Position numbers and translations under genes: made by a program
Shown: positions 1 to 64,000 of the stretch, one piece after another
Layout of the letters: each line of letters opens with the position of its first letter
How positions within the stretch are numbered: position 1 is the stretch's first letter
Source of the DNA: Candidatus Marinacidobacterales bacterium
GTDB taxonomy: Bacteria > Acidobacteriota > Vicinamibacteria > Marinacidobacterales > DATDRI01
Length of the DNA: 64,000 bases
Assembly (NCBI GenBank): GCA_965226495.1
Contig: OZ245365.1
Coordinates: 5,440,001-5,504,000, forward strand
Direction of reading: 5' to 3'
The notes under the pieces: model-generated
The model's input: the letters and a program-made list of their open reading frames with translations, nothing else
Told to the model about the DNA's origin: nothing
The model's database searches: none

Positions 1-1
1 C

Positions 2-2287
2 GTAGATCGACATCTGCTCCTCGCCCGGTAAATGAAGAGTGACTCCTCCTTCTGTCCCAGGGGCAAGCTGATTCCTGATGCGAATGTTGCCGAACGTTCC
101 TCTCACCATGACACGATCGTTACCACGGCGAGATCCAAAGGAGTTGAAATCCTTCTTCTGGACGCCGTGCTCGATTAGGTATCTGCCCGCTGGACCATCC
201 TCGGGTATGGCTCCTGCCGGCGAGATGTGATCGGTCGTCACCGAATCCCCGAGCAGCGCCAGGACTCTCGCTCTCCGGATCTCCTCGACGGGAGGTGGCT
301 CCTTGGAGAGACCCTCAAAGAACGGCGGCTCCCGGATGTAGGTGGAGTCGGGCCGCCAATCGTACAGCTCGCCACCGCTTACTGGAACGGCGTTCCACTC
401 CGGGTTTCCATCCCAGACGTTTCCATAGATTTCGTGGTACATCTCAGGCTTGATGGCCTGGTTGACGCCCTCCACGATCTCCCGCTGCGATGGCCATATA
501 TCACGAAGGTAAACCGCTTTTCCTTTGGCGTCCTCACCGAGTGGGTCCTTGGTCAAATCGATATCGATTGTCCCGGCAAGCGCATAGGCAACTACCAGAG
601 GTGGCGATGCCAGGTAGTTCGCCTTGACCAAGGGATGAATGCGTCCTTCGAAATTTCGGTTGCCAGAGAGCACGCCCGCGGCTACCAACTGTCCCTCTTG
701 GATCGCATCGGCGACTGGTTGAGGCAAGGGGCCGCTGTTCCCAATGCATGTCGTGCAACCGTACCCCACGAGGTAGAAACCGAGCTTCTGCAGCGGATCG
801 GTAAGTCCGGCGACATCGAGATACTGCGTTACGACCTTGGAGCCCGGGGCGAGACTGGTCTTCACGTAGGATGGTACCTTGAGACCACGCTCCAGAGCCT
901 TCTTCGCAAGGAGCCCGGCTCCGATCATGACCGACGGGTTGGAGGTGTTGGTACAAGACGTAATGGCCGCGATCACCACGGCACCGTGCCCCATCGTTTC
1001 TTCCGTTCCGTTGAAGCCCACCGGAACGGTCCGCGATACATCCGACGCCGCTAAGCCGAACCCTCGTTCCTTCGGCGAAGCCTTCAAGGACTCCCCAAAC
1101 GCTTCCTTCATATTAGCGACAGACACTCGATCCTGTGGGCGTTTCGGCCCAGCGAGGCTCGGCTCGACGGTTGCCAGGTCCAACTCAAGCGTGTCGGTAT
1201 AGTCCGGATCGGGAGTCTCGTCGTTACGGAAGAGTCCCTGCTCTTTGGTATAGCGCTCGACAAGACCCACTAGCTCCTCGGAGCGGCCGGTGCGACGGAG
1301 GTAGTCGAGGGTTTCCTGATCCACCGGAAAGAATCCCATCGTCGCGCCGTACTCGGGCGACATGTTGGCGACCGTTGCCCGGTCGGGAAGAGACATTTGC
1401 GAGAGGCCGCTCCCATAGAATTCCACAAATTTATCGACCACTCCTTTTTCCCGTAGCTTTTGCGTAACGGTCAGTACGAGGTCGGTCGCGGTGACACCTT
1501 CACGGAGCTCTCCCTTCAACTTGAAACCGACGACCTTGGGCATCAAGAGGTAAAGCGGCTGGCCAAGCATTCCGGCCTCCGCCTCGATGCCTCCTACTCC
1601 CCAACCCAGCACTCCCAACCCATTGATCATTGTGGTGTGAGAATCGGTGCCCACCAGTGTGTCCGGGAATGCACGGAGCTCTCCTTTTTGCTCTCGCAAT
1701 CCGACGACGGTCGCGAGGTATTCCAAGTTGACCTGATGCACGATGCCGGTGGCGGGAGGAACCACTCGGAAGTTGTCGAAGACCTCCCTTCCCCAACGTA
1801 GAAACTCGTATCTTTCACGGTTCCTTTTGAACTCGATCTCCGCGTTCCTTTGGTAAGCCGTGGGGGTGCCGAAGACATCTACCTGCACGGAATGGTCGAT
1901 GACGAGATCCACCGGTACGTCCGGATTGATCCTCTTGGGATCGCCGCCCAAGCGATTGACAGCCGTCCGCATCGCCGCCAAGTCGACTACCGACGGGACT
2001 CCGGTAAAGTCCTGCAAAACAACTCGCGCCGGCTGGAAAGGAATTTCGCGATCGCCGGGATTCCTCGCCTGCAACCCGGCAAGAGCCGACACATCGTCTT
2101 CGGTTACGAGATTCCCGTCACAGTTTCGAAGGGCCGCTTCCAGCAAGATCTTTACCGAGAAGGAGAGCCGTGAAACGGCCCCCAGGCCAGCTTTCTCCAG
2201 CCGGTCGAGGCGGTAGATCGTGGCACTTCCGCTGCCGGTGTCGATGCTCGATCGAGCCCCGAAGTGGTCTTTGGGTTGCTGGGCCAT
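2..2287 (-). CDS. acnA: aconitate hydratase A (3' end outside window)
   Basis: Manual minus-strand translation from the ATG at 2287: [13 protein letters not shown]...[13 protein letters not shown]...[13 protein letters not shown]...[13 protein letters not shown]...[13 protein letters not shown]...YLIEHGV...[10 protein letters not shown]. Not in the ORF track because it runs off the window edge. Confidence 0.95.
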
Positions 2288-2309
2288 GTCTCGCCTTTCA
2301 TTACTTAAT

Positions 2310-2445
2310 GCTCGCTCGCCTCCACGGCTCGCTCGCGGCCCTCGCTCTTCGCTCGGGCCCGAAACCACGGCCGGGTTCCCTTGCCATGTAGTTCGTGGGC
2401 AATTCCTCCCGGCCGGCGGCGCTCACGCGCCGGTGCTCGCTCGTG
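2310..2445. repeat. REP/MITE-like GC-rich palindromic element upstream of acnA
   Basis: Repeated GCTCGCTCG units and a long stem GGCCGGG...TTGCC...GGCAA...CCCGGCC. Confidence 0.4.
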
Positions 2446-2542
2446 AGCTCTTCATTCTGACTGTTCTCTGTTCGACTTTCCAGTTTCTTCGTGTTCACAC
2501 CCTTCGTTGAAAGTGGGGAGTTTACTGCTATACACTGCTGCC

Positions 2543-3298
2543 ATGGCCGACAAGCAGGCTCCCTTTGATTTCGGCAGGGCGCTTCGTTTCTTCTTCGAAG
2601 ACCCCAAGTGGGTGACTAAGATTATCCTGGGCAGCCTCTTTGCCATGCTTTCCTTCTTTTTCGTGGGGACGTTTTTCATCGCCGGCTACGTCGTGGGCAT
2701 CACCCGCCGAACCGCACGCGGTGAATCACAACCGCTTCCCGAGTGGGACGATTTGGGGACTCTCTTCGTCGACGGAGCAAGGGCCCTCGCCGTCTACTTG
2801 GGCCACCTCATCCCCCTCGGCCTCCTCGCCACCGTACTTGCTCTCGCGGTGGGCGGCGTCTTTCAATCCGAGAATACCCCGGATTCGCTTCGCATCATGG
2901 CCATGCTGATCGTTTTCGCCGGCTATGTCCTCGTTACCATTGCGAGTATCGCCGTTCTCCTGTACCTCCCGGCAGCCTTCACTCGATTCGTGGTCCAAGA
3001 TAGTGTGGCCGCGGCGTTCGATGTCCGGGAGAACTTCCTGTTCATCAAGCGAAACTTGGCGAATTACGGCCTGGCCTTACTAGCGATTCTCACCGCCAGT
3101 TTTCTGTCTCAGTTCGGCATCATTCTCTTTTGCATTGGGATCTTTCCCGCCAGCTTCTGGTCCAGTTCGGTGCTGGGATTCGTCCTCGGCGAAGTCGCGC
3201 GTCAGGACGCAGGTCCGGCCTCGGAACCAGAAAAGACACCGACTACCCCACCGACGACGGACTCGGAGGGGGGCAGCTACACAGAGTTCCTGCCCTAG
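2543..3298 (+). CDS. DUF4013 family membrane protein
   Basis: FFFEDPKWVTKIILG...GY...LPEWDD motif; four hydrophobic helices. Confidence 0.8.
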   Translation: MADKQAPFDFGRALRFFFEDPKWVTKIILGSLFAMLSFFFVGTFFIAGYVVGITRRTARGESQPLPEWDDLGTLFVDGARALAVYLGHLIPLGLLATVLALAVGGVFQSENTPDSLRIMAMLIVFAGYVLVTIASIAVLLYLPAAFTRFVVQDSVAAAFDVRENFLFIKRNLANYGLALLAILTASFLSQFGIILFCIGIFPASFWSSSVLGFVLGEVARQDAGPASEPEKTPTTPPTTDSEGGSYTEFLP

Positions 3299-3328
3299 CC
3301 GCGGTCCGACTCGTTTCACCGAACACGA

Positions 3329-3367
3329 CCCCCTCACCCTACCCTCTCCCCCAAAGGGGGCGAGGGA
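3329..3367. repeat. REP-like intergenic palindrome
   Basis: CCCCTCACCCTACCCTCTCCCCCAAAGGGGGCGAGGG, of the widespread CCCTCACCC...CCCTCTCCC...GAGGG repeat type. Confidence 0.55.
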
Positions 3368-3474
3368 ATAGAGGAATAAGAGCATAACTGTTGCCGCCTT
3401 GCGATCTTCGGTTGCGCTCGCTACACTTCCAATAAGCCCCCAGCGTGCCCAATTAGGATCAAGGAGTGTTTGCG

Positions 3475-4164
3475 ATGCGTAGCCACATCGTTTTCACCGG
3501 CGTCGTTCTTTTGTCGTCCGCCGTTTTCTCGGCCGACAAGTTCGACGAGCGACTTCGACAGAGCGGTACGGTCATGAAAGAGGTTCTCGACATGCCCGAC
3601 TCCGTCCCTTTGGATCTGCTTCACAAGGCCGAGTGTGTCGTGGTGATGCCGTCAGTCAAGAAGTTAGCGTTCGGCATCGGCGGCAGCTACGGTGCGGGCG
3701 CGATGGTGTGCCGGAGCGGGAAGGGCTTCAACGGACCTTGGGGACCTCCATCCATGTACCGTCTCGATGGAGGCAATATCGGATTCCAGATCGGAGGCCA
3801 GGCCACCGACTTCATCCTACTCATCATGAACCCAAAGGGAGCAAACGCACTGCTGAAGAGCAAGGTGAAACTAGGAGCCGATGCGTCCGCCGCCGCCGGC
3901 CCCAAGGGTCGAGCCACCGGTGCCGCGACCGACGCGACGATGCACGCGGAGATTCTGACGTACTCTCGTAACCGTGGTTTATTCGCCGGCGTTTCCTTGG
4001 AAGGCTCGAGTCTGCGACCGGACAATAATGCGAACGAAGAGGTTTATGGTTACGAAATCTCGGCGCGCGACATCGTCTTGGAAAGCAAGGTCGCCACCCC
4101 AGCCGCGGCCAGCAAGCTAGTACGATTACTCCAAGAGGCGTCTCCGAAAAACCTATCCGACTAG
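3475..4164 (+). CDS. lipid-binding SYLF (Ysc84) domain protein
   Basis: Signal peptide; GGSYGAG, GFQIGGQATD, LGADASAAAGPKGR, YSRNRGLFAGVSLEG; AAGGAG RBS. Confidence 0.9.
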   Translation: MRSHIVFTGVVLLSSAVFSADKFDERLRQSGTVMKEVLDMPDSVPLDLLHKAECVVVMPSVKKLAFGIGGSYGAGAMVCRSGKGFNGPWGPPSMYRLDGGNIGFQIGGQATDFILLIMNPKGANALLKSKVKLGADASAAAGPKGRATGAATDATMHAEILTYSRNRGLFAGVSLEGSSLRPDNNANEEVYGYEISARDIVLESKVATPAAASKLVRLLQEASPKNLSD

Positions 4165-4229
4165 CGTCTCGTCTCGGAAGTGATGTTAGCATCGAGAGCG
4201 TCGAGGCGCCCGGATCGCAAGGCGCGGCG

Positions 4230-5141
4230 CTACTTTCGGATTTCTTCCATCTCTTCCAGTGTCCGCGGCCAGTCAGCCTTGAGCAATCGCGAAAGCGCCC
4301 TATCGGCGAGAAGCTTCCCTCCCGTCTGGCACGACGCACAATAGTTCGTCTCGTTCTTGGCATAAACGATTCGTTGCACCGGCGAGTCGCAAACGGGGCA
4401 AGGCTTGCCGTAACGACCGTGCACTGCCATCGCCGGCCGGAAAGCGGTAACCTTCTTCGGGAACTCTCCACCGGCTTCTTTGCGGAGTCTTTCGGTCCAC
4501 TCTCGAAGCGCCTCGCGGGTTGCATGATAGAGCCGCTCCACCTCGTCGTCGTCGAGTCTTTGGGTCCACTTTATAGGGGATAGCCCCGCCCGATGGAGGA
4601 TCTCGTCCGAGTAAGCGTTACCGATACCGCTAAAGAGCCTCGGATCAGTCAGAGCGCGCTTCAGAGTGTGGTTCTCGCTAAGAAGAACTCTCCGAAACAC
4701 TCCCAGTTCGGCTTCCAGCACTTCGATCCCACCGGGGTTCACCGTCGAGAGACCAGCCTGCCCGCGCACTAAATGAAGCGAGGCGCGTTTCTTGGAGCCG
4801 GCCTCGGTGAGAAGGAGCGTGCCCGAGCTGAAGTCGAACGCGGCTAGCCCCCTTTTGCCGGGCATCTTGGGTCTCGTCTCGTGGCTCGCGCTTGGCTTCC
4901 ATTGAAACCGGCCCGCAATCATCAGGTGAATCACCAGGAAGACGTCTCCCTCGAGACCTATGACGATTCTCTTGCCGATCCGTCGCAGCCCGACTACTCT
5001 TCTCCCGTCGGCGTCCGCAAGCGGCGGGTCCACCGAACGCAGGAGGAACGGGCTGGCGATGCGGATCCTCTCGAGAGTCTGATTGAGAATCCTCGCTTCC
5101 AGAGCTTCGACATACACCGTGACATCGGGCAGTTCCGGCAT
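4230..5141 (-). CDS. Fpg/Nei family DNA glycosylase
   Basis: N-terminal MPELPDV, HLMIAG, H2[14 protein letters not shown]-terminal CPVC..CASC zinc finger. Confidence 0.9.
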
Positions 5142-5315
5142 GGTGTGAGCTTCATCCTCCCATAAAGAAGCAAAGCTGGGAAAGCTCGATTAAACTCCCG
5201 GATGTATAATTGCCGTCTGCCCGGCATCTGGCCACTTTAATAATGGCACCGGGCTATTTTGATGCCCAGCAAGGTGGCACATCGTATTTTGACGCAATTG
5301 CGGAGGAGGAGTTCA

Positions 5316-6092
5316 ATGACCGATCGACGCTTCGAGGGGAAAATCGCGCTGGTCACCGGGGCTACCAGCGGGATCGGTAAGGCGACCGCGGAGGCCTTCG
5401 CCCGTGAAGGGGCGAAGTTAGCGCTGGTGGCCCGCCGAAAGGACGCCCTTGCAGAACTCGCCCGTGCCATGGAGTCCGACGGAGGCACCGCTCTCCCCCT
5501 CGCTGGGGATGTCACACGCGAGGAAGATCGAACGCGCATCATTGACGAGCTGACCTCCGAGTTGGGGGGCCTCGACATTTTGGTCCACGCCGCGGGAATC
5601 ATCGCCTTCGGCACCATCGAGAACACGAGCCTCGAAGCCTGGCAGGAGATGTTCGATATCAACGTGGTCGCAGTGTACCGACTGACTCAACTCGCCTTAC
5701 CGCTCATAACCCCTCGCAAGGGTAACGTGGTCATCGTTTCCAGCGTGACCGGTTTGCGTTCTTTTCCTGGCGTGCTCGCCTACTGCGCTAGCAAAGCGGC
5801 CGTGGATCAACTCGCGCGGTGCGCAGCCCTAGAGCTCGCCGACAAAGGGGTGCGCGTGAATGCGGTGAACCCGGGCGTGGTCGTAACCAACCTGCACCGG
5901 GAGGGTGGGCTCGAAGAGGAGGCCTACCAAGCGTTCCTGGAAAAAAGCAAGACCACCCATCCGTTGGGACGAGTCGGGACGCCCGAAGAGCTCGCCGATC
6001 TCATACTATTCCTCTCCTCGGACAACGCGAGTTGGATCACCGGCGCCACCGTACCCATCGACGGCGGGCGCGCCCTCACCTGCGCTCGCTAG
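5316..6092 (+). CDS. SDR family oxidoreductase
   Basis: TGATSGIG, YCASK, VNAVNPG; GGAGGAG RBS. Confidence 0.92.
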   Translation: MTDRRFEGKIALVTGATSGIGKATAEAFAREGAKLALVARRKDALAELARAMESDGGTALPLAGDVTREEDRTRIIDELTSELGGLDILVHAAGIIAFGTIENTSLEAWQEMFDINVVAVYRLTQLALPLITPRKGNVVIVSSVTGLRSFPGVLAYCASKAAVDQLARCAALELADKGVRVNAVNPGVVVTNLHREGGLEEEAYQAFLEKSKTTHPLGRVGTPEELADLILFLSSDNASWITGATVPIDGGRALTCAR

Positions 6093-6175
6093 CATCCCGT
6101 ATCAGTGGCGCCCCGGGTGCTCGACGGAACGCTCTGGTAGGCCGGTCCGTGACGGCGGTTCGCATCCAGTCGAGA

Positions 6176-7831
6176 TCATCGTGCGGCGGCCCTGGTCTGT
6201 TTAAAGCGGAGGACACCCTCCACCGTCAGCCAAACCGCCAGCACCAAAAGGATCAGGCCCACCGCTAGCAGCAAATAGCTCTCCCCATTGTAGAAGTCTC
6301 TCACGTTCAAAATCATCGCTACCATCGTGGTGATCAACATGAAGATCATCGGGATCAACGTGAAGAGATAGTTCGCTCGCCGCTGGATGAGATAGAGGGT
6401 GACGGTGAGGAGGGTGAGTCCCCCAAGAATCTGGTTCGTCGTTCCGAAGAGCGCCCAGAGAGCCAATCCCGCCGGCTGGCCGTTCACTTTGAAGAACGCA
6501 AAAAAGCCGATGGCCGCAACGGCGAGAAGAGACGACACGTAGCGATTGCCCAGTGCCGGGAGTCTTACCGTCGCCGATACTTCCTGGATGTTGAAGCGGA
6601 GGAGACGGGTCCCCGAATCCAGAGTGGTCAAGGCAAAAGAAACCGCGACCAAGGCCACGAAAGCCCGGCCTGTCGACTCGGGAATCCCGAGCTGACTCAG
6701 AAAGAGCCCCGACCCGTTGATAAAGGCAGACATACTCTGGCCCAGTCCGCGCGCTACGTCCCAGCTCGCGTAGTGCTCGCGCCACGCCGTGGCGTTGGCA
6801 AAGCCAGCCGTCGTCGCCAATACCGCTGCTAGGCCAAGCAGGCTCTCTCCGATCATCCCCCCGTAACCGATGAAGGTCGCATCGGTCTCCTTGTCGATCT
6901 GCTTGGCGGTGGTTCCAGAGGAAACGAGGCCGTGGAAACCGGAGATAGCTCCGCAAGCGATCACGATGAAAACGAACGGAAAGAGCGGCGGCGCGCCCTC
7001 GGGATGGGTCTGCACCGCGGGCGCCACGAACTCCGGGTTTAGGATCAGAAATCCGACGAAAATAGATCCGAGACCCAGATAGAGGATCAACGAATTGAGA
7101 AAGTCACGAGGCTGAAGCAACAACCACACCGGGAGCACGGAAGCCAGGAAGGCATAGACGAGGAGAATGCTGTTCCATCCGTCGACGGATAGATCTGGCT
7201 TGGGCAATCGAAGTCCTAGGTAAACGGCGACTAGCGTAAGAGCGAACCCCACAGCGGCGAGGGGACCCAGCGGTACTCCTTTCTTGTAGAAGAGGATTCC
7301 GATGGCCACCGCGAGTGTCATGAGCGCGAAACTAGGAAAGACCGCCTCCGGATAGAAAGCGGAGGTAAACAGTTGCGCCACGACCTGAACAAAGACGCCC
7401 ATAGCGAGAGCGATGAGAAAGAAGATGATGGCGTGAAAGAGACTCTTGGCGCGAGGCCCGATGATGGACTCCGCCACCTTGCCGATAGATTTCCCCTTGG
7501 CTCTCATGCTGACGACGAGGGCACTGAAGTCGTGGACCGCTCCGATGAACAGCGTCCCGAAGACCACCCAAATCATGGCCGGCACCCAGCCCCAGATGAC
7601 CGCGATCGCGGGCCCCAGCATCGGGGATAGGCCGGCGATCGAAGCAAAGTGGTGACCGAACAAGACGAACTTTCGACTAGGGACGTAATCGAACCCGTCC
7701 TGGAGCTCGTGCGCGGGCGTAACCGCCTCCGGATCCAGCTCGAAGACCTTCTTGGCTAGATGCCGGGCGTACAAACGGTATCCAAGCAGGTAAGCAGCAA
7801 AGCACGCGAGAGTTGCTGCAGCGGCACTCAT
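6176..7831 (-). CDS. cstA: carbon starvation protein A family transporter
   Basis: TPAH..DG.DYVP, GHHFASIAG, IACGAISGFH, TTLDSGTRL. Confidence 0.9.
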   Translation of the reverse strand: MSAAAATLACFAAYLLGYRLYARHLAKKVFELDPEAVTPAHELQDGFDYVPSRKFVLFGHHFASIAGLSPMLGPAIAVIWGWVPAMIWVVFGTLFIGAVHDFSALVVSMRAKGKSIGKVAESIIGPRAKSLFHAIIFFLIALAMGVFVQVVAQLFTSAFYPEAVFPSFALMTLAVAIGILFYKKGVPLGPLAAVGFALTLVAVYLGLRLPKPDLSVDGWNSILLVYAFLASVLPVWLLLQPRDFLNSLILYLGLGSIFVGFLILNPEFVAPAVQTHPEGAPPLFPFVFIVIACGAISGFHGLVSSGTTAKQIDKETDATFIGYGGMIGESLLGLAAVLATTAGFANATAWREHYASWDVARGLGQSMSAFINGSGLFLSQLGIPESTGRAFVALVAVSFALTTLDSGTRLLRFNIQEVSATVRLPALGNRYVSSLLAVAAIGFFAFFKVNGQPAGLALWALFGTTNQILGGLTLLTVTLYLIQRRANYLFTLIPMIFMLITTMVAMILNVRDFYNGESYLLLAVGLILLVLAVWLTVEGVLRFKQTRAAAR

Positions 7832-7927
7832 AATTCTCCCCCTTTGGAGTCGTTACCTACAGACGGTAGCGGATTATAGGAGAACGCGTTGCGCGGGGCC
7901 ACCCCATCAGATAGGCTTTTCAAACAC

Positions 7928-9223
7928 ATGAGACCCCTTCCAGGATTCCGGGACTTTTATCCCGATGAGCTCGCACATAGAAACTATATCTTCGATACCT
8001 GGCGAAGGGTGGCGCGGAACTACGGCTTTTCCGAATACGACGGGCCTCCGCTAGAGGAATTGGACCTGTATAAGAGGAAGTCCGGTGACGAGATCGTGGG
8101 GCAGCTCTACCACTTCGTCGACAAGGGCGGGCGGGACGTCGCGCTCCGACCTGAAATGACTCCGACCCTCGGTCGCATGATGACCGCACGTGCTACTCAA
8201 CTACCGAAACCCATCAAATGGTTCTCCATCCCCCAACTTTTTCGCTACGAGCGAAAACAAAGGGGCAGACTACGCGAGCACTTTCAGCTGAACATGGACA
8301 TCATCGGCGCCCCCGAGGTCGAAGCGGACGCCGAGCTCCTGGCGGCGGCACTGGATATCCAACGCGCGCTCGGCCTTACCGAAAAGGACGTTGTGGCCCG
8401 CGTCAACGATCGCCGAATTGTGGCCGGGGCCTTGACGCTCCTCGAAGTGACGGAAGAACAAATACCTGCGGTGTACAACGCCATCGACAAGTTTCGCAAG
8501 GTTCCCGACCTGACGTTCCGGGAGCTGCTCGGCGAGGCTGGCGTTCCCCCCAAAAGCATCGAGAGCTTAGCGGGGCTTTGCTCCGGGGACGCCCCACTCT
8601 TCGAGTGGTTCGCTCCGCAAGTCGATCGAGTCGGCCTAGAAGAGACTGCCGGGGCGCTCGCCGCGCTCGAACGCTATATGGATTTGCTGGAAAAGCAAGG
8701 GCTCGGTGATCTCGTGGAAGTCGATTTCTCTGTCGTGCGTGGCCTCGCCTACTACACGGGTATCGTTTTCGAGCTTTATGACCGGCAGGGGGAACTACGG
8801 GCGATTTGCGGCGGGGGTCGTTACGACAACCTGATTGCGGCCTTGGGTGGGCCAGATATCCCTGCCTTGGGCTTCGGGATGGGGGATGTCGTACAGACGG
8901 AACTTCTCAAAGATCGCGGACTCCTGCCTGAGGCTCCCTCGCGCATCACGGTGGCGGTGATTCCGGTGGGTGAGACGCTCACCGATGCGGCCCGCTCGGT
9001 GACCCGAAAGCTGCGGGAAGCGGGGATCTCCGCCGAAACTCCCTTTTCGCCGAACGGCGTGGCTAAGGATCTCAAGGCGGCCAATCGCTCTCACGCTCGC
9101 TTCGCCGTCGTCGTCGGACCCGAAGAGTGGTCGGCAGGGGAAGCGAAGTTGAAGGATCTTCGTTCGGGAGAGGAAGAGCGTCTCTCCATAGAGGGCATCA
9201 TAGAGATTATTGGCCGGAGCTGA
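7928..9223 (+). CDS. hisS: histidine--tRNA ligase
   Basis: GFRDFYP, LRPEMTP, FRYERKQRGRLREHFQ, RGLAYYTG, GGGRYD, C-terminal anticodon-binding domain. Confidence 0.97.
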   Translation: MRPLPGFRDFYPDELAHRNYIFDTWRRVARNYGFSEYDGPPLEELDLYKRKSGDEIVGQLYHFVDKGGRDVALRPEMTPTLGRMMTARATQLPKPIKWFSIPQLFRYERKQRGRLREHFQLNMDIIGAPEVEADAELLAAALDIQRALGLTEKDVVARVNDRRIVAGALTLLEVTEEQIPAVYNAIDKFRKVPDLTFRELLGEAGVPPKSIESLAGLCSGDAPLFEWFAPQVDRVGLEETAGALAALERYMDLLEKQGLGDLVEVDFSVVRGLAYYTGIVFELYDRQGELRAICGGGRYDNLIAALGGPDIPALGFGMGDVVQTELLKDRGLLPEAPSRITVAVIPVGETLTDAARSVTRKLREAGISAETPFSPNGVAKDLKAANRSHARFAVVVGPEEWSAGEAKLKDLRSGEEERLSIEGIIEIIGRS

Positions 9224-9263
9224 GAGCATCGCACCCGTCTTGCCGACTCGTCTCGTCGTAGCT

Positions 9264-9518
9264 TTAACGAAGGCGGACTCTCTCTACCTGTACGTGCTCA
9301 CCTTCCTCGGTCACTCTGAATCGGGCGCTGATCGGAAAAAGGTTGGGAATGCGAAAAGCCGGTAACGGCCGAGAGGGGTCGCGCACGTACTCCTCGCCAT
9401 CTGGAATCAGCGCTCCCACGAAAAGGAGCTCCCTCCACTTGCGGCGCGGGATCTTGAACGAATCCGTCCCTCCTTCGATGTCCAGGAACGGCTTGTCGGG
9501 ACCGGTACGTCGTGCCAT
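9264..9518 (-). CDS. hypothetical protein (~84 aa)
   Basis: MARRTGPDKPFLDIEGG...; fills the gap between hisS and the divergent TrmJ-like gene. Confidence 0.55.
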   Translation of the reverse strand: MARRTGPDKPFLDIEGGTDSFKIPRRKWRELLFVGALIPDGEEYVRDPSRPLPAFRIPNLFPISARFRVTEEGEHVQVERVRLR

Positions 9519-9536
9519 CAGAGCTATAGTGTACCA

Positions 9537-10259
9537 ATGGCTGTCGTCCGGATCGTCCTCGTTCGTCCCGAGCATTCGGCCAACATTGGTGCCGCCGCCC
9601 GGGCCATCGCCAATATGGGACTAGGGGGGTTGGATCTCGTCTCCCCACGCGATTGGCGCACCGTCGAAGCTTGGCGCATGGCCTGGCGGGCAGAGGATAC
9701 GCTAGAACAGGCCCGCGTCTTCGATTCGCTCGACGGAGCTCTCGCCGGGTCCGTTTACACCGCCGGCCTGACCGGGAGATCCGGCGGCCGCGTGGAACCG
9801 ATTCCGGTACGGGCCATGGCCGAGCAAATCGCCTCACTCCCCGACGAAGAGCAAGTGTCGCTGGTCTTCGGACCAGAATCGAAGGGCCTGGCCGAGCAAT
9901 ACCTGCTTCGTTGCCAAAGACGCGTGCGCATCCCCTCTCACCCCGATCAACCCTCTCTAAACCTGGCGCAAGCGGTAATGGTCACGGCCTACGAGGTCTT
10001 CGTGAGCGGCCCCGTATCGGGAGCCTCGGCATCCCATCATCCCGAGCGTGCGGAGCAAGGCGACGTGGAACACGCTTTTGGATTCTTGCGGGACGCCATG
10101 CTCGAAATCGGATTCCTCCCAGTGGAAAACCCGGAGGTTCGCTTCGTCGAGTGGCGTGAGCTTTTCGGCCGAGCTGGGGTTAGCGAACGCGAAGTGAAGC
10201 TCATCCTTGCGCTGGCACGCCGCATCCGCGGAGCACGCCGAGCCGCTAACAACTCTTGA
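9537..10259 (+). CDS. TrmJ/LasT family SPOUT RNA methyltransferase
   Basis: IVLVRP..SANIGAAARA, LVFGPESKGL, SLNLAQAV. Confidence 0.9.
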   Translation: MAVVRIVLVRPEHSANIGAAARAIANMGLGGLDLVSPRDWRTVEAWRMAWRAEDTLEQARVFDSLDGALAGSVYTAGLTGRSGGRVEPIPVRAMAEQIASLPDEEQVSLVFGPESKGLAEQYLLRCQRRVRIPSHPDQPSLNLAQAVMVTAYEVFVSGPVSGASASHHPERAEQGDVEHAFGFLRDAMLEIGFLPVENPEVRFVEWRELFGRAGVSEREVKLILALARRIRGARRAANNS

Positions 10260-10272
10260 GCTGTTGTTGGTG

Positions 10273-10557
10273 CTAAACGCACAGCAGAGTCGTCGTGTGG
10301 GTAACGCCCTTCAGCCCCCCGATGGTACCGGCAACCACGCCCGAAATATCTCCGAGCTCCCCGACCTCGAGGTAGACGACGATGTCAAAAGGGCCGGTAA
10401 CGGGATCGACTCCTTTTACACCAGCCATCTTTTCGAGCTCCCGCATGATGGCCGCCACCCGCCCGGGAAGCGTCTGAACTAGGACGAAGGCACGCACGGG
10501 CTTCGAGGAATGTTCGGAGCGGGCCTTCGAGGATGGCCGTCTCTGCGAACCGCTCAT
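10273..10557 (-). CDS. stand-alone Lrp/AsnC ligand-binding domain protein
   Basis: RAFVLV..PG...VTGPFDIV...GVTHTTTL; AGGAGG RBS. Confidence 0.8.
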   Translation of the reverse strand: MSGSQRRPSSKARSEHSSKPVRAFVLVQTLPGRVAAIMRELEKMAGVKGVDPVTGPFDIVVYLEVGELGDISGVVAGTIGGLKGVTHTTTLLCV

Positions 10558-10761
10558 AGTCTACCTCCTGGGGGTGGGCCTTGACTTTGACCCGAGCACC
10601 GTATCTGATAATATAGAGCTTGCGACGTCAAACCAAACTCGCTTCCGGCCCAGCTGCCAACCGAGCCGGAATTGCCAACCGCTACTGCGGAGGCCAAAAG
10701 TTCCATTAGTTCCATTGACCCCTAATGTCAGAAATTCTCCACGTGTACGTACGGTACAAGT

Positions 10762-11979
10762 ATGAACGGTCAGCAAGCGGCTGAATCCAGCACCGCCGGT
10801 TTACTCGAACTGGGCCCCCAGGGCGGCGGTCATTTGAGGGTGGCCCAGCATAATTTCCTGCCTCGGCCCGAGGACGTGCAGGTCTCCTCCCGTCTCATCC
10901 AGCAGTACGAGCTGAGGGAGGGCCAATTCTTGACCGGACCGACGGCACGACCGACGGCACGACCGACGGCCCGCGGAAAGTCGCCTCGTCGAGGCAACCG
11001 TCGGGGTGGCGGTGGCGGCGGTGGCGGCGGAGGCGGCGGAGGTGCCTCGTCGATGGAGCTCACGGCCGTCGAGACCATCAACGGACTCGCACTGGACGCG
11101 CTGCCACCGATTCGTAATTACCCCGATCTCGTGAGCGAGCACCCCTCTCAGGCCTTGAAGCTCTCTGACGGGGGTAAAGACGAACCTCTCTCGCTTCGGG
11201 TGATCGACTTGATGACGCCGATCGGCAGAGGGCAGCGCGGGCTCATCGTGGCCGCCCCCAAGACCGGTAAGACTATCTTGCTCGAACAGATCGGCAGCGC
11301 GATCGCGGAACGCCATCCGGATGTACACCTCATCGTCCTGCTTATCGACGAAAGACCGGAAGAAGTTACGCACATGCGGCGAACCGTCAACGGAGAAGTC
11401 ATCGCTTCATCCGCCGACAGTAACGCCGCTTCTCATATTCGGGTTGCCAAGCTCGTCCTGGAACGAGCTCGACGCCTGGTCGAGATGGACCGGGATGTGG
11501 TCATTCTGCTCGACTCGATTACCCGGCTGGGTCGTGCCGCCAACCGTCAACAGCGGGGCCGGGGGAAAACGATGTCCGGCGGAATCGACTCCCGGGCGCT
11601 TGAGTTCCCTCGACAGTTCTTCGGAGCAGCGCGTAATATTGAAAACGGCGGCAGCCTCACCATCTTGGGAACTGCCTTGGTCGATACCGGCAGCCAAATG
11701 GACGAGGTGATTTTTCAGGAGTTCAAGGGCACCGGCAATATGGAGCTGGTCCTCGATCGTCGGCTGGCCGAATCACGCGTCTTTCCTGCGATCGACATCT
11801 CGCGCTCCGGTACGCGCCGCGAGGAAATACTGCTCAGTGAAGAGGAGCTTCCGAAAGTCCACTTGCTGCGGCGGGCGCTAGCGGGTTTGAAACCGCCGGA
11901 GGCGATGAATCTACTCCTCACCCGCATGAAAAAGACGCCTTCCAACAAGGCGCTGCTCGACGGGATCAAAGTAGGCTAG
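10762..11979 (+). CDS. rho: transcription termination factor Rho (short, atypical N-terminus)
   Basis: [61 protein letters not shown]. Confidence 0.93.
10939..10970 (+). repeat. 12-bp tandem repeat CCGACGGCACGA (~2.7 copies) inside rho
   Basis: Encodes [12 protein letters not shown]; followed by a GGN poly-Gly tract at about 11003-11043. Confidence 0.85.
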
Positions 11980-12674
11980 TAAGACTGAAGCCGCAAGATC
12001 GCCTCGGGCGCGATCCCTTCATCGTCGTGCTTCGCGTACAGGTAGAGGTCTTCTACTTGTCCCAGGATGTCTCGAATCTGCTGATGCACCAGCTTGATTT
12101 CCTCGTCCGTGTACGGCGGTACTTTCCGCAACCGTACATAGCCGTGTGAGGCGGTTGGCTTAAAGTTCACCTCTTCGCCGATCTCAGCGTCGGCCACGCA
12201 CAGTGCCACACCGGCGTCGCGCAGCAGATCCTCCACCGCCGGCTCGTTCCAGGATTCGTGCCGGAACTCGATGGCGTATTTGTACCCGGAAGGAAGCTCC
12301 TTCAAGAAACTCTCCAAGCGATCGATCTCCGCCTTGAAGTAAGGCGGGAGCTGAAACAGGATGACGCCCAGCCGGGGCCCGAGCGGCGAGGCCGCTTTGA
12401 GGAAGTCCTCCACCGAGTCCCCTACGCTCTTGAGACGCGCCCCGTGCGTTACACTCTGATGCATCTTCAGCGAGAAAATAAACGACTCGGGAGTTTTCTC
12501 TGCCCAAGAGGTGAGAAGTTGGGTGGTGGGAAATCGCCGGAAGGTATGATTGATCTCGACGCTATTCAACCGCGAAGCGTAAAAGGCCAGGTATTCCTTG
12601 GCTGGCGTTTTGGGAGGATAGAACTTCCCAACCCACTCGCGAAAACTATACCCGGATGTGCCGGCATAGAGCAT
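11976..12674 (-). CDS. DUF72 (YecE family) protein
   Basis: GTSGYSF..W.G.FYP, VEINHTF, LFQLPP, EFRHESW. Confidence 0.9.
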   Translation of the reverse strand: MLYAGTSGYSFREWVGKFYPPKTPAKEYLAFYASRLNSVEINHTFRRFPTTQLLTSWAEKTPESFIFSLKMHQSVTHGARLKSVGDSVEDFLKAASPLGPRLGVILFQLPPYFKAEIDRLESFLKELPSGYKYAIEFRHESWNEPAVEDLLRDAGVALCVADAEIGEEVNFKPTASHGYVRLRKVPPYTDEEIKLVHQQIRDILGQVEDLYLYAKHDDEGIAPEAILRLQSY

Positions 12675-12709
12675 GCTTCCCACAATTTACTTCAGCCATC
12701 GCCCTTTTG

Positions 12710-13432
12710 TCAGCTATCACGACGCGTGCACAGAGCGAGAAAGTAACGTGGCTCCCCGGGAACGTCCGACAGCCGGGTCGGTGTGGGTCCATCGGCTTCG
12801 TCGTAGAGTCGGTCTGCCCACCCGCCCTTCAGCACCTTGGCCGAGCCACGAGTGATGGCGTAGACGGGTAGCCACAGCCAGAGACGGGAAACAAACCGCT
12901 GCCCCCATAGCTCCTTGATCTCGAACCGCTCGGCCAGTTCTTGCTCGAGCTCGGCGAGTCGAAATTCGTGCGCGTGGTGGGGGTTCGCCGGTCGACCGGT
13001 GAGCGGCCACCAAGGGGAGGCCACTTTGCGATTGGGTGTCGAGACGATGAACGTCCCCCGGTCGTCGAGCACGCGTGCTACTTCTCGAAGAAGAGCGCGC
13101 GGCTCCGCCACGTGCTCGAGGGTCTCGAAACAAACGACACTCCCGAAGGCTCCACTTTCGAAGGGAAGTGATTCGGCACGGGATCTGACGTAGTTGACCC
13201 TGGAGTGAGGATATCGTGTACGGGCAATCGATAGCGCGTCGCGAGATAGATCGACCCCAACGATCGAGCGGTCGCCCGTCTCCGCCAGAATGGTCGCGCC
13301 ATATCCGGTCCCGCAGGCAACATCCAACACCGGGTTACCCAACGATCGGCTCGACGCCGCGCGGTAGCGAGCCAAGTGCTCCGCCACGATGTGCTGCGGA
13401 GCCTCTCCTGGGAGAACACGCTCACAAGGCAT
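12710..13432 (-). CDS. class I SAM-dependent methyltransferase
   Basis: EHLARY, LDVACGTGYG, FETLEHV, STPNR...NPHH; start codon uncertain. Confidence 0.85.
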   Translation of the reverse strand: MPCERVLPGEAPQHIVAEHLARYRAASSRSLGNPVLDVACGTGYGATILAETGDRSIVGVDLSRDALSIARTRYPHSRVNYVRSRAESLPFESGAFGSVVCFETLEHVAEPRALLREVARVLDDRGTFIVSTPNRKVASPWWPLTGRPANPHHAHEFRLAELEQELAERFEIKELWGQRFVSRLWLWLPVYAITRGSAKVLKGGWADRLYDEADGPTPTRLSDVPGEPRYFLALCTRRDS

Positions 13433-13681
13433 TATGCTATCAATGCGCGCGAACGTAGCCATGAGCCCATGCGGAGTCGCCAGTCGACGGAGCATGAGGC
13501 GTGGTAGGTAGATCGTGTCGGCCGCCAAAAGAGGTCGGTGCCACTAATCGACTTCGCCAGGCGGACACTCAGTTCCTGCTTGCCGTCAAATTGCGTGGTT
13601 GCTTTGACCGGAGCGAGCCAGACGGCGGTGGGGCCCCGCGCCACTCATGAAGGAGTGAGCGCGCATTGATACATGGGATGC

Positions 13682-14485
13682 CTAAACCTCCCGGACCCAA
13701 CGAAACCCGAAGTCGGAATAGTGAAGCAATGGCGGTAGGCTGCTTCGGGCGGCGCACCGCGTCACGACAATTTGGTGTCGCCAGGAACCGCCTCTCGCCG
13801 ACCGGCGAAGCGTGTTGCGTGCTGCGCACGGGTTTTCTTCCGGGGAGTCCAAGTAATAAGTTGAACGGTAGCCGTCGAGGCACCACTCGTGTACGTTGTC
13901 CGCCATGTTGAAAAGTCCATAACCGTTCGGCGGCGTGGTCGCCACGTCGTCGGGGCCCTCGAGCGGACCGCTAAGACGAGAATGTCCGCCGCCCGCGGGA
14001 TCGTTCCCCCACGGGAACCGAGCGCCATCGAGACCTCCGCGCGCCGCCTTTTCCCTTTCGGCTTCGGTGGGGAGTCGTATGTCGAGACCGGTTTTTTGCG
14101 AGAGCCACCGGCAATAGGCGACTGCTCCCAGCCAATTCACACCGACGACCGGTTGCCGGGCTCGTGAGAAGGCAGGGTCGTGCCACCACGGTGGCGGATC
14201 GATGCCGGTTGCGTCCAAGTAGAGCCCGTACTCCGCTCGAGTCACTGGGATGGGCGCGATTTCGAAGGCGGAGATGAAAACGCGGTGGCACGGCTCTTCG
14301 TCTCCTCGCAACCCTTGTGACCCCATCATGAAGGCTCCCTCGGGAACGAGGATTGCTTGCGCTACGGATTCGATGCGAGCCACGGAAACAAGTTTAGAAG
14401 ATCCGGGATCCTCTGGTCGAGCCCCAAAAGCCGGTGGAGGTTCGCAACAACAGACACCGGGGTTCTCGAAGGAGGCAATTTTCAC
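13682..14485 (-). CDS. formylglycine-generating enzyme (SUMF1) family protein
   Basis: FMMGS, PVVGVNW, RLPTEAEREKAARGG, PNGYGL.NM..NV.EWC, RGGSW, GFR. Confidence 0.88.
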   Translation of the reverse strand: MKIASFENPGVCCCEPPPAFGARPEDPGSSKLVSVARIESVAQAILVPEGAFMMGSQGLRGDEEPCHRVFISAFEIAPIPVTRAEYGLYLDATGIDPPPWWHDPAFSRARQPVVGVNWLGAVAYCRWLSQKTGLDIRLPTEAEREKAARGGLDGARFPWGNDPAGGGHSRLSGPLEGPDDVATTPPNGYGLFNMADNVHEWCLDGYRSTYYLDSPEENPCAARNTLRRSARGGSWRHQIVVTRCAARSSLPPLLHYSDFGFRWVREV

Positions 14486-14532
14486 CTCCTTTTGATGGCT
14501 TGTATGTCTTGATGCCGGCGGGCTTCTGTCTT

Positions 14533-14970
14533 TTAGCTCTTGAAGAGATTATGGAACGCGGCTCGCGCGTCCTGAGTCGTGTCGGCACGCTTCCCGGTTG
14601 CATCCAGCACCTGTGCGGGTTTGTAAAGCGTGCAATCGTTGGCGGCCCCCTTGTCGGCGATACGCGCCTCGATCGGTTCCCGGCACTCAAACCGTGCCCC
14701 GGGATCGAAGTTTTTGCAATGGCGACAAGAACGGAGCGGCGTTTGACACTTCGTGCAAACCGTCTCTTTGTTAACGCTCAGTAACTCAGCAGGAACCTGA
14801 TTACCGCAGCGGCTACACCGAACGACCAGCGTAACGTTTCGGTCGACGGCGTGACGAAGCGAGCGCACCTGCTCCCGATTGCCCAAGTCGACTTGGGGTT
14901 CTCGGGGACGGGACTCCTTGCGCTCCCCTTCGTAGTCGTCGTCCCGGTAACCTCTCTGACGGTACTTCAT
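14533..14970 (-). CDS. hypothetical Cys-rich (zinc-ribbon) protein
   Basis: CSRC, CTKC, CRHC motifs; AAGGAG RBS. Confidence 0.75.
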   Translation of the reverse strand: MKYRQRGYRDDDYEGERKESRPREPQVDLGNREQVRSLRHAVDRNVTLVVRCSRCGNQVPAELLSVNKETVCTKCQTPLRSCRHCKNFDPGARFECREPIEARIADKGAANDCTLYKPAQVLDATGKRADTTQDARAAFHNLFKS

Positions 14971-15191
14971 CTAGCTCTCCTTAACCCCTCTCGAGACAAA
15001 GTTCTCGGATCCACACAATAGGGGATAGCTCTCCGCCCACTCCGGGGTACCTTCCATAGGCAGGGAAATGCAGGTTCCAAGAATAGGCAAACGCAGGAGC
15101 GTGGCCACCTTTTCCTGGGACAATAGAAGCATATCACGTTCCATAGAGGGGATCCAAATGTTCCCGGTCTAGAACGAGCGTCGGTCCCGGC

Positions 15192-16370
15192 TTAGCCGGA
15201 GGCGGCAAGCGCCTGCTCGATGTCTGCAGTCAAGTCGGCGGTGTCCTCGATGCCAAGGGCAAGCCGCACCAGACTGTCCCCAATCCCCGAGTGTTGGCGC
15301 TCCTGCGGGGAAAGCATCGCGTGGGACGTTAGGCATGGAATCGAAACCAGCGATTCCACGCCTCCCAAGCTGGGGGCAATGCGAAAAAGCTCCAAGGCAT
15401 TAACGAAACGTTTCGCGGTGTCGAGGTTGCCGTCGAGTTCGAAGCTGACGACCCCCCCACCTCCGCGCATCTGTCGCCGCGCCAGCTCGTATTGAGGATG
15501 GCTCTCGAGCATCGGGTAGAAGACGCGTCTCACGCGGGCATGACCTTCGAAGGCCTGTGCCACAGCCAGAGCCGAACGGTTGTGTTGCTCCATGCGCACC
15601 CCAAGGGTCTTAATACCCCTCAGCAAGAGATAAGCAGCATGAGGATCCATGATCCCTCCCAGAACCTTCAGGCACGACTTCACCTTCTTGATCACGTCAT
15701 GGGAAGCGGCAAGTCCGCCCCCCAAGAGGTCGGAGTGGCCGCCAAAATACTTAGTCGTGGAATGAAGGACTCCATCGATCCCGACGTCACAGGGCCGCGT
15801 ATTGAACGGAGTGGCGAATGTACTATCGACGAGGGTCTTCACACCTCGCGAGCGGGCGATCTCGGCGACGCCGGCAAGATCCAGCACTCTCAGAGATGGA
15901 TTCGTCGGTGACTCCAAGTACATGAGGCGCGTGTTATCGCGAAGGGCGCTTCGAAAACCGGCCGTATCGGTGCAATCCACCCAGCTAACGTCAACTCCTA
16001 ACCGAGGTAGAAACTCCCGCGCAAACCGAAACGTACCGCCATAGACTTCCCGCTGGAAGATGGCGTGATCACCCTTGCCAAGGAAAGACAGCAATGTCGT
16101 GGTGATGGCGCTCATGCCGGAGCCGAAAACCAACCCCGCCTCCGCGCCCTCCAGCCGGGCGAGCGTTCGCTCCACTACGGAAAGAGTAGGGTTCCCGTAG
16201 CGCGTATAGAACATGTCGCCATCAACTTCGTTGGTTATTTGCTCGTCCACGTCGGCGGCCTCGAACGTCGCCGAAAGGTAGATCGGCGACGTTACGGGTC
16301 GATTTGCTCTTTTCCCGTCGACTTCCGAGTGGATGGCACGGGTGGATAAGTGAAGCTCGCCTTTTTTCAT
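15192..16370 (-). CDS. PLP-dependent Cys/Met metabolism enzyme (cystathionine gamma-synthase/methionine gamma-lyase family)
   Basis: YTRYGNPT, SGMSAI, ESPTNP, HSTTKYFGGHSD, SLGGVESL; start overlaps the mutM stop (ATGA). Confidence 0.92.
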   Translation of the reverse strand: MKKGELHLSTRAIHSEVDGKRANRPVTSPIYLSATFEAADVDEQITNEVDGDMFYTRYGNPTLSVVERTLARLEGAEAGLVFGSGMSAITTTLLSFLGKGDHAIFQREVYGGTFRFAREFLPRLGVDVSWVDCTDTAGFRSALRDNTRLMYLESPTNPSLRVLDLAGVAEIARSRGVKTLVDSTFATPFNTRPCDVGIDGVLHSTTKYFGGHSDLLGGGLAASHDVIKKVKSCLKVLGGIMDPHAAYLLLRGIKTLGVRMEQHNRSALAVAQAFEGHARVRRVFYPMLESHPQYELARRQMRGGGGVVSFELDGNLDTAKRFVNALELFRIAPSLGGVESLVSIPCLTSHAMLSPQERQHSGIGDSLVRLALGIEDTADLTADIEQALAASG

Positions 16371-17224
16371 TTCTTTCTCCGTTTGGATGCGCTTCCGTCG
16401 CTCGCCCGGCTCGCCGACCTTCTCGGCTGGCAACGAGCGCAGTAATAAGTGGATCGGCCGGCCTGCACAATTTTCTTCACCGGGGCACCACAACGGGAGC
16501 AAGGTTCGCCGGCGTGGCCATAGATAAGGAAGTGATTCTCGGAATCCGCCTCGTGCAGATATTTCATTTCGTTGGATCTCTCACGCCGCACCGCCTGTTT
16601 GAGCGTTGTCCTGATGGAGTGGTGCAATCTGGAGCGCTCTTCGCCAGAGAGATGTCCCGCCATCCCCACCGGGTGGATACCCGCGTGAAAGAGGGCCTCT
16701 GCAGCTTGAATGTTCCCCAAGCCCGCAATCCGATGCTGATCCATCAGGAAGGTCTTGATCGGCAATCGTGCGGTGTCGAGAAGCTCGGAGAACCGCTTGA
16801 CCGTAAACCCCCGGTCGAGTGCGTCGATTCCGAGTCGAGCGAGGGTCTCACGCGCGGGCCGGTCCTCGATCTGAAATCGCCCGAAACGACGATAATCACT
16901 GAAAACCACACGGCGGCCCGAACCGACCTCGAGCACCACACAAGTCGCAGGTGGGTCCGGCTCCCGCCGAGCGCGGACAACGAACTTCCCGCTCATGCCC
17001 AAGTGAGCGACCGCCCCGCCCCGGTCCCCCAGATCCCAGATCAGATACTTTCCCCGACGATGGATGCCTCGGAGACGCGCGCCCGAGAACACGCGCTCGA
17101 CCCGCCGGACACTTTGACCTCGTAGCACGCGTCGATCCCTGACGCGAGCCCTCGTGATGACCCGGTTCCCGAGCCATCGCTCCAAGTTCTCTTTCGTGAT
17201 CTCGACTTCGGGAAGCTCAGGCAT
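16367..17224 (-). CDS. mutM: formamidopyrimidine-DNA glycosylase
   Basis: MPELPEVE, RRGKYL, HLGMSG, GLGNI, CSRC..CARC. Confidence 0.92.
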   Translation of the reverse strand: MPELPEVEITKENLERWLGNRVITRARVRDRRVLRGQSVRRVERVFSGARLRGIHRRGKYLIWDLGDRGGAVAHLGMSGKFVVRARREPDPPATCVVLEVGSGRRVVFSDYRRFGRFQIEDRPARETLARLGIDALDRGFTVKRFSELLDTARLPIKTFLMDQHRIAGLGNIQAAEALFHAGIHPVGMAGHLSGEERSRLHHSIRTTLKQAVRRERSNEMKYLHEADSENHFLIYGHAGEPCSRCGAPVKKIVQAGRSTYYCARCQPRRSASRASDGSASKRRKK

Positions 17225-17741
17225 GCTCTCGTCTCAACCGCCGGGCCAACTGTCGCCAGTGGCGCAACATCTCCGGATACGTATAGTGGGCGTTTCGGCC
17301 GCTTGGGTTCGGAAGCACGAAGATCGCCGCACCCTCGATGAGTTCCTTTTGCAAACCGCAGCGAACCGGACCGCGTAGGCAGTGGAACTCGCGATAGACC
17401 GTCACCCCTACGAACCCCACCGAGGTGGGTCGGAAGCGGACCAATTTCCTCGCCAACTTGCGGCGTCCTTCTGAGAAATCATCCTTGCTCAGGTCACCGC
17501 TTCCGTGCGTCGGACGGTCGACGATGTTCGTCAACCCCACACCGCAATCGAGCAGAAGCGCATCCTCTTCATAGGAAAGTCGCCGGGGCGTGATCCCCGA
17601 ATCATGCAACAGATTCCAGAAGCGATTCCCCGGCCCCGCAAAATGATGGCCGAGCTTCGCGGAGCGAACCCCGGGGTTGATTCCCACCAAAACCACTTTG
17701 AGGCCTGGGCGGAGATAGTCGGGAAGCCCCTCGCACACCAT
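17217..17741 (-). CDS. mug: mismatch-specific uracil/thymine DNA glycosylase (MUG/TDG)
   Basis: VGINPG..SA..GHHFAGPGNRFW, GLTNIV.RPT, LPNPSGRNA. Confidence 0.9.
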   Translation of the reverse strand: MVCEGLPDYLRPGLKVVLVGINPGVRSAKLGHHFAGPGNRFWNLLHDSGITPRRLSYEEDALLLDCGVGLTNIVDRPTHGSGDLSKDDFSEGRRKLARKLVRFRPTSVGFVGVTVYREFHCLRGPVRCGLQKELIEGAAIFVLPNPSGRNAHYTYPEMLRHWRQLARRLRREHA

Positions 17742-17816
17742 GAAGAATCCCATTATATTCCCTGCAGAGAGAGACAGACCGGCGCTCCGGTCTACCACTG
17801 CATAGGAGGCGACACG

Positions 17817-18227
17817 ATGGCGAACAAGTGGCTGTTCAAGGAAGAGCCCACCCACTACAACTTCTCCGAGTTCCGCAAGGACGGAAAGACGGTCTGGGAG
17901 GGCGTCAAGAACCCCGTTGCCCAGAAGTACTTGAGGCAGGTCAAGAAGGGGGATCGGATCTTCTACTATCACACTGGCAAGGAAAAGGCGGTGGTAGGAA
18001 TAGCGCGAGCCACCTCCAACGCTTACCTGGACCCTAAGAAAAATGACGGCAAGACCGTGGTGGTCGACATGGCGCCGGTCAAGGCGCTCCCCGAGCCGGT
18101 CACTCTAGCGTCCGTCAAAGCCCTGGCCAAATTCAAGGGTTTCGCGCTGGTCAGGCTGCCTCGTCTATCGGTGATGCCCGTAACCGAGGGGCAGTGGAAG
18201 GCCATCGAGTCGATGGCCAAGAAATAA
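17817..18227 (+). CDS. EVE domain protein
   Basis: WLFKEEP, WEGVKN..A, KGDRIFYYHTG, RLSVMPV; AGGAGG RBS. Confidence 0.9.
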   Translation: MANKWLFKEEPTHYNFSEFRKDGKTVWEGVKNPVAQKYLRQVKKGDRIFYYHTGKEKAVVGIARATSNAYLDPKKNDGKTVVVDMAPVKALPEPVTLASVKALAKFKGFALVRLPRLSVMPVTEGQWKAIESMAKK

Positions 18228-18291
18228 TCCATTCTTCACGGAACTTTCTGTGCACCGCATCCGTATACCTATTTAAAAGAGGAGGTATAAA

Positions 18292-18426
18292 ATGCGTTGC
18301 CCCAGATGTCGTTCTCGTGTGAGGGGCGGCGGCTACACAGCCGTCGGAAAAACCTATTGCTGCAGAAATTGCGCGCGAAAGGCCTCGTGCCTGTGCCGCA
18401 ACAAAGAACACGCGAAAACTGCCTAA
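18292..18426 (+). CDS. small metallothionein-like Cys-rich protein (44 aa, missed by the ORF track)
   Basis: MRCPRCRSRVRGGGYTAVGKTYCCRNCARKASCLCRNKEHAKTA; 7 Cys; strong GAGGAGGT RBS. Confidence 0.75.
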   Translation: MRCPRCRSRVRGGGYTAVGKTYCCRNCARKASCLCRNKEHAKTA

Positions 18427-18430
18427 GCGG

Positions 18431-18859
18431 TCACTTTTCAGAAGGTACGATTCGGGCCACCCGGGAAAGCGGGTGGCCTTTCGCATTTATCTCGAGCGTA
18501 TTGAACCAACCGAACGGAATTCTGGAAACGCTCAGCCCGTCTCCGCTGAGCGCCTCGCCCAACGACTGCATCGCGCGGACCGCGATTTTCGGACTGGACA
18601 GTTCCCCGAACAAGTGCGCGAAGGGGTTTAGGACAATCCGTCCGACCTTGAGCTGGGAAGCGAGCTTGGCTATTTCGTGACGAGCCGCCTGAACCGCACC
18701 CTCCAAATCTTCCTCGTCTCGCTTTTCGACACTTGCCAGAACAAGAATCGCCTCGTCCGTTTCGACGACTCTGCTTTCGGGCTCCTCGAACACCGGTGAG
18801 CGCCCCCGTTCGGTCATCTCAGAACGAAACGAGTTAACATGAATCAGCAGAAGTCGCAT
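18431..18859 (-). CDS. stand-alone archaeal-type threonyl-tRNA synthetase editing domain protein
   Basis: MRLLLIH, VEKRDE, NPFAHL, PFGW....INAKGHPLSR. Confidence 0.85.
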   Translation of the reverse strand: MRLLLIHVNSFRSEMTERGRSPVFEEPESRVVETDEAILVLASVEKRDEEDLEGAVQAARHEIAKLASQLKVGRIVLNPFAHLFGELSSPKIAVRAMQSLGEALSGDGLSVSRIPFGWFNTLEINAKGHPLSRVARIVPSEK

Positions 18860-19038
18860 TGCCAAGCAGCATAGGAGCGCCCGTGGCAGGATGTCAAGAT
18901 GTCGTTTTCCTGTTTAGAATAGGGGCCCCTGACTAAGTTGCATATAGCAACGCGGTTGATTGGGTGCCCCTCAGAAGGCTCGCGCCAAGAGTCCACAGGA
19001 GCCCGATAAGAGATGGACCAAGCTAGGAGGAGCTCATA

Positions 19039-19797
19039 ATGCGCTCAGCGGTTGTTTTCGTGTTGTTATTGGCTGTGATCTTGGGTGCGCTCTACTTCCT
19101 CTTCTTTCAACCGCAACAAAAGGCGCTCGAAGGTGCGGAACTCGATGCCAGCTTGAGCGCTCAGGAGGCGGCCAAGCTACGGGCTCGGGTCAACGACTTG
19201 GAAAGCATGTTGGGTGACCTGCGACAAACTAGTGCGGAGCTCGAGGCCGCAGTGGAAGAAAGGGAACGAAAACTCGCCGCCATGGTCGCTACCCAAGACG
19301 AGCTACTCGGCGAGCTGGAACAAGAGATCTCCGACGGTCATGTTCAGATCCAGCGCCTGCAGGGCATGCTCCGCGTAGATATGGTAGATGAGATATTGTT
19401 CGACTCGGGTGAAGCGACGGTCAAGCCGGCGGGCCAGGAAATTCTATCTCGCATTGGGACCGTCTTGAAGAAGGCAGACGACCGCCAAGTCGTCGTGCAC
19501 GGCCACACCGACAACGTCCAAATCGTCGGGCGACTGGCGGAGCGTTTTCCGAGCAACTGGGAATTATCCGCGGCTCGCGCGGTCAACGTGACGCGATTTC
19601 TCCAGGATGAGGTTGGGATGGATCCATTGCGATTGGGTGCTGCCGGCTTTTCCGAGTACCGTCCTCGCGCCGACAATGACACCGAAGAGGGGCGTCAGAT
19701 GAATCGCCGCATCGAGATTGTCCTCTCCCCCATTCCCGACGAGCCGAAGGACCTGGACAAGGGCGGCGAGCTGGACAGGTCGGACAAGCAAAACTAA
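19039..19797 (+). CDS. OmpA/MotB family protein
   Basis: N-terminal TM helix, coiled coil, ILFDSG, GHTDN, NWELSAARA, NRRIEIV. Confidence 0.9.
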   Translation: MRSAVVFVLLLAVILGALYFLFFQPQQKALEGAELDASLSAQEAAKLRARVNDLESMLGDLRQTSAELEAAVEERERKLAAMVATQDELLGELEQEISDGHVQIQRLQGMLRVDMVDEILFDSGEATVKPAGQEILSRIGTVLKKADDRQVVVHGHTDNVQIVGRLAERFPSNWELSAARAVNVTRFLQDEVGMDPLRLGAAGFSEYRPRADNDTEEGRQMNRRIEIVLSPIPDEPKDLDKGGELDRSDKQN

Positions 19798-19798
19798 C

Positions 19799-20725
19799 TC
19801 ACGACTGGGAGACGAGCGCAAGCTCAGAAAGCGTCTGGCGCACCTTGTCCACCTCTTCCTCGGTCAGAGGTAGAATCGGCGGCCGCGGGTACCCACCGGG
19901 TAGGTTCCTCAGGTTCAAGGCGGTCTTGAAAATCGCTTGTGGCGAGCCGAACTTCATGGAGTAATCGGGATTGATCCAGTCCTCGAAGAGTTTTCGATCT
20001 CGCGCCCCCGACCGACGCGCCTTCTCGAGATCGCCTGCCCACACATGGTTGAAAAAATTGGGGTGGTCGGCGCCGAGTACGGCACCGGCACCGATCGTCC
20101 CGTCGCCCCCATGTCGCTCGACGAGCGTGATGCCGAGCTCCGACATCGGAATGCCGAAGTAACGGGCACGATCTTTCAAGGCAAAGAATCCGTCCAGAAA
20201 TCGTCCGATCTCTCCCGTCGAGTTCTTGATGGCGACGACAGTATCGAGCTCGGTCAATTGCTCGAGCGTCTTGGTATCCATATCGACGTTGGTCCCCCGC
20301 GGCCAGTTGTAGACGCAAATAGGTATCGCGACGGCTTCCGAAACGGTACGGTAGAACTGCACGATCTCCCGGTTACTGGGGACCACATAGGGAGGTGGCG
20401 TTAGAAGAATTCCGTCGAGTCCAACTTCTTTGGCGGCCTGGGCATATTCAATCGCCTCTCGAGGTGTGTACGCGTTGCAACCACCCAAGATCGGAATTCG
20501 ACCGCGAATCTGCCCCGCCGCCAAACGAAAGAGCTCCTTCCGCTCCTCCGGCGACAGGCTGAACCACTCACCGGTGGTCCCGGCGACGGCCACCCCGTGC
20601 ATACCCTCCGATACCATCCATTCCAAGAGCTCCTGCCATGCGGCGCGATCCAGCTCGCCATCCGCGGTAAAGGGTGTGGTGACCGCTGGCAGGTAACCTT
20701 TCCATTCAACGGAATTCCGATCCAA
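19799..20725 (-). CDS. dihydrodipicolinate synthase family aldolase/deaminase
   Basis: TTPF, GTTGEW, YNWP, AIKNS (Schiff-base Lys). Confidence 0.88.
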   Translation of the reverse strand: MDRNSVEWKGYLPAVTTPFTADGELDRAAWQELLEWMVSEGMHGVAVAGTTGEWFSLSPEERKELFRLAAGQIRGRIPILGGCNAYTPREAIEYAQAAKEVGLDGILLTPPPYVVPSNREIVQFYRTVSEAVAIPICVYNWPRGTNVDMDTKTLEQLTELDTVVAIKNSTGEIGRFLDGFFALKDRARYFGIPMSELGITLVERHGGDGTIGAGAVLGADHPNFFNHVWAGDLEKARRSGARDRKLFEDWINPDYSMKFGSPQAIFKTALNLRNLPGGYPRPPILPLTEEEVDKVRQTLSELALVSQS

Positions 20726-20801
20726 CCTGGTGCCTCCGAAATCGTGTTATAAACGCCGGGACGATGGGCAACCTACGCGGGGAGTCTAACCCAACTCGCT
20801 T

Positions 20802-22235
20802 ATGAAGACACCACAAGCCTCGAGCGCTGAAGCCCTACCGCCCCTGCACTTCTACGGCGGTCTTCCTGGCACTCTTGCGCCGTTCTTTCTTTACTTGGTG
20901 GGTGTCGCGTGGCTCGCCTTTTCGGGAGCGCCCGACGAGCGCGGGTTCTGGCCCATCATCCTCGCCGCCATTACACTCGGTCTCCTTCTCGCCACCGACC
21001 GTACGACGTATTGCGAGGTCTTGATCAAGGGGATGAGCCAGCCCATCACCTCGATCATGATCATGGCTTGGTTGTTGGCGGGAGTGCTGGGCTCCTTAAT
21101 GAACGCCTCTGGGTTCGTCGAAGCCCTGGTCTGGTTGGCACGCCAAGTCGGTCTGTCGGGGGGCGGGTTTGTCGGCGCGGCTTTCATCATCAGTGCCATT
21201 GTTTCGACATCAACGGGGACCAGCTTCGGAACGATTTTTCTTTGTGGCCCTCTGCTCTATCCCGCCGGGGGTGCGCTGGGCGCAAACCCAGCAGTTCTCG
21301 TCGGGGCGATCATTGGGGGCGCGACCTTCGGCGACAACGTCTCCCCGATCTCCGATACCACCATCGCGTCTGCTCTAAGCCAACTCGCCGATATCGGGGG
21401 CGTGGTGAGGAGTCGACTCAAATACGCATTGCCGGCGGCTGGGGTCGCTTTGCTTCTATACATAGCCTTTGGCACCGCAGACGGTGCCTCCACTCCAAGC
21501 GAGGCCGGACTCTCGGAGGGAAATCCCGGCGGCTTCCCCATGTTGATCGTGCCGGTGTTGGTGATCACCCTCTTACTCAAGAAACGTCACCTCATTGAAG
21601 GGCTTCTGTTCGGAATATTGGGGGGCTCGCTCATCGGCCTCGCTTTCGGTCTTCTGAAGCCTTCCCAATTTCTGTACATCGACGCGGAGAATTTCATTGC
21701 CCGTGGAATCATTCTGGATGGCCTCGAGCGCGGACTCGGCATCTCGGTACTCACCCTTTTATTGATGGGCTTGGTGACTTCTCTTCAAGCAACAGGTGTC
21801 TTGAATCGCATCGTCGAGTTCGCGCAGAAACGAAGCAAGACACCGCGCGGGGCGGAATGGTGGATTTTCGGCGCCGTGTCGTCGGCGGTATTGCTGACGA
21901 TGCATAGCGTGGTTGCCATTCTGACAGTGGGTGAGTTCTCCCGCAAGACAGGAGGGCGTTTCGGAATCTCTTCCTATCGCCGGGCCAACATTCTCGATGT
22001 CACCACTTCCTCTTTTCCCTTCATCCTCCCGTGGTTCATTCCCACCATTCTGGCGGCCGGTACGACGGTCTCCGGTGAGGGGTTTGGAATGCCGCGCGTC
22101 TCGCCCCTCGACACCGGCCTCAACAACTTCCATTCCTGGATGCTGCTGGTCATGATCGTGCTCGCCATTTGGAGTGGTTACGGCAGGACGTTCGTTCCCG
22201 ACAAGGTCAACGGAAGCAGCGAAGAAACAAACTAG
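20802..22235 (+). CDS. NhaC-family transporter
   Basis: STGTSFGT, GATFGDNVSPISDTT; many TM helices. Confidence 0.85.
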   Translation: MKTPQASSAEALPPLHFYGGLPGTLAPFFLYLVGVAWLAFSGAPDERGFWPIILAAITLGLLLATDRTTYCEVLIKGMSQPITSIMIMAWLLAGVLGSLMNASGFVEALVWLARQVGLSGGGFVGAAFIISAIVSTSTGTSFGTIFLCGPLLYPAGGALGANPAVLVGAIIGGATFGDNVSPISDTTIASALSQLADIGGVVRSRLKYALPAAGVALLLYIAFGTADGASTPSEAGLSEGNPGGFPMLIVPVLVITLLLKKRHLIEGLLFGILGGSLIGLAFGLLKPSQFLYIDAENFIARGIILDGLERGLGISVLTLLLMGLVTSLQATGVLNRIVEFAQKRSKTPRGAEWWIFGAVSSAVLLTMHSVVAILTVGEFSRKTGGRFGISSYRRANILDVTTSSFPFILPWFIPTILAAGTTVSGEGFGMPRVSPLDTGLNNFHSWMLLVMIVLAIWSGYGRTFVPDKVNGSSEETN

Positions 22236-23749
22236 CTGCGCTCACCACCGGTCGTTTCATCCCAATAGCGGGCCAGGTCGGCGAGCGGTACTGGCTTGGT
22301 CGGCGGCCTGGCGGTAAACGAACCGATATCAGAAAAGTCATTTCCGCTTTGGGCCGCGATCAACGCCGCGACGCTGAGTGCGCAAAACCGACCCTGGCAT
22401 GGCCCCATGCCGGCGCGCGTAAAGAGCTTGACGGCGTTGGCGGTACCGAGGTGCGGATTTTCGCGAAGCGCTTGCCTGACTTGCCCGCACGAAATCTCTT
22501 CACAGCGACAGAGGACCGTTTTGTCCGACATCAGTCCTGCCAGGGCATCGAATCGTGGGGCGGCGAACTCTTGGAGGGCTCGTGCAAAGCGCCGCTCCCG
22601 GCGGAGCTTCCTTCGAATCGGGGCCGCCAGTTGGCTAGCCCGCCCCGCACCGACCCTCCCGAGGTCTCTCAGGAGACCGATCGCGGCCAGGCGCCCTTCC
22701 GAGATAGCGACGTCGGCTCCCGCTACTCCGGTGATTTCACCTGCGAGATAAATGTACGGCTCAGTCGATCGCATCCACTCGTCGTGCTCTAGAACCCACC
22801 CCCCCTCACGCGGACTCCACCGCGGACGGCAGCCGGCTTGTCGACCGAGCTCGGTGGAGGCTACAAAGCCGTAATTCAGACCGATGGTGTCACACGGGAT
22901 GGTCTCCTCGGTCCCGGGTATCACGTCCCAGGCATCGTCGACCGAAGCAACGACCGCACGCTCGACTTCGCCGTGCCCTTCCGCGCCGATGATGATCTTT
23001 CCGAACGAGACCGGAACTCCTGCTCGATCGAGGCGTCTCCACGCCGCCAGCGATTGCGCGAGTTTCTCCCAACTCGTCCAAACGTTCGGGAGCTGCTTTA
23101 TCGCATCAAAGAACGACGGCCTCGACTGGGCGAAGAAGACGCCACCGATCTCCGCTCCCTCATTGAGCAGCTGGTCGGCGATCAAGATCTGAAGGGGGTG
23201 CGCTCCCACGAAGCAGAACCGATTGCCCGGCAAGAAGCGCTGGCTTTTGACGAAGGCTTGTATCCCACCTGCCGCCATCACCCCGGGCAATGTCCATTCA
23301 GGGAATGCCACTGGCAGATCGAAGGCCCCCGGAGCGAGCAGCACCCGCCTCGCACGGAGAAGGTCCACGCCTCGCTCCCCAGATAGGGCAACTGCCATTG
23401 CCGCCGCGGACTCGCCGGCGGCGGCGGGGGTCAGCGTCATCGCTCCTGGCGATCGAACTCCAGAGACGCCCTCGACTCCGAGGGGGAACAGTCCCCACAC
23501 GGTGGTTTCGAGTCGATAACGGAGCTTCTTCTCGGAGGCGGCTCGCAAGATTTCCTTGCCAAGGGCCTGGGTCTTGCCGACGCCGCGGTCGTTAACGTCA
23601 AAGGTCTTCGGGGGCTGACGGTAGATCTGTCCCCCGGGTCTGGCCTGTTCGTCGAGCAACACCGCATCGACTCCGTGCTCGGCGAGGATCAACGCGGCGG
23701 CCAACCCCCCCGGTCCGGCCCCTACGATCGCAACGTCAGCGCGCTCCAC
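22232..23749 (-). CDS. FAD/NAD(P)-dependent oxidoreductase with BFD-like [2Fe-2S] domain (OoxA/HcnB-like)
   Basis: GAGPGG, GGQIYRQP, LCRCEEI, RAGMGPCQGRFC, RPP. Confidence 0.88.
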   Translation of the reverse strand: MERADVAIVGAGPGGLAAALILAEHGVDAVLLDEQARPGGQIYRQPPKTFDVNDRGVGKTQALGKEILRAASEKKLRYRLETTVWGLFPLGVEGVSGVRSPGAMTLTPAAAGESAAAMAVALSGERGVDLLRARRVLLAPGAFDLPVAFPEWTLPGVMAAGGIQAFVKSQRFLPGNRFCFVGAHPLQILIADQLLNEGAEIGGVFFAQSRPSFFDAIKQLPNVWTSWEKLAQSLAAWRRLDRAGVPVSFGKIIIGAEGHGEVERAVVASVDDAWDVIPGTEETIPCDTIGLNYGFVASTELGRQAGCRPRWSPREGGWVLEHDEWMRSTEPYIYLAGEITGVAGADVAISEGRLAAIGLLRDLGRVGAGRASQLAAPIRRKLRRERRFARALQEFAAPRFDALAGLMSDKTVLCRCEEISCGQVRQALRENPHLGTANAVKLFTRAGMGPCQGRFCALSVAALIAAQSGNDFSDIGSFTARPPTKPVPLADLARYWDETTGGERS

Positions 23750-24035
23750 GTACTCCTCCGGCCCCTCCGGTCACGACCTTCATTCCTGGCCGAACCACCA
23801 TCATGCAAGATCGCAAAGCCGCCACACCGTCCACGGTCACGACGCAATCGAAACAGACTCCCATGTTGCAAAAGGGACCCCGCGGTGAGCCTCCTTCAGT
23901 GCGCCGGAGAGTGCGCCTACCGGAGGCGAGGATCGCGGTTGCCAAGGACTCGCCGGGATACGCCTCGACGTGTTCACCGTCGATCTCGATGACGATCGGC
24001 GGTGGTCGCTCCGTGTCTCTCTCGAGGCGCCGCAT
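23736..24035 (-). CDS. (2Fe-2S)-binding subunit (HcnA-like)
   Basis: GESLATA...RGPFCNMGVCFDC...RSC. Confidence 0.88.
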   Translation of the reverse strand: MRRLERDTERPPPIVIEIDGEHVEAYPGESLATAILASGRRTLRRTEGGSPRGPFCNMGVCFDCVVTVDGVAALRSCMMVVRPGMKVVTGGAGGVRGAR

Positions 24036-24037
24036 GA

Positions 24038-25231
24038 CTACACAGGGTTCAAGTGATCGAGGCGATGGGGACTGTAAATATCCATGGGCAACGAAGACCG
24101 TCCCTTCAGAATCTGTTCGCTCAACAACCGTGCGTACGTAAGTCCAATGGTGAAGCCGGAGCCGCCGACGGCCACGAAGAGTCCGGGACGGCGACGGATC
24201 TCCCCCAAGACGGGGACCTGATCGGGGGTCACCCCGACGATCCCGGACCACGTGCGTAGGAGCCGCAGATCGCGTATGGCTGGTACTACCCGAGATGCCA
24301 GCGAGGCACTCCCCGACAAGGAACCAAACAAGAGCTCCGGAGAAGCGTCGATGTCCGCGTAATGCGCTCGACGACGAAGCCAGGCAGGCCATCCTCCACC
24401 GATGAGCACGTTCCCATCTCGCATCTGCTTCATTGAGAGACGGCGTCCCACGTGTTGTACGAGGTGAGAGACGGTTGGTGAGACGGCTTCAGTCGCCATC
24501 ATACTAAGCGCGACTGGAATTACCGGAAGATTCACGTTCGCCAACGCGGCCACGCGGCCGGTCCACGCGCCGGCCATCACGAGAACGGTCTCCGTCTCGA
24601 GATCGAGACCGGACTCGGTTCGCACCTTCCACTTGCCGCCGCGGCGAGCAAGGCGGTTTACCGTTTGGTTGGTAATCACCTCGGCCCCCAGCCGCTTAGC
24701 CGCCCGGGCGAGTGCGGGTGCAATGAGCCGCGGGTTGGCGTGGCCCTCTTCGGAAAAATATCCGGCCGCCTGGATCGTTTTGGAAAGATAGGGTGCCATC
24801 TTTCGCGCCTCGTCTCCGGTGAGGAGCTCGGTTTCTAGATCCCACTTACTCTCGAGCGCTTTCTTCTTCTCCAACAATTCGACTTCTTCGCGAGTCTCGG
24901 CGACGATGAAACCGCCTTCTTGTATAATTTCGAGATCTTCATCGAGCTCAGACTCCAGCCTGCGCCACCTGTCGACAGCGTCGTGCACCAGCGGGATGGA
25001 AAGAGCAAACTGCTCCGCCAGCGCGTCGCCGTGCTCGACCATCCGGTGCTCGAGTTGGAAGTGAAGGCTGCCCGCATTCTGACCCGAAGCCTGGCGATTG
25101 AGCTGTTCTTTCTCTAGAAGAACCACCCGAGCGCCCCCTTGAGCCAGGTAGTAGGAAGCGGCGCAACCCAACAGGCCTCCGCCTATTACAACGACATCGG
25201 TGCGCGAGCTAACGGATTTTTGAAGATTCAA
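24038..25231 (-). CDS. FAD-dependent D-amino acid oxidase family subunit (OoxB/HcnC-like)
   Basis: VIGGGLLG, ASGQNAG, WSG...TPD..PVLG, SGFT. Confidence 0.88.
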   Translation of the reverse strand: MNLQKSVSSRTDVVVIGGGLLGCAASYYLAQGGARVVLLEKEQLNRQASGQNAGSLHFQLEHRMVEHGDALAEQFALSIPLVHDAVDRWRRLESELDEDLEIIQEGGFIVAETREEVELLEKKKALESKWDLETELLTGDEARKMAPYLSKTIQAAGYFSEEGHANPRLIAPALARAAKRLGAEVITNQTVNRLARRGGKWKVRTESGLDLETETVLVMAGAWTGRVAALANVNLPVIPVALSMMATEAVSPTVSHLVQHVGRRLSMKQMRDGNVLIGGGWPAWLRRRAHYADIDASPELLFGSLSGSASLASRVVPAIRDLRLLRTWSGIVGVTPDQVPVLGEIRRRPGLFVAVGGSGFTIGLTYARLLSEQILKGRSSLPMDIYSPHRLDHLNPV

Positions 25232-25283
25232 AGGAAGCTTAGTGTATCTCCGTCAACCACTTGATTGAAGTAGAATCTCCCCG

Positions 25284-25850
25284 ATGCCCCGACGCCCGAA
25301 GCGCCTGACCGTAATGAGCGGATATTGCGCCGTGGCACCCGACCATCCGTTTCATGGGCCGTACCACGACCGGGAGTACGGCTTTCCCATTCGCAAGGAC
25401 AATCTACTTCTCGAGCGCCTAGTGCTCGAAATCAATCAGGCCGGGCTATCTTGGTTGACCATCCTAAAGAAGAGAGACAACTTCCGGGTCGCTTTCGACG
25501 AATTCGAAGTCGACCGGGTGGCGGGATACCGAAACCGGGAGCGGTCTCGCCTCCTAAAAGACGCGGGCATTATTCGCAATCGCCTGAAAGTGAACGCGGT
25601 CATCGAAAACGCGCGGCGACTCGTCGCCATCCGTGAGAGCCACGGCGGCTTCGCCAAGTGGCTGGACGCGCATCACCCCCTCAGCAAGGCCGAGTGGGTG
25701 AAGTTGTTCAAGCAAACCTTCCTTTTTACTGGCGGCGAGATCACCGGAGAGTTCCTTCTGAGCACCGGCTACTTGAAGGGCGCTCACGTACCCGCTTGCC
25801 CGGTGTACAAACGGGTGGCTCGTTTGAAACCGCCGTGGATGCGCAAATAG
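25284..25850 (+). CDS. tag: DNA-3-methyladenine glycosylase I
   Basis: YHDREYG, LEINQAGLSWLTILKK, IIRNRLKV, GAH...C; start may be 25314. Confidence 0.92.
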   Translation: MPRRPKRLTVMSGYCAVAPDHPFHGPYHDREYGFPIRKDNLLLERLVLEINQAGLSWLTILKKRDNFRVAFDEFEVDRVAGYRNRERSRLLKDAGIIRNRLKVNAVIENARRLVAIRESHGGFAKWLDAHHPLSKAEWVKLFKQTFLFTGGEITGEFLLSTGYLKGAHVPACPVYKRVARLKPPWMRK

Positions 25851-25987
25851 TACGGGGTGTCCTGGGGCCGGGCCCTGCCTTATCCGATTAGTGCGCCTCT
25901 CGCCGACGCTCGGCTGACAGGGTCCGACCCTAGGTTCTAATTGGAGCCCTCAGCTCGCGCGCAGTCGCCTGCCGACGAAGCGCGGGA

Positions 25988-26009
25988 GCCTGGGGGTGGG
26001 GCCCCAGGC
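25988..26009. repeat. REP-like hairpin GCCTGGGG-GTGGGG-CCCCAGGC
   Basis: Perfect 8-bp stem between convergent genes; the core GGTGGGGCCCC recurs at about 13627-13637. Confidence 0.5.
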
Positions 26010-26010
26010 A

Positions 26011-26415
26011 TTAATTAAACGTCACGCTGTGGGTGTGCGCTAGGTTGTTCGTGGACGTCGCGACCACCTGTTGACCGCTGCCGATCTGCGTGAGCTCGGC
26101 GCCGGTTAGATCCACGGTGTGGGTATGGTTGCCGTCCCCCCTGATGTCCAACGACACATCATTGCCAGCGTCTACTTGAGCATCAGTCACCGTCGCGATG
26201 TGGCCGTGGTTGGCCGAAACCCTTCCGTCGACACCGCCGGCATTCCCCCCTCCACCACCTCCGCCACCTCCGTTGCCACCATCACCCCCGTTGCTGGGAG
26301 TGGTGGGTGAGCTACTGTCCGAGCCGCACCCCGTAACGGTGATGACGACACTACTCAGAAGTGCCAGGACGGACTCTCGCGTGAACTGCCGTCGGCTCAG
26401 TAATTGGTCATCCAT
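26011..26415 (-). CDS. putative Tat-exported His-rich lipoprotein (metal-binding candidate)
   Basis: SRRQF twin-arginine motif, VTGC lipobox, Gly linker, NHGH/HTH/HTH motifs; AAGGAG RBS. Confidence 0.8.
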   Translation of the reverse strand: MDDQLLSRRQFTRESVLALLSSVVITVTGCGSDSSSPTTPSNGGDGGNGGGGGGGGGNAGGVDGRVSANHGHIATVTDAQVDAGNDVSLDIRGDGNHTHTVDLTGAELTQIGSGQQVVATSTNNLAHTHSVTFN

Positions 26416-26484
26416 GCTTTTTGTCTCCTTTGGTGAACATTCCTTGTTCGGCGCTCAGATTCGCGTCAGCGTCAATCTCAAAAG

Positions 26485-26500
26485 TGCAAGGTGGATGCCA
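26485..26500 (-). promoter_or_regulatory. sigma54 -24/-12 promoter (copy 1)
   Basis: Minus strand TGGCATCCACCTTGCA, matching TGGCAC-N5-TTGCW; palindrome CTTAC-N7-GTAAG upstream at 26552-26568. Confidence 0.75.
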
Positions 26501-27078
26501 AAGGTAAGTGCCCAAAAGTGAAGGAGGTAGCGGGTCAGGGACCGGCCGTGCCTTACCATTTACGTAAGCAGATTACGTTTCTGGAAATAGGGAGAAGCCA
26601 ACCGACACCGGGGCGATAGGTTTGTCGAGCGGCTCGGGGACAATGGGCCTGCGTCATCAAAAAGTGCGTTTTGTAGATGGACCCAATACAGAGGCTCGAG
26701 GAGCGCCGGGGTGCCATCCTGGAACAGATACGCTCCATAAGGAGAGATTCTTTCACCCGGGCTGCGCCGGATGATGGCGCGTGCGGGCCAGGAAGAGCAC
26801 TGTCAGGGAAGGCCGTGACGACCTGAAGATATACGCGGGCATCGAGGTGAGCGCCAAGGACGTCCTCCGTCAGAGATATGCGGAAGGCGAGCTTAGCTGA
26901 CCCGCAACCTCGACACGAGCACCGTGCCCGACTATGCGAACCATCCCCTGAAAGCTTTCCTGGAAAGGGGACTGCTGGCTAATCACCACCGATACCCCGG
27001 CGCTGAGCGGTATCGTCTGGCGCACGAGTTCAGGGTCGCAGCTCAGTCAATGGCTCGGGCTACAAAACAGGAGAGGAG

Positions 27079-27114
27079 GGACATCAAGAGGAGAGGGCGC
27101 GCCCCTCCTCTCCT
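27079..27114 (-). terminator. putative terminator hairpin downstream of the CHRD gene
   Basis: Inverted repeat GAGGAGAGGG-CGCG-CCCCTCCTC. Confidence 0.4.
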
Positions 27115-27152
27115 TGGAATGGAGAACTCAGCCGCGGCGACTTACCGGGCAG

Positions 27153-27602
27153 CTATCTTTGCAAAACGAGATAGATCTGCCCTCTGATTTCCCCGGCAGG
27201 ATGAATATCGCTGTGAACGTTGATGTACAGGAGCCCACGATTGAGAGCGTCCCGCTCCTCCTCGGTGAAAGGCCCGACGAAACCGAATTTCGGACTACCC
27301 AGCCGGTCGGAGCCCGGGTTGACGAGACCGAAGAGCACCCCTGCGGGCTTTCTTTTCACCGCGGGACCGTGAATGTGCGCTGCCGTTTCGGTTCCCTCCA
27401 GTCCTCGAAAGGTCAGCTCGTAGAAAAGCAAATTGGTCGTTTTGTTATACGTTGCGGAAAAGACACCGAGGGCATTGCTGCGGTTTCGGGGCAATGCCTG
27501 ACCCGCGCTCAGGACGGCGATGTAATCATCAGCAAGAGCAGGTAGGGGGTAAGCGGCGAGTAGCGCCGCGACTATTATCGCAAAAGACACGTTCCTCTTC
27601 AT
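27153..27602 (-). CDS. CHRD domain secreted protein
   Basis: Signal peptide, TAAHIHGPA, GLLYINVHS..HPAGEIRGQI; AGGAGG RBS. Confidence 0.9.
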   Translation of the reverse strand: MKRNVSFAIIVAALLAAYPLPALADDYIAVLSAGQALPRNRSNALGVFSATYNKTTNLLFYELTFRGLEGTETAAHIHGPAVKRKPAGVLFGLVNPGSDRLGSPKFGFVGPFTEEERDALNRGLLYINVHSDIHPAGEIRGQIYLVLQR

Positions 27603-27771
27603 GTTAATCCTCCTTGCACTTAGACTTAGTATTTGCGCGAGACTTTGAGAGTTGCTTCAAGCGAGGGGAGGAGCCTGATACCAATTCCGTCAAGTCGTTG
27701 GAACTCCCCAGCGTAAGGACTGGCCTGACCCCCTCCCCCATCCAAGGGCGACACCTTGCACAAGCGGAGCG

Positions 27772-27861
27772 TCACCCCGTAACGGTGATGACGACACCAC
27801 TCAAAAGTGCCAAGACCGACTCGCGCGTGAACTGTCGTGGGCTCAGTAGTTGGCCATCCAT
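27772..27861 (-). pseudogene. truncated duplicate of the 5' end of the 26011-26415 lipoprotein gene
   Basis: MDGQLLSPRQFTRESVLALLSGVVITVTG*; RR changed to PR, lipobox Cys codon changed to TGA, homology ends there. Confidence 0.8.
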
Positions 27862-28030
27862 GCCTTGGTCTCCATGGTGAACATTGCTTGTTTGGGCGCT
27901 GGCTCCGCGCCAGCGTCAATCTCAGAAGTGCAAGCTGGATGCCAAGGGTAAGTGCCTAAAAAGGCGAGGGTGGGCGGTAGGGGGGCGGGCGGCGCTTACG
28001 ATTTACGTAAGCACGTTACGTTTCTGGAAA
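27773..28030. repeat. diverged ~260-bp direct repeat of 26327-26587
   Basis: Colinear by eye from CACCCCGTAACGGTGATGACGAC to TTACGTTTCTGGAAA. Confidence 0.9.
27929..27944 (-). promoter_or_regulatory. sigma54 -24/-12 promoter (copy 2)
   Basis: Minus strand TGGCATCCAGCTTGCA; palindrome CTTACGATTTACGTAAG at 27995-28011. Confidence 0.7.
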
Positions 28031-28053
28031 CTGGAAAGGTGAGGAGTTTGCCG

Positions 28054-28926
28054 TCACTCCGCGCCGTGCCGATGTTTCCCAGTCCGCGACGCAGGGGCGA
28101 GACGCATGTCTTTGTTTTCGATCTCGGCCGGCATCAAGAGCAGGTCGGCGACCTTGGTGATGGCCTCGAAGACCTGCACGATGGTCAAGACCTCGAGGAT
28201 GCCTTCTTCGCCTGCTCCCAGGCGCAGCAGCTCGCGCCGATAAAAATTGATGCCGTAGGGCGAACGGGTCACGACCGATGCCGCGAATCCGATCATGGTT
28301 TTATAGGGCCTCGAGAGAACGCGATCGGGCAGCGTCCCACGGACATAGTCCCAGGTCGCCTTCAGGTGGGTACCGCGACCGACGAGATAGCGGAATGCGT
28401 TGGGAAGTTCTCCTCCGTAGAAATCGGTTATCTGGGTGAGAAGTTTTTGCCGAGCAGCAGGAACCTTCTCCAAGCTGGGTGGCGGATAAAGCGGCGCAAC
28501 GAGTGTCGGTCGTTCTTCATCACCATCCAGGGGAACCCCGATCGCGTCGGCGAAGGCGTTCACGTATTGTGCTGCCGCCATGGCGAAACCTGCTTCCAGC
28601 CAAGCTTCGTCGTTATCCATGCCCGCCCGCCGGGCGGACCACTGATGGATCGATGTTCAGTAGTCGCAGGCGTTCATCGCCGACACGCAAGTGGCGATCA
28701 TTTCCTTGCTAGCGGCATCCAGTTTGCCGGGAGCCCATGCCACCTTGGAAGCATTCGACTCACCGCGCCAGACTTCCGGAATCGTCGAGATCACACGGCC
28801 CATGGTGCTATCGAAGTCGATGCCGAACCGATCGCGGACCAGACGCAGGAAATCCTGGATTTCGGGGCTCTGAGATGCGATATCAGGAAGTTCGATGCTG
28901 GCACTATTCGCGTCTGGTCTGCGCAT
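28054..28926 (-). CDS. AhpD/carboxymuconolactone decarboxylase-like selenoprotein (CxxU, TGA at 28657-28659)
   Basis: ORFs 28657-28926 and 28054-28620 are in the same frame: ...KEMIATCVSAMNAC-D-Y-TGA-TSIHQWSARRAGMDNDEAW...; a hairpin follows the TGA. Confidence 0.82.
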
Positions 28927-28978
28927 ATAACGTTCTCCTTCCGCGTTCCATGATGGGCGTCCGGCGGGCGGTAAGTCG

Positions 28979-29863
28979 CTATCGAGCGCGCCAGGACGCC
29001 GGGCTCGCCACTTTCTTGTAAGCGTAAACCATCACATCTTGAAACCTGCCCGGTTGCATCGGCGTCCGGACATCTCCGCGCACCTGGTATCCGAACCCTC
29101 CACTTTCTAGGAAACCCAGAAAATCCGCCAAGCGGTCCTCCCCCGGATCGAGATGGTGATGATACTCGATGGCCATTTGGCGGATGAAGTTACTCTTTCC
29201 CGACTCGACGAGCTCACCTATGACTTGGGACTCAGCTCCTTCGATGTCGATCTTGAGGAGATCAACGGGCTTGTCAACGTATTCCGAGAGTCGCACCGAA
29301 GGAACCCTTAATGGCTGCGTCGAGTTTCTTTTGGGAACCACGCTCCCCGTTCCTGCGCCTGGCCCCTGTGGGTCGGAGTAGAACTCGACGACGCCTTCCG
29401 TGTTCGAGACTGCCTTGTTTACTAACGTGACGTCTTCAAAACCGTTCGCTTCGACGTTACGCTTCAGCAAGGAGAAGATCTCGGGGTCGGGCTCGAAGGC
29501 GAGGATTTTGCACCCAGGGTAGATTCGCTTGAAGAAGAGGATGGACATACCGAGATTCGCGCCACAGTCCACGATGAAGGGTTGGGCCGTAGTACTCGAA
29601 AAGAGATAGTCTCTCGTCAAGAATACTTCGATGAAGATGTACCGCAAAAGACGATAATCGAAGAACTCAATCTGGGCGCCCAGAATTCGCTTGCGGCGCG
29701 GCCGGCCATCGGCCGCAGGCTTGAGAACAGAGCGGAGCTCGAGACCCAAGTAACAGGCCAACGTCCTGAGCCGGCCATCCGCGGGGTCGTCGCGCAGGAT
29801 TTTTGGACCTAGGCGCAGAATTCTTGATACCGCTCGTTGGGTATCATCGAGCCATTCAGGCAT
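28979..29863 (-). CDS. FkbM family methyltransferase
   Basis: IVDCGANLG, AFEPDP, LLKIDIEGAE, IEYH. Confidence 0.9.
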   Translation of the reverse strand: MPEWLDDTQRAVSRILRLGPKILRDDPADGRLRTLACYLGLELRSVLKPAADGRPRRKRILGAQIEFFDYRLLRYIFIEVFLTRDYLFSSTTAQPFIVDCGANLGMSILFFKRIYPGCKILAFEPDPEIFSLLKRNVEANGFEDVTLVNKAVSNTEGVVEFYSDPQGPGAGTGSVVPKRNSTQPLRVPSVRLSEYVDKPVDLLKIDIEGAESQVIGELVESGKSNFIRQMAIEYHHHLDPGEDRLADFLGFLESGGFGYQVRGDVRTPMQPGRFQDVMVYAYKKVASPASWRAR

Positions 29864-29949
29864 AGGAATTATGAAGAGTGCCACGAAGAGAATAGACCGG
29901 AGCGTAGGGCAAAGCCAAGCGAGCTCGGGGACGAACTACGCGGGCGCGA

Positions 29950-30525
29950 TCAGCCGGTGCGTTTTTCGAATGAGGAGATCTCGGCTTCCTGATCCAGCAG
30001 AAGATCGAGCTCGTCCTTGCCCTGGAGCAAGCAGTGACGCGAGAAAGCATCGATGGGAAATCGGACCTCTTTGCCGCTAGGCAACTTCATGGACTGCGCC
30101 TCTAGATCTATGACGAGCTCCACACCGGGATCGTCCATCAGAGCCCGATGCGTATCCTCGTCCACGACGACCGGTAGGAGTCCGTTCTTGAGTGCATTGT
30201 TGCAGAAGATGTCGGCGAACCGCGTGCTCACGACAGCGCGGAAACCGAAATCGAAGAGCGCCCAGGGGGCGTGCTCACGGGACGAGCCGCATCCGAAGTT
30301 GTCTCCCGCAACTAGAATCTGAGCGCCTCTTGTATTGGCTTGGTTCAGGACGAAATCGGGCTTGGGATTTCCCTGTCCGTCATACCGCCAATCTGCAAAG
30401 AGTTTTTCGCCGAGTCCATCCTTGTTGGTGACGGTCAGGAATCGGGCTGGAATTATTTGGTCGGTATCGACGTTCGTCGCCGGCAGGACGACGGTGCGCG
30501 ATTTGACGACCCGGATCGATTCCAT
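29950..30525 (-). CDS. leuD: 3-isopropylmalate dehydratase small subunit
   Basis: [28 protein letters not shown]. Confidence 0.96.
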
Positions 30526-30527
30526 GG

Positions 30528-31979
30528 TCAGCCCAGGATCTCTCGCGCGTCCGCAATTTGTCCGGTGACCGCGGTGGCGGCTGCGGTAAGCGGACTGGCC
30601 AAAAACGTTCGCGCTCCGGTTCCCTGACGCCCTTCGAAGTTCCGATTGCTGGTGCTCACCACGTATTGACCCGGCTCGACGCGGTCGCCGTTCATGGCGA
30701 TGCACATCGAGCAGCCTGGCTCGCGCCACTCGGCTCCGGCATCTCGGAAGATCCGATCGAGACCTTCCGCTTCGGCCTGCTTTTTTACTTGTCGAGAGCC
30801 GGCGACGACCAGAGCACGCACACCCGACGCCACTTTCCGGCCTTGGAACACGCTCGCCGCAAGACGCAGATCGGAGATTCGAGCGTTGGTGCAGCTGCCG
30901 ATAAAAACAACTTCCACCGGATGGCCGAGCAGCACTTGTCCCGGCTTGAGACCCATGTAGCGAAGGGCTTTATCCGTCGCAGGATCAGAACCCGGTTCGG
31001 GCAGCGGTGAGCGCAGCGGTAACGCCATCCCGGGATTGGTTCCGTACGTAATCATCGGCTGCAATTGCGCAACATCGATGCCAACTTCACGATCGAAGCG
31101 GGCGGCCTTGTCACTTGGTAGCTGTCGCCAGCGCGCCACCGCTTCGTCCCATGCGGCCTCCTTGGGAGCAAGCGGACGACCCGCGAGATATTCGAACGTC
31201 GTCTCGTCGGGCGCCATCATGCCCGCCCGCGCTCCACCTTCGATGGACATGTTGCAAACCGTCATCCGCTCTTCCATCGAAAGGGTGCGCACACAGGAGC
31301 CTCTATACTCGAAGACATGACCGGTGCCCCCATGGACCCCAATCTTGGCGATGATAGCCAGTATCAAGTCCTTGGCGGTCACTCCGACCGGGAGAGCTCC
31401 ATCCAGATGGATCGCGAACGTCTTAGGCCTTCGCTGCAGCAGGCACTGACTCGCCAACACATGTCCCACTTCCGTGGTGCCAATGCCGAAAGCCAGAGCC
31501 CCAAATGCTCCGTGCGTGCTCGTGTGGCTATCCCCGCAAACGATCGTCATTCCCGGCTGAGTAAGCCCCTGCTCGGGTCCGATAACGTGCACGATGCCCT
31601 GTTGCTCATGGCCCAGCGGGAAGAGACGGACACCAAACTCCTCACAGTTGTGCTGGAGTTGTCGTACCTGAGCTTCCGTCTGTGGACTGGAAAAGACGAC
31701 CCGGCCGTCCTTTTCGGGAGGAGTCGTCGGCGTCGAGTGATCCATCGTCGCCACGGTCCGCTCCGGGCGGCGAACAGGCAAGCTCCTTCGGCGCAGCGTC
31801 TCGAAAGCTTGAGGGGACGTGACCTCGTGAACTAAATGAAGATCGACGTAGAGAAGCGCAGGGATATCTTCGGTTTCCGAACGAACGAGGTGAGAGTCCC
31901 AGACCTTACCGAAGAGCGTACGGTTGGTGCCGCTCTCTTGTTCCTTCTCCAAGCTCTCCGTGTTAGCGGCTGGCGACAT
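30528..31979 (-). CDS. leuC: 3-isopropylmalate dehydratase large subunit
   Basis: [51 protein letters not shown]. Confidence 0.96.
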
Positions 31980-33522
31980 TGGCGAGCTCGATACTCCGGG
32001 CGCTCTCATTGGCTATGCGGTTTATCACCCTGAGAAAAGCGCGCGCGCTGGCCTCCATGATGTCTGGGCTGGCCGCACGACCCCGATGACGTTGCCCCCT
32101 ATGCTCGACTTCCACCGTAACCTCGCCCTGCGTGTCGGCTCCTGACCCAACGCTGCGGATCTGGTAGTCCTTGAGCTGGGCCTCGACGCAAGTCACGCGC
32201 TCGATGGCTTTGAACACCGCGTCGACTGGGCCCGCTCCACAGGCCGCCTCACGGCGTTGCTCACCGGTCGAGTGCTGGAGAAAGACCGTGGCGGTGGAAA
32301 CATCGGCGGTGCCGGTGCTCACGTGCAGATCCTTGATATCCCAGATGGCGGATACCTCCTCCATCCGGTTGTCGATGAGTGCCTCGATGTCGGCATCGTG
32401 GATATCCTTCTTTTTGTCGGCGACCTTCTTGAATTCTTTAAAGACGCTGTTGAGCTCCACTTCACTCAGGTGGTAGCCCATCTCTGCTAAGCGCTCCCGG
32501 AACGCGTGCCGACCGCTGTGCTTACCGAGCACCAGGTTGCTCTTGCTGAAGCCAACGTCTTCCGGCTTCATGATCTCGTAGGTCAGGCGATTCTGAAGGA
32601 CGCCGTGCTGGTGGATACCGGCCTCATGAGCGAAAGCGTTTTCCCCGACAATCGCCTTGTTGCGCTGCACGTGGATGCCGGTAACCTGTGCCACCAGCCG
32701 GCTGGTCGGATAGAGCCCCTTGGTTTGGATTCCGGTGGCGACATTGAAGTAGTCCCGCCGTGTCCGAATGGCCATGACCAGCTCTTCGAGAGAGCAATTA
32801 CCGGCGCGCTCACCGATTCCGTTGATGGTGCATTCGACTTGCCGGGCACCCTCGCTCACCGCCGCGAGACTGTTGGCAACGGCGAGGCCCAGGTCATTGT
32901 GACAATGGACGCTGATGATGGCGTCGTCGATGTTGCGTACATGCTGTTTGAGGTGCCGAATGAGACTGGCGAACTGCTCGGGCATCGCATAGCCCACCGT
33001 GTCCGGGATATTGACCGTACCCGCCCCGGCTTCGATAGCTTTCTCGACGACTTCCGACAAAAAATCCGGCTCGGTACGCGCCGCATCTTCGGGAGAGAAC
33101 TCCACGTCTTCACAGTACTCACGAGCCCGCTGCACGCTCTCGACCGCCCGTCGGACGATCTCTTCCTTCGCCATCTGGAGCTTGAACTCCCGATGAATAG
33201 CACTCGTTGCCAGGAAAACATGGATGCGAGCCCGAGGTGCGTCGCGCAATGCGTCCCATGCGCGGTCGATGTCCTCGTTGTTGCAACGAGCGAGGCCGGC
33301 GATGGTCGGACCTTCCACCTCTCGAGCGATCGCTCGCACCGCTTCGAAGTCTCCAGGCGATGCAATCGGGAAACCACCCTCGATGATATCGACGCCGAGG
33401 TCGCGAAGCGCGCGCGCAACCTGGAGCTTTTCCTCCAAGTTCATGCTGGCGCCGGGAGACTGTTCGCCGTCCCTCAGGGTGGTGTCGAAAATGATGACTC
33501 GATTCGAAGCGTCTTTCTTCAT
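31963..33522 (-). CDS. leuA: 2-isopropylmalate synthase
   Basis: [37 protein letters not shown]-terminal regulatory domain. Confidence 0.96.
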
Positions 33523-33810
33523 CTCGTCGACTCTCTCGTTTGAAAGGAAGGGGAGGATCCGTTGGGAAGCATCCCACCACCTTAAGAAGTTAAAGTCCCG
33601 TTCTACCTAATCACCCTGCTGCCCCCAAGACCGTTCCATCCTTCGGACATCTTTCGTGCGCTTCCGCCCCCTCCAGAAGGGGTGTGAAGGCATCCAAACA
33701 CGCGTCTGAAGAAACCGGCAAAGCGACTTATCCCCATTATTATCAATTAAATAAGAGCACCCTGCGGTATGATTGTTACCGGCCGACCGGCTGGTTACTG
33801 ACCGCTCGGT

Positions 33811-33839
33811 AATGTACACCGGGACAGTGGAATTGTCAA
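33811..33839 (-). promoter_or_regulatory. sigma70 promoter of leuACD
   Basis: Minus strand TTGACA-N17-TACATT; overlaps the palindrome TTACTGACCGCTCGGTAA. Confidence 0.7.
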
Positions 33840-33853
33840 GCCGGTCGGGGCCC

Positions 33854-34858
33854 TCAGGGGAGGAAGGCTCGCGGGCCGGGCTGCTGGTGCCCGAGGATCG
33901 GATGGGGTCGGTAGGGGGCCTCGAGACGAGAGATCTCGTCATCGGTGAGGTTGATGTCCACCGCGGCCGCTAGCTCCTCCAAGTGCGAAACGCGAGTCGC
34001 ACCGACGATGGGGGCAGCGACACCTGGAACCGACAGGAGCCAGGCAAGCGCTACCTGAGCCGGCTTGAGCTCTCGCGCTTTGGCCACTCCTAGGAGAGCG
34101 TCGAGCACGTCGAAGTCTTCCTCTTTGAAGTACATCTCGTCAGCGTGCGAGTCAGACTCGCCTCGGCGAGTCGCCTTGCTCTCCCTCGTGCGGCTGCCGC
34201 TCAGGAATCCACGCGCCAGCGGGCTCCACGGAATGATTCCAACACCCTGATCCAAGCAGAGCGGAATCATCTCTCGCTCCTCCTCTCGGTAGACCAAGTT
34301 GTAATGGTTTTGCATGGCGACGAATCGGTGCCACCCGTTTCGATCGGCGGTAGTGAGAGCCTTCGCGAACTGCCAGGCCGCCATGCTGCTCGCACCGAGG
34401 TAGCGAACCTTACCGGCACCGACCAGTGAGTCCAAGGCATCGACGGTCTCCTCGATGGGAGTCGTCGGGTCCCACCGATGAATATGATATAGGTCGATGT
34501 AATCTAGCCCCAGTCTTTTTAGGGAAGCGTCGCAGGCTGAGATGACGCGCTTACGCGACAGGCCACCACGGTTCGGCCCCTCACTGAAAGGGAAGAAGAG
34601 CTTGGTGGCAAGGACGTAATTCTCGCGCCGCGCCATTTCTCGAAGATATTTCCCGGTAACTTCTTCACTTACACCATTGGAATACATATCCGCGGTATCG
34701 AAGAAGTTGATTCCGAGATCGAAGGCTTTCTTGAAGTGCTCGCGCGCTTCCTCGACTCCTAGGATCCACGGACGCCATTCCGGATCACCGTAGGTCATAC
34801 AGCCAAGGCTCAAGCGCGATACCTGGAGTCCCGTATTACCAAGATGAACGTATTTCAC
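33854..34858 (-). CDS. aldo/keto reductase
   Basis: LGCMTYG, FFDTADMYS, LATK, IDLYHIHRWD, QNHYNL, PWSPLARG. Confidence 0.93.
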   Translation of the reverse strand: MKYVHLGNTGLQVSRLSLGCMTYGDPEWRPWILGVEEAREHFKKAFDLGINFFDTADMYSNGVSEEVTGKYLREMARRENYVLATKLFFPFSEGPNRGGLSRKRVISACDASLKRLGLDYIDLYHIHRWDPTTPIEETVDALDSLVGAGKVRYLGASSMAAWQFAKALTTADRNGWHRFVAMQNHYNLVYREEEREMIPLCLDQGVGIIPWSPLARGFLSGSRTRESKATRRGESDSHADEMYFKEEDFDVLDALLGVAKARELKPAQVALAWLLSVPGVAAPIVGATRVSHLEELAAAVDINLTDDEISRLEAPYRPHPILGHQQPGPRAFLP

Positions 34859-34865
34859 TTCTGCG

Positions 34866-36821
34866 TCACTCCGTCTCCACTTTTTTGCCGAGAGTAAAAA
34901 GAACGCCGACCATGACGGCCACGCCCACTAGTATTGAGATCCATGGAGGAAGACCGTAAGCCGATGGTATATCGCCCACCAGGATCCCGACGATAGCTGC
35001 CAACAACGCATAAGGAAGCTGGGTGCGAACGTGGTCAACATGATCCGCCCCTGACGACATGGAGCTGAGGATTGTCGTATCCGAGATGGGTGAACAGTGG
35101 TCTCCGAAAACGGCTCCGGCCAGGACCGAGCTAACGGACCCCAACAATATGGTTTCTGCTTGGGCAGCGCTCAACTGCGCCTCGAGGCCGAGTGCGTTGG
35201 CGAGTGGGATGACCAGCGGCATGAGAATGGCCATCGTGGCCCAGCTCGTCCCCGTGGCGAAGCTCATCAGCGCAGCGATCAAGAATGTCAGAGAGGGAAT
35301 CCAGAAAGGGGAAAGGTTCCCCCGCATTTGCTGGATCAAGTAATCCGCGGTGTGTAGCTCCTCGGCCAGCGAACCGATAGACCAAGCAAGAACCAGAATG
35401 ACGATCCCCAGTAGGAGAAACTTCATACCTTGTAGCAGGGCGTCGATCGCTTGAGTAATGCTCAATATGCGCTGGGTGAGCGACAGGGCGATGGCTACGA
35501 CGCAGCCCGAAAGAGACGCCCAGAGCAACGCCACATAGGAGTCCGCATTGCTGACGATTTGGCCGAGGCCGTAATCACTGGCACCGTCTGCGTGCAAGGT
35601 TTGCGTTCCAGTCCAATAGATCCCGAACATGCCTACCAAAACAATGGATATGATTGGGACCAACCCGTTGTACCACCGTGCCGGCGCGTCGCTGCCGAGC
35701 TCCGGAGTATCTTCGTTAATCTCCATGACCGGCTGAGCACCGTCGCGCAGCACCTTGCCCGTCCGGCGCGCCCGACGCTCCGCGGTAAGCATGGGTCCAA
35801 AGTCTCTGCCGGTGGAGGCTATGAGGAAGGCGAGAACCAGCGCGAAGATGGGGTAGAAGCGATACGGTATGCTGCGAATGAACACCGCATAGGCGTCGAG
35901 CGGTGAATCGATCATCTTTAGCGCCTGCTGGATCAAGCCGACCTCGTAACCGATCCAGGTGGAGATGAGGAAAAGGCTCGCTACCGTCGCCGCTCCGGTA
36001 TCTACGTAAAAAGACAGTTTTTCTCTCGAGATTCGCAGTTTATCGGTAATCGGACGCAACAGGTTGCCGCGAATGAGCACGTTCGAGTAATCGTCGAAAA
36101 ACAAGACGATGGCCGTGGCCCAAGCAGCGAGCTCACCGCCGCGTGCAGTTTTCGCGTAACGAGTGATAACGTTCGCGATTCCCCTCGCTCCACCGTTACG
36201 GGCAATGAGCCCCATAACGCCGCCGAAGAGCATGCTGAACAGCATGATCTGAACATTGGTCCTGTTGGTCATGGAGTTGACGATGTAATGGTCCAAGACA
36301 CGAAAGAACCCACCTATGACGTCGAAGTCGAAAACGAATACAGCACCCAACCAAATACCCGAATAGAGTGAGATCACCACCTGACGAAAAATGAGCGCCA
36401 TGGCGATGGCGAGTATCGGGGGGAGAATACTGAGGACACCCGGAATGACTCGCAGCGTCTTGCTCGAAGAAACTTCCCCGTCTCTTACCTCGAGCTCCGA
36501 GGTTCCACTCTTGCCAACAACCGCATCGGTGATGAGGAGCTTCCCACCCTCGAAGATCGCGTCGATCTGTCCGTCGGGCCGTCGGTCAGGATCGTCACGT
36601 TCGATCCCGGTCACCGTGGGAACACCCTCATACCCGGGGATCACCGCTCCTTCGGCATCCACCGCTTGGATCTCGACCGCGAATCGCACTCCGGCGAGAA
36701 CGAGCTCAGGTGCTTCGATCTCGAAACCCGCCACGGCTGGCTCCTGCGCCTCGGAGGGGCTCGCGAACCACACCGTCGCGAGCAGAAACGGAAGAGAACC
36801 GCCAAGCATCGACTTCTTCAT
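34866..36821 (-). CDS. NhaC-family transporter with an N-terminal extracytoplasmic domain
   Basis: FFDDYSN, SREKL, FATGTSW, GAVFGDHCSPISDTT, DHVRTQLPY. Confidence 0.88.
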   Translation of the reverse strand: MKKSMLGGSLPFLLATVWFASPSEAQEPAVAGFEIEAPELVLAGVRFAVEIQAVDAEGAVIPGYEGVPTVTGIERDDPDRRPDGQIDAIFEGGKLLITDAVVGKSGTSELEVRDGEVSSSKTLRVIPGVLSILPPILAIAMALIFRQVVISLYSGIWLGAVFVFDFDVIGGFFRVLDHYIVNSMTNRTNVQIMLFSMLFGGVMGLIARNGGARGIANVITRYAKTARGGELAAWATAIVLFFDDYSNVLIRGNLLRPITDKLRISREKLSFYVDTGAATVASLFLISTWIGYEVGLIQQALKMIDSPLDAYAVFIRSIPYRFYPIFALVLAFLIASTGRDFGPMLTAERRARRTGKVLRDGAQPVMEINEDTPELGSDAPARWYNGLVPIISIVLVGMFGIYWTGTQTLHADGASDYGLGQIVSNADSYVALLWASLSGCVVAIALSLTQRILSITQAIDALLQGMKFLLLGIVILVLAWSIGSLAEELHTADYLIQQMRGNLSPFWIPSLTFLIAALMSFATGTSWATMAILMPLVIPLANALGLEAQLSAAQAETILLGSVSSVLAGAVFGDHCSPISDTTILSSMSSGADHVDHVRTQLPYALLAAIVGILVGDIPSAYGLPPWISILVGVAVMVGVLFTLGKKVETE

Positions 36822-36843
36822 GCCTGCTGGAGTCCTTTCTGCG

Positions 36844-37614
36844 CTATGCGCTCATACCGAAGTGGGTTTGGAGCGCCTCTTCCCATTCAGCCCGCTCGCG
36901 AATGGGGGTTTCTTGCTTGGTGCTTCCGTGGGTCGTGACGAGTCGATCGGGCAGGAGCGTGACCCGTCCGTCCTCAGTCGCCTTCGAGCAGATCGTGTTT
37001 TGAGTGAAATGGGAATGAGGCGACGTCTGGTGATAGTGGCAACCGTCGGTGAAGTCCTCGAGCTTCCGAGGTTCCATGGTGAAGCGGTACTGGGGCTGGA
37101 AGATTGCCGCACCTTCGAGCTGCCGGTCCAAGAACCACCAGGCTTCATTTTGAGACTGTTGGGGCTGTTGGCGTAGCCGATAGACGTGGCCAAGCTGCTC
37201 TACCTCTGCACCGGCTTCCAAAACGAGCGGATGGCGAAAAGAGTCCCCGAAACCAACGTCGGCCAGAATCGGGCGATCGAGCTCCACGCGGAGGGTCATA
37301 TGGTCGAACGGGATCCCCCATGTGCCGTCCGGCTTCGCCACTTCGGCGGACAGGACGCGGACCTCGAAGCCAAGATGTCGCAGGAGCCAGGCAAAGGCGG
37401 TGTTGAGCTCGTAGCAAAAACCTCCGCGGCCGGCGGTCACGATCTTTCGGAGAATTTTCTCTTCGTCCAATTCGATCGGTACACCCCGCTGAATATCGAG
37501 GTTCTCGAAGGGAATCGTAAAGAGATGGCGCTCATGGACCCGGTGAAGCAAGTCCAGGTCGGGTTCCCCGGGGCTTTCGATGTCGAGTCGGCTCAGGTAG
37601 CTTTGAACATCCAT
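36844..37614 (-). CDS. arylamine N-acetyltransferase
   Basis: IPFENLD, RGGFCYELN, DHM, ADVGFG. Confidence 0.93.
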   Translation of the reverse strand: MDVQSYLSRLDIESPGEPDLDLLHRVHERHLFTIPFENLDIQRGVPIELDEEKILRKIVTAGRGGFCYELNTAFAWLLRHLGFEVRVLSAEVAKPDGTWGIPFDHMTLRVELDRPILADVGFGDSFRHPLVLEAGAEVEQLGHVYRLRQQPQQSQNEAWWFLDRQLEGAAIFQPQYRFTMEPRKLEDFTDGCHYHQTSPHSHFTQNTICSKATEDGRVTLLPDRLVTTHGSTKQETPIRERAEWEEALQTHFGMSA

Positions 37615-37760
37615 CGGGATTCCAGGAGCGCCGGCATCATACCGACCCCCGGGGCCGCATGTCCAGCCCTCTCAGGGGCTTCCGACGACGGACCGCAGCA
37701 TCCTTGAGCGAACGAACCTGGGCGAGAGATACTATGACGGTCCGATTGGTTGGGACACCC

Positions 37761-38813
37761 ATGAAACGCCGAAACCGACGCTCCAGCAAGCCAAAGACCG
37801 GTCCCTCTCTGTGGGAGCACCTGCCAGAAAAGGATCTTCTTGCGCTGAGGCTGAGGGACCTAGGTCTCACGATCGAAGGTACGGCACTCAAGGAACGGAT
37901 CGAGCAAGTGTGTCGGGAGCTTCAGGACCGGGGCATCCGTTTCCGACCCCACTTTTGGCTTTCCGACGACTGGTTTACGCCGGACGGCGTTCCCGGAATC
38001 GCCATCCCTTTCTACCTAGCACACCCTCGGCTCGTCCAACTCGAGCGGGCGAAGATGCTCGAAGTGGAAGGTGGGACGCCCCGATCCTGCCTCCGCATCC
38101 TCAGACACGAGGCCGGGCACGCCATCGACAACGCGTACCGCCTGAGACGACGACGACGACGTATCGAGCTCTTCGGAAAATCGTCGGAGCCGTACCCTGA
38201 CTATTACTCTCCTCGTCCCTACAGCAAGAGCTACGTGATCCATTTGGATTCGTGGTATGCGCAGAGCCATCCGGACGAAGACTTCGCCGAGACGTTCGCG
38301 GTCTGGCTGGATCCCGAAGCCGAGTGGCGCAAGAGGTATTCGGGTTGGCGCGCGCTGGCAAAACTGGAGTACATGGACGAGCTCCTACGGGAGGTCGTTT
38401 CGATCAAACCGAAGGTCACGACCCGTCGCCGGCTGGATCCTCTGTCTCGCCTCCGCAAAACCTTGGGCAAGCATTACGAGGAGAAGCGCGAGCGCTATCA
38501 GGTGGACTATCCGACTTTCTATGATCGAGACCTCAGGCAACTTTTCTCGGACGCCCCCGAGCACCAGACCAATACGCCTGCCGCGACTTTTCTGTCCAAA
38601 AAGCGAAAGGAAGTCCGGCGCACCGTCGCGCGGTGGACGGGAGCTTACCAGTACACTATCGACCAAGTGCTGGGAGACATGATAAGACGCTGCCGGGAGC
38701 TAAAGCTGCGGATTGCGAAACCGGAGTCTGAAACGACCTTTGATTTTACTGTCCTTCTCACCGTACAAACCATGAACTATCTTCACAGTGGCCGGCATCG
38801 ATTGAGTCTATGA
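37761..38813 (+). CDS. putative zinc-binding metallopeptidase
   Basis: LRHEAGHA (HExxH), YAQSHPDEDFAETFAVW. Confidence 0.85.
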   Translation: MKRRNRRSSKPKTGPSLWEHLPEKDLLALRLRDLGLTIEGTALKERIEQVCRELQDRGIRFRPHFWLSDDWFTPDGVPGIAIPFYLAHPRLVQLERAKMLEVEGGTPRSCLRILRHEAGHAIDNAYRLRRRRRRIELFGKSSEPYPDYYSPRPYSKSYVIHLDSWYAQSHPDEDFAETFAVWLDPEAEWRKRYSGWRALAKLEYMDELLREVVSIKPKVTTRRRLDPLSRLRKTLGKHYEEKRERYQVDYPTFYDRDLRQLFSDAPEHQTNTPAATFLSKKRKEVRRTVARWTGAYQYTIDQVLGDMIRRCRELKLRIAKPESETTFDFTVLLTVQTMNYLHSGRHRLSL

Positions 38814-39832
38814 AAACTTGTCGCATCCTGGCGCTCATGCACGAGGGCCTGGTTCCACCCGATGATGTTCGCGGCCACGACGTCGCAACCGTTGAATGGA
38901 AGATGGAGTATGACGTCATTAGTTCCTTGGAAGCGATCGGGCATGAGGTTCACCCATTGGGAGTGGGCAGTGATCTAGGCGCGATCCGAAAAGCCATTCA
39001 CGAGTTCAAGCCCCACATCGTCTTCAACCTATTGGAGGACTTCGACGATGTCGCCATCTACGACCAGAACGTTGTCAGCTATCTCGAGCTCATCAAGATA
39101 CCCTACACCGGCTGTAACCCACGGGGCTTGATGCTGGCCCGGGACAAAGCGATCTCCAAGCAACTTCTCACGTACCACCGCGTCGCTGTTCCCGACTTCC
39201 ACGTCTTCCGGCGGCGAAAAGCGATCCGAAAACCGAAACGACTATCCTTCCCCCTGATCGTCAAGTCTCTTATTCTTGAAGGCTCGGCAGGTATCTCGCA
39301 GGCTTCTGTGGTCGAAGACGAGGAGCGACTCAAAGAAAGGGTCGAGTTTATCCACGACACCTTCGAAACCGACGCGATCGTGGAGCATTACATCGATGGA
39401 CGAGAGTTTTACGTTGGCGTGATGGGCAACCAACGCCTACAAGTGCTCCCGGTGTGGGAGCTTCGTTTCACGAAGCTGGCCGACGACGTGCGCCCCATCG
39501 CGACCGGCCGGGTCAAGTGGAACACCCGCTACCAGAAAAAACACGGAGTGAGGACGGGAGCGGTCAAGGACCTGCCAGAGGAAAAACGAGAAGCGATACA
39601 ACATTTGTGCAAACGTGTTTACCGGATACTGGGTCTCAACGGGTACGCGCGGCTCGATCTGAGAGTCGACAAGAATGGCAAAGTCCACGTCCTGGAGGCA
39701 AATCCGAACCCCCAACTGGCTTACGGCGAAGATTTCGCCGAATCGGCGGAAATGGCCGGCATCAGCTACGAAGAGCTCATGCAGCGTATAATCACCCTAG
39801 GGCGGCGATGGCAGCCGGAGCGCTATCGCTGA
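38810..39832 (+). CDS. ATP-grasp ligase (D-Ala-D-Ala ligase-like)
   Basis: PYTG, DKAISK, IVK...GSAGI, YIDGREF, ARLDLR, LEANPNP; overlaps the upstream stop. Confidence 0.88.
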   Translation: MKTCRILALMHEGLVPPDDVRGHDVATVEWKMEYDVISSLEAIGHEVHPLGVGSDLGAIRKAIHEFKPHIVFNLLEDFDDVAIYDQNVVSYLELIKIPYTGCNPRGLMLARDKAISKQLLTYHRVAVPDFHVFRRRKAIRKPKRLSFPLIVKSLILEGSAGISQASVVEDEERLKERVEFIHDTFETDAIVEHYIDGREFYVGVMGNQRLQVLPVWELRFTKLADDVRPIATGRVKWNTRYQKKHGVRTGAVKDLPEEKREAIQHLCKRVYRILGLNGYARLDLRVDKNGKVHVLEANPNPQLAYGEDFAESAEMAGISYEELMQRIITLGRRWQPERYR

Positions 39833-39840
39833 CGATCAAC

Positions 39841-41721
39841 ATGCGTTCGATTCAGTACCGACTCGCTCTTCTAGTCGCGCTCGCGATTTCAACTCTATCT
39901 TCCTGCGGCCCTTATGGGAGCACCGGGGAAGATCATGCCGCCTGGGTGCGCCTGCACTACGACAAGCAGGAGCACATGGTACCCATGCGGGACGGCGTGG
40001 AGCTCTTCACCATCGTCTATACGCCCAAGAAGAGAGACGAGGAGCTCCCGATCCTCCTCTACCGAACACCGTACTCCATTGCGCCGTATGGCCTAGACGA
40101 GTACCGAGAGGTACTAGGACCCTCCCCCGAGTTCGACCGAGATGGCTACATATTCGCCTTTCAGGACGTCCGCGGGAAATTCAAGTCGGAGGGAGAGTTC
40201 GCGGTCATCCGGCCGCTGGCCCCGAAACCGAAAGGGGTGACCGACACCGACGAGAGCACGGACAACTTCGACATCATCGAGTGGCTTTTGGCGAATATCG
40301 AGGGTAACAACGGGCGCGTCGGACAATGGGGAATCTCATACTCTGGGTGGCAGGCGCTCATGGGCATGGTCGATGCGCATCCGGCGCTCGTGGCTTCGTC
40401 CCCGCAGGCTTCCCCCTCCGACATGTTCATCGGCGACGACTGGCACCACAACGGTGCCTTCCGGATCATGTACGCGTTCTCCTGGCTTTCCCGCAATGCT
40501 CGTCGGCGTGACACTCCCACCGAGGAGCGGGCCGGCCCCTTCGATTACGGCACACCCTCAGGATACGATTTTTTCCTGGAAGCCGGAGCTGCGTCGCGCA
40601 TCGACGATCTCTATTTTCGCGGAGACGTGCTCGCATGGAATGATTTTATGGAGCACGACACCTACGACTACTATTGGCAACGACAGAACGCTCTCCAGCA
40701 TCTTGGTGACATCGATCACGCAATCCTAAACGTGGCAGGGTGGTTCGATACCGAGGATTTCTACGGCCCGATGTCGATCTACCAAACCATCGAGGAAGAG
40801 AATCCGGGAATCGAGAACACACTGGCGGCGGGCCCGTGGCTTCACGGCGGCTGGCGTAGCATGGAAGGGGATCACCTGGGGTGCGTCGAGTTCGACTCGA
40901 AGACGTCGTTGTATTTCCAACGCGAGGTACAGTTTCCTTTCTTCCAGCACCATCTCAAAGATAAAGGGGATTGGGAGGCGTCGGAGGCGGTGGTCTTCGA
41001 GACCGGCTCGAACGAGTGGAAGCGCTACGGAAGCTGGCCGCCGGAAGATTTGGACCCCACTAAAATCTATCTGCGGGGCAATGGACGTCTCTCCTTCGAA
41101 GAACCGACGGAGGCCAAGGCCTCTGATTCCTACGTCAGCGATCCGAACAAACCGGTACCCTTCTCCGCCGAGATCCGCAGCACGCTTGGCCATTTGTGGA
41201 AAGTGGAGGACCAGCGATTCGCTTCGACTCGGCCGGACGTGCTGGTCTACCAGTCAGACGTTCTTGAAAAGGATCTCACCATCGCCGGTCCGATCCTGGC
41301 AAACGTTTTCGTCTCGACCACGGGAACAGACTCTGATTGGATCGTCAAGTTGATCGACGTCTATCCCGGCGATGCGCCGGCGAGCGCCTTCTGCGAAGTC
41401 CCGATGGGCGGCTTCCAGATGCACCTTGCCGGCGAGATCATGCGAGGACGCTTTCGGAACAGCTTCGAGGATCCGGAGCCCATGGTGCCGGGCGAGGTCA
41501 CTCCGATTGCCATCGATCTTCGGGACCGAAATCACACGTTCAAGGCCGGGCACCGCATCATGGTCCACGTTCAGAGCTCGTGGTTCCCGGCGTACGACCG
41601 GAATCCTCAGAGGTACGTGAATATCTACCGTGCCCAGCCGGAGGACTACCAACCGGCGACCCAAACGGTCCATCGCGCTGCTCGATACCCCTCACACCTA
41701 GTCTTGGGCGTCATGCCCTAG
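39841..41721 (+). CDS. CocE/NonD family hydrolase (lipoprotein)
   Basis: LSSC lipobox, MRDGVEL, RTPY, QDVRG, GISYSG, GWFD, GPWLH. Confidence 0.92.
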   Translation: MRSIQYRLALLVALAISTLSSCGPYGSTGEDHAAWVRLHYDKQEHMVPMRDGVELFTIVYTPKKRDEELPILLYRTPYSIAPYGLDEYREVLGPSPEFDRDGYIFAFQDVRGKFKSEGEFAVIRPLAPKPKGVTDTDESTDNFDIIEWLLANIEGNNGRVGQWGISYSGWQALMGMVDAHPALVASSPQASPSDMFIGDDWHHNGAFRIMYAFSWLSRNARRRDTPTEERAGPFDYGTPSGYDFFLEAGAASRIDDLYFRGDVLAWNDFMEHDTYDYYWQRQNALQHLGDIDHAILNVAGWFDTEDFYGPMSIYQTIEEENPGIENTLAAGPWLHGGWRSMEGDHLGCVEFDSKTSLYFQREVQFPFFQHHLKDKGDWEASEAVVFETGSNEWKRYGSWPPEDLDPTKIYLRGNGRLSFEEPTEAKASDSYVSDPNKPVPFSAEIRSTLGHLWKVEDQRFASTRPDVLVYQSDVLEKDLTIAGPILANVFVSTTGTDSDWIVKLIDVYPGDAPASAFCEVPMGGFQMHLAGEIMRGRFRNSFEDPEPMVPGEVTPIAIDLRDRNHTFKAGHRIMVHVQSSWFPAYDRNPQRYVNIYRAQPEDYQPATQTVHRAARYPSHLVLGVMP

Positions 41722-41797
41722 ATGGGAGAGGTAAGTCCCTTGGAATGGTTTAACTTGGGCACGGACCCCGATTACTGCCGGTGGAAAGGCGTAAGGC

Positions 41798-43012
41798 ATG
41801 GCCAAGCCACGTGGACTCAAGCTGGAAGACATCCGAAACCTCACCGACCCCGCGGAACTCTACGCGAGGTTGCGCCAAGATCCAGTTTCCTGGTCCGAGG
41901 AGTTCGATGGATGGTTTCTGTCCCGATACGATGACGTCAAGACCAGCTCGATCGATGGCCCTCTCAGCAACGAGAGAATCTCACACCTGAAGGACGAGCT
42001 TCCCGGGTTGGAGGACCTTCTGAAGGACTACGCCCGTGTCCTTCGTGGAGCCTTGTTCATGACCGACCCCCCGGCCCATACCCGTCTCAGGAAATTGACG
42101 CGGGGGGGATTCACACACGCTTCTGTAGAACGCTGGCGAACCGTCATACAAGGCATTGTGGACTCTTGCCTCGACAAAGTTCAAAAGGCCGGGCGAATGA
42201 ATATAGTCGCCGATTTTGCGGACCCCATTCCGTCGATTTTGATGGCGGAACTATTCGATATCTCTGCCGAAGACCGGGATGAGTTTTTCAAGTGGTCGAT
42301 CGACCTAGCCGCTTTCTTCGGTTCTCCTTTGGGAGACCTCAAGGAGAAGGCGAGGCTCGCGAACGAAGGAACTCGCAAGCTGGAGGAGTATTTCCTTCAC
42401 TTAATCACCCTTCGCCGGCAGAGGCCGGGCCAAGACCTCGTGAGCTTCTTCATTCAACGGCAAGAGGAGGGAACTCTGAGCGAGGCCGAAGTGAGTGCTC
42501 AATGTGTAGCGTTGCTCGCGGCAGGAACCACGACCACCGCCGACCAACTCAGCAACTGCGTCGAGGCCCTGCTCCGAAATCCGGATCAACTGCCACGATT
42601 GCAACAAGATCCGGGTCTCATCGCGGGAGCGGTCCAAGAAACACTTCGGTACGAGCCCGCCGCTCCCTTTATCTATAAGCTCGCTACGGACGACTTCACC
42701 ATAGCGGATCAGGAAATCAGCAAGGGCCAGCGAGTTTTCTTGGGCTTCGGCCCGGCCAACCGAGATCCAAAAACCTTTACCGACCCCGATCGCTTGGACG
42801 TCGAGCGGTCGAACAGCCGGCAGCATCTCGCCTTCGGATCCGGCCCTCATTGGTGCCTCGGGGCAGACTTGGCCAGCGTCGAAATAGAAATTGCGCTGGG
42901 GACATTGTTGAGGCGCATGCCCAACCTCCAATTCGATGAGACGCGACCCTCGAGACGCCGTTGGGAAAGCTTGACTTTCCGCGGTTTCTCCGCGTTACCC
43001 GTCGTTTTCTGA
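41798..43012 (+). CDS. cytochrome P450
   Basis: DPPAHTRLR, ETLR, FGSGPHWCLG. Confidence 0.94.
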   Translation: MAKPRGLKLEDIRNLTDPAELYARLRQDPVSWSEEFDGWFLSRYDDVKTSSIDGPLSNERISHLKDELPGLEDLLKDYARVLRGALFMTDPPAHTRLRKLTRGGFTHASVERWRTVIQGIVDSCLDKVQKAGRMNIVADFADPIPSILMAELFDISAEDRDEFFKWSIDLAAFFGSPLGDLKEKARLANEGTRKLEEYFLHLITLRRQRPGQDLVSFFIQRQEEGTLSEAEVSAQCVALLAAGTTTTADQLSNCVEALLRNPDQLPRLQQDPGLIAGAVQETLRYEPAAPFIYKLATDDFTIADQEISKGQRVFLGFGPANRDPKTFTDPDRLDVERSNSRQHLAFGSGPHWCLGADLASVEIEIALGTLLRRMPNLQFDETRPSRRRWESLTFRGFSALPVVF

Positions 43013-43045
43013 GGCGATAGGGCTAAGACTTCAGGAGGTAATTCG

Positions 43046-43843
43046 ATGGCGAAGACCGTAACTCACGATGGCGTGCAGATCGACTATGTGAGCAGAGGAC
43101 AAGGCAAGCCGATCCTGTTCGTTCACGGATGGCTTTGCAGCCAGCGCGCCTGGGATTGTCAGTTCCACGCTCTTCAGGATCGATACCGCTGCGTCGCCCT
43201 CGATCTTCGGGGAATGGGACATTCGGAGAAGGCGGACTGCAAGTACACCTTCGAGGAGTTCGGTTCGGACGTTCGTCATATCATCAAGGAGCTAGGGCTC
43301 AAGGAAGTTACCCTCGTTGGCTGGTCGATGGGCGTCAGCGTCTCGCTGGCGTATATGGAGAACTTCCAAGACGACGGAGACGTGGCACGGGTCGTACTCA
43401 TGAACGGCCCGATCAAACTGATTAACTCGCCGGGTTGGGACTTCGGCATCGAGGAGAACGAGTGCATGGGCTATATCGATGGGTTGGCCAACGAACCCAT
43501 CAACGGTCGAAGGAGTTTTGCCGAGGCAAACCTCTACAAACCGACGGAGGCTGAGATCGACTTTCTCTTCAGTCTTTCGCTACAAACGCCCCTCGACATC
43601 GGGCTCAAGGCCGTTTACAACCAGATGGAGCTCGATCAGCGCTCGGTCTTGAAGTCCTTGAATGTCCCGTGCCTCGCCATGCAAAGCGACCACGATTTCT
43701 ACCCGGTGGCTCTCGGTCGCTATATCTCGGAGACCGTCCCGAAGGGTCACTTGAAGATCTTCGAGGACAGTGGACATTCCGTGCAGTTTCAAGACACCGC
43801 TCGGTTCAACGAGGCTCTTATCGAGTTCATTGAGTCCACGTAA
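43046..43843 (+). CDS. alpha/beta hydrolase (non-heme haloperoxidase-like)
   Basis: FVHGW, DLRGMGHS, GWSMG, SGH; AGGAGG RBS. Confidence 0.9.
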   Translation: MAKTVTHDGVQIDYVSRGQGKPILFVHGWLCSQRAWDCQFHALQDRYRCVALDLRGMGHSEKADCKYTFEEFGSDVRHIIKELGLKEVTLVGWSMGVSVSLAYMENFQDDGDVARVVLMNGPIKLINSPGWDFGIEENECMGYIDGLANEPINGRRSFAEANLYKPTEAEIDFLFSLSLQTPLDIGLKAVYNQMELDQRSVLKSLNVPCLAMQSDHDFYPVALGRYISETVPKGHLKIFEDSGHSVQFQDTARFNEALIEFIEST

Positions 43844-43868
43844 TTTTCTGAGAAAGGAGAGTCTAAAA

Positions 43869-44186
43869 ATGATCAGAGTATCGGTCCTCTATCCCAACGA
43901 GCCCGGTGCGCGGTTCGAGCATCAGTACTACGCGACGACACACGTCCAATTGATTAACGAGACGCTCGGGACGGCGGGGTTGGTTCGCGTGGAGATCGAT
44001 CGCGGCCTTGCTGGCGCGTCGGAGGAAACGCCGGCGCCGTATACCGCCGTCGGACACCTAGTGTTCGACTCGGTCGAGGCCTTCGGCGCGGCCATGGCCA
44101 CTCACGGGGACGCGTTGGCCGCCGATATGAAGAATTACACTGACCTCGAACCGTCGGTTCAGATAAGCGAGATCCTTCACGGCTAA
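43869..44186 (+). CDS. EthD family protein
   Basis: MIRVSVLYP...YY...H...ADMKNYTD..P..QISE; AAGGAG RBS. Confidence 0.88.
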   Translation: MIRVSVLYPNEPGARFEHQYYATTHVQLINETLGTAGLVRVEIDRGLAGASEETPAPYTAVGHLVFDSVEAFGAAMATHGDALAADMKNYTDLEPSVQISEILHG

Positions 44187-44197
44187 GGGACGAGAAG

Positions 44198-45625
44198 TCA
44201 CCTCCAACTCAGGGTGTCGTAGCGCTCACCGGCTTTCATGACCAAGTGGATCTTGTCCCAAGCCCAGCGTTCTTCGAGCGGGTTGGCCTGGAGCGAGATC
44301 ATGTCCGCTAGCTTGCCTGGTTCCAATGTTCCCAGCTCGTCTCCTAAACCGATGTTTTGAGCACCGACCGCTGTACCGGCCCGGATCGCATCCATCGGTG
44401 TGAAACCACCCTCGATCAAAAATTCGATCGCGTTTCCGATGCCACCGACGTAGAGCGGATCCATCCCGAGACTAATGGGAATGCCGGCCTTGAAGGCTGC
44501 CAGGACTTGGCTCTGTTGTGTCCGGATAGAAGGGGAGAAGTCGCGTCCCCGGCGGTTCTCGTCGAAGTCATCATAGGGTCGATCTTCTGTCTCTACTTCC
44601 GGGTGTGCCTTGCGGTGCTCGAAGTATTGTTTCTTTTCGTAGTCGATCCAATCTCCCGGTCCGCGCGCACCGGTGTCCATGAACTCCCAGGTGGACTCAT
44701 CCGGTCGAAAGCCTACGTAAACGAGCGGTGTAAAGCAGACGGCGGTCCCGTGCTCGACCATCATGTCGATGATCTCCGGGGTCATGGGGCGGGCATGCTC
44801 GATGGTGTCGACACCGGCTTTGATGGCGGTCTTCATCGAACGGCCCCAAGTACCCGTCGCATGGGCCGCTACTTTCATGCCAAGACGGTGCGCCTCTTCG
44901 ACGATCGCCACCATCTCGGCAAGGGTCACCGAGGATTCTTCGGGAGATTGGCCGTACAAGCTGACCTTGATCCACTCCGCCTCATGATCGAAGTTTTCGC
45001 GGATTTTTTGCGTCGAGTTCCAGTTGGGGAGGGGCACCAAGTGAAGGCCACTCGGATCGTCCACCCACCTCCCAGAAGTGGTCGGGCTCGTTGACCCCAA
45101 TAGCCCGACGCCGCTGATCAGCAATCGGGGGCCGGGGATGAGTCCTTTTCGGATCCCGGCGCGCAGGTGTTGGTCGTTGTGATGGGCCTCTCCCGTCACT
45201 CTCAGGGTCGTGACACCGCTGAGAAGAGAAACGCGCGCGTGCCGTACCATGCGGATGGTTTGGATCGCATCGTGCTGCATCATCTGTTCCATCATTCCGG
45301 GATTTCCGAGCTTGGGCGTGCCGGAATCCAGGGCAATTCCATAGCGAATGCTCAGATGGTTGTGCCCGTCGATGAGTCCAGGGAGGAGCGTTTCGCCAGG
45401 AAGGTCGATCACCTGCGCGTCATCAGGTATCCGAACGGAAGCTTGGGATCCAACCGCTTCGATCCGATCGCCACGAACGACGACCACGCCGTCGCTGATG
45501 GGAGGAGCGCCAGTGCCATCGATGATACGGCTCGCCCTGATGGCGATAGGAGATTGCTGCGCTCCCGTTGCGGCGGCCGAGAACACGAACAAGACGAGAC
45601 TCGAGAAACCGATTCCAACTCTCAT
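44198..45625 (-). CDS. secreted amidohydrolase family protein
   Basis: Signal peptide, PGLIDGHNH, VAAHA, TIEH, GTLEPGKLAD. Confidence 0.9.
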   Translation of the reverse strand: MRVGIGFSSLVLFVFSAAATGAQQSPIAIRASRIIDGTGAPPISDGVVVVRGDRIEAVGSQASVRIPDDAQVIDLPGETLLPGLIDGHNHLSIRYGIALDSGTPKLGNPGMMEQMMQHDAIQTIRMVRHARVSLLSGVTTLRVTGEAHHNDQHLRAGIRKGLIPGPRLLISGVGLLGSTSPTTSGRWVDDPSGLHLVPLPNWNSTQKIRENFDHEAEWIKVSLYGQSPEESSVTLAEMVAIVEEAHRLGMKVAAHATGTWGRSMKTAIKAGVDTIEHARPMTPEIIDMMVEHGTAVCFTPLVYVGFRPDESTWEFMDTGARGPGDWIDYEKKQYFEHRKAHPEVETEDRPYDDFDENRRGRDFSPSIRTQQSQVLAAFKAGIPISLGMDPLYVGGIGNAIEFLIEGGFTPMDAIRAGTAVGAQNIGLGDELGTLEPGKLADMISLQANPLEERWAWDKIHLVMKAGERYDTLSWR

Positions 45626-45684
45626 GATTCCACTCCTAGGGCAGGTCCGAACCCGCCAAGTTCCAGCGAAGTGGATCATAAACC

Positions 45685-45712
45685 AAAAAAGGCCCGGATG
45701 CGCCGGGCCCTT
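45685..45712 (-). terminator. Rho-independent terminator after the nucleotidyltransferase gene
   Basis: Minus strand GGCCCGG-CGCAT-CCGGGCC-TTTTTT. Confidence 0.75.
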
Positions 45713-45732
45713 CCGTCTTGGACTTTCCGGAT

Positions 45733-46944
45733 CTAGGCTTGCGTGTAACCCAAACGACTCCACGACAACTTCGCCAGTGTCTTCGCACATTCCACGGAAA
45801 GGAGCGCCCATCGATAGGGATAGCAGAGTGGCCACAGCCACTTTCTACGGAGACTGTAGCGCCAGCACAGATACTCCGGGGTTGGCCAGAGGACGGAACG
45901 AGCAAGTTTCAGCCGACGGGGCCAATCGAGCGAACGCATGCGGTGCCAGATCATAGTGCCGCGCGTTTGAACGGATTGCGCTCTGTTTTCTACTGCCGCC
46001 CGCGTCTTGGGGATGCCATCTGCAGACAATGCATCGAGAAAGCCTTCCGGCAAAGGTGTATCGAAAATGTCTTGCGCGCGCAGTAGCGCTCTTCGCAGCG
46101 CCGGAGACCAGCCATACTCACGAGCTCGCACTCTCAATTGATCCCAGTCGAGCTCGTGCTCGCACTTTCTTACCAATAGATGGATGTCATGGACCCAAAG
46201 GAGTCGCCCTTTCGCGCCTCCGTGTTGAAGCATGAGGTGGGCGGCTAGATAGAGAAGATGCGCGGTCGGCCGGAACTGAAGCGCGGAGAGTGGCGGAGAC
46301 TGCCTTCGTTCGTCTTCCAGTTTCCAGGCTTGCGTCTGCCCCCAGAACCAGTCGAGACTCGGCGATCGCCAGTCGCCTTCGCCCCCGATAAGGCGCCAGT
46401 GCAGCTCGACAATGACATAGCCCCGTGGACCACCCTTCAGTGCGACCTCAAAGTGCGTCTCGCGGCAGAGCCCCGGCGTCATCTCTGGAGAGAGATCTCC
46501 GTACCCCAAAAATCGCAGAGCTTCGACCGCCGACTCCAGGTGCTCGCGGGAGAGGAGTATGTCGACATCGGTCATCGGTCTTAGAGCGATCTCGGAATAG
46601 ATGGTTGTGGCAAGAGCCGCGCCCTTTAGAAGGATCAAAGGCGCTCGAGGCACCGCCACTTGCAAAGCGGTAAGAACGCGAGCGAGCTCCCGGTAAATGA
46701 GAAGATTGGATCCACCGGCCTTGAGATACTCTTTCCGAAGCGCCTGGCGTTCCCGCCCTGGTATCGCAAGCGGCCATCCCGTCGATTCCTGGGCGTGGTA
46801 AAGCAGAGGTGCCAGACCTTCGCGCTTGGCGATCTCGGCCCATGCGATCCAATCGGCTTCAGAGAAAGCTGAACAGGAACCGCCGTCCCTTCCGGTGAGC
46901 GCGAGCCCCATGGAGCGCAGGTAAGGCTCGATGTCGGATTTCAT
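45733..46944 (-). CDS. uncharacterised nucleotidyltransferase family protein (type found in lasso/PqqD loci)
   Basis: LLKGAAL...Y....LRPMTDVDILL, ELHW, LLYLAAH..QH, LLWVHDI. Confidence 0.88.
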   Translation of the reverse strand: MKSDIEPYLRSMGLALTGRDGGSCSAFSEADWIAWAEIAKREGLAPLLYHAQESTGWPLAIPGRERQALRKEYLKAGGSNLLIYRELARVLTALQVAVPRAPLILLKGAALATTIYSEIALRPMTDVDILLSREHLESAVEALRFLGYGDLSPEMTPGLCRETHFEVALKGGPRGYVIVELHWRLIGGEGDWRSPSLDWFWGQTQAWKLEDERRQSPPLSALQFRPTAHLLYLAAHLMLQHGGAKGRLLWVHDIHLLVRKCEHELDWDQLRVRAREYGWSPALRRALLRAQDIFDTPLPEGFLDALSADGIPKTRAAVENRAQSVQTRGTMIWHRMRSLDWPRRLKLARSVLWPTPEYLCWRYSLRRKWLWPLCYPYRWALLSVECAKTLAKLSWSRLGYTQA

Positions 46945-46970
46945 TCTGGGGAATGTGAGGGGAACCGCTC

Positions 46971-49292
46971 CTAACCCTCTCCGGCGGTCAACGTGCGGAC
47001 CGGTTCATCGGCGATCTCTCGCGGCTCGCTGCCGTAGTTGTAGGTGTGGTAACCGTAGTAGTAGTTCTGAGCGTAGTCGTCTAGATCGACGGCGTTGAGC
47101 ACGACGCCTCTCACCTTACCTCCTACCCGCTCGATGGCATCCAAACTGGCCTTCACGTCTCGGTAGGAAGTTTGTCCGCTCCGCACCACCAGCAAGGAAG
47201 CATCACATCGAGTCGTCAACATATGAGAGTCGAACACCGGCAACAGAGGTGCGGAGTCCAGGAGGACAAAGTCGAAATCTCGCGAACAACGCTCGAGGAC
47301 TCCCTGCATTTCCGTCGAGGCCAGAAGCTCGGAGGGTGTAGGGCTGGCGGGTCCAGCCGGGAGCAAGGAAAGGTTCGGGATCGCAGTGCTCACGATGCCA
47401 GTGTGCTCTCCGTTGCTCTGTCCAGTGAGCATACTCGATAGTCCCATGTCGTTATCCACTCTAAACACGCGATGAACCTGAGGGTTGCGCAGATCAGCGT
47501 CTATGATGAGAACCTTTTTGTTCAACTCCGTCAGAGAGGAGGCGAGATTGCAGGCGACGAAGGTCTTGCCCGCATTCTTGTCCGGTCCGGTAACCAGTAT
47601 GACTTTCGGAGGACCACCGGGGTTGGACATCAGAAGCGAGCCTCGGATGAACTTGAATCGCTCCGCAATGACCGATCCCGCTTGCACGTAGCTGGAATGG
47701 TGTTCAGCGCTCCCCGCCGGAACCAGTGAAGACCGAGTTACCGTCCAGTCCTTTCGCGAGCCGTTCCGGTGCGTCTTTCCCCAAAAGGGAGTGAGCGTTC
47801 TTGGCTGTTGGTGGGACTCTTCATTCAACGCGAGCGGCGCGGGTTCCGGATCGTGCCGCGGAACCATTCCGAGATAGGGCAGCGGCACACGCCGTCTCAG
47901 ATCGTCCACGGTGTGAATCGAGTTGTCCCAATACTCCAAGAAGAACGCGACGCCGATAGCTATAAAAAGCCCCAGCCCGAGTCCCCATGTCGCGCTCTTT
48001 TGCAATGTGAAACCGGACGGCCCCTTCGGGACCAAGGCCCGTTCCACCATCCGTACATTCAAGGCCAGCCCTTCGCCAAGCTCGGCGTTCACGCCCGTCT
48101 CGAAGTGCCTGCGGAGAAGCTGTTGCAACATGGCCTTCTTGTTCTCGAGCTCTACGTTGATGCGATCGTAGTCCGCCGTGAGTTGGTTCAGCTGTTGCGC
48201 TTCTCGCTTCTGTTCCTCGAGCGCCTGCTGCAAGAGCTGCTCACCCTCGAGAACTGACAGGTATTCGGTTCTAGCCGCTTCAACGACGTTCTCCGCCATC
48301 TCCTCGGTTTCTCGCTCGAGTCGCAGCTCTACCTTTTCCAACGTCTCCCGCGCCCGTTGCAACTCAGGCCAATCGGCAGCGAACTTGGAAGACAGTTCCT
48401 CAACCTGATTGTGGAGCGAAGCCCGCTGCTTCTTGAGGTGTTGAATGTTGAGGTTGTTGCTCACTTCCCTGAGAGAGTTCGGGCCGGCAGCTCCCATGTT
48501 GTGATAGCGGGCCTCTAATGCGGTGCGTTGACCCCGCACGTTACTCAGCTGCTGATTCAAGTCTTTGAGTTGTTGAATAACAATGCTTTCCTCCTGATCC
48601 ACGAACACCAGGTCTTCACGACGCCGGTACTCTTGGAGATAACTCTCCTTTTCCTGGATCTCTCGATGAAGCTTGTCAATTTGCTCGCCAAAGAAGGAAG
48701 TCGTGTCCCGCGCGGAATCCGTCTCTTTCTTTGTGCTAAAGACGATGTATTGAGCAACGAGAGAATTCGCCAATTGCGCTGACAGTTGAGGATTGGGAGT
48801 GGTAAAGCTCAGCTGCATGAGCTGGCTGTTTCGAACGTGTGACACGTTCAGCATCGACAAGACGGCTCCTGCCAAAGCTTCGCGCTGCTCGGCCGTTGGT
48901 TCGGAGCGGTCGTCATCGCTTTCGAGCCGGATGTGCTCCCAAAGCTCGACATCGTCGACGACTCGTTCGGCCAACGTGAAGCTTCCCAAGACCCTCTTCT
49001 GAGTGGGATAGAATTCTTGTGATCCGAACCAAGATTCCGGAGAAACGTTCCCTTTGACGACGTTCATTCGCCCCCGATTGATTTGAAGCAGCGCGCTCGC
49101 CGTATAGACAGGTGTTCTCAGCAACGCATGGGCCACGGTTAGAGCGAGGACGCCGATCGTCACCGCGGCGATCACCCAGCGTCGTTTCAGGATGAGGAAC
49201 CAGTAATCCCGAAGATGCACCTCGGGCTCCGGCGGGTAAGGCTCCGTCCGTTCCCGCGCCTCGTCGGTTGGGATCAACTCTGCGAAGGGCAT
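46971..49292 (-). CDS. polysaccharide chain-length determinant / tyrosine autokinase (Wzc/GumC)
   Basis: HLRDYW..L.KRRW, two TM helices, coiled coil, AGKT Walker A, IDADLR, DSAP, Tyr cluster YYYGYHTYNY. Confidence 0.93.
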   Translation of the reverse strand: MPFAELIPTDEARERTEPYPPEPEVHLRDYWFLILKRRWVIAAVTIGVLALTVAHALLRTPVYTASALLQINRGRMNVVKGNVSPESWFGSQEFYPTQKRVLGSFTLAERVVDDVELWEHIRLESDDDRSEPTAEQREALAGAVLSMLNVSHVRNSQLMQLSFTTPNPQLSAQLANSLVAQYIVFSTKKETDSARDTTSFFGEQIDKLHREIQEKESYLQEYRRREDLVFVDQEESIVIQQLKDLNQQLSNVRGQRTALEARYHNMGAAGPNSLREVSNNLNIQHLKKQRASLHNQVEELSSKFAADWPELQRARETLEKVELRLERETEEMAENVVEAARTEYLSVLEGEQLLQQALEEQKREAQQLNQLTADYDRINVELENKKAMLQQLLRRHFETGVNAELGEGLALNVRMVERALVPKGPSGFTLQKSATWGLGLGLFIAIGVAFFLEYWDNSIHTVDDLRRRVPLPYLGMVPRHDPEPAPLALNEESHQQPRTLTPFWGKTHRNGSRKDWTVTRSSLVPAGSAEHHSSYVQAGSVIAERFKFIRGSLLMSNPGGPPKVILVTGPDKNAGKTFVACNLASSLTELNKKVLIIDADLRNPQVHRVFRVDNDMGLSSMLTGQSNGEHTGIVSTAIPNLSLLPAGPASPTPSELLASTEMQGVLERCSRDFDFVLLDSAPLLPVFDSHMLTTRCDASLLVVRSGQTSYRDVKASLDAIERVGGKVRGVVLNAVDLDDYAQNYYYGYHTYNYGSEPREIADEPVRTLTAGEG

Positions 49293-49549
49293 ACTTTGCC
49301 GCTCAATTTCACAGTCGTTTCACGACTTTTGAAGCTGGATTTTTGTGCTTGTAACGATTCTATCCTCGCGTTCCATGTAAAGTCAAGACGCATCACCAAT
49401 TTACGATGCGAGTTGACTTTTTGTTGCGACGGGCTTTAGACTGGTAAGTAGATCAAGCCAAACAATCGAACGGCGCTTTTTACGTCGCTGGGGAGACCCG
49501 AGCGCTAGTGCTCAACCCTACCGCGATTGCGGTGAGCGGAGTGCAACAC

Positions 49550-50272
49550 ATGACCTCGAAAATCGCGTGGCTCACGGCCGGCTTCTCATTGGCTTTCGCC
49601 TTGTCTCTCTTCCTTTCTCCACCGACTGCCTTTGCACAAGCCGACAACTTGGGTTTCGTGCTCGGCCGTGTCTTCGAAATAGACAAGAAGAAGTACGAGG
49701 AGAAGGAAGCGAAGGACGATAAGGATGACGGCAAAGATGAGGATGCCGAGCCCCCTAAGGCGAAGGACAAAGCTCGAAACGACAAGACGCTGTACTCGTC
49801 GCTCCCGGAGTACCTGGAGCCGTTAAGCGACGTGGAGGTGATGGCCCGGCTCCTCGAGAACAACGAGGAGTTTCTGAGCGAGCCAACGGGCGGCGATGGC
49901 GACTACGTGATCTCGAAAATGTCACCCGGTGTTTTAGAATTCACGCTCCGTCATGAAGACAAGGATTACCCAGTAGAGCAGCGCCTCGGCGCTCAGGTCA
50001 ACCTGGCTTTCGTGGCCGAGCTCTGCTTCGTAGTGGACAAGGAAGAAGAGGTGGCTTGGATGGTCGCGGCCGGTCCGAGGCGATCCCCCGACGTACCCAA
50101 CTGGGTTCCGGAGGTTTGCCAATCACCACTCGGCGCCTGCCTGGGAATGGTTACCGGCAACGACGATTTTAGGGAAGGCCTGGTCCTGATCTTTGCCGGT
50201 GCCGGTGCGGCGGCCACGGCCGTCGGGATCGCGGCCACCCGCGAGAGTGCCGCAAGCCCCGTGGAGCAATAA
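49550..50272 (+). CDS. hypothetical exported protein with a C-terminal hydrophobic helix
   Basis: Signal peptide (AFA-Q), charged linker, C-terminus LVLIFAGAGAAATAVGIAATRESAASPVEQ. Confidence 0.75.
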   Translation: MTSKIAWLTAGFSLAFALSLFLSPPTAFAQADNLGFVLGRVFEIDKKKYEEKEAKDDKDDGKDEDAEPPKAKDKARNDKTLYSSLPEYLEPLSDVEVMARLLENNEEFLSEPTGGDGDYVISKMSPGVLEFTLRHEDKDYPVEQRLGAQVNLAFVAELCFVVDKEEEVAWMVAAGPRRSPDVPNWVPEVCQSPLGACLGMVTGNDDFREGLVLIFAGAGAAATAVGIAATRESAASPVEQ

Positions 50273-50287
50273 AACCCGCCGTTCAAG

Positions 50288-50313
50288 GGCAGCATGGCGT
50301 TCGCCATGCTGCC
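50288..50313 (+). terminator. strong hairpin after the 49550-50272 gene
   Basis: Perfect inverted repeat GGCAGCATGGCG-TT-CGCCATGCTGCC; an extended -10-like TGTTACAAT follows at 50321-50329. Confidence 0.55.
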
Positions 50314-50399
50314 TCACAAGTGTTACAATAATTAGACATCCTAACAATCTACAGCGTTGAGCTTCCCGTTCGGCGGCAGAAATCGCGCCTCCCATCCCG

Positions 50400-53300
50400 G
50401 TGCAGGAGGAGCGCCCGAAACCTCTGTCGCGATGGCGGCAGAAGTTGAAACAGATCAGGGTGAACATGGAGCAGGGAAAACAGAGGCATGCAAAACCGCT
50501 AACCGCGATGAAACGGCTCGCCGGTTGGTTAATCCTAAGCCCGAGCCGCTGGCTGGTACTGCTTTCTTTCCCGGCCGTACTGATCTTACTGGTCATGGTT
50601 CGAGCGGATCCTTTCCCTCCGTTCTGGGAGGGCGGCACCGGAACAGCGATTCACTATCAGCCGGTCGTTTGGCCCACGGACGACGGGGACGGAGAGCTCG
50701 ACAACGGGGACTGGACGCCGTACACCATGATCGGCGCCGACATCCAAGATCCTAAGGTTCAAGACCCTTCCAATGGGGGAACCTCGCCGCAAAACTACGT
50801 CAACATCAGCTCTGGTTGCACCGACCTGACACTACCCAGCACGTTCACCTATTTCGACGCGACGAGCCAAGTGCTCATGTTCCGCTGGCGTGTCGAGCAA
50901 ATCGCTCATACTTACGCCACCGGACCGAACGCCGGGACTGCTTCCGCGACCGATCCATGGAAGTCCGGGTTGTGGACCGTGCTCATCGACATCGACGGCG
51001 ATGGTTATCGAGAGTTTGCTATTCATCTCGACGGGTCGAGCGGCTCACCAGGCACCGACATCGATCGAATCGCCAGTATTTACAGCGACACCCCTAATCA
51101 ATCTATCGATTATGTCAACGACTCCAATATCTGCTTGCTCGAGCACAACCCAACCGCCTTCGTCGACGGTCCCACGCCGGACGGCAACACGAATCGTATT
51201 CTGAATTTTCAGAATAGTCTGACACCAACGGCATCATGGCCCAACGGCAACAGCGAGTCGGTCTGGGACTATGGAACGACTCGAGCGGTAGAGGTGGATC
51301 ACGGCACGTGTATCGAGTACTTCGTCGATTACCAGATTCCACTCGCCATGCTCAATGCGACGGCGTCGGCGTGTAACGGACCCCAGGTCACCGAAGACAC
51401 GCCGATAAGTCTCTTGTTCGCGACCGCGAACAGTCTCAACAACCCGTTGCAGAAAGACGTGGTCCTCTTTGGTGACTATATCGGCGACCCCGATGCTCCG
51501 GCCCCTTTCGGCGATCCGATAACACCCGGAGGGGGTCCTCTCCCACAGCCCGTCATCTCCGCGGTCACCGCTGCCAGCTGTGGACCGGCCACGCTTACCG
51601 CAACGGTGACCGACTCGACTCAGGTCAGCGGCGGTTCGGTCGTCGACTCAATCGCCACCGTCGACTTCTATTACTACGCAGACACCAACGCCAACGGTCA
51701 GCCGGACGACGGAAGTTCTTGGACCCCGGCCGCCGGCGCCACGAGCCCGTCATTGGGAACATGGACCGCCAGCTGGGACTCAACAAACTTGGCGCAGGGA
51801 CAGTATCTGATCGGCGTCCGGGCGGAGGATGATCAAGGCAACGTCACGTGGAGTCACCTGACGGCGGCGCAAGCGTCCCCTGATTTTGCCAACCCCACCC
51901 CCGACCCTGGCGTCGTTTTCGCGACGTTCGTCAACACCTGCGGCTCATCGCCCACCGCAAGCAAGGGCGCCAACGCCTCGGCGGTCACCGCCGGAGATCC
52001 GGTGCAGTTCACGATCACCGTGAACGCGAGCCTCGTATCCCCGCTATCGGTGAGCCAAATCGATGACGTGCTCCCGCCGGGATGGATATTCGTGAGCACA
52101 GACGGCGGCACGCTCACCCCGGCGACTTCATCACCAACTGCTGGCCAGACGGGCACCGTCTCCTGGACTTTCGCACCGGCGACCGTGATCGCAGCGGGCG
52201 GAAGCGGGACGATCGTCTTTACCGCCAGCGCTTCAACCGTCGTTGGCACTTACACCAACGTAGCCAACGCGACCACCGATCAAGGCACTGTCGAGACCAA
52301 CCCCGTCGAAGTGGCAGTGGGTGCCCCACAACTCACGATCGCGAAGAGCGCCGACGTCGCTTCCGCCGATCCCGGTGATCCGGTTACCTACACGATCACC
52401 TACTCCAACGATGCCTCGGTCACCGTGACCAATGCGGTCATCACCGATGCCCTACCGCTAGGCCTGACTTTCGTCTCGGCTGCCAACGGCGGAGTTCATG
52501 ATGGAGGGACGCCGGGGACGATTACCTGGAACATCGGTACCATCGCCGCCGGCGATGGTCCTTTTGCGGTGAGTTTCACCGCCACGGTGGACAATCCTTA
52601 TCCGGCTCTCGCCACGGTACCCTTGGTGAATACGGGAACCATCGACTCCGATCAGACGAGTCCCCTCAACGCGGATGCGTCGGTCTTCGTGAACGTCCCC
52701 CGACCCTCGCTCGCCATTCAAAAGGATGGCGACGTCACTCAGGTGCTGCCCGGAAATAACGTCGTCTACACCATCACTTACGTCAATACAGGTAACGCCG
52801 ACGCCACCAGTGTCGTCATCACAGACCCCGTACCCGCTGGCTTCACGTTCGTTTCGGCGACCGGCGGCGGTACTCACGATAGCGGAAGCCCGGGAATCGT
52901 CACCTGGAACGTGGGGACCGTTGCCGCCGGTGGCACGGGCTCGGTGATGCTGACGCTTCAAGCGACCGCCAGCGCCGCCAATCCGACTACGAATACGGCC
53001 ACCATCACCGGAACTGGAATCACTCCTGTTTTCGACGACTACGACGTGGGCATCACGCAGGGTGCTTGTGCCGTCCCCACGACCTACTACTTCAAGAACG
53101 CTACTGCCGACGTCGGATTCGCTGGGACTCGGAACATTGCGAATACGACGGCGCCCACAAGTGCGACTCCGACGGTCACCTCTACCGTCAGCGTCGGTCC
53201 GGCGAGCGCCGGTCGCACCGAGCTCCTTCGTTTCTATCAGGATCCCCCGCAGGGAAGCGCGTTCGATTTCTCGCAGGCGGTCACTGCAACCGTCTACGTG

Positions 53301-56300
53301 GACAAGAGCGGGTCACCACAGGCTATCTTCTGGTTGACCCTGTTCGATTATGATCCGGTCACCGGTACCGAAACCCAGCTCGCCACCGCCAGCACGAGTG
53401 TCCAAGGCAACAAAACGAACGAGCCGGCTGCGTTCAATCTCGGCACCCCTACCCTCACGGTTCCAGAGACCCATCGCTTGCTCTGGGTCGTCGAGGGCAC
53501 CAATGGCCACGGGGGTCAAACCAACGACGTGGCCGTCCGCTACGACGGCACGGGAAGCCCGAGCGCCTCCGACATCTGCACCAGCCCGATCACCCTAACG
53601 CTGGACAAGCAAGTCGATGTGCTCTCGGCTGGGCCCGGCGACACGCTCGTCTACACGCTCAAGTACGCCAACACCGGCCAGGGCAGTGTGACCAATGCGG
53701 TGCTGACCGATACGTTACCCGTCGGCGTTTCCTTCGACTCCGCGTTACCCGTCGCGGCGAATTGCACCGAGTCCCTCGGCGTTGTCACATGTAATTTGGG
53801 CACCGTGGCAGGAGGGACTTCAGGAACGGTGACGATCACCGTCACCGTCAGTCAGCCTCTGGCGGCAGGCATCTTCTCACTCCAGAACGATGCCACCCTC
53901 GACAGCCTCGAGACCGAACCGGTGAACGATTCGGCGACGACGACCATCGTCCGCCCGGTGCTCGGTATCACCAAGTCGGCCGACGACACGCTGCTCATTC
54001 AAGGGGACACCGTTACCTACACGCTGGAGATCACCAATAGCGGGAGTGCTAGCGCTGCGAGCGTATTGGTGAGCGACTCGCTCCCCGTCGATACGTACTT
54101 CTCGTACGTCGGGTCCAGTTGTTCCGTCGACATCTCCCTGGCACCTTCCACGTCGTCGACCACTTGCGGCGAAGCCGCCGGGGTAGTGACGGCCACCGCG
54201 GACGTTCTCGCCGTCGGCGAGACCCTCCGCATCGCCTTTCAAATGACTGTGGGTGCGGGACCGGCACCGGCGGGACTAACCGTAAAGGACAACTTCGCGA
54301 GCGCATCCGACGACAACTCCCCGAGCGTGAGCAGCAATACGGTGACAGTCACCATCAGCACCAATCCCAACTTGCAACTCGCTAAATCGTCGAACCCGGC
54401 GGCGGGTCCGCTGGATCCAGGAGATCCCGTCACCTACACGCTAGTCTTGGGTAACACCGGCTCGACCGCAGCCGATGATGTCTTGGTCGTCGACCCGATC
54501 CCGGCCAACACCAGCTACGTTCTCGGAAGCCTGATCTTTCAAGCCGTAACCCAGACGGATCCGGATGACGTCGATACCGGGCATTTCGACGCGGTGGGGA
54601 ATCGGGCCGTCTTCGATATCGGCTCCTTGGCTGCCGGCGCGTCCCGCACCATGAGCTTCCAGGTCACTGTCGATTCTCCACTACCAAACGGAACAACGCC
54701 CGTTGACAACACGGCGACAGCTACGGCTAGCAACACCGCAACCAAGCAAGCGAGCGCCAACCTCACTGCGAGCGCCGCGCCCAATCTCACTCTTACCAAG
54801 ACGGCACCGGCCACACTCGCCTTCCCGCTCACCATGCTGTCGGCGACCGTGACTGCGTCCGTAACCATCAACGTAGACGATGCCGACTTGATAGGCGTCA
54901 ACGACTACGTGTCCGTCAATGGCACGGGGGCGCGCGTTACCGCCAAGACCGGCAACACTCTGACCTTGGACACCGCGGTTACCGGCAGTGCCGGCGACAA
55001 CGTGAACCCGGTTATCGCGTTCGTGCTGCGTTACGAGAACACTGGAAACGCAAACGCCACCAACGTGTCGGTCACCGATTCACTTCCAACAAATACGGTT
55101 TTCGTCGCGGCGGACAGCGGTGGCACTCACGACGCGGGCTCACCGGGGACGGTCTCTTGGAGCCTGGGAACCGTACCGGCCGGCGGAGCCGGTAGTCTCA
55201 AGTTCTGGGCGCGACCCACCGTCGCCGGAACCTACAACAACAACGGGACCATCGATAGCGACGAAACGTCGCCCACCAACTCCAACACCACGGTGACGAC
55301 CATCGGTGCGCTGCAACCCACCAAGGTAACCAGCACGCCTAGCGTCACCAACCCAGGAGCACAGGCGACCTACACGATCTCCGTCTTCAACGGGACTGGC
55401 TCGCTCGCCACCGCCATCAACATCACCGACGAGATGGAAAAAGGCTTCAGCTTCGCAAGCAACGTCGGCTTCAATATCACCGGCGGAACGGGAGGCTCGC
55501 GGACCAGCACCACCGACCCCACGTCTGGAGACAATCCGGCGACCTGGTGCTGTTGGGATCTATCGGCCGGGGCCACGCTCGACATCCAGTATCTGGCTAA
55601 CCTATCGGACGAGGTCGGCGACGGGACTTACCAGAACAACGTGACCGTGGACTCGCAAAGCTCCAGCCACCTCCTATTCGATTTTCTGGCCACGACCCAG
55701 GAAGACGTGACCGTGAACTGGATCGGGCCGAACCATGTCGTGCTTTCCTGGATAGAGGCCTTCTACGAACAGGGCTTGGTCGTGGTGCAATGGCAAACCG
55801 ACGCCGAGGTGCGCACTTCCGGCTTTTACCTTAAGCGTTACCGACCCGAGACCGATAGGTACGAGGCGGTGCATGAAGATATGCTGCCGAGCGTCGTCGG
55901 ATCCCCTCAGGGCGGCACCTACCGGGTCGTCGATGAGGACGCGCCGCTTGGCGGTCCTCTCTCTTATGTCCTTCTGGAAATCGAGAACAACGGCAAGGAA
56001 AGAAGCTACGGACCGTTTAGCCTCGAAGTGCGCGACCAACCGTCGCTGCACGTATCCACGGCGGGGGGAACAACGAGGCCGGGCTTCCATCGAACGCCCC
56101 GTTCCCGCAGCCCGCGGAATGGACTCAACCGCTCTACCGCGGCTCTCGAAAGCCGCCGTGTCGCAAGGCGAGGAGGAAGCCGCGGCCTGAAGATAGCCGT
56201 CGATGAGTCGGGTCTCTACCGGGTAGAAGTCGCCGAGATCACCGAAGCACTCGGCCTGAAACTGGGCAGGGCGGCGCGGCTTCTACGCAAACATCGGCTG

Positions 56301-58253
56301 CGGCTCTCGGTAGACGGCGCGCGGATTCCATACTTGATTGAGGGCAGAGGCAATACCTCGGCTCTTCTATTCTACGGTGAGGGCTTCGACAGCGTCTATG
56401 CGTCGCACCGCACGTACCGCCTCAGCACCGGCCGCAGCAAGCGCATAGCGTCGGTTTCCGGCTACCCCGACGGGGTGGCGTTCGATCGGCAAACCTTCCG
56501 GGATACGGTTCGCTTCGAGGAGGATCATGTCCCCTTGGTGCTCGGGGAAGTGGACGGGGATTCGGACTTCTGGTTCTGGGACTACGTTATCGCGGGCGAC
56601 ACGCCGAAGATCTTTCCGATCGACGTGCGAGGAGTTGCACCCACCACAACCGAAGCCATCCTTCGTGTTTTCCTGCGTGGTGCCGTTGACACTGGGGCCG
56701 GCGTCCACCAGGTTCGCGTTCTCTTCAACGGCGAGCTCGTAGGACACGCTCTCCTCGAAGGCTTCGACGGCGGCGCGTTCTCTTTCGCCATACCAGCTTT
56801 TCTGCTTCGCGAAGGAGCGAATACCGTCGAGCTCGAAGGCGTGCCCCAACCGGATGTGCCGTACAGTATTGTGTATTGCGACAGTCTCTCGCTCGTGTAT
56901 GAGCGGACGTACCAGGCCCATAACGCCGCTTTGTTAGCGCGTAGCGAGGACAAGGAAGTCCTGAGCATCGGTGGATTCCCGGAACCGGACGTTCGAGTCC
57001 TCGATATCACCGACCCCCTGTTTCCACGAGAGGTTCGAGGAGTCGTGACAGAAGTGGCCCCGCTTGACGGTTATCGGGTGAGGTTTGCGTCAGTGCAGGA
57101 TGCCAAGTACCTGGCGGTCAGTGCGTCCGGTGTTCGGAAACCGGCCTCTCTACGCTGGGACTATCCGTCCCGCCTGCGAAATCGAAAGAACTCCGCCGAT
57201 TACCTGATCATAACCAGCGCCGAGCTCGCGCCTACCGCGAAGCGACTCGCCGCGCACCGCGCGGGGCAGGGACACCGCACCATGACTATCGATCTAGACG
57301 ACATCATGGATGAGTTCAATGCGGGCAACTTCGACCCTCGCGCAATCCGCTCTTTTCTCGCTCACGCTTACGCGCGCTGGCGAAAACCACCGCGCTATGT
57401 CGCGCTGGTCGGCGAAGGCACTTATGACTACAAGGACATCCGAGGGTTCGGTAACAACCATGTGCCTCCACTCATGGTTGGCGGCAGCTGGGGCCTCTAT
57501 GGCGCCGATAATCGGTTGGCCGATCTGGTCGGTGACGACGGCGTCCCCGAGATCGCCATCGGGCGGATCCCGGTGGAAAACGCCGAGCAATTGGAAGCCT
57601 ATATCGATAAGCTCATCGCCTACGAACAAAATGACGACGAGACATGGACGCGGCAAGTCTTGTTGGCCGCCGACAATCCGGACGACACCGGCGATTACCC
57701 AGCCGACAGCGAGGACTATGCAGCGTTGCTCCCCGAAGAGCTGGTGGCAAATCGGGTCTATCTTGGGCAGCTCACCGCCGAGGAGGGCTTCGAGCTGCTC
57801 ATCGCCAACTTGAACGAGGGCGTCTCCTTGATGACCTATCTGGGTCATGCCGGAATCACCCAGCTCTCCAATGAAGCACTCCTTCGCAGTGCCGACGTTC
57901 CCAACCTCACGAACGGGGACCGGCTGCCAGTGATCGCCGTGATGGGCTGCCACCTGGGCAATTTCTGGTTGCCTGGTTATTCTTCACTTGCAGAAGACCT
58001 CGTGCTCCATCCCGACGGTGGCGCGGCAGGGGTTTGGTCACCTGCCGGGCTCTCCTACAATCCTCAACGGCGGATTCTGGGAGAAGCCTATCTCCGGGCG
58101 GTCTATGAAGAAGGAATCGTGATTCTAGGCGATGCGGTCCTGCGCGCCTTGGCCGTTGCCGCGACACAACACGCCAGCGGACGGCGGGAGGTCCTGGAGA
58201 CGCAGGTTCTCTTGGGCGATCCGGCGCTAAGGCTGAAGAGCGACCACCGATGA
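50400..58253 (+). CDS. giant exported protein: ~8 DUF11 repeats plus a C-terminal C25 (gingipain/PorU-like) cysteine peptidase
   Basis: Repeats L.I.K......PGD.V.YTI...N.G....V.I.D.LP; ADYLII, IMDEF, YVALVG...YDYK, IAIGRIP, YLGHAG (His), MGCH (Cys), LLGDPAL; start may be 50466 or 50508. Confidence 0.9.
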   Translation: MQEERPKPLSRWRQKLKQIRVNMEQGKQRHAKPLTAMKRLAGWLILSPSRWLVLLSFPAVLILLVMVRADPFPPFWEGGTGTAIHYQPVVWPTDDGDGELDNGDWTPYTMIGADIQDPKVQDPSNGGTSPQNYVNISSGCTDLTLPSTFTYFDATSQVLMFRWRVEQIAHTYATGPNAGTASATDPWKSGLWTVLIDIDGDGYREFAIHLDGSSGSPGTDIDRIASIYSDTPNQSIDYVNDSNICLLEHNPTAFVDGPTPDGNTNRILNFQNSLTPTASWPNGNSESVWDYGTTRAVEVDHGTCIEYFVDYQIPLAMLNATASACNGPQVTEDTPISLLFATANSLNNPLQKDVVLFGDYIGDPDAPAPFGDPITPGGGPLPQPVISAVTAASCGPATLTATVTDSTQVSGGSVVDSIATVDFYYYADTNANGQPDDGSSWTPAAGATSPSLGTWTASWDSTNLAQGQYLIGVRAEDDQGNVTWSHLTAAQASPDFANPTPDPGVVFATFVNTCGSSPTASKGANASAVTAGDPVQFTITVNASLVSPLSVSQIDDVLPPGWIFVSTDGGTLTPATSSPTAGQTGTVSWTFAPATVIAAGGSGTIVFTASASTVVGTYTNVANATTDQGTVETNPVEVAVGAPQLTIAKSADVASADPGDPVTYTITYSNDASVTVTNAVITDALPLGLTFVSAANGGVHDGGTPGTITWNIGTIAAGDGPFAVSFTATVDNPYPALATVPLVNTGTIDSDQTSPLNADASVFVNVPRPSLAIQKDGDVTQVLPGNNVVYTITYVNTGNADATSVVITDPVPAGFTFVSATGGGTHDSGSPGIVTWNVGTVAAGGTGSVMLTLQATASAANPTTNTATITGTGITPVFDDYDVGITQGACAVPTTYYFKNATADVGFAGTRNIANTTAPTSATPTVTSTVSVGPASAGRTELLRFYQDPPQGSAFDFSQAVTATVYVDKSGSPQAIFWLTLFDYDPVTGTETQLATASTSVQGNKTNEPAAFNLGTPTLTVPETHRLLWVVEGTNGHGGQTNDVAVRYDGTGSPSASDICTSPITLTLDKQVDVLSAGPGDTLVYTLKYANTGQGSVTNAVLTDTLPVGVSFDSALPVAANCTESLGVVTCNLGTVAGGTSGTVTITVTVSQPLAAGIFSLQNDATLDSLETEPVNDSATTTIVRPVLGITKSADDTLLIQGDTVTYTLEITNSGSASAASVLVSDSLPVDTYFSYVGSSCSVDISLAPSTSSTTCGEAAGVVTATADVLAVGETLRIAFQMTVGAGPAPAGLTVKDNFASASDDNSPSVSSNTVTVTISTNPNLQLAKSSNPAAGPLDPGDPVTYTLVLGNTGSTAADDVLVVDPIPANTSYVLGSLIFQAVTQTDPDDVDTGHFDAVGNRAVFDIGSLAAGASRTMSFQVTVDSPLPNGTTPVDNTATATASNTATKQASANLTASAAPNLTLTKTAPATLAFPLTMLSATVTASVTINVDDADLIGVNDYVSVNGTGARVTAKTGNTLTLDTAVTGSAGDNVNPVIAFVLRYENTGNANATNVSVTDSLPTNTVFVAADSGGTHDAGSPGTVSWSLGTVPAGGAGSLKFWARPTVAGTYNNNGTIDSDETSPTNSNTTVTTIGALQPTKVTSTPSVTNPGAQATYTISVFNGTGSLATAINITDEMEKGFSFASNVGFNITGGTGGSRTSTTDPTSGDNPATWCCWDLSAGATLDIQYLANLSDEVGDGTYQNNVTVDSQSSSHLLFDFLATTQEDVTVNWIGPNHVVLSWIEAFYEQGLVVVQWQTDAEVRTSGFYLKRYRPETDRYEAVHEDMLPSVVGSPQGGTYRVVDEDAPLGGPLSYVLLEIENNGKERSYGPFSLEVRDQPSLHVSTAGGTTRPGFHRTPRSRSPRNGLNRSTAALESRRVARRGGSRGLKIAVDESGLYRVEVAEITEALGLKLGRAARLLRKHRLRLSVDGARIPYLIEGRGNTSALLFYGEGFDSVYASHRTYRLSTGRSKRIASVSGYPDGVAFDRQTFRDTVRFEEDHVPLVLGEVDGDSDFWFWDYVIAGDTPKIFPIDVRGVAPTTTEAILRVFLRGAVDTGAGVHQVRVLFNGELVGHALLEGFDGGAFSFAIPAFLLREGANTVELEGVPQPDVPYSIVYCDSLSLVYERTYQAHNAALLARSEDKEVLSIGGFPEPDVRVLDITDPLFPREVRGVVTEVAPLDGYRVRFASVQDAKYLAVSASGVRKPASLRWDYPSRLRNRKNSADYLIITSAELAPTAKRLAAHRAGQGHRTMTIDLDDIMDEFNAGNFDPRAIRSFLAHAYARWRKPPRYVALVGEGTYDYKDIRGFGNNHVPPLMVGGSWGLYGADNRLADLVGDDGVPEIAIGRIPVENAEQLEAYIDKLIAYEQNDDETWTRQVLLAADNPDDTGDYPADSEDYAALLPEELVANRVYLGQLTAEEGFELLIANLNEGVSLMTYLGHAGITQLSNEALLRSADVPNLTNGDRLPVIAVMGCHLGNFWLPGYSSLAEDLVLHPDGGAAGVWSPAGLSYNPQRRILGEAYLRAVYEEGIVILGDAVLRALAVAATQHASGRREVLETQVLLGDPALRLKSDHR

Positions 58254-58314
58254 CGGAAAGTTCTATAATGACTCTTTCCAACAAACTACTCTTAGCAGCG
58301 GGAGAGCAAATGGA

Positions 58315-58494
58315 ATGACGAAACCGGACAAGCCTTCCGAACCTCAACCAGAAGAACATTCCGGCGAGCAGCAAAACAAGAAGAAGCCGTACGAGAAACC
58401 ACGGGTGACTTTTCGGGAACCCCTCGAGGGTGTGGCCTCCATTTGTAATCCTCCCGGCAAAGGCGCCCCACCTTGCGAGTTCGCTTCCTCCTAG
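58315..58494 (+). CDS. putative RiPP precursor peptide (59 aa, missed by the ORF track)
   Basis: MTKPDKPSEPQPEEHSGEQQNKKKPYEKPRVTFREPLEGVASICNPPGKGAPPCEFASS; GGAGAG RBS; TATAAT at 58264-58269; YxxP RRE-recognition motif. Confidence 0.85.
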   Translation: MTKPDKPSEPQPEEHSGEQQNKKKPYEKPRVTFREPLEGVASICNPPGKGAPPCEFASS

Positions 58495-58502
58495 GCGAGG
58501 CC

Positions 58503-58913
58503 ATGAGAGAGGAGATCCTATCCGCCCTTCGGGACTTGGGGAACGAGCAGCGACTGCGCATCCGAGTTCGCGGCTTCTCGATGGCTCCCGATCTTCCGGA
58601 CGGTGCGACCGTCGAAGTGTCCCCCCGAAGAATCTACCTTCCCGGCGACGTGATCGCTTTCCTCGGGCAAAAGGGAGAGCTTCGAGTCCATCGCGTGCTC
58701 GGCTATCGGTGGAGACGCTTGGTGACCAAGGGGGATTACACGAGCTGGATCGATCCCCCAGTGACGCACGATCAAGTGCTCGGCCTGGTGCGAGCTGGCG
58801 ACTGCGCACGCTCTATCTACGAGGTTCCTATCAGCCACCGTTTCCGAGGCGTCGGCTTCTTGTTCCGAAAGCTCGTCACATGGTGCCGCGCTCCATGGGC
58901 GAGAACATCATGA
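58503..58913 (+). CDS. S24/S26-family peptidase (no TM segment; candidate leader peptidase)
   Basis: RVRGFSMAP.L.DG, GDVIAF, VHRV, TKGD; GAGG RBS right after the precursor stop. Confidence 0.85.
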   Translation: MREEILSALRDLGNEQRLRIRVRGFSMAPDLPDGATVEVSPRRIYLPGDVIAFLGQKGELRVHRVLGYRWRRLVTKGDYTSWIDPPVTHDQVLGLVRAGDCARSIYEVPISHRFRGVGFLFRKLVTWCRAPWARTS

Positions 58914-59851
58914 GCTTCGGCGACCACTTCTTGAGCTGCCCCGATCTGTTCCCCGCCCGTCTCGCCGGTGAACCTTGGGGGAAGCGGACGGTGGCGATCG
59001 ACTTCTTGGGAGAGCGATACCGGGTCACCGGGCTCAACCAAGAACAAGCCGACGCAGTTCATGCTCACTTCGGTCCCTACTGTGTGCCCGGCGATTCCAC
59101 AGCTTCACCCGTGGTAGAGATTCGGATTTATCGTGCGGACCAAGAAGACTTCAGAAGCTTCGATCTCCGTGGCTGGGACTACACGCTAGACATGGACTAC
59201 CGGGTTGACTCCGTCCGAGTGGCCGGACTCGATTTCATGGGACTTCTCGAGTGCCGCCATGATCTCGCCGGGGCTATTTGGACGTCGGCTCGAGATGCGG
59301 GCGGCTTCTGCGGGGTGTTCGAGAACTTCCTCCGCGTAACTGCTCAATACCATTTGACCCAGTCCGGCGGTGTCTTGCTACACAGTGCCGCCCTTGTCAT
59401 AGAAGACACTGCCTATCTCTTCCCCGGTCGCTCCGGGGCTGGGAAGTCGACGCTTTGCCATCTGGCGAAGATGCAAGGATGGCGGATCTTGAGCGACGAG
59501 CTCAACGCCGTCTCGATACAAGAGGGTCGCGCAAACGTTCGGCAAGTGCCGTTCGCCGGCGACTTCGGGCAAACGAGTTGCTCGAGCAAGTCGTTTCCTC
59601 TAGCCGCCATCTTCAGGCTGTGCCAGGCGGAGGACGACACCATCCAGTCGATTTCGCCATCGCAATCGCTCGGCTCGATGTTGTCTTGCGCGCCCTTCGT
59701 GAATCTCGACCCTCACCGATGTGAAACAGCCACAACCGTGTTGGAGGAGATCGCCTCGAACCACCCCGGCTTCATACTGAATTTCTCCCTTGGGGGAAAC
59801 TTGAAAACACTCGAGAGGTTCTGCTCTCGCTCGGAGGTACCGACACTATGA
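58910..59851 (+). CDS. HPr kinase-like P-loop protein
   Basis: LLHSAAL, FPGRSGAGKSTL, ILSDE, PFAGD; ATGA overlap with the upstream gene. Confidence 0.85.
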   Translation: MSFGDHFLSCPDLFPARLAGEPWGKRTVAIDFLGERYRVTGLNQEQADAVHAHFGPYCVPGDSTASPVVEIRIYRADQEDFRSFDLRGWDYTLDMDYRVDSVRVAGLDFMGLLECRHDLAGAIWTSARDAGGFCGVFENFLRVTAQYHLTQSGGVLLHSAALVIEDTAYLFPGRSGAGKSTLCHLAKMQGWRILSDELNAVSIQEGRANVRQVPFAGDFGQTSCSSKSFPLAAIFRLCQAEDDTIQSISPSQSLGSMLSCAPFVNLDPHRCETATTVLEEIASNHPGFILNFSLGGNLKTLERFCSRSEVPTL

Positions 59852-60129
59852 GCCACGCCTTGCGCAAGGACGTCCGCTACCGGCTCCTCCTCAACGAAGC
59901 TGTTGTCATTCGACAAGATGCGGCCGAAGTTCTCGGATTGAACCTTGTCGGAGCCCGAGTCCTCGAGCTGATTGACCAGGGGCATGGCCAGAACGTGATC
60001 TTGACGTCACTCGCGGAGGAGTTCGATGTCGCTCCGCGCGAGCTCGAAGCGGATGTGAGCGCTTTCCTGCGAGAGCTCGTGGAACTCGATGTTATCGAGA
60101 GTGTTCAGACCGCGACCGGATCCAACTGA
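59848..60129 (+). CDS. PqqD family / RiPP recognition element (RRE)
   Basis: EAVV......GLNLVGARVLELID....L.EEFDV....LEADV..FL.EL...DVI. Confidence 0.9.
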   Translation: MSHALRKDVRYRLLLNEAVVIRQDAAEVLGLNLVGARVLELIDQGHGQNVILTSLAEEFDVAPRELEADVSAFLRELVELDVIESVQTATGSN

Positions 60130-60130
60130 T

Positions 60131-61195
60131 ATGGGCTACCACGATGTGATGAAGCGGATGGCCGATGAGTACGGCCTGTTGTCGGTCCTCTTGGAGCTCA
60201 CCTACCGTTGCAACCTCGATTGCTTCTTCTGCTACAACGATCTCAACCTCGAGGGGGAGCGACTTTCCACCGAGGACTATCTCCGTCTACTCCAAGACCT
60301 ACGCGACTTACAGGTTATGGTTCTCGTTGTTTCAGGCGGAGAGCCTTTGGCGAGTCCGGCGTTTTGGCCTCTCGGGGTTAGGGCCCGAGAGTTGGGCTTC
60401 GTCACCCGCATCAAATCGAACGGGCACGCCTTGGGAAAAGAAATCGCGCACCGGTTGAAGACCGAGTTGGACCCCTATATCGTCGAAATCAGCCTACACG
60501 GCGCTTGCGCCGAGACCCATGACCGCCAGACTCGGGTCGAAGGAAGCTTCGACAAGCTGACCGCCAACCTAGAAGAGATGCGCCGGGCTGGTTTGCGGGT
60601 CAAGCTCAACAGCACGTTCACCCGCTGGAACGAGAACGAAATCGATAAGATGTTCGCCCTCGCAGACGAAATGGATATTCCGCTTTCTATCGATGCTGTG
60701 GTTACCCCCAGAGACGACGGCGATCGCGAGCCCCTCGCAATCGCCGCCTCGGCCGAAGGCGTGGCGCATCTCTATTCATTGCTCCGAGAGCGAAAAGGGC
60801 AGCCTCCCCAAGAGACGTTCTCGGTTAGCCAGAATGCTCGGAAGAACTGCGGTACCGGCTCCGCGACACTCGCGGTCGATCCCTTTGGAAACGTGTACCC
60901 GTGCATTCAGTGGCGCAGGCCGGTTGGAAACCTACACCGACAATCGGTCAAGGAGATCTGGGGCGGATCCAACAAAGCGCTCGATGAGATCCGGCAATTG
61001 AACACAGAAGCGGGGCGATTGGTGGACAGCTTGGGCCCCGCGGGTCAGGACATGGGATTCTGCCTCGGGCTGGCGGAAGAGCTGACCGGCGATCCTCTCG
61101 CTCTTTATCCCCAGGCCGAGCGAAACCTGCGCGTCCTGCAAGAATTACAGACGAAAACCGAGACGATACGCCTGCCTATTTACGGACAGGACTAA
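60131..61195 (+). CDS. radical SAM protein with a SPASM/Twitch-type C-terminus
   Basis: ELTYRCNLDCFFCYN, SGGEPL, SLHG, CGTG....AVDPFGNVYPC, GNL....KEIW. Confidence 0.93.
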   Translation: MGYHDVMKRMADEYGLLSVLLELTYRCNLDCFFCYNDLNLEGERLSTEDYLRLLQDLRDLQVMVLVVSGGEPLASPAFWPLGVRARELGFVTRIKSNGHALGKEIAHRLKTELDPYIVEISLHGACAETHDRQTRVEGSFDKLTANLEEMRRAGLRVKLNSTFTRWNENEIDKMFALADEMDIPLSIDAVVTPRDDGDREPLAIAASAEGVAHLYSLLRERKGQPPQETFSVSQNARKNCGTGSATLAVDPFGNVYPCIQWRRPVGNLHRQSVKEIWGGSNKALDEIRQLNTEAGRLVDSLGPAGQDMGFCLGLAEELTGDPLALYPQAERNLRVLQELQTKTETIRLPIYGQD

Positions 61196-62822
61196 TTCCT
61201 TTCGGGTCTCGATCGAGCCCGACAACAACTCCCACGATAACACTGAGAAGTGCCGCGTTCGCGGGCAGATGAAGACTGAAATCGGTGAAGCTATGAAGCG
61301 CGATTGCCAACGCCGCCGAGCAATATCCGGCGTGCAAATGGAGTGCGGCACGGTCACCGAGTAGCCTTTGTCGAGTGTGCCAAGCCGCCTTCCAAACGCT
61401 GACTACGAGCCACAAGAAAAGTAGCAGCCCGGGAACGCCGAGCTCTATAAGAAGCTGCAAATAGTCGTTGTGGGTGTGGGTGTAGGAGACAGCCCCTCCA
61501 AAGCTTCGGTAGATGGGGAAGATGTGACCGAAGGTGCCTAAACCCGATCCGGTAAGCCAGAAATCGCTCGTCGCCTGCACGCTGTCCGACCACACTCGCT
61601 GACGCCCCACCTCCGCGTTCCAAAGCTCGGCGACCGCGTCGAAACGCTGAGCCAAGATACCCATTCCAAACCAAATGACGATCCCGGCGACGACGAAAGA
61701 GAAAGCTCGAAGGCTTCGCGCCGCGTAGCGCGCCGGTTCGCCAGCACGAACTTCGATCGGCCCTGCTTCTGGCGATCGCGAGCCGGCCAATACGGTGAAG
61801 AACGCAAGGGCGGCTACCGCCGCGATGATCCCCGACCGGGAGAGCGAAAAGAGGAGCCCCAGGCCAATCACGATGAGCCCGAAGCCCACAACGACGGACT
61901 TGGCTCGCGACTCTTGCCGGACGACATTGGCTAGGCGCGAGAAGCCGCTTCTTCGTGCGTCACCGGCGTCGACACGAGCCATCCGAGCACCAATCCAGCC
62001 GACGCTCACGAGCAAGAGCATTTCCATGCTGGCAGCATAATGGTTGGGGTTGCCAAACGTCCCGCGAGCTCGGAGTCCCACATCCGACGGATCGGCGCCG
62101 AGCAGTTCCTGCAATCCAACAAGCCACTGAGCTACCCCGTAAAGACCAGCCGCGACACCCACTATCAGGAACATCGACGAGAGACGGTCAACGGAGCGGC
62201 GATTCGAAGCCAAGCAAACGCCAACGTAGAAAAGAGCGAGGTAGGCCACCCAAAGGCAAAGTCCGCGCTCGGTTAGAAAGCTAGACAATGTTATGGGTGC
62301 TTCGATCGAAACTTCGTCGTCGAGCATAAGGCCTTGAGCTGCCATCCGGATCTCGCTCGCTCGCGGGGATAGCCGAAGCATCCAACCTTCACTCAGTGGT
62401 AGTAAGGACGCTCCCATCCAAACGGTGAGCAGCAAAAGGGGCATTCCCAAGCTGGCTCGCTTGAATTCGTATCCGGCACAGAAGAAGGAATCGGGGCGCC
62501 TCTCAGGACGACCCGGAAGCAGAATCTCGACTCCCGCTGTACTTCCTCTGGCAGGAAAGAGGCCTAGACTCAACATACGGCTCACGGTAGCTAGGTGCGG
62601 ATACCGAACGGCGAAAGGCAGTTTCCGCGAGGCACGCCGTTCCTCCAAGTTGCGCGCCCTTTCTTCCGGCTTGGTAGACCACAGGACACGCAAGAGAACC
62701 CATGACAAGAGAGAACCCGCCCCGAGCTCAAGGAGGAGGGTAGCCCACGGCGCGTAGCCTCCCCAACCCAGGGTCACACAAACCAGCCATAGCACGATGA
62801 CGTAGGGAAGGTGACGGAGCAT
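61176..62822 (-). CDS. O-antigen ligase (WaaL/Wzy_C) family protein
   Basis: GTFGNPNHYA, SLSRSG, GSGLGTF, HTHNDYLQLLIELG, HSFTDFSLH. Confidence 0.9.
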   Translation of the reverse strand: MLRHLPYVIVLWLVCVTLGWGGYAPWATLLLELGAGSLLSWVLLRVLWSTKPEERARNLEERRASRKLPFAVRYPHLATVSRMLSLGLFPARGSTAGVEILLPGRPERRPDSFFCAGYEFKRASLGMPLLLLTVWMGASLLPLSEGWMLRLSPRASEIRMAAQGLMLDDEVSIEAPITLSSFLTERGLCLWVAYLALFYVGVCLASNRRSVDRLSSMFLIVGVAAGLYGVAQWLVGLQELLGADPSDVGLRARGTFGNPNHYAASMEMLLLVSVGWIGARMARVDAGDARRSGFSRLANVVRQESRAKSVVVGFGLIVIGLGLLFSLSRSGIIAAVAALAFFTVLAGSRSPEAGPIEVRAGEPARYAARSLRAFSFVVAGIVIWFGMGILAQRFDAVAELWNAEVGRQRVWSDSVQATSDFWLTGSGLGTFGHIFPIYRSFGGAVSYTHTHNDYLQLLIELGVPGLLLFLWLVVSVWKAAWHTRQRLLGDRAALHLHAGYCSAALAIALHSFTDFSLHLPANAALLSVIVGVVVGLDRDPKGISPVRK

Positions 62823-62838
62823 TTGCCTTGTTGCCTTG

Positions 62839-63999
62839 TTACGAACCTTCTGCAGATGGCTTGTTCAGAAGCAAGAGTTGTCTAAGCTCTCCATCGGCTT
62901 GGGAATGTTGCGGATGGAGCCGCAGGACTTCCCGGTAGGCCTCAATCGAGGCACGCCGTTTCCCGGCCTTGCGGTACACACGGGCCAAGCCAAGCCGTGA
63001 GTCGGGATCGTTGGGAGCAGCTTCGGTGGCCTTCAGCAAGAGGCTCTCTGCCATAACCACCTGGTCCGCCCTCAGATACTGGTAGCCCATGCCTCTCAAA
63101 AGCTCCACGCTAGCCGAAGACGATGCGCCGGCATGACGCTCTACCTTCTTTAACGCTTCGCTAAAGGCCTCATACGCTCTCTCCGGCTGACCTAGCTCGA
63201 GATGAGCCCTCGCTACCACCAAGGCGGCGCGAGCAAAATCTCTCCCCGCGCGCCCCGAGCGATCCTCCTGCTCGAGCCACTCCTGCCCCGTTCGAAGCGC
63301 GATTGCGGGCGCGTTCCATTCGAAGGCCCATCGTGCCGCGTCGAAGAAAAATTCTCTCTCCGAGGCCGATTCGAGAACCCCGGCGAGAACGTCCAGGGCT
63401 TCGGTTCTGTGCGACGACCTGGCGAGGGCTAGGGCGAGCTCTTTTCTTGCCGGAACGGTCTCGGGTGTCAGGTCGCGCCACTTGTCCGCCGGCACGCCGC
63501 TCCAAGCGACGAGCTTCAACGAGGCGGGGACGAGGTCGGGCTCTAGCTTCATCGCCAACGCCAGATGACCCAGCCCGCGACGGCGAGCATCACCGAACTC
63601 GTCCGACCTTCGCGACGCCACCTTTTCTATTCGAAGCGGCTCGACCCTAGGTGTAAGCAACCATTGCGCGTACGCGAAACGAAGACGTCCATTAGAAGGA
63701 GAAAGCTCGATGGTCGCTTCGAAGGCCCGCTCGGTGAGCTCGCGTTCTTCCAGTCGATTTGCCAAAAAAGCAGCAAGTAGAAATGGCGACTGATAGGAGG
63801 CGGGAGCCTCTTTCAACGATTGGCGAAGATAGGGCAGAATGCTACCAGAGAAGTTCTTGGACTCGATGGCGTGACGAGTGAGGCCCAATGTTGCTTCGGG
63901 ATGTCGCAGCCGTGGGCTCGACTCGAGCTCGATCTCACTGGGAAAGCGCGCCCAGCTCTCTTGCTCATAGAAGAAGAACGAGGCCCCTGCATAAGCGCC
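62839..63999 (-). CDS. tetratricopeptide repeat protein (5' end outside window)
   Basis: Frame stays open to the window end; TPR-like helices (AP.D...RLGLARVY...G....A...Y..VL.L.P). Confidence 0.75.
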   Translation of the reverse strand, partial: GAYAGASFFFYEQESWARFPSEIELESSPRLRHPEATLGLTRHAIESKNFSGSILPYLRQSLKEAPASYQSPFLLAAFLANRLEERELTERAFEATIELSPSNGRLRFAYAQWLLTPRVEPLRIEKVASRRSDEFGDARRRGLGHLALAMKLEPDLVPASLKLVAWSGVPADKWRDLTPETVPARKELALALARSSHRTEALDVLAGVLESASEREFFFDAARWAFEWNAPAIALRTGQEWLEQEDRSGRAGRDFARAALVVARAHLELGQPERAYEAFSEALKKVERHAGASSSASVELLRGMGYQYLRADQVVMAESLLLKATEAAPNDPDSRLGLARVYRKAGKRRASIEAYREVLRLHPQHSQADGELRQLLLLNKPSAEGS

Positions 64000-64000
64000 T

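Follow-up and report, generated by a model that had tools for sequence, protein, structure and literature searches.

The locus described here raises the question of what is made by five closely spaced, co-oriented genes that stand behind the gene of a giant Peptidase_C25 protein in Candidatus Marinacidobacterales bacterium (GCA_965226495.1, contig OZ245365.1). The window, i.e. the whole stretch of DNA analysed, comprises 64,000 nucleotides. Judged from sequence, the five-gene cassette is a genuine, widely conserved peptide-maturation set, and its probable role is to convert a peptide of 59 residues into a product that is cross-linked and phosphorylated. The explanation we consider likely is a RiPP maturation cassette with the chassis of the LPP and paeninodin type, to which a radical SAM enzyme has been added. 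LPP are the linear polyphosphorylated peptides of Bacillota, with LppA/K/B/S/D/N (Popov et al., Nat Commun 2026; PMC13381572). The original prediction had spoken of an uncharacterised RiPP class, which does not stand as written, as part of the cassette matches the LPP pathway described in the accessible parts of that article. Established here are which genes are present, how far they are conserved, their catalytic motifs and folds, and a complex model above its pass mark.

Locus organization

The cassette spans positions 58315-61195 of the forward strand of the window and carries, from 5' to 3', the genes for the precursor, an S26 peptidase, an HprK/PEPCK-fold kinase, a PqqD-type RRE and a radical SAM enzyme. 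The features of the locus and the evidence for each are as follows.

58315-58494, + strand, precursor peptide, 59 amino acids (ORF and ribosome-binding site)
58503-58913, + strand, S24/S26-like peptidase, S26B-like (Pfam, alignment, PDB profile, structure model)
58910-59851, + strand, HprK-like kinase (NCBIfam, motifs, structure model)
59848-60129, + strand, PqqD-type RRE (PF05402)
60089-61195 (likelier start 60131), + strand, radical SAM enzyme with partial, twitch-like SPASM domain (PF04055, PF13186)
50400-58253, + strand, DUF11-repeat giant with terminal Peptidase_C25 (Pfam)
45733-46944, - strand, PF14907 (NTP_transf_5) nucleotidyltransferase (Pfam, 8.4e-46)
46971-49292, - strand, Wzc-type polysaccharide co-polymerase/tyrosine autokinase (Pfam Wzz and AAA_31)
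61176-62822, - strand, Wzy_C membrane protein, O-antigen ligase/polymerase-like (PF04932, 2.1e-20)
62839-63888, - strand, TPR-repeat protein (Pfam TPR families)

The layout of the ORFs confirms the predicted row of co-oriented genes with overlapping or near-abutting ends behind the C25 gene. The kinase start overlaps the peptidase stop (ATGA), and the PqqD start, preceded by a GGAGG site, overlaps the kinase stop in the same way. The ribosome-binding site of the precursor gene (GGGAGAG) lies 8 nt 5' of its start, and the peptidase gene has an alternative TTG start at 58473. In the longer form of the radical SAM enzyme, the alignment with relatives begins no earlier than residue 15-17. Upstream of the cassette lies the 2617-residue giant, and the outer flanks are formed by the Wzc and nucleotidyltransferase genes on one side and the Wzy_C and TPR genes on the other, as had been claimed and as Pfam bears out. 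The claimed absence of a lasso cyclase (Asn-synthase-type), a B2-type protease (Transglut_core3) and an ABC exporter also held in Pfam scans of the large ORFs of the window. That no exporter was found in or near the cassette counts against the favoured explanation.

Precursor peptide

The leader of the precursor contains a basic patch and the motif Y26-x-x-P29-x-V31; E35, E38 and A41 are also conserved. The predicted core comprises residues 42-59, with Cys44, Lys49, Cys54 and the C-terminal Ser59. A conserved small ORF in homologous loci had been set beforehand as a test of the reading, and homologous small ORFs are present in the loci of relatives, the C-terminal Ser being found in 34 of 35 non-redundant peptides. 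A profile search delivered 867 peptide clusters at E≤1e-3 and 146 at E≤1e-10. Among the best 150 of the 867 matches, 147 are short peptides; a [YWF]xxP leader motif is common to all 147 (first residue Y in 135, W in 11, F in 1), the last residue is Ser in 144, and two Cys, no more and no fewer, follow the motif in 143. Of the 146 peptides in the same best 150 matches that have at least two Cys, 143 place a Lys between the first and the second, and the Cys-to-Cys loop is mostly 9-13 residues long and Pro-rich in the consensus. Comparison with a same-genus genome gave 9 synonymous and 5 non-synonymous codon differences, the latter all located before residue 29; by this codon comparison the peptide gene is under purifying selection.

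Maturation enzymes

The peptidase matches Peptidase_S24 below the Pfam cut-off (E 5e-4). It is SEC11-type by sequence profile (SEC11A in the PDB, 1.2e-9) as well as by fold (model pLDDT 90.7, best Foldseek match SEC11C). Residues G24, M27, P29, G48, H63, R64 and D78 are invariant in the alignment. At position 26, the presumed nucleophile, 20 of 32 sequences have Ser and 12 have Cys. Ser26, His63 and Asp78/Asp84 are the candidates for the catalytic residues. The protein is predicted to be the leader peptidase, a soluble homologue of the ER/archaeal-type (S26B-like) signal peptidases. LppS likewise is described as having a Ser-His-Asp triad, and as RRE-dependent, in the accessible parts of PMC13381572.

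The kinase has no match in the local Pfam copy, and its NCBIfam matches, TIGR04352 (1.2e-12) and ScmC (2.5e-9), are far under the cut-offs. Precomputed annotation assigns PF27840 to 616 kinase clusters, all named 'hypothetical'. The motifs GxSGAGKST (P-loop) and SD[DE]LN are invariant, and the structure model (pLDDT 92) matches PEPCK (1.4e-7) and HprK/P (1.4e-5) in Foldseek. Two results count against the favoured explanation: the protein stays under the cut-off of every curated kinase model, and its sequence match to solved HprK/P is weak (E 0.35). It is predicted to be a peptide Ser kinase of the HprK/PEPCK-fold P-loop type. In the pseudomycoidin system, as far as PMC6993621 was accessible, PsmK phosphorylates the C-terminal Ser, and addition of a hexose to that phosphate requires PsmN.

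The PqqD-type RRE (PF05402, E 1.8e-12) has TbiB1 (3.1e-18) and LppB (9x8z, 1.2e-11) as its closest solved relatives by profile. Its sole invariant column is Asp69, which aligns with the LppB Asp four residues ahead of a conserved Phe. This spacing is consistent with D70 and F74 of PMC13381572, where, in the parts accessible, the leader Tyr is described as hydrogen-bonded by the LppB Asp.

A model of the complex of peptidase, RRE and peptide scored 0.77, compared with 0.51 for the best control, and lies above the pass mark, which 116 of 157 solved complexes attain, as do 2 of 215 mismatched pairs. Three runs share at least 85% of contacts, with partner pLDDT of at least 59. The contacts of the peptide with the two proteins span its residues 22-42; on the RRE side the interface consists of residues 26-35, 69, 70 and 73, on the peptidase side of residues 18-28 and 59-63, including Ser26 and His63. 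The RRE contacts peptide residues 26-35. Because the control in which the peptidase was swapped out scored 0.51, the signal comes mostly from the RRE-leader pair, and the pass may be due only to resemblance to solved RRE-leader complexes (9x8z, 5v1u).

The radical SAM enzyme (PF04055, E 9e-17; SPASM PF13186, E 7.9e-8) carries its CxxxCxxC motif at C41/C45/C48. Since the only further invariant Cys in 27 sequences are C254, C272 and C325, it is not a full SPASM maturase. Its PDB relatives are BlsE, closest by sequence, PqqE and SkfB. At the HMM level it matches the sactipeptide maturases StsB (4.2e-26) and AlbA (6.1e-12) and, in the PDB, SkfB (5.1e-10), all falling far short of the family cut-offs; MftC and PqqE are further relatives at this level. 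The top NCBIfam matches are heme d1/heme enzymes over the N-terminal half only; this and the small number of conserved Cys count against the favoured explanation. The enzyme is predicted to modify the Cys-containing core.

Neighbouring genes

The giant protein contains eight DUF11 repeats and a terminal Peptidase_C25 domain (E 1.9e-81), and is predicted to be membrane-anchored or secreted with a PorU-like C25 domain at its C-terminus. PorU is the C25-family sortase of type IX secretion. The last ~600 residues match the NCBIfam PorU model (E 1.2e-64) with 218.6 bits against a cut-off of 420, so that PorU membership fails; in contrast to PorU, the C25 domain here is the end of a 2617-residue repeat protein. 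The catalytic residues His2483 and Cys2517 are present in every one of 32 sequences. Wzc scores 161.9 bits in TIGR01007 (NCBIfam), above the cut-off of 108, and is ~51% identical to the Wzc that heads the cassette of a sister family. The Wzy_C gene, convergent with the radical SAM gene, adjoins the cassette in the same-genus genome only and occurs in 1 of 33 other loci; the TPR gene is retained in the same-genus locus. It is uncertain whether either belongs to the system. The nucleotidyltransferase is of the same Pfam family (PF14907) as the NTP_transf_5 enzyme entered 140 times in the LPP neighbourhood table of PMC13381572.

Distribution in other genomes

The predicted synteny of C25, YxxP peptide, S26, HprK, PqqD, nucleotidyltransferase and Wzc genes recurs as two layouts that are combined in the window. 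It was found in MAGs labelled Acidobacteriota, Gammaproteobacteria, Myxococcota and Desulfobulbus. Among 33 related loci, many of them cut by contig ends, the kinase gene is present in 33, the radical SAM gene in 30, the peptide and PqqD genes in 28 each, and the peptidase gene in 19. The C25 gene occurs in 22 of the 33, in several phyla, frequently directly abutting the peptide gene. With tblastn, just 5 of the 33 loci yielded nucleotidyltransferase and Wzc genes; this low count and the 19 of 33 for the peptidase tell against the favoured explanation. In the sister family the order Wzc, nucleotidyltransferase, kinase, PqqD, radical SAM is kept in all seven loci, with the nucleotidyltransferase directly between Wzc and kinase each time, and a peptide ORF was detected in six of them.

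Comparison with known systems

The cassette is not a wholly new class, as its core of peptidase, RRE, kinase and NTP_transf_5 enzyme matches LPP in the accessible parts of PMC13381572. Shared features are the S26 leader peptidase (soluble, of the ER/archaeal type, with Ser, His and Asp as its triad), a discrete RRE of the lasso type whose Asp binds the Tyr, a kinase resembling HprK, the NTP_transf_5 enzyme, a YxxPx[VI]L leader that is cut (here by prediction) 16 residues past the Tyr, and a location in polysaccharide loci. What is new here, set against LPP as described there, is the additional radical SAM/partial-SPASM enzyme, a core with two invariant Cys and a Lys that ends in Ser, the missing MsbA-like exporter, and the coupling to a giant with a PorU-like C25 domain; the cassette also occurs in Gram-negative phyla. 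Core residue 3, and not the C-terminus, carries the phospho-Ser of LPP; here this residue is Cys, a point against the favoured explanation. The main text of PMC13381572 restricts LPP to Bacillota; the part of its supplement that was accessible includes peptidase homologues from Acidobacteriota and Myxococcota, which the main text as accessible does not discuss, and one such row stands in a different similarity cluster under 'RRE others'.

With paeninodin and pseudomycoidin, as far as PMC6993621 was accessible, the cassette shares the HprK-like kinase, a precursor ending in Ser, the [Y/W]xxP leader, the discrete PqqD RRE and the nucleotidyltransferase, there required for an extra hexose on the phosphate. 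It differs in lacking the lasso cyclase and the B2 cysteine protease, the S26-type peptidase being predicted to take over leader removal, and in possessing a radical SAM enzyme. The pathways of the sactipeptide and ranthipeptide maturases SkfB, AlbA and StsB also combine a radical SAM enzyme adjoining a PqqD-type RRE with a Cys-bearing precursor, but have no kinase, S26 peptidase or nucleotidyltransferase; here, in addition, only three auxiliary Cys are conserved and the RRE is discrete, not fused. HprK-like P-loop, PqqD and radical SAM/SPASM proteins likewise make up the SynChlorMet (ScmC/D/E/F) and HprK-related kinase A (TIGR04352/TIGR04353) systems of NCBIfam, which, like the cassette here, are biochemically uncharacterised. 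With scores of 36.9 (cut-off 125) for ScmC, 24 (100) for ScmD and 75 (400) for ScmE, SynChlorMet membership was rejected, all Scm models being far under their cut-offs; this is a different branch. TIGR04352 and TIGR04353, with 47.6 (200) and 22.8 (35), fell far short of their cut-offs as well.

Proposed pathway and alternatives

Each chemical step, the cleavage and phosphorylation sites and the final role are what we infer. The discrete RRE would hold the precursor by its YxxPxV leader motif and pass it to the radical SAM/partial-SPASM enzyme, which would modify the core; the likeliest modification is a thioether-type cross-link that includes the invariant Cys44 and Cys54 on either side of the conserved Lys49. 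The kinase would phosphorylate the invariant Ser59, a step modelled on the paeninodin and pseudomycoidin kinases (PMC6993621) and not on LppK, which acts on core residue 3 in the accessible parts of PMC13381572. The S26B-type Ser(Cys)-His-Asp peptidase would then cut off the leader after the invariant Ala41, 16 residues past the Tyr as in LppA, and the NTP_transf_5 enzyme, where present (as in the window), may elaborate the phosphate. The product would do its work at the cell envelope, alongside the PorU-like C25 giant, the Wzc-type polysaccharide machinery, or both.

The matured peptide might not be a free natural product; instead, the PorU-like C25 transpeptidase and the polysaccharide machinery could use it as substrate or acceptor, and it would form a peptide bridge or anchor joining a giant surface protein to exopolysaccharide. 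Maturation might be the same and only the end use differ. We regard this as unlikely. It would suit the C25 gene adjoining the cassette across several phyla, the invariant His and Cys, PorU as best curated match, the lack of an exporter, the fusion of Wzc and nucleotidyltransferase genes to the sister-family cassette, and the location of LPP and paeninodin clusters in capsule loci reported in the accessible parts of PMC13381572. Among 41 genomes of the order, a full-length C25 orthologue and the cassette occur together in 10, neither in 26, the orthologue alone in 3 and the cassette alone in 2, a weak count because the compared genomes are kin. The score for PorU falls short, however; such genomes contain many C25 giants (18 matches in the genome of the window) but a single cassette of this family, the one Sedimenticola-type locus scanned with Pfam has no polysaccharide genes nearby, and the linkage chemistry cannot be read from sequence.

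Quite improbable is a dedicated inhibitor or regulator of the adjoining C25 protease, whose Cys-bracketed, Pro-rich loop would offer the Lys to the active site. Some C25 gingipains are specific for Lys, and the conserved Lys and the abutting genes would agree with this role. The prediction, however, places the giant outside the cytoplasm, whereas the maturation enzymes are soluble and there is no exporter gene. Next to the cassettes of the sister family there is no C25 gene, and the kinase and the invariant terminal Ser are left unaccounted for. That unrelated genes lie side by side merely by accident, and that the small ORF is spurious, has a negligible probability: the individually weak Pfam and NCBIfam matches of peptidase and kinase would allow it, but it is contradicted by the synteny across phyla and the 867 peptide clusters of shared architecture, and the overlapping stop and start codons and the selection on the peptide gene argue against it, the gene set recurring in many unrelated genomes. 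The favoured cassette also has to be set against a linear, LPP-type phosphopeptide, with the radical SAM enzyme acting perhaps on a sugar or nucleotide of an envelope pathway. The kinship to BlsE, a sugar-nucleotide decarboxylase, the partial SPASM domain and the lack of a fused RRE point that way, but we hold it to be very unlikely. Here the radical SAM gene adjoins or overlaps the PqqD gene, and where a locus has the two they are nearly always neighbours; the near-invariant Cys pair would be superfluous in a purely linear phosphopeptide, and a more distant branch retains the radical SAM gene alongside a three-Cys peptide.

Organization of the cassette

All five genes of the original prediction were confirmed at their positions, each on the plus strand:

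58315-58494, +, precursor peptide ORF, 59 aa, with the ribosome-binding site GGGAGAG
58503-58913, +, S24/S26-like peptidase ORF
58910-59851, +, kinase-like ORF, joined by an ATGA stop/start overlap
59848-60129, +, PqqD gene, joined by an ATGA overlap
60131-61195, +, radical SAM gene (likely start; the longer form begins at 60089)

The start at 60131 is the probable one because relatives of the radical SAM enzyme align only from residue 15-17 of the 60089 form. Family searches of the cassette proteins gave PqqD (1.8e-12), Radical_SAM (9e-17) and SPASM (7.9e-8), and the peptidase matched Peptidase_S24 at only 5e-4. The flanks were also found as described: upstream lies the gene for a 2617-aa DUF11/C25 protein, beyond it on the minus strand are Wzc and a PF14907 nucleotidyltransferase, and downstream the Wzy_C and TPR genes are convergent with the cassette.

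A 254-aa ORF at 49508-50272 was considered as a further member of the system and rejected, as it had no Pfam or NCBIfam match and tblastn against 80 related loci detected no counterpart. Two promoter-like sites stand back to back between this ORF and Wzc. The counts of promoter-like sites (5, against 2.9 +/- 1.8 in shuffles) and terminator-like sites (15, against 13.1 +/- 3.5) are uninformative. A metatranscriptome library contained one 210-nt contig with 100% identity to 59872-60081, which is too little to claim transcription and is possibly DNA carry-over.

Precursor peptide

The 35 aligned non-redundant homologues of the peptide share a common plan, with a basic patch, a [YW]xxPx[IV]L motif, an R-E-x-L-E-x-x-A segment and a core composed of Cys, a Pro-rich stretch holding Lys, a second Cys and a short tail; the C-terminal residue is Ser in 34 of the 35. 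A profile from 28 homologues, run against 1.84 billion representatives, found 867 proteins at E<=1e-3, of which 146 also pass E<=1e-10. Among the best 150 of the 867 matches, 147 are short, with at most 130 residues. The first motif residue in these is Y in 135, W in 11 and F in one; exactly two Cys follow the motif in 143, and 144 end in Ser. Of the 146 peptides having two or more Cys, 143 carry a Lys between the first and the second. A codon comparison of the gene with its counterpart in the same-genus genome gave 9 synonymous and 5 non-synonymous differences, the latter confined to positions before residue 29. The reading of this small gene as a chance ORF was rejected. Three long proteins (P0024, P0072 and P0143) carry the peptide sequence as their end; in one of them a Cys-Gly-rich hydrophobic tail and a basic cluster lie just ahead of the peptide, an arrangement that points to read-through in gene calling from a surface protein encoded upstream.

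The leader resembles that of the linear polyphosphorylated peptides (LPP) of Bacillota described by Popov et al. 2026 (PMC13381572). According to that paper, LPP precursors carry YxxPxVLxHQxIxFETxxS, with Tyr at -16, Pro at -13, Val at -11, Leu at -10 and cleavage after T-1 (PMC13381572). Y26, P29, V31 and T32 of the window peptide occupy these four places, the family consensus at -10 being Leu. Both families have YxxPx[VI]L and a 16-residue register to a small residue at -1, whereas the HQ and FET parts of LPP are replaced by RE..LE..A in the window family. In this register position -1 is taken by Ala41 and core position 3 by Cys44, both of them invariant. Cleavage is therefore predicted between Ala41 and Ser42; the small residue at -1 and the mostly small residue at -3 would suit a type I signal peptidase. 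Core position 3 is phospho-Ser in LPP but invariant Cys here, and the core, variable and linear in LPP, is conserved in the window family.

Peptidase

Gly24, Met27, Pro29, Gly48, His63, Arg64 and Asp78 are invariant in the peptidase alignment, and Asp84 is nearly so. Position 26 is Ser in the window; of 32 sequences, 20 have Ser there and the other 12 Cys, an exchange that a catalytic nucleophile would allow. In the PDB the profile matched SEC11A (1.2e-9) and SEC11C better than bacterial SpsB and LexA, and SEC11C was the top match in a fold search with the model (pLDDT 90.7). The protein has no N-terminal membrane anchor and begins with a helix, like LppS as the LPP paper describes it, a SipW-type soluble peptidase with catalytic S29, H68 and D93 that requires the RRE (PMC13381572). 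Conservation and modelled fold both point to an SpI-like (SipW/SEC11-type) leader peptidase with a candidate Ser-His-Asp triad, as in LPP.

RRE and model of the complex

The closest profile match of the PqqD protein is the lasso RRE TbiB1 (3.1e-18), followed by 9x8z chain B (1.2e-11), TfuB1 and 9x90 chain B; 9x8z is LppB, a discrete RRE, with its leader, and 9x90 is PbaB1 with its leader (PMC13381572). Asp69 is the only invariant column in the alignment of 28 RRE sequences, and the HMM alignment pairs it with the LppB Asp four residues before the conserved Phe. This pairing would fit the roles given for LppB, in which D70 hydrogen-bonds Tyr-16 and F74 packs on Pro-13 (PMC13381572).

A joint structure prediction was made for peptidase, RRE and peptide from a separate alignment of each. 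The complex scored 0.77, against 0.51 for the best control; of 157 solved complexes 116 attain the mark that it reached, as do 2 of 215 mismatched pairs. Contacts agreed between runs to at least 85%, with a partner pLDDT of at least 59. In the model, peptide residues 22-42 contact the RRE at 26-35, 57-61, 69, 70 and 73, with Pro29 of the peptide against 69, 70 and 73, and contact the peptidase at 18-28 and 59-63, including Ser26 and His63. The signal comes mostly from the RRE-leader pair, since the best control was the one in which peptide and RRE were kept and the peptidase was replaced; this pair resembles solved complexes, and the pass may reflect only that resemblance. The discrete RRE is predicted to bind the YxxP leader via its conserved Asp, as in LPP.

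Kinase and nucleotidyltransferase

The kinase gave sub-threshold NCBIfam matches only (TIGR04352 1.2e-12, ScmC 2.5e-9) and none in the Pfam copy searched, which lacks PF27840. Its motifs GxSGAGKST and SD[DE]LN are invariant. A fold search was needed to place it because its profile matched solved HprK/P weakly by sequence (E 0.35); the model (pLDDT 92.0) matches ATP-dependent PEPCK at 1.4e-7 and HprK/P catalytic domains at 1.4e-5. Motifs together with the modelled PEPCK/HprK fold predict an HprK-like kinase, as in LPP, where the HprK-like LppK places several phosphates onto core Ser3 (PMC13381572). The homologues form 616 clusters at E<=1e-10. Among the 120 of them listed, every named one is a 'hypothetical protein' and nearly all carry a precomputed PF27840 assignment. 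P0164 (403 aa) combines PF27840 and PqqD in one protein, being either a natural fusion or a read-through.

The nucleotidyltransferase belongs to NTP_transf_5 (PF14907, 8.4e-46 in Pfam) and is encoded 12 kb upstream of the cassette beside Wzc; in 7 of 7 loci of the sister family it adjoins the kinase gene. LPP clusters likewise occur with an NTP transferase, LppN, and with an MsbA-like pump (PMC13381572). In the neighbourhood table of the LPP supplement NTP_transf_5 appears 140 times around the peptidases (PMC13381572), which therefore places LppN in the Pfam family of the window enzyme. A full-text literature search gave only a phosphonate paper for PF14907.

Radical SAM enzyme

The SAM cluster motif CxxxCxxC lies at C41/C45/C48. 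Only C254, C272 and C325 are invariant beyond it in 27 radical SAM sequences, so that the enzyme is read as a partial SPASM or twitch-like radical SAM enzyme. Its solved relatives include BlsE, PqqE and SkfB. The full SPASM domain of sactipeptide and ranthipeptide maturases is a seven-Cys motif, and these maturases form thioether products; the window enzyme keeps three conserved Cys beyond the SAM cluster.

The same genome has a second, divergent pair of HprK-like and radical SAM/SPASM genes (locus L101, 9812-12230, corresponding to G000:C1 at about 3.474 Mb). No PqqD, S24 or C25 gene was detected at this pair by tblastn and Pfam; it is accompanied by TPR proteins, a pilin-like N_methyl protein and a sigma-54 activator.

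Distribution and gene order

Of the 41 genomes searched within the window's order, 18 contain a match to the kinase, and in 12 of them it is full-length. The genome of the same genus (G002) has peptide, peptidase, kinase, PqqD, radical SAM, Wzy_C and TPR genes in an order identical to the window. In the sister family, Wzc, nucleotidyltransferase, kinase, PqqD and radical SAM form one co-oriented block in 7 of 7 loci, with a small peptide gene just downstream on the opposite strand in 6 of the 7. In a sample of 301 genomes of the phylum, 55 had a kinase match at E<=1e-30, representing 37 of 186 genera. The tallies over the 41 order genomes (kinase and C25) and the 301-genome sample include the unpublished genomes G007 and G192, on which none of the individual claims depends.

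Scanning the public species genomes with the kinase alignment yielded 299 confirmed relatives, and the best 80 were carried forward. The 33 closest loci, many of them cut by contig ends, contain kinase (33), radical SAM (30), peptide (28), PqqD (28), C25 (22) and peptidase (19) genes, along with nucleotidyltransferase (5), Wzc (5) and Wzy_C (1) genes; the 28 peptide genes are the conserved small ORF on whose presence in homologous loci the original prediction depended. Three of the 33 (L032, L047 and L048) have matching coordinates on contigs of equal length and are apparently the same places as loci in the genomes compared. The MAG labels are Thermoanaerobaculia, Holophagales, 'Marinacidobacterales' and other Acidobacteriota, and further Sedimenticola, Thiolapillus, Chromatiaceae, Competibacteraceae, Myxococcota and Desulfobulbus. 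Housekeeping genes surround the cassette in the Sedimenticola MAG (L042), and polysaccharide genes do so in other loci.

The synteny proposed as a check does recur, in two layouts: C25, peptide, peptidase, kinase, PqqD, radical SAM; and Wzc, nucleotidyltransferase, kinase, PqqD, radical SAM, peptide. The window unites both, its Wzc/nucleotidyltransferase pair being divergent from the C25-cassette block. A distant branch has the order C25, PqqD, radical SAM, peptide, kinase, peptidase, with Nitrospirae/Nitrospira, Thermodesulfovibrionales and Acidoferrales among its MAG labels. In 10 of 14 loci checked in this branch (L054, L062, L064, L065, L066, L068, L072, L080, L090 and L100), a peptide encoded between the radical SAM and kinase genes has the same YxxP-type leader and a Gly-Ser end, with three Cys in most.

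In G002 an amidohydrolase fragment is directly joined to the final 117 codons of the C25 gene (L013:8037-9036), so that about 12 kb is missing relative to the window. The missing stretch covers the remainder of the amidohydrolase gene, the nucleotidyltransferase and Wzc genes, the 254-aa ORF and the greater part of C25. The five cassette genes are retained. The radical SAM and Wzy_C genes of G002 each align as two pieces, possibly through frameshifts or assembly errors.

The C25 protein

In the C25 domain, which forms the C-terminal end of the giant protein, all 32 sequences keep His2483 and Cys2517. The best curated C25 match is the T9SS sortase PorU (1.2e-64); the window domain has the catalytic His and Cys but scores 218.6 bits against the PorU cut-off (NF033707) of 420 bits. 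Of the 41 order genomes, 10 have both the cassette and a full-length C25 orthologue and 26 have neither, while the orthologue is present without the cassette in three (G004, G005, G018) and the cassette without a full-length C25 in two (G014, and G002 with its C25 remnant); as these genomes are kin, the co-occurrence is only a hint. The C25 link is the most striking of the features left without explanation.

The window's genome contains many more giant ORFs with the same C25-type end, in open frames of up to 6188 aa, for example at G000:C1:600869-667781 and 222766-240461, with several clustered near 0.60-0.67 Mb; only the window copy adjoins a cassette of this family. In a Thermoanaerobaculia MAG (L022), two different C25-terminated giant genes (2377-7671 and 10575-15221) lie one on each side of the cassette.

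Relation to known systems

A lasso peptide was rejected: as originally predicted, the Asn-synthase-like cyclase and the transglutaminase-like B2 protease are absent from Pfam scans of the window's large ORFs, and they are absent from 9 related loci as well. The predicted lack of an ABC exporter was likewise borne out in the window; among the 9 loci none is conserved, with only one fragment at the edge of L045. Membership in SynChlorMet was rejected on scores far below the cut-offs (ScmC 36.9/125, ScmD 24/100, ScmE 75/400 and ScmF 56.3/400 bits), as was the HprK-related kinase A system (TIGR04352 47.6 against 200 bits, TIGR04353 22.8 against 35 bits).

LPP is the system with the leader register, soluble peptidase, discrete RRE, kinase and nucleotidyltransferase family in common with the window. 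It differs in its MsbA-like pump, part of the LPP core cluster, whereas the window's large ORFs hold no ABC transporter domain. The main text of the LPP paper does not contain 'radical', 'SPASM', 'C25' or 'Acidobacter', names capsule loci as a frequent site of LPP clusters, and states LPP and paeninodins to be restricted to Bacillota; its supplement 1 has Acidobacteriota and Myxococcota peptidase homologues, one Acidobacteria row bearing cluster number 3 and an 'RRE others' entry (PMC13381572). For the Ser-terminal logic of the window peptide the nearest precedent is pseudomycoidin, in which PsmK puts a phosphate on the C-terminal Ser and a further hexose on this phosphate requires PsmN (PMC6993621). 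The text of a 2025 RRE survey (PMC12710340) does not mention 'HPr', 'signal peptidase', 'C25', 'S26', 'nucleotidyltransferase' or 'Acidobacter'. Full-text literature searches yielded no paper on a radical SAM-bearing version of the cassette, and none joining gingipain, RiPP and radical SAM. The 'uncharacterised RiPP class' of the original prediction is not supported as worded, part of the cassette matching a described pathway. The family is genuine, broadly distributed and itself uncharacterised, but it varies a chassis published in 2026 and is not a categorically new kind.

Proposed pathway and possible role

From the architecture, conservation, motifs, folds and the one complex model, we infer the following chemistry. 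The RRE would guide radical SAM modification of the Cys-Lys-Cys core, with a predicted cross-link involving Cys44 and Cys54; the terminal Ser (Ser59) would be phosphorylated, and the S26-type peptidase would remove the leader after Ala41. NTP_transf_5 could add an optional elaboration, and the product would have its role at the envelope.

One reading, which we consider improbable, is that the cross-linked phosphopeptide is a ribosomally made covalent bridge between a surface protein and exopolysaccharide in the cell envelope. The new N-terminus left by leader removal would be the acceptor for a PorU-type C25 transpeptidase of the giant adhesin, and the phosphorylated Ser would be the start or attachment site of polysaccharide for NTP_transf_5 and the Wzc/Wzy machinery. 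If true, this bridge would also explain the capsule-locus siting of LPP and paeninodin clusters. The repeated coupling to a PorU-like giant protease and Wzc-type genes offers a concrete handle on the purpose of phosphorylated peptides of the LPP/paeninodin kind and on the siting of their clusters in capsule loci. The family is large (867 peptide clusters, 616 kinase clusters), spans several phyla of mostly uncultured bacteria, and carries the LPP chassis outside Bacillota, joined to radical SAM chemistry.

Elsewhere in the window, co-oriented genes at 37659-43843 encode Peptidase_Mx (a putative Zn metallopeptidase), a D-Ala-D-Ala-ligase-like ATP-grasp protein, an S15 X-Pro dipeptidyl peptidase, a cytochrome P450 and an alpha/beta hydrolase, and might be a separate small-peptide pathway.
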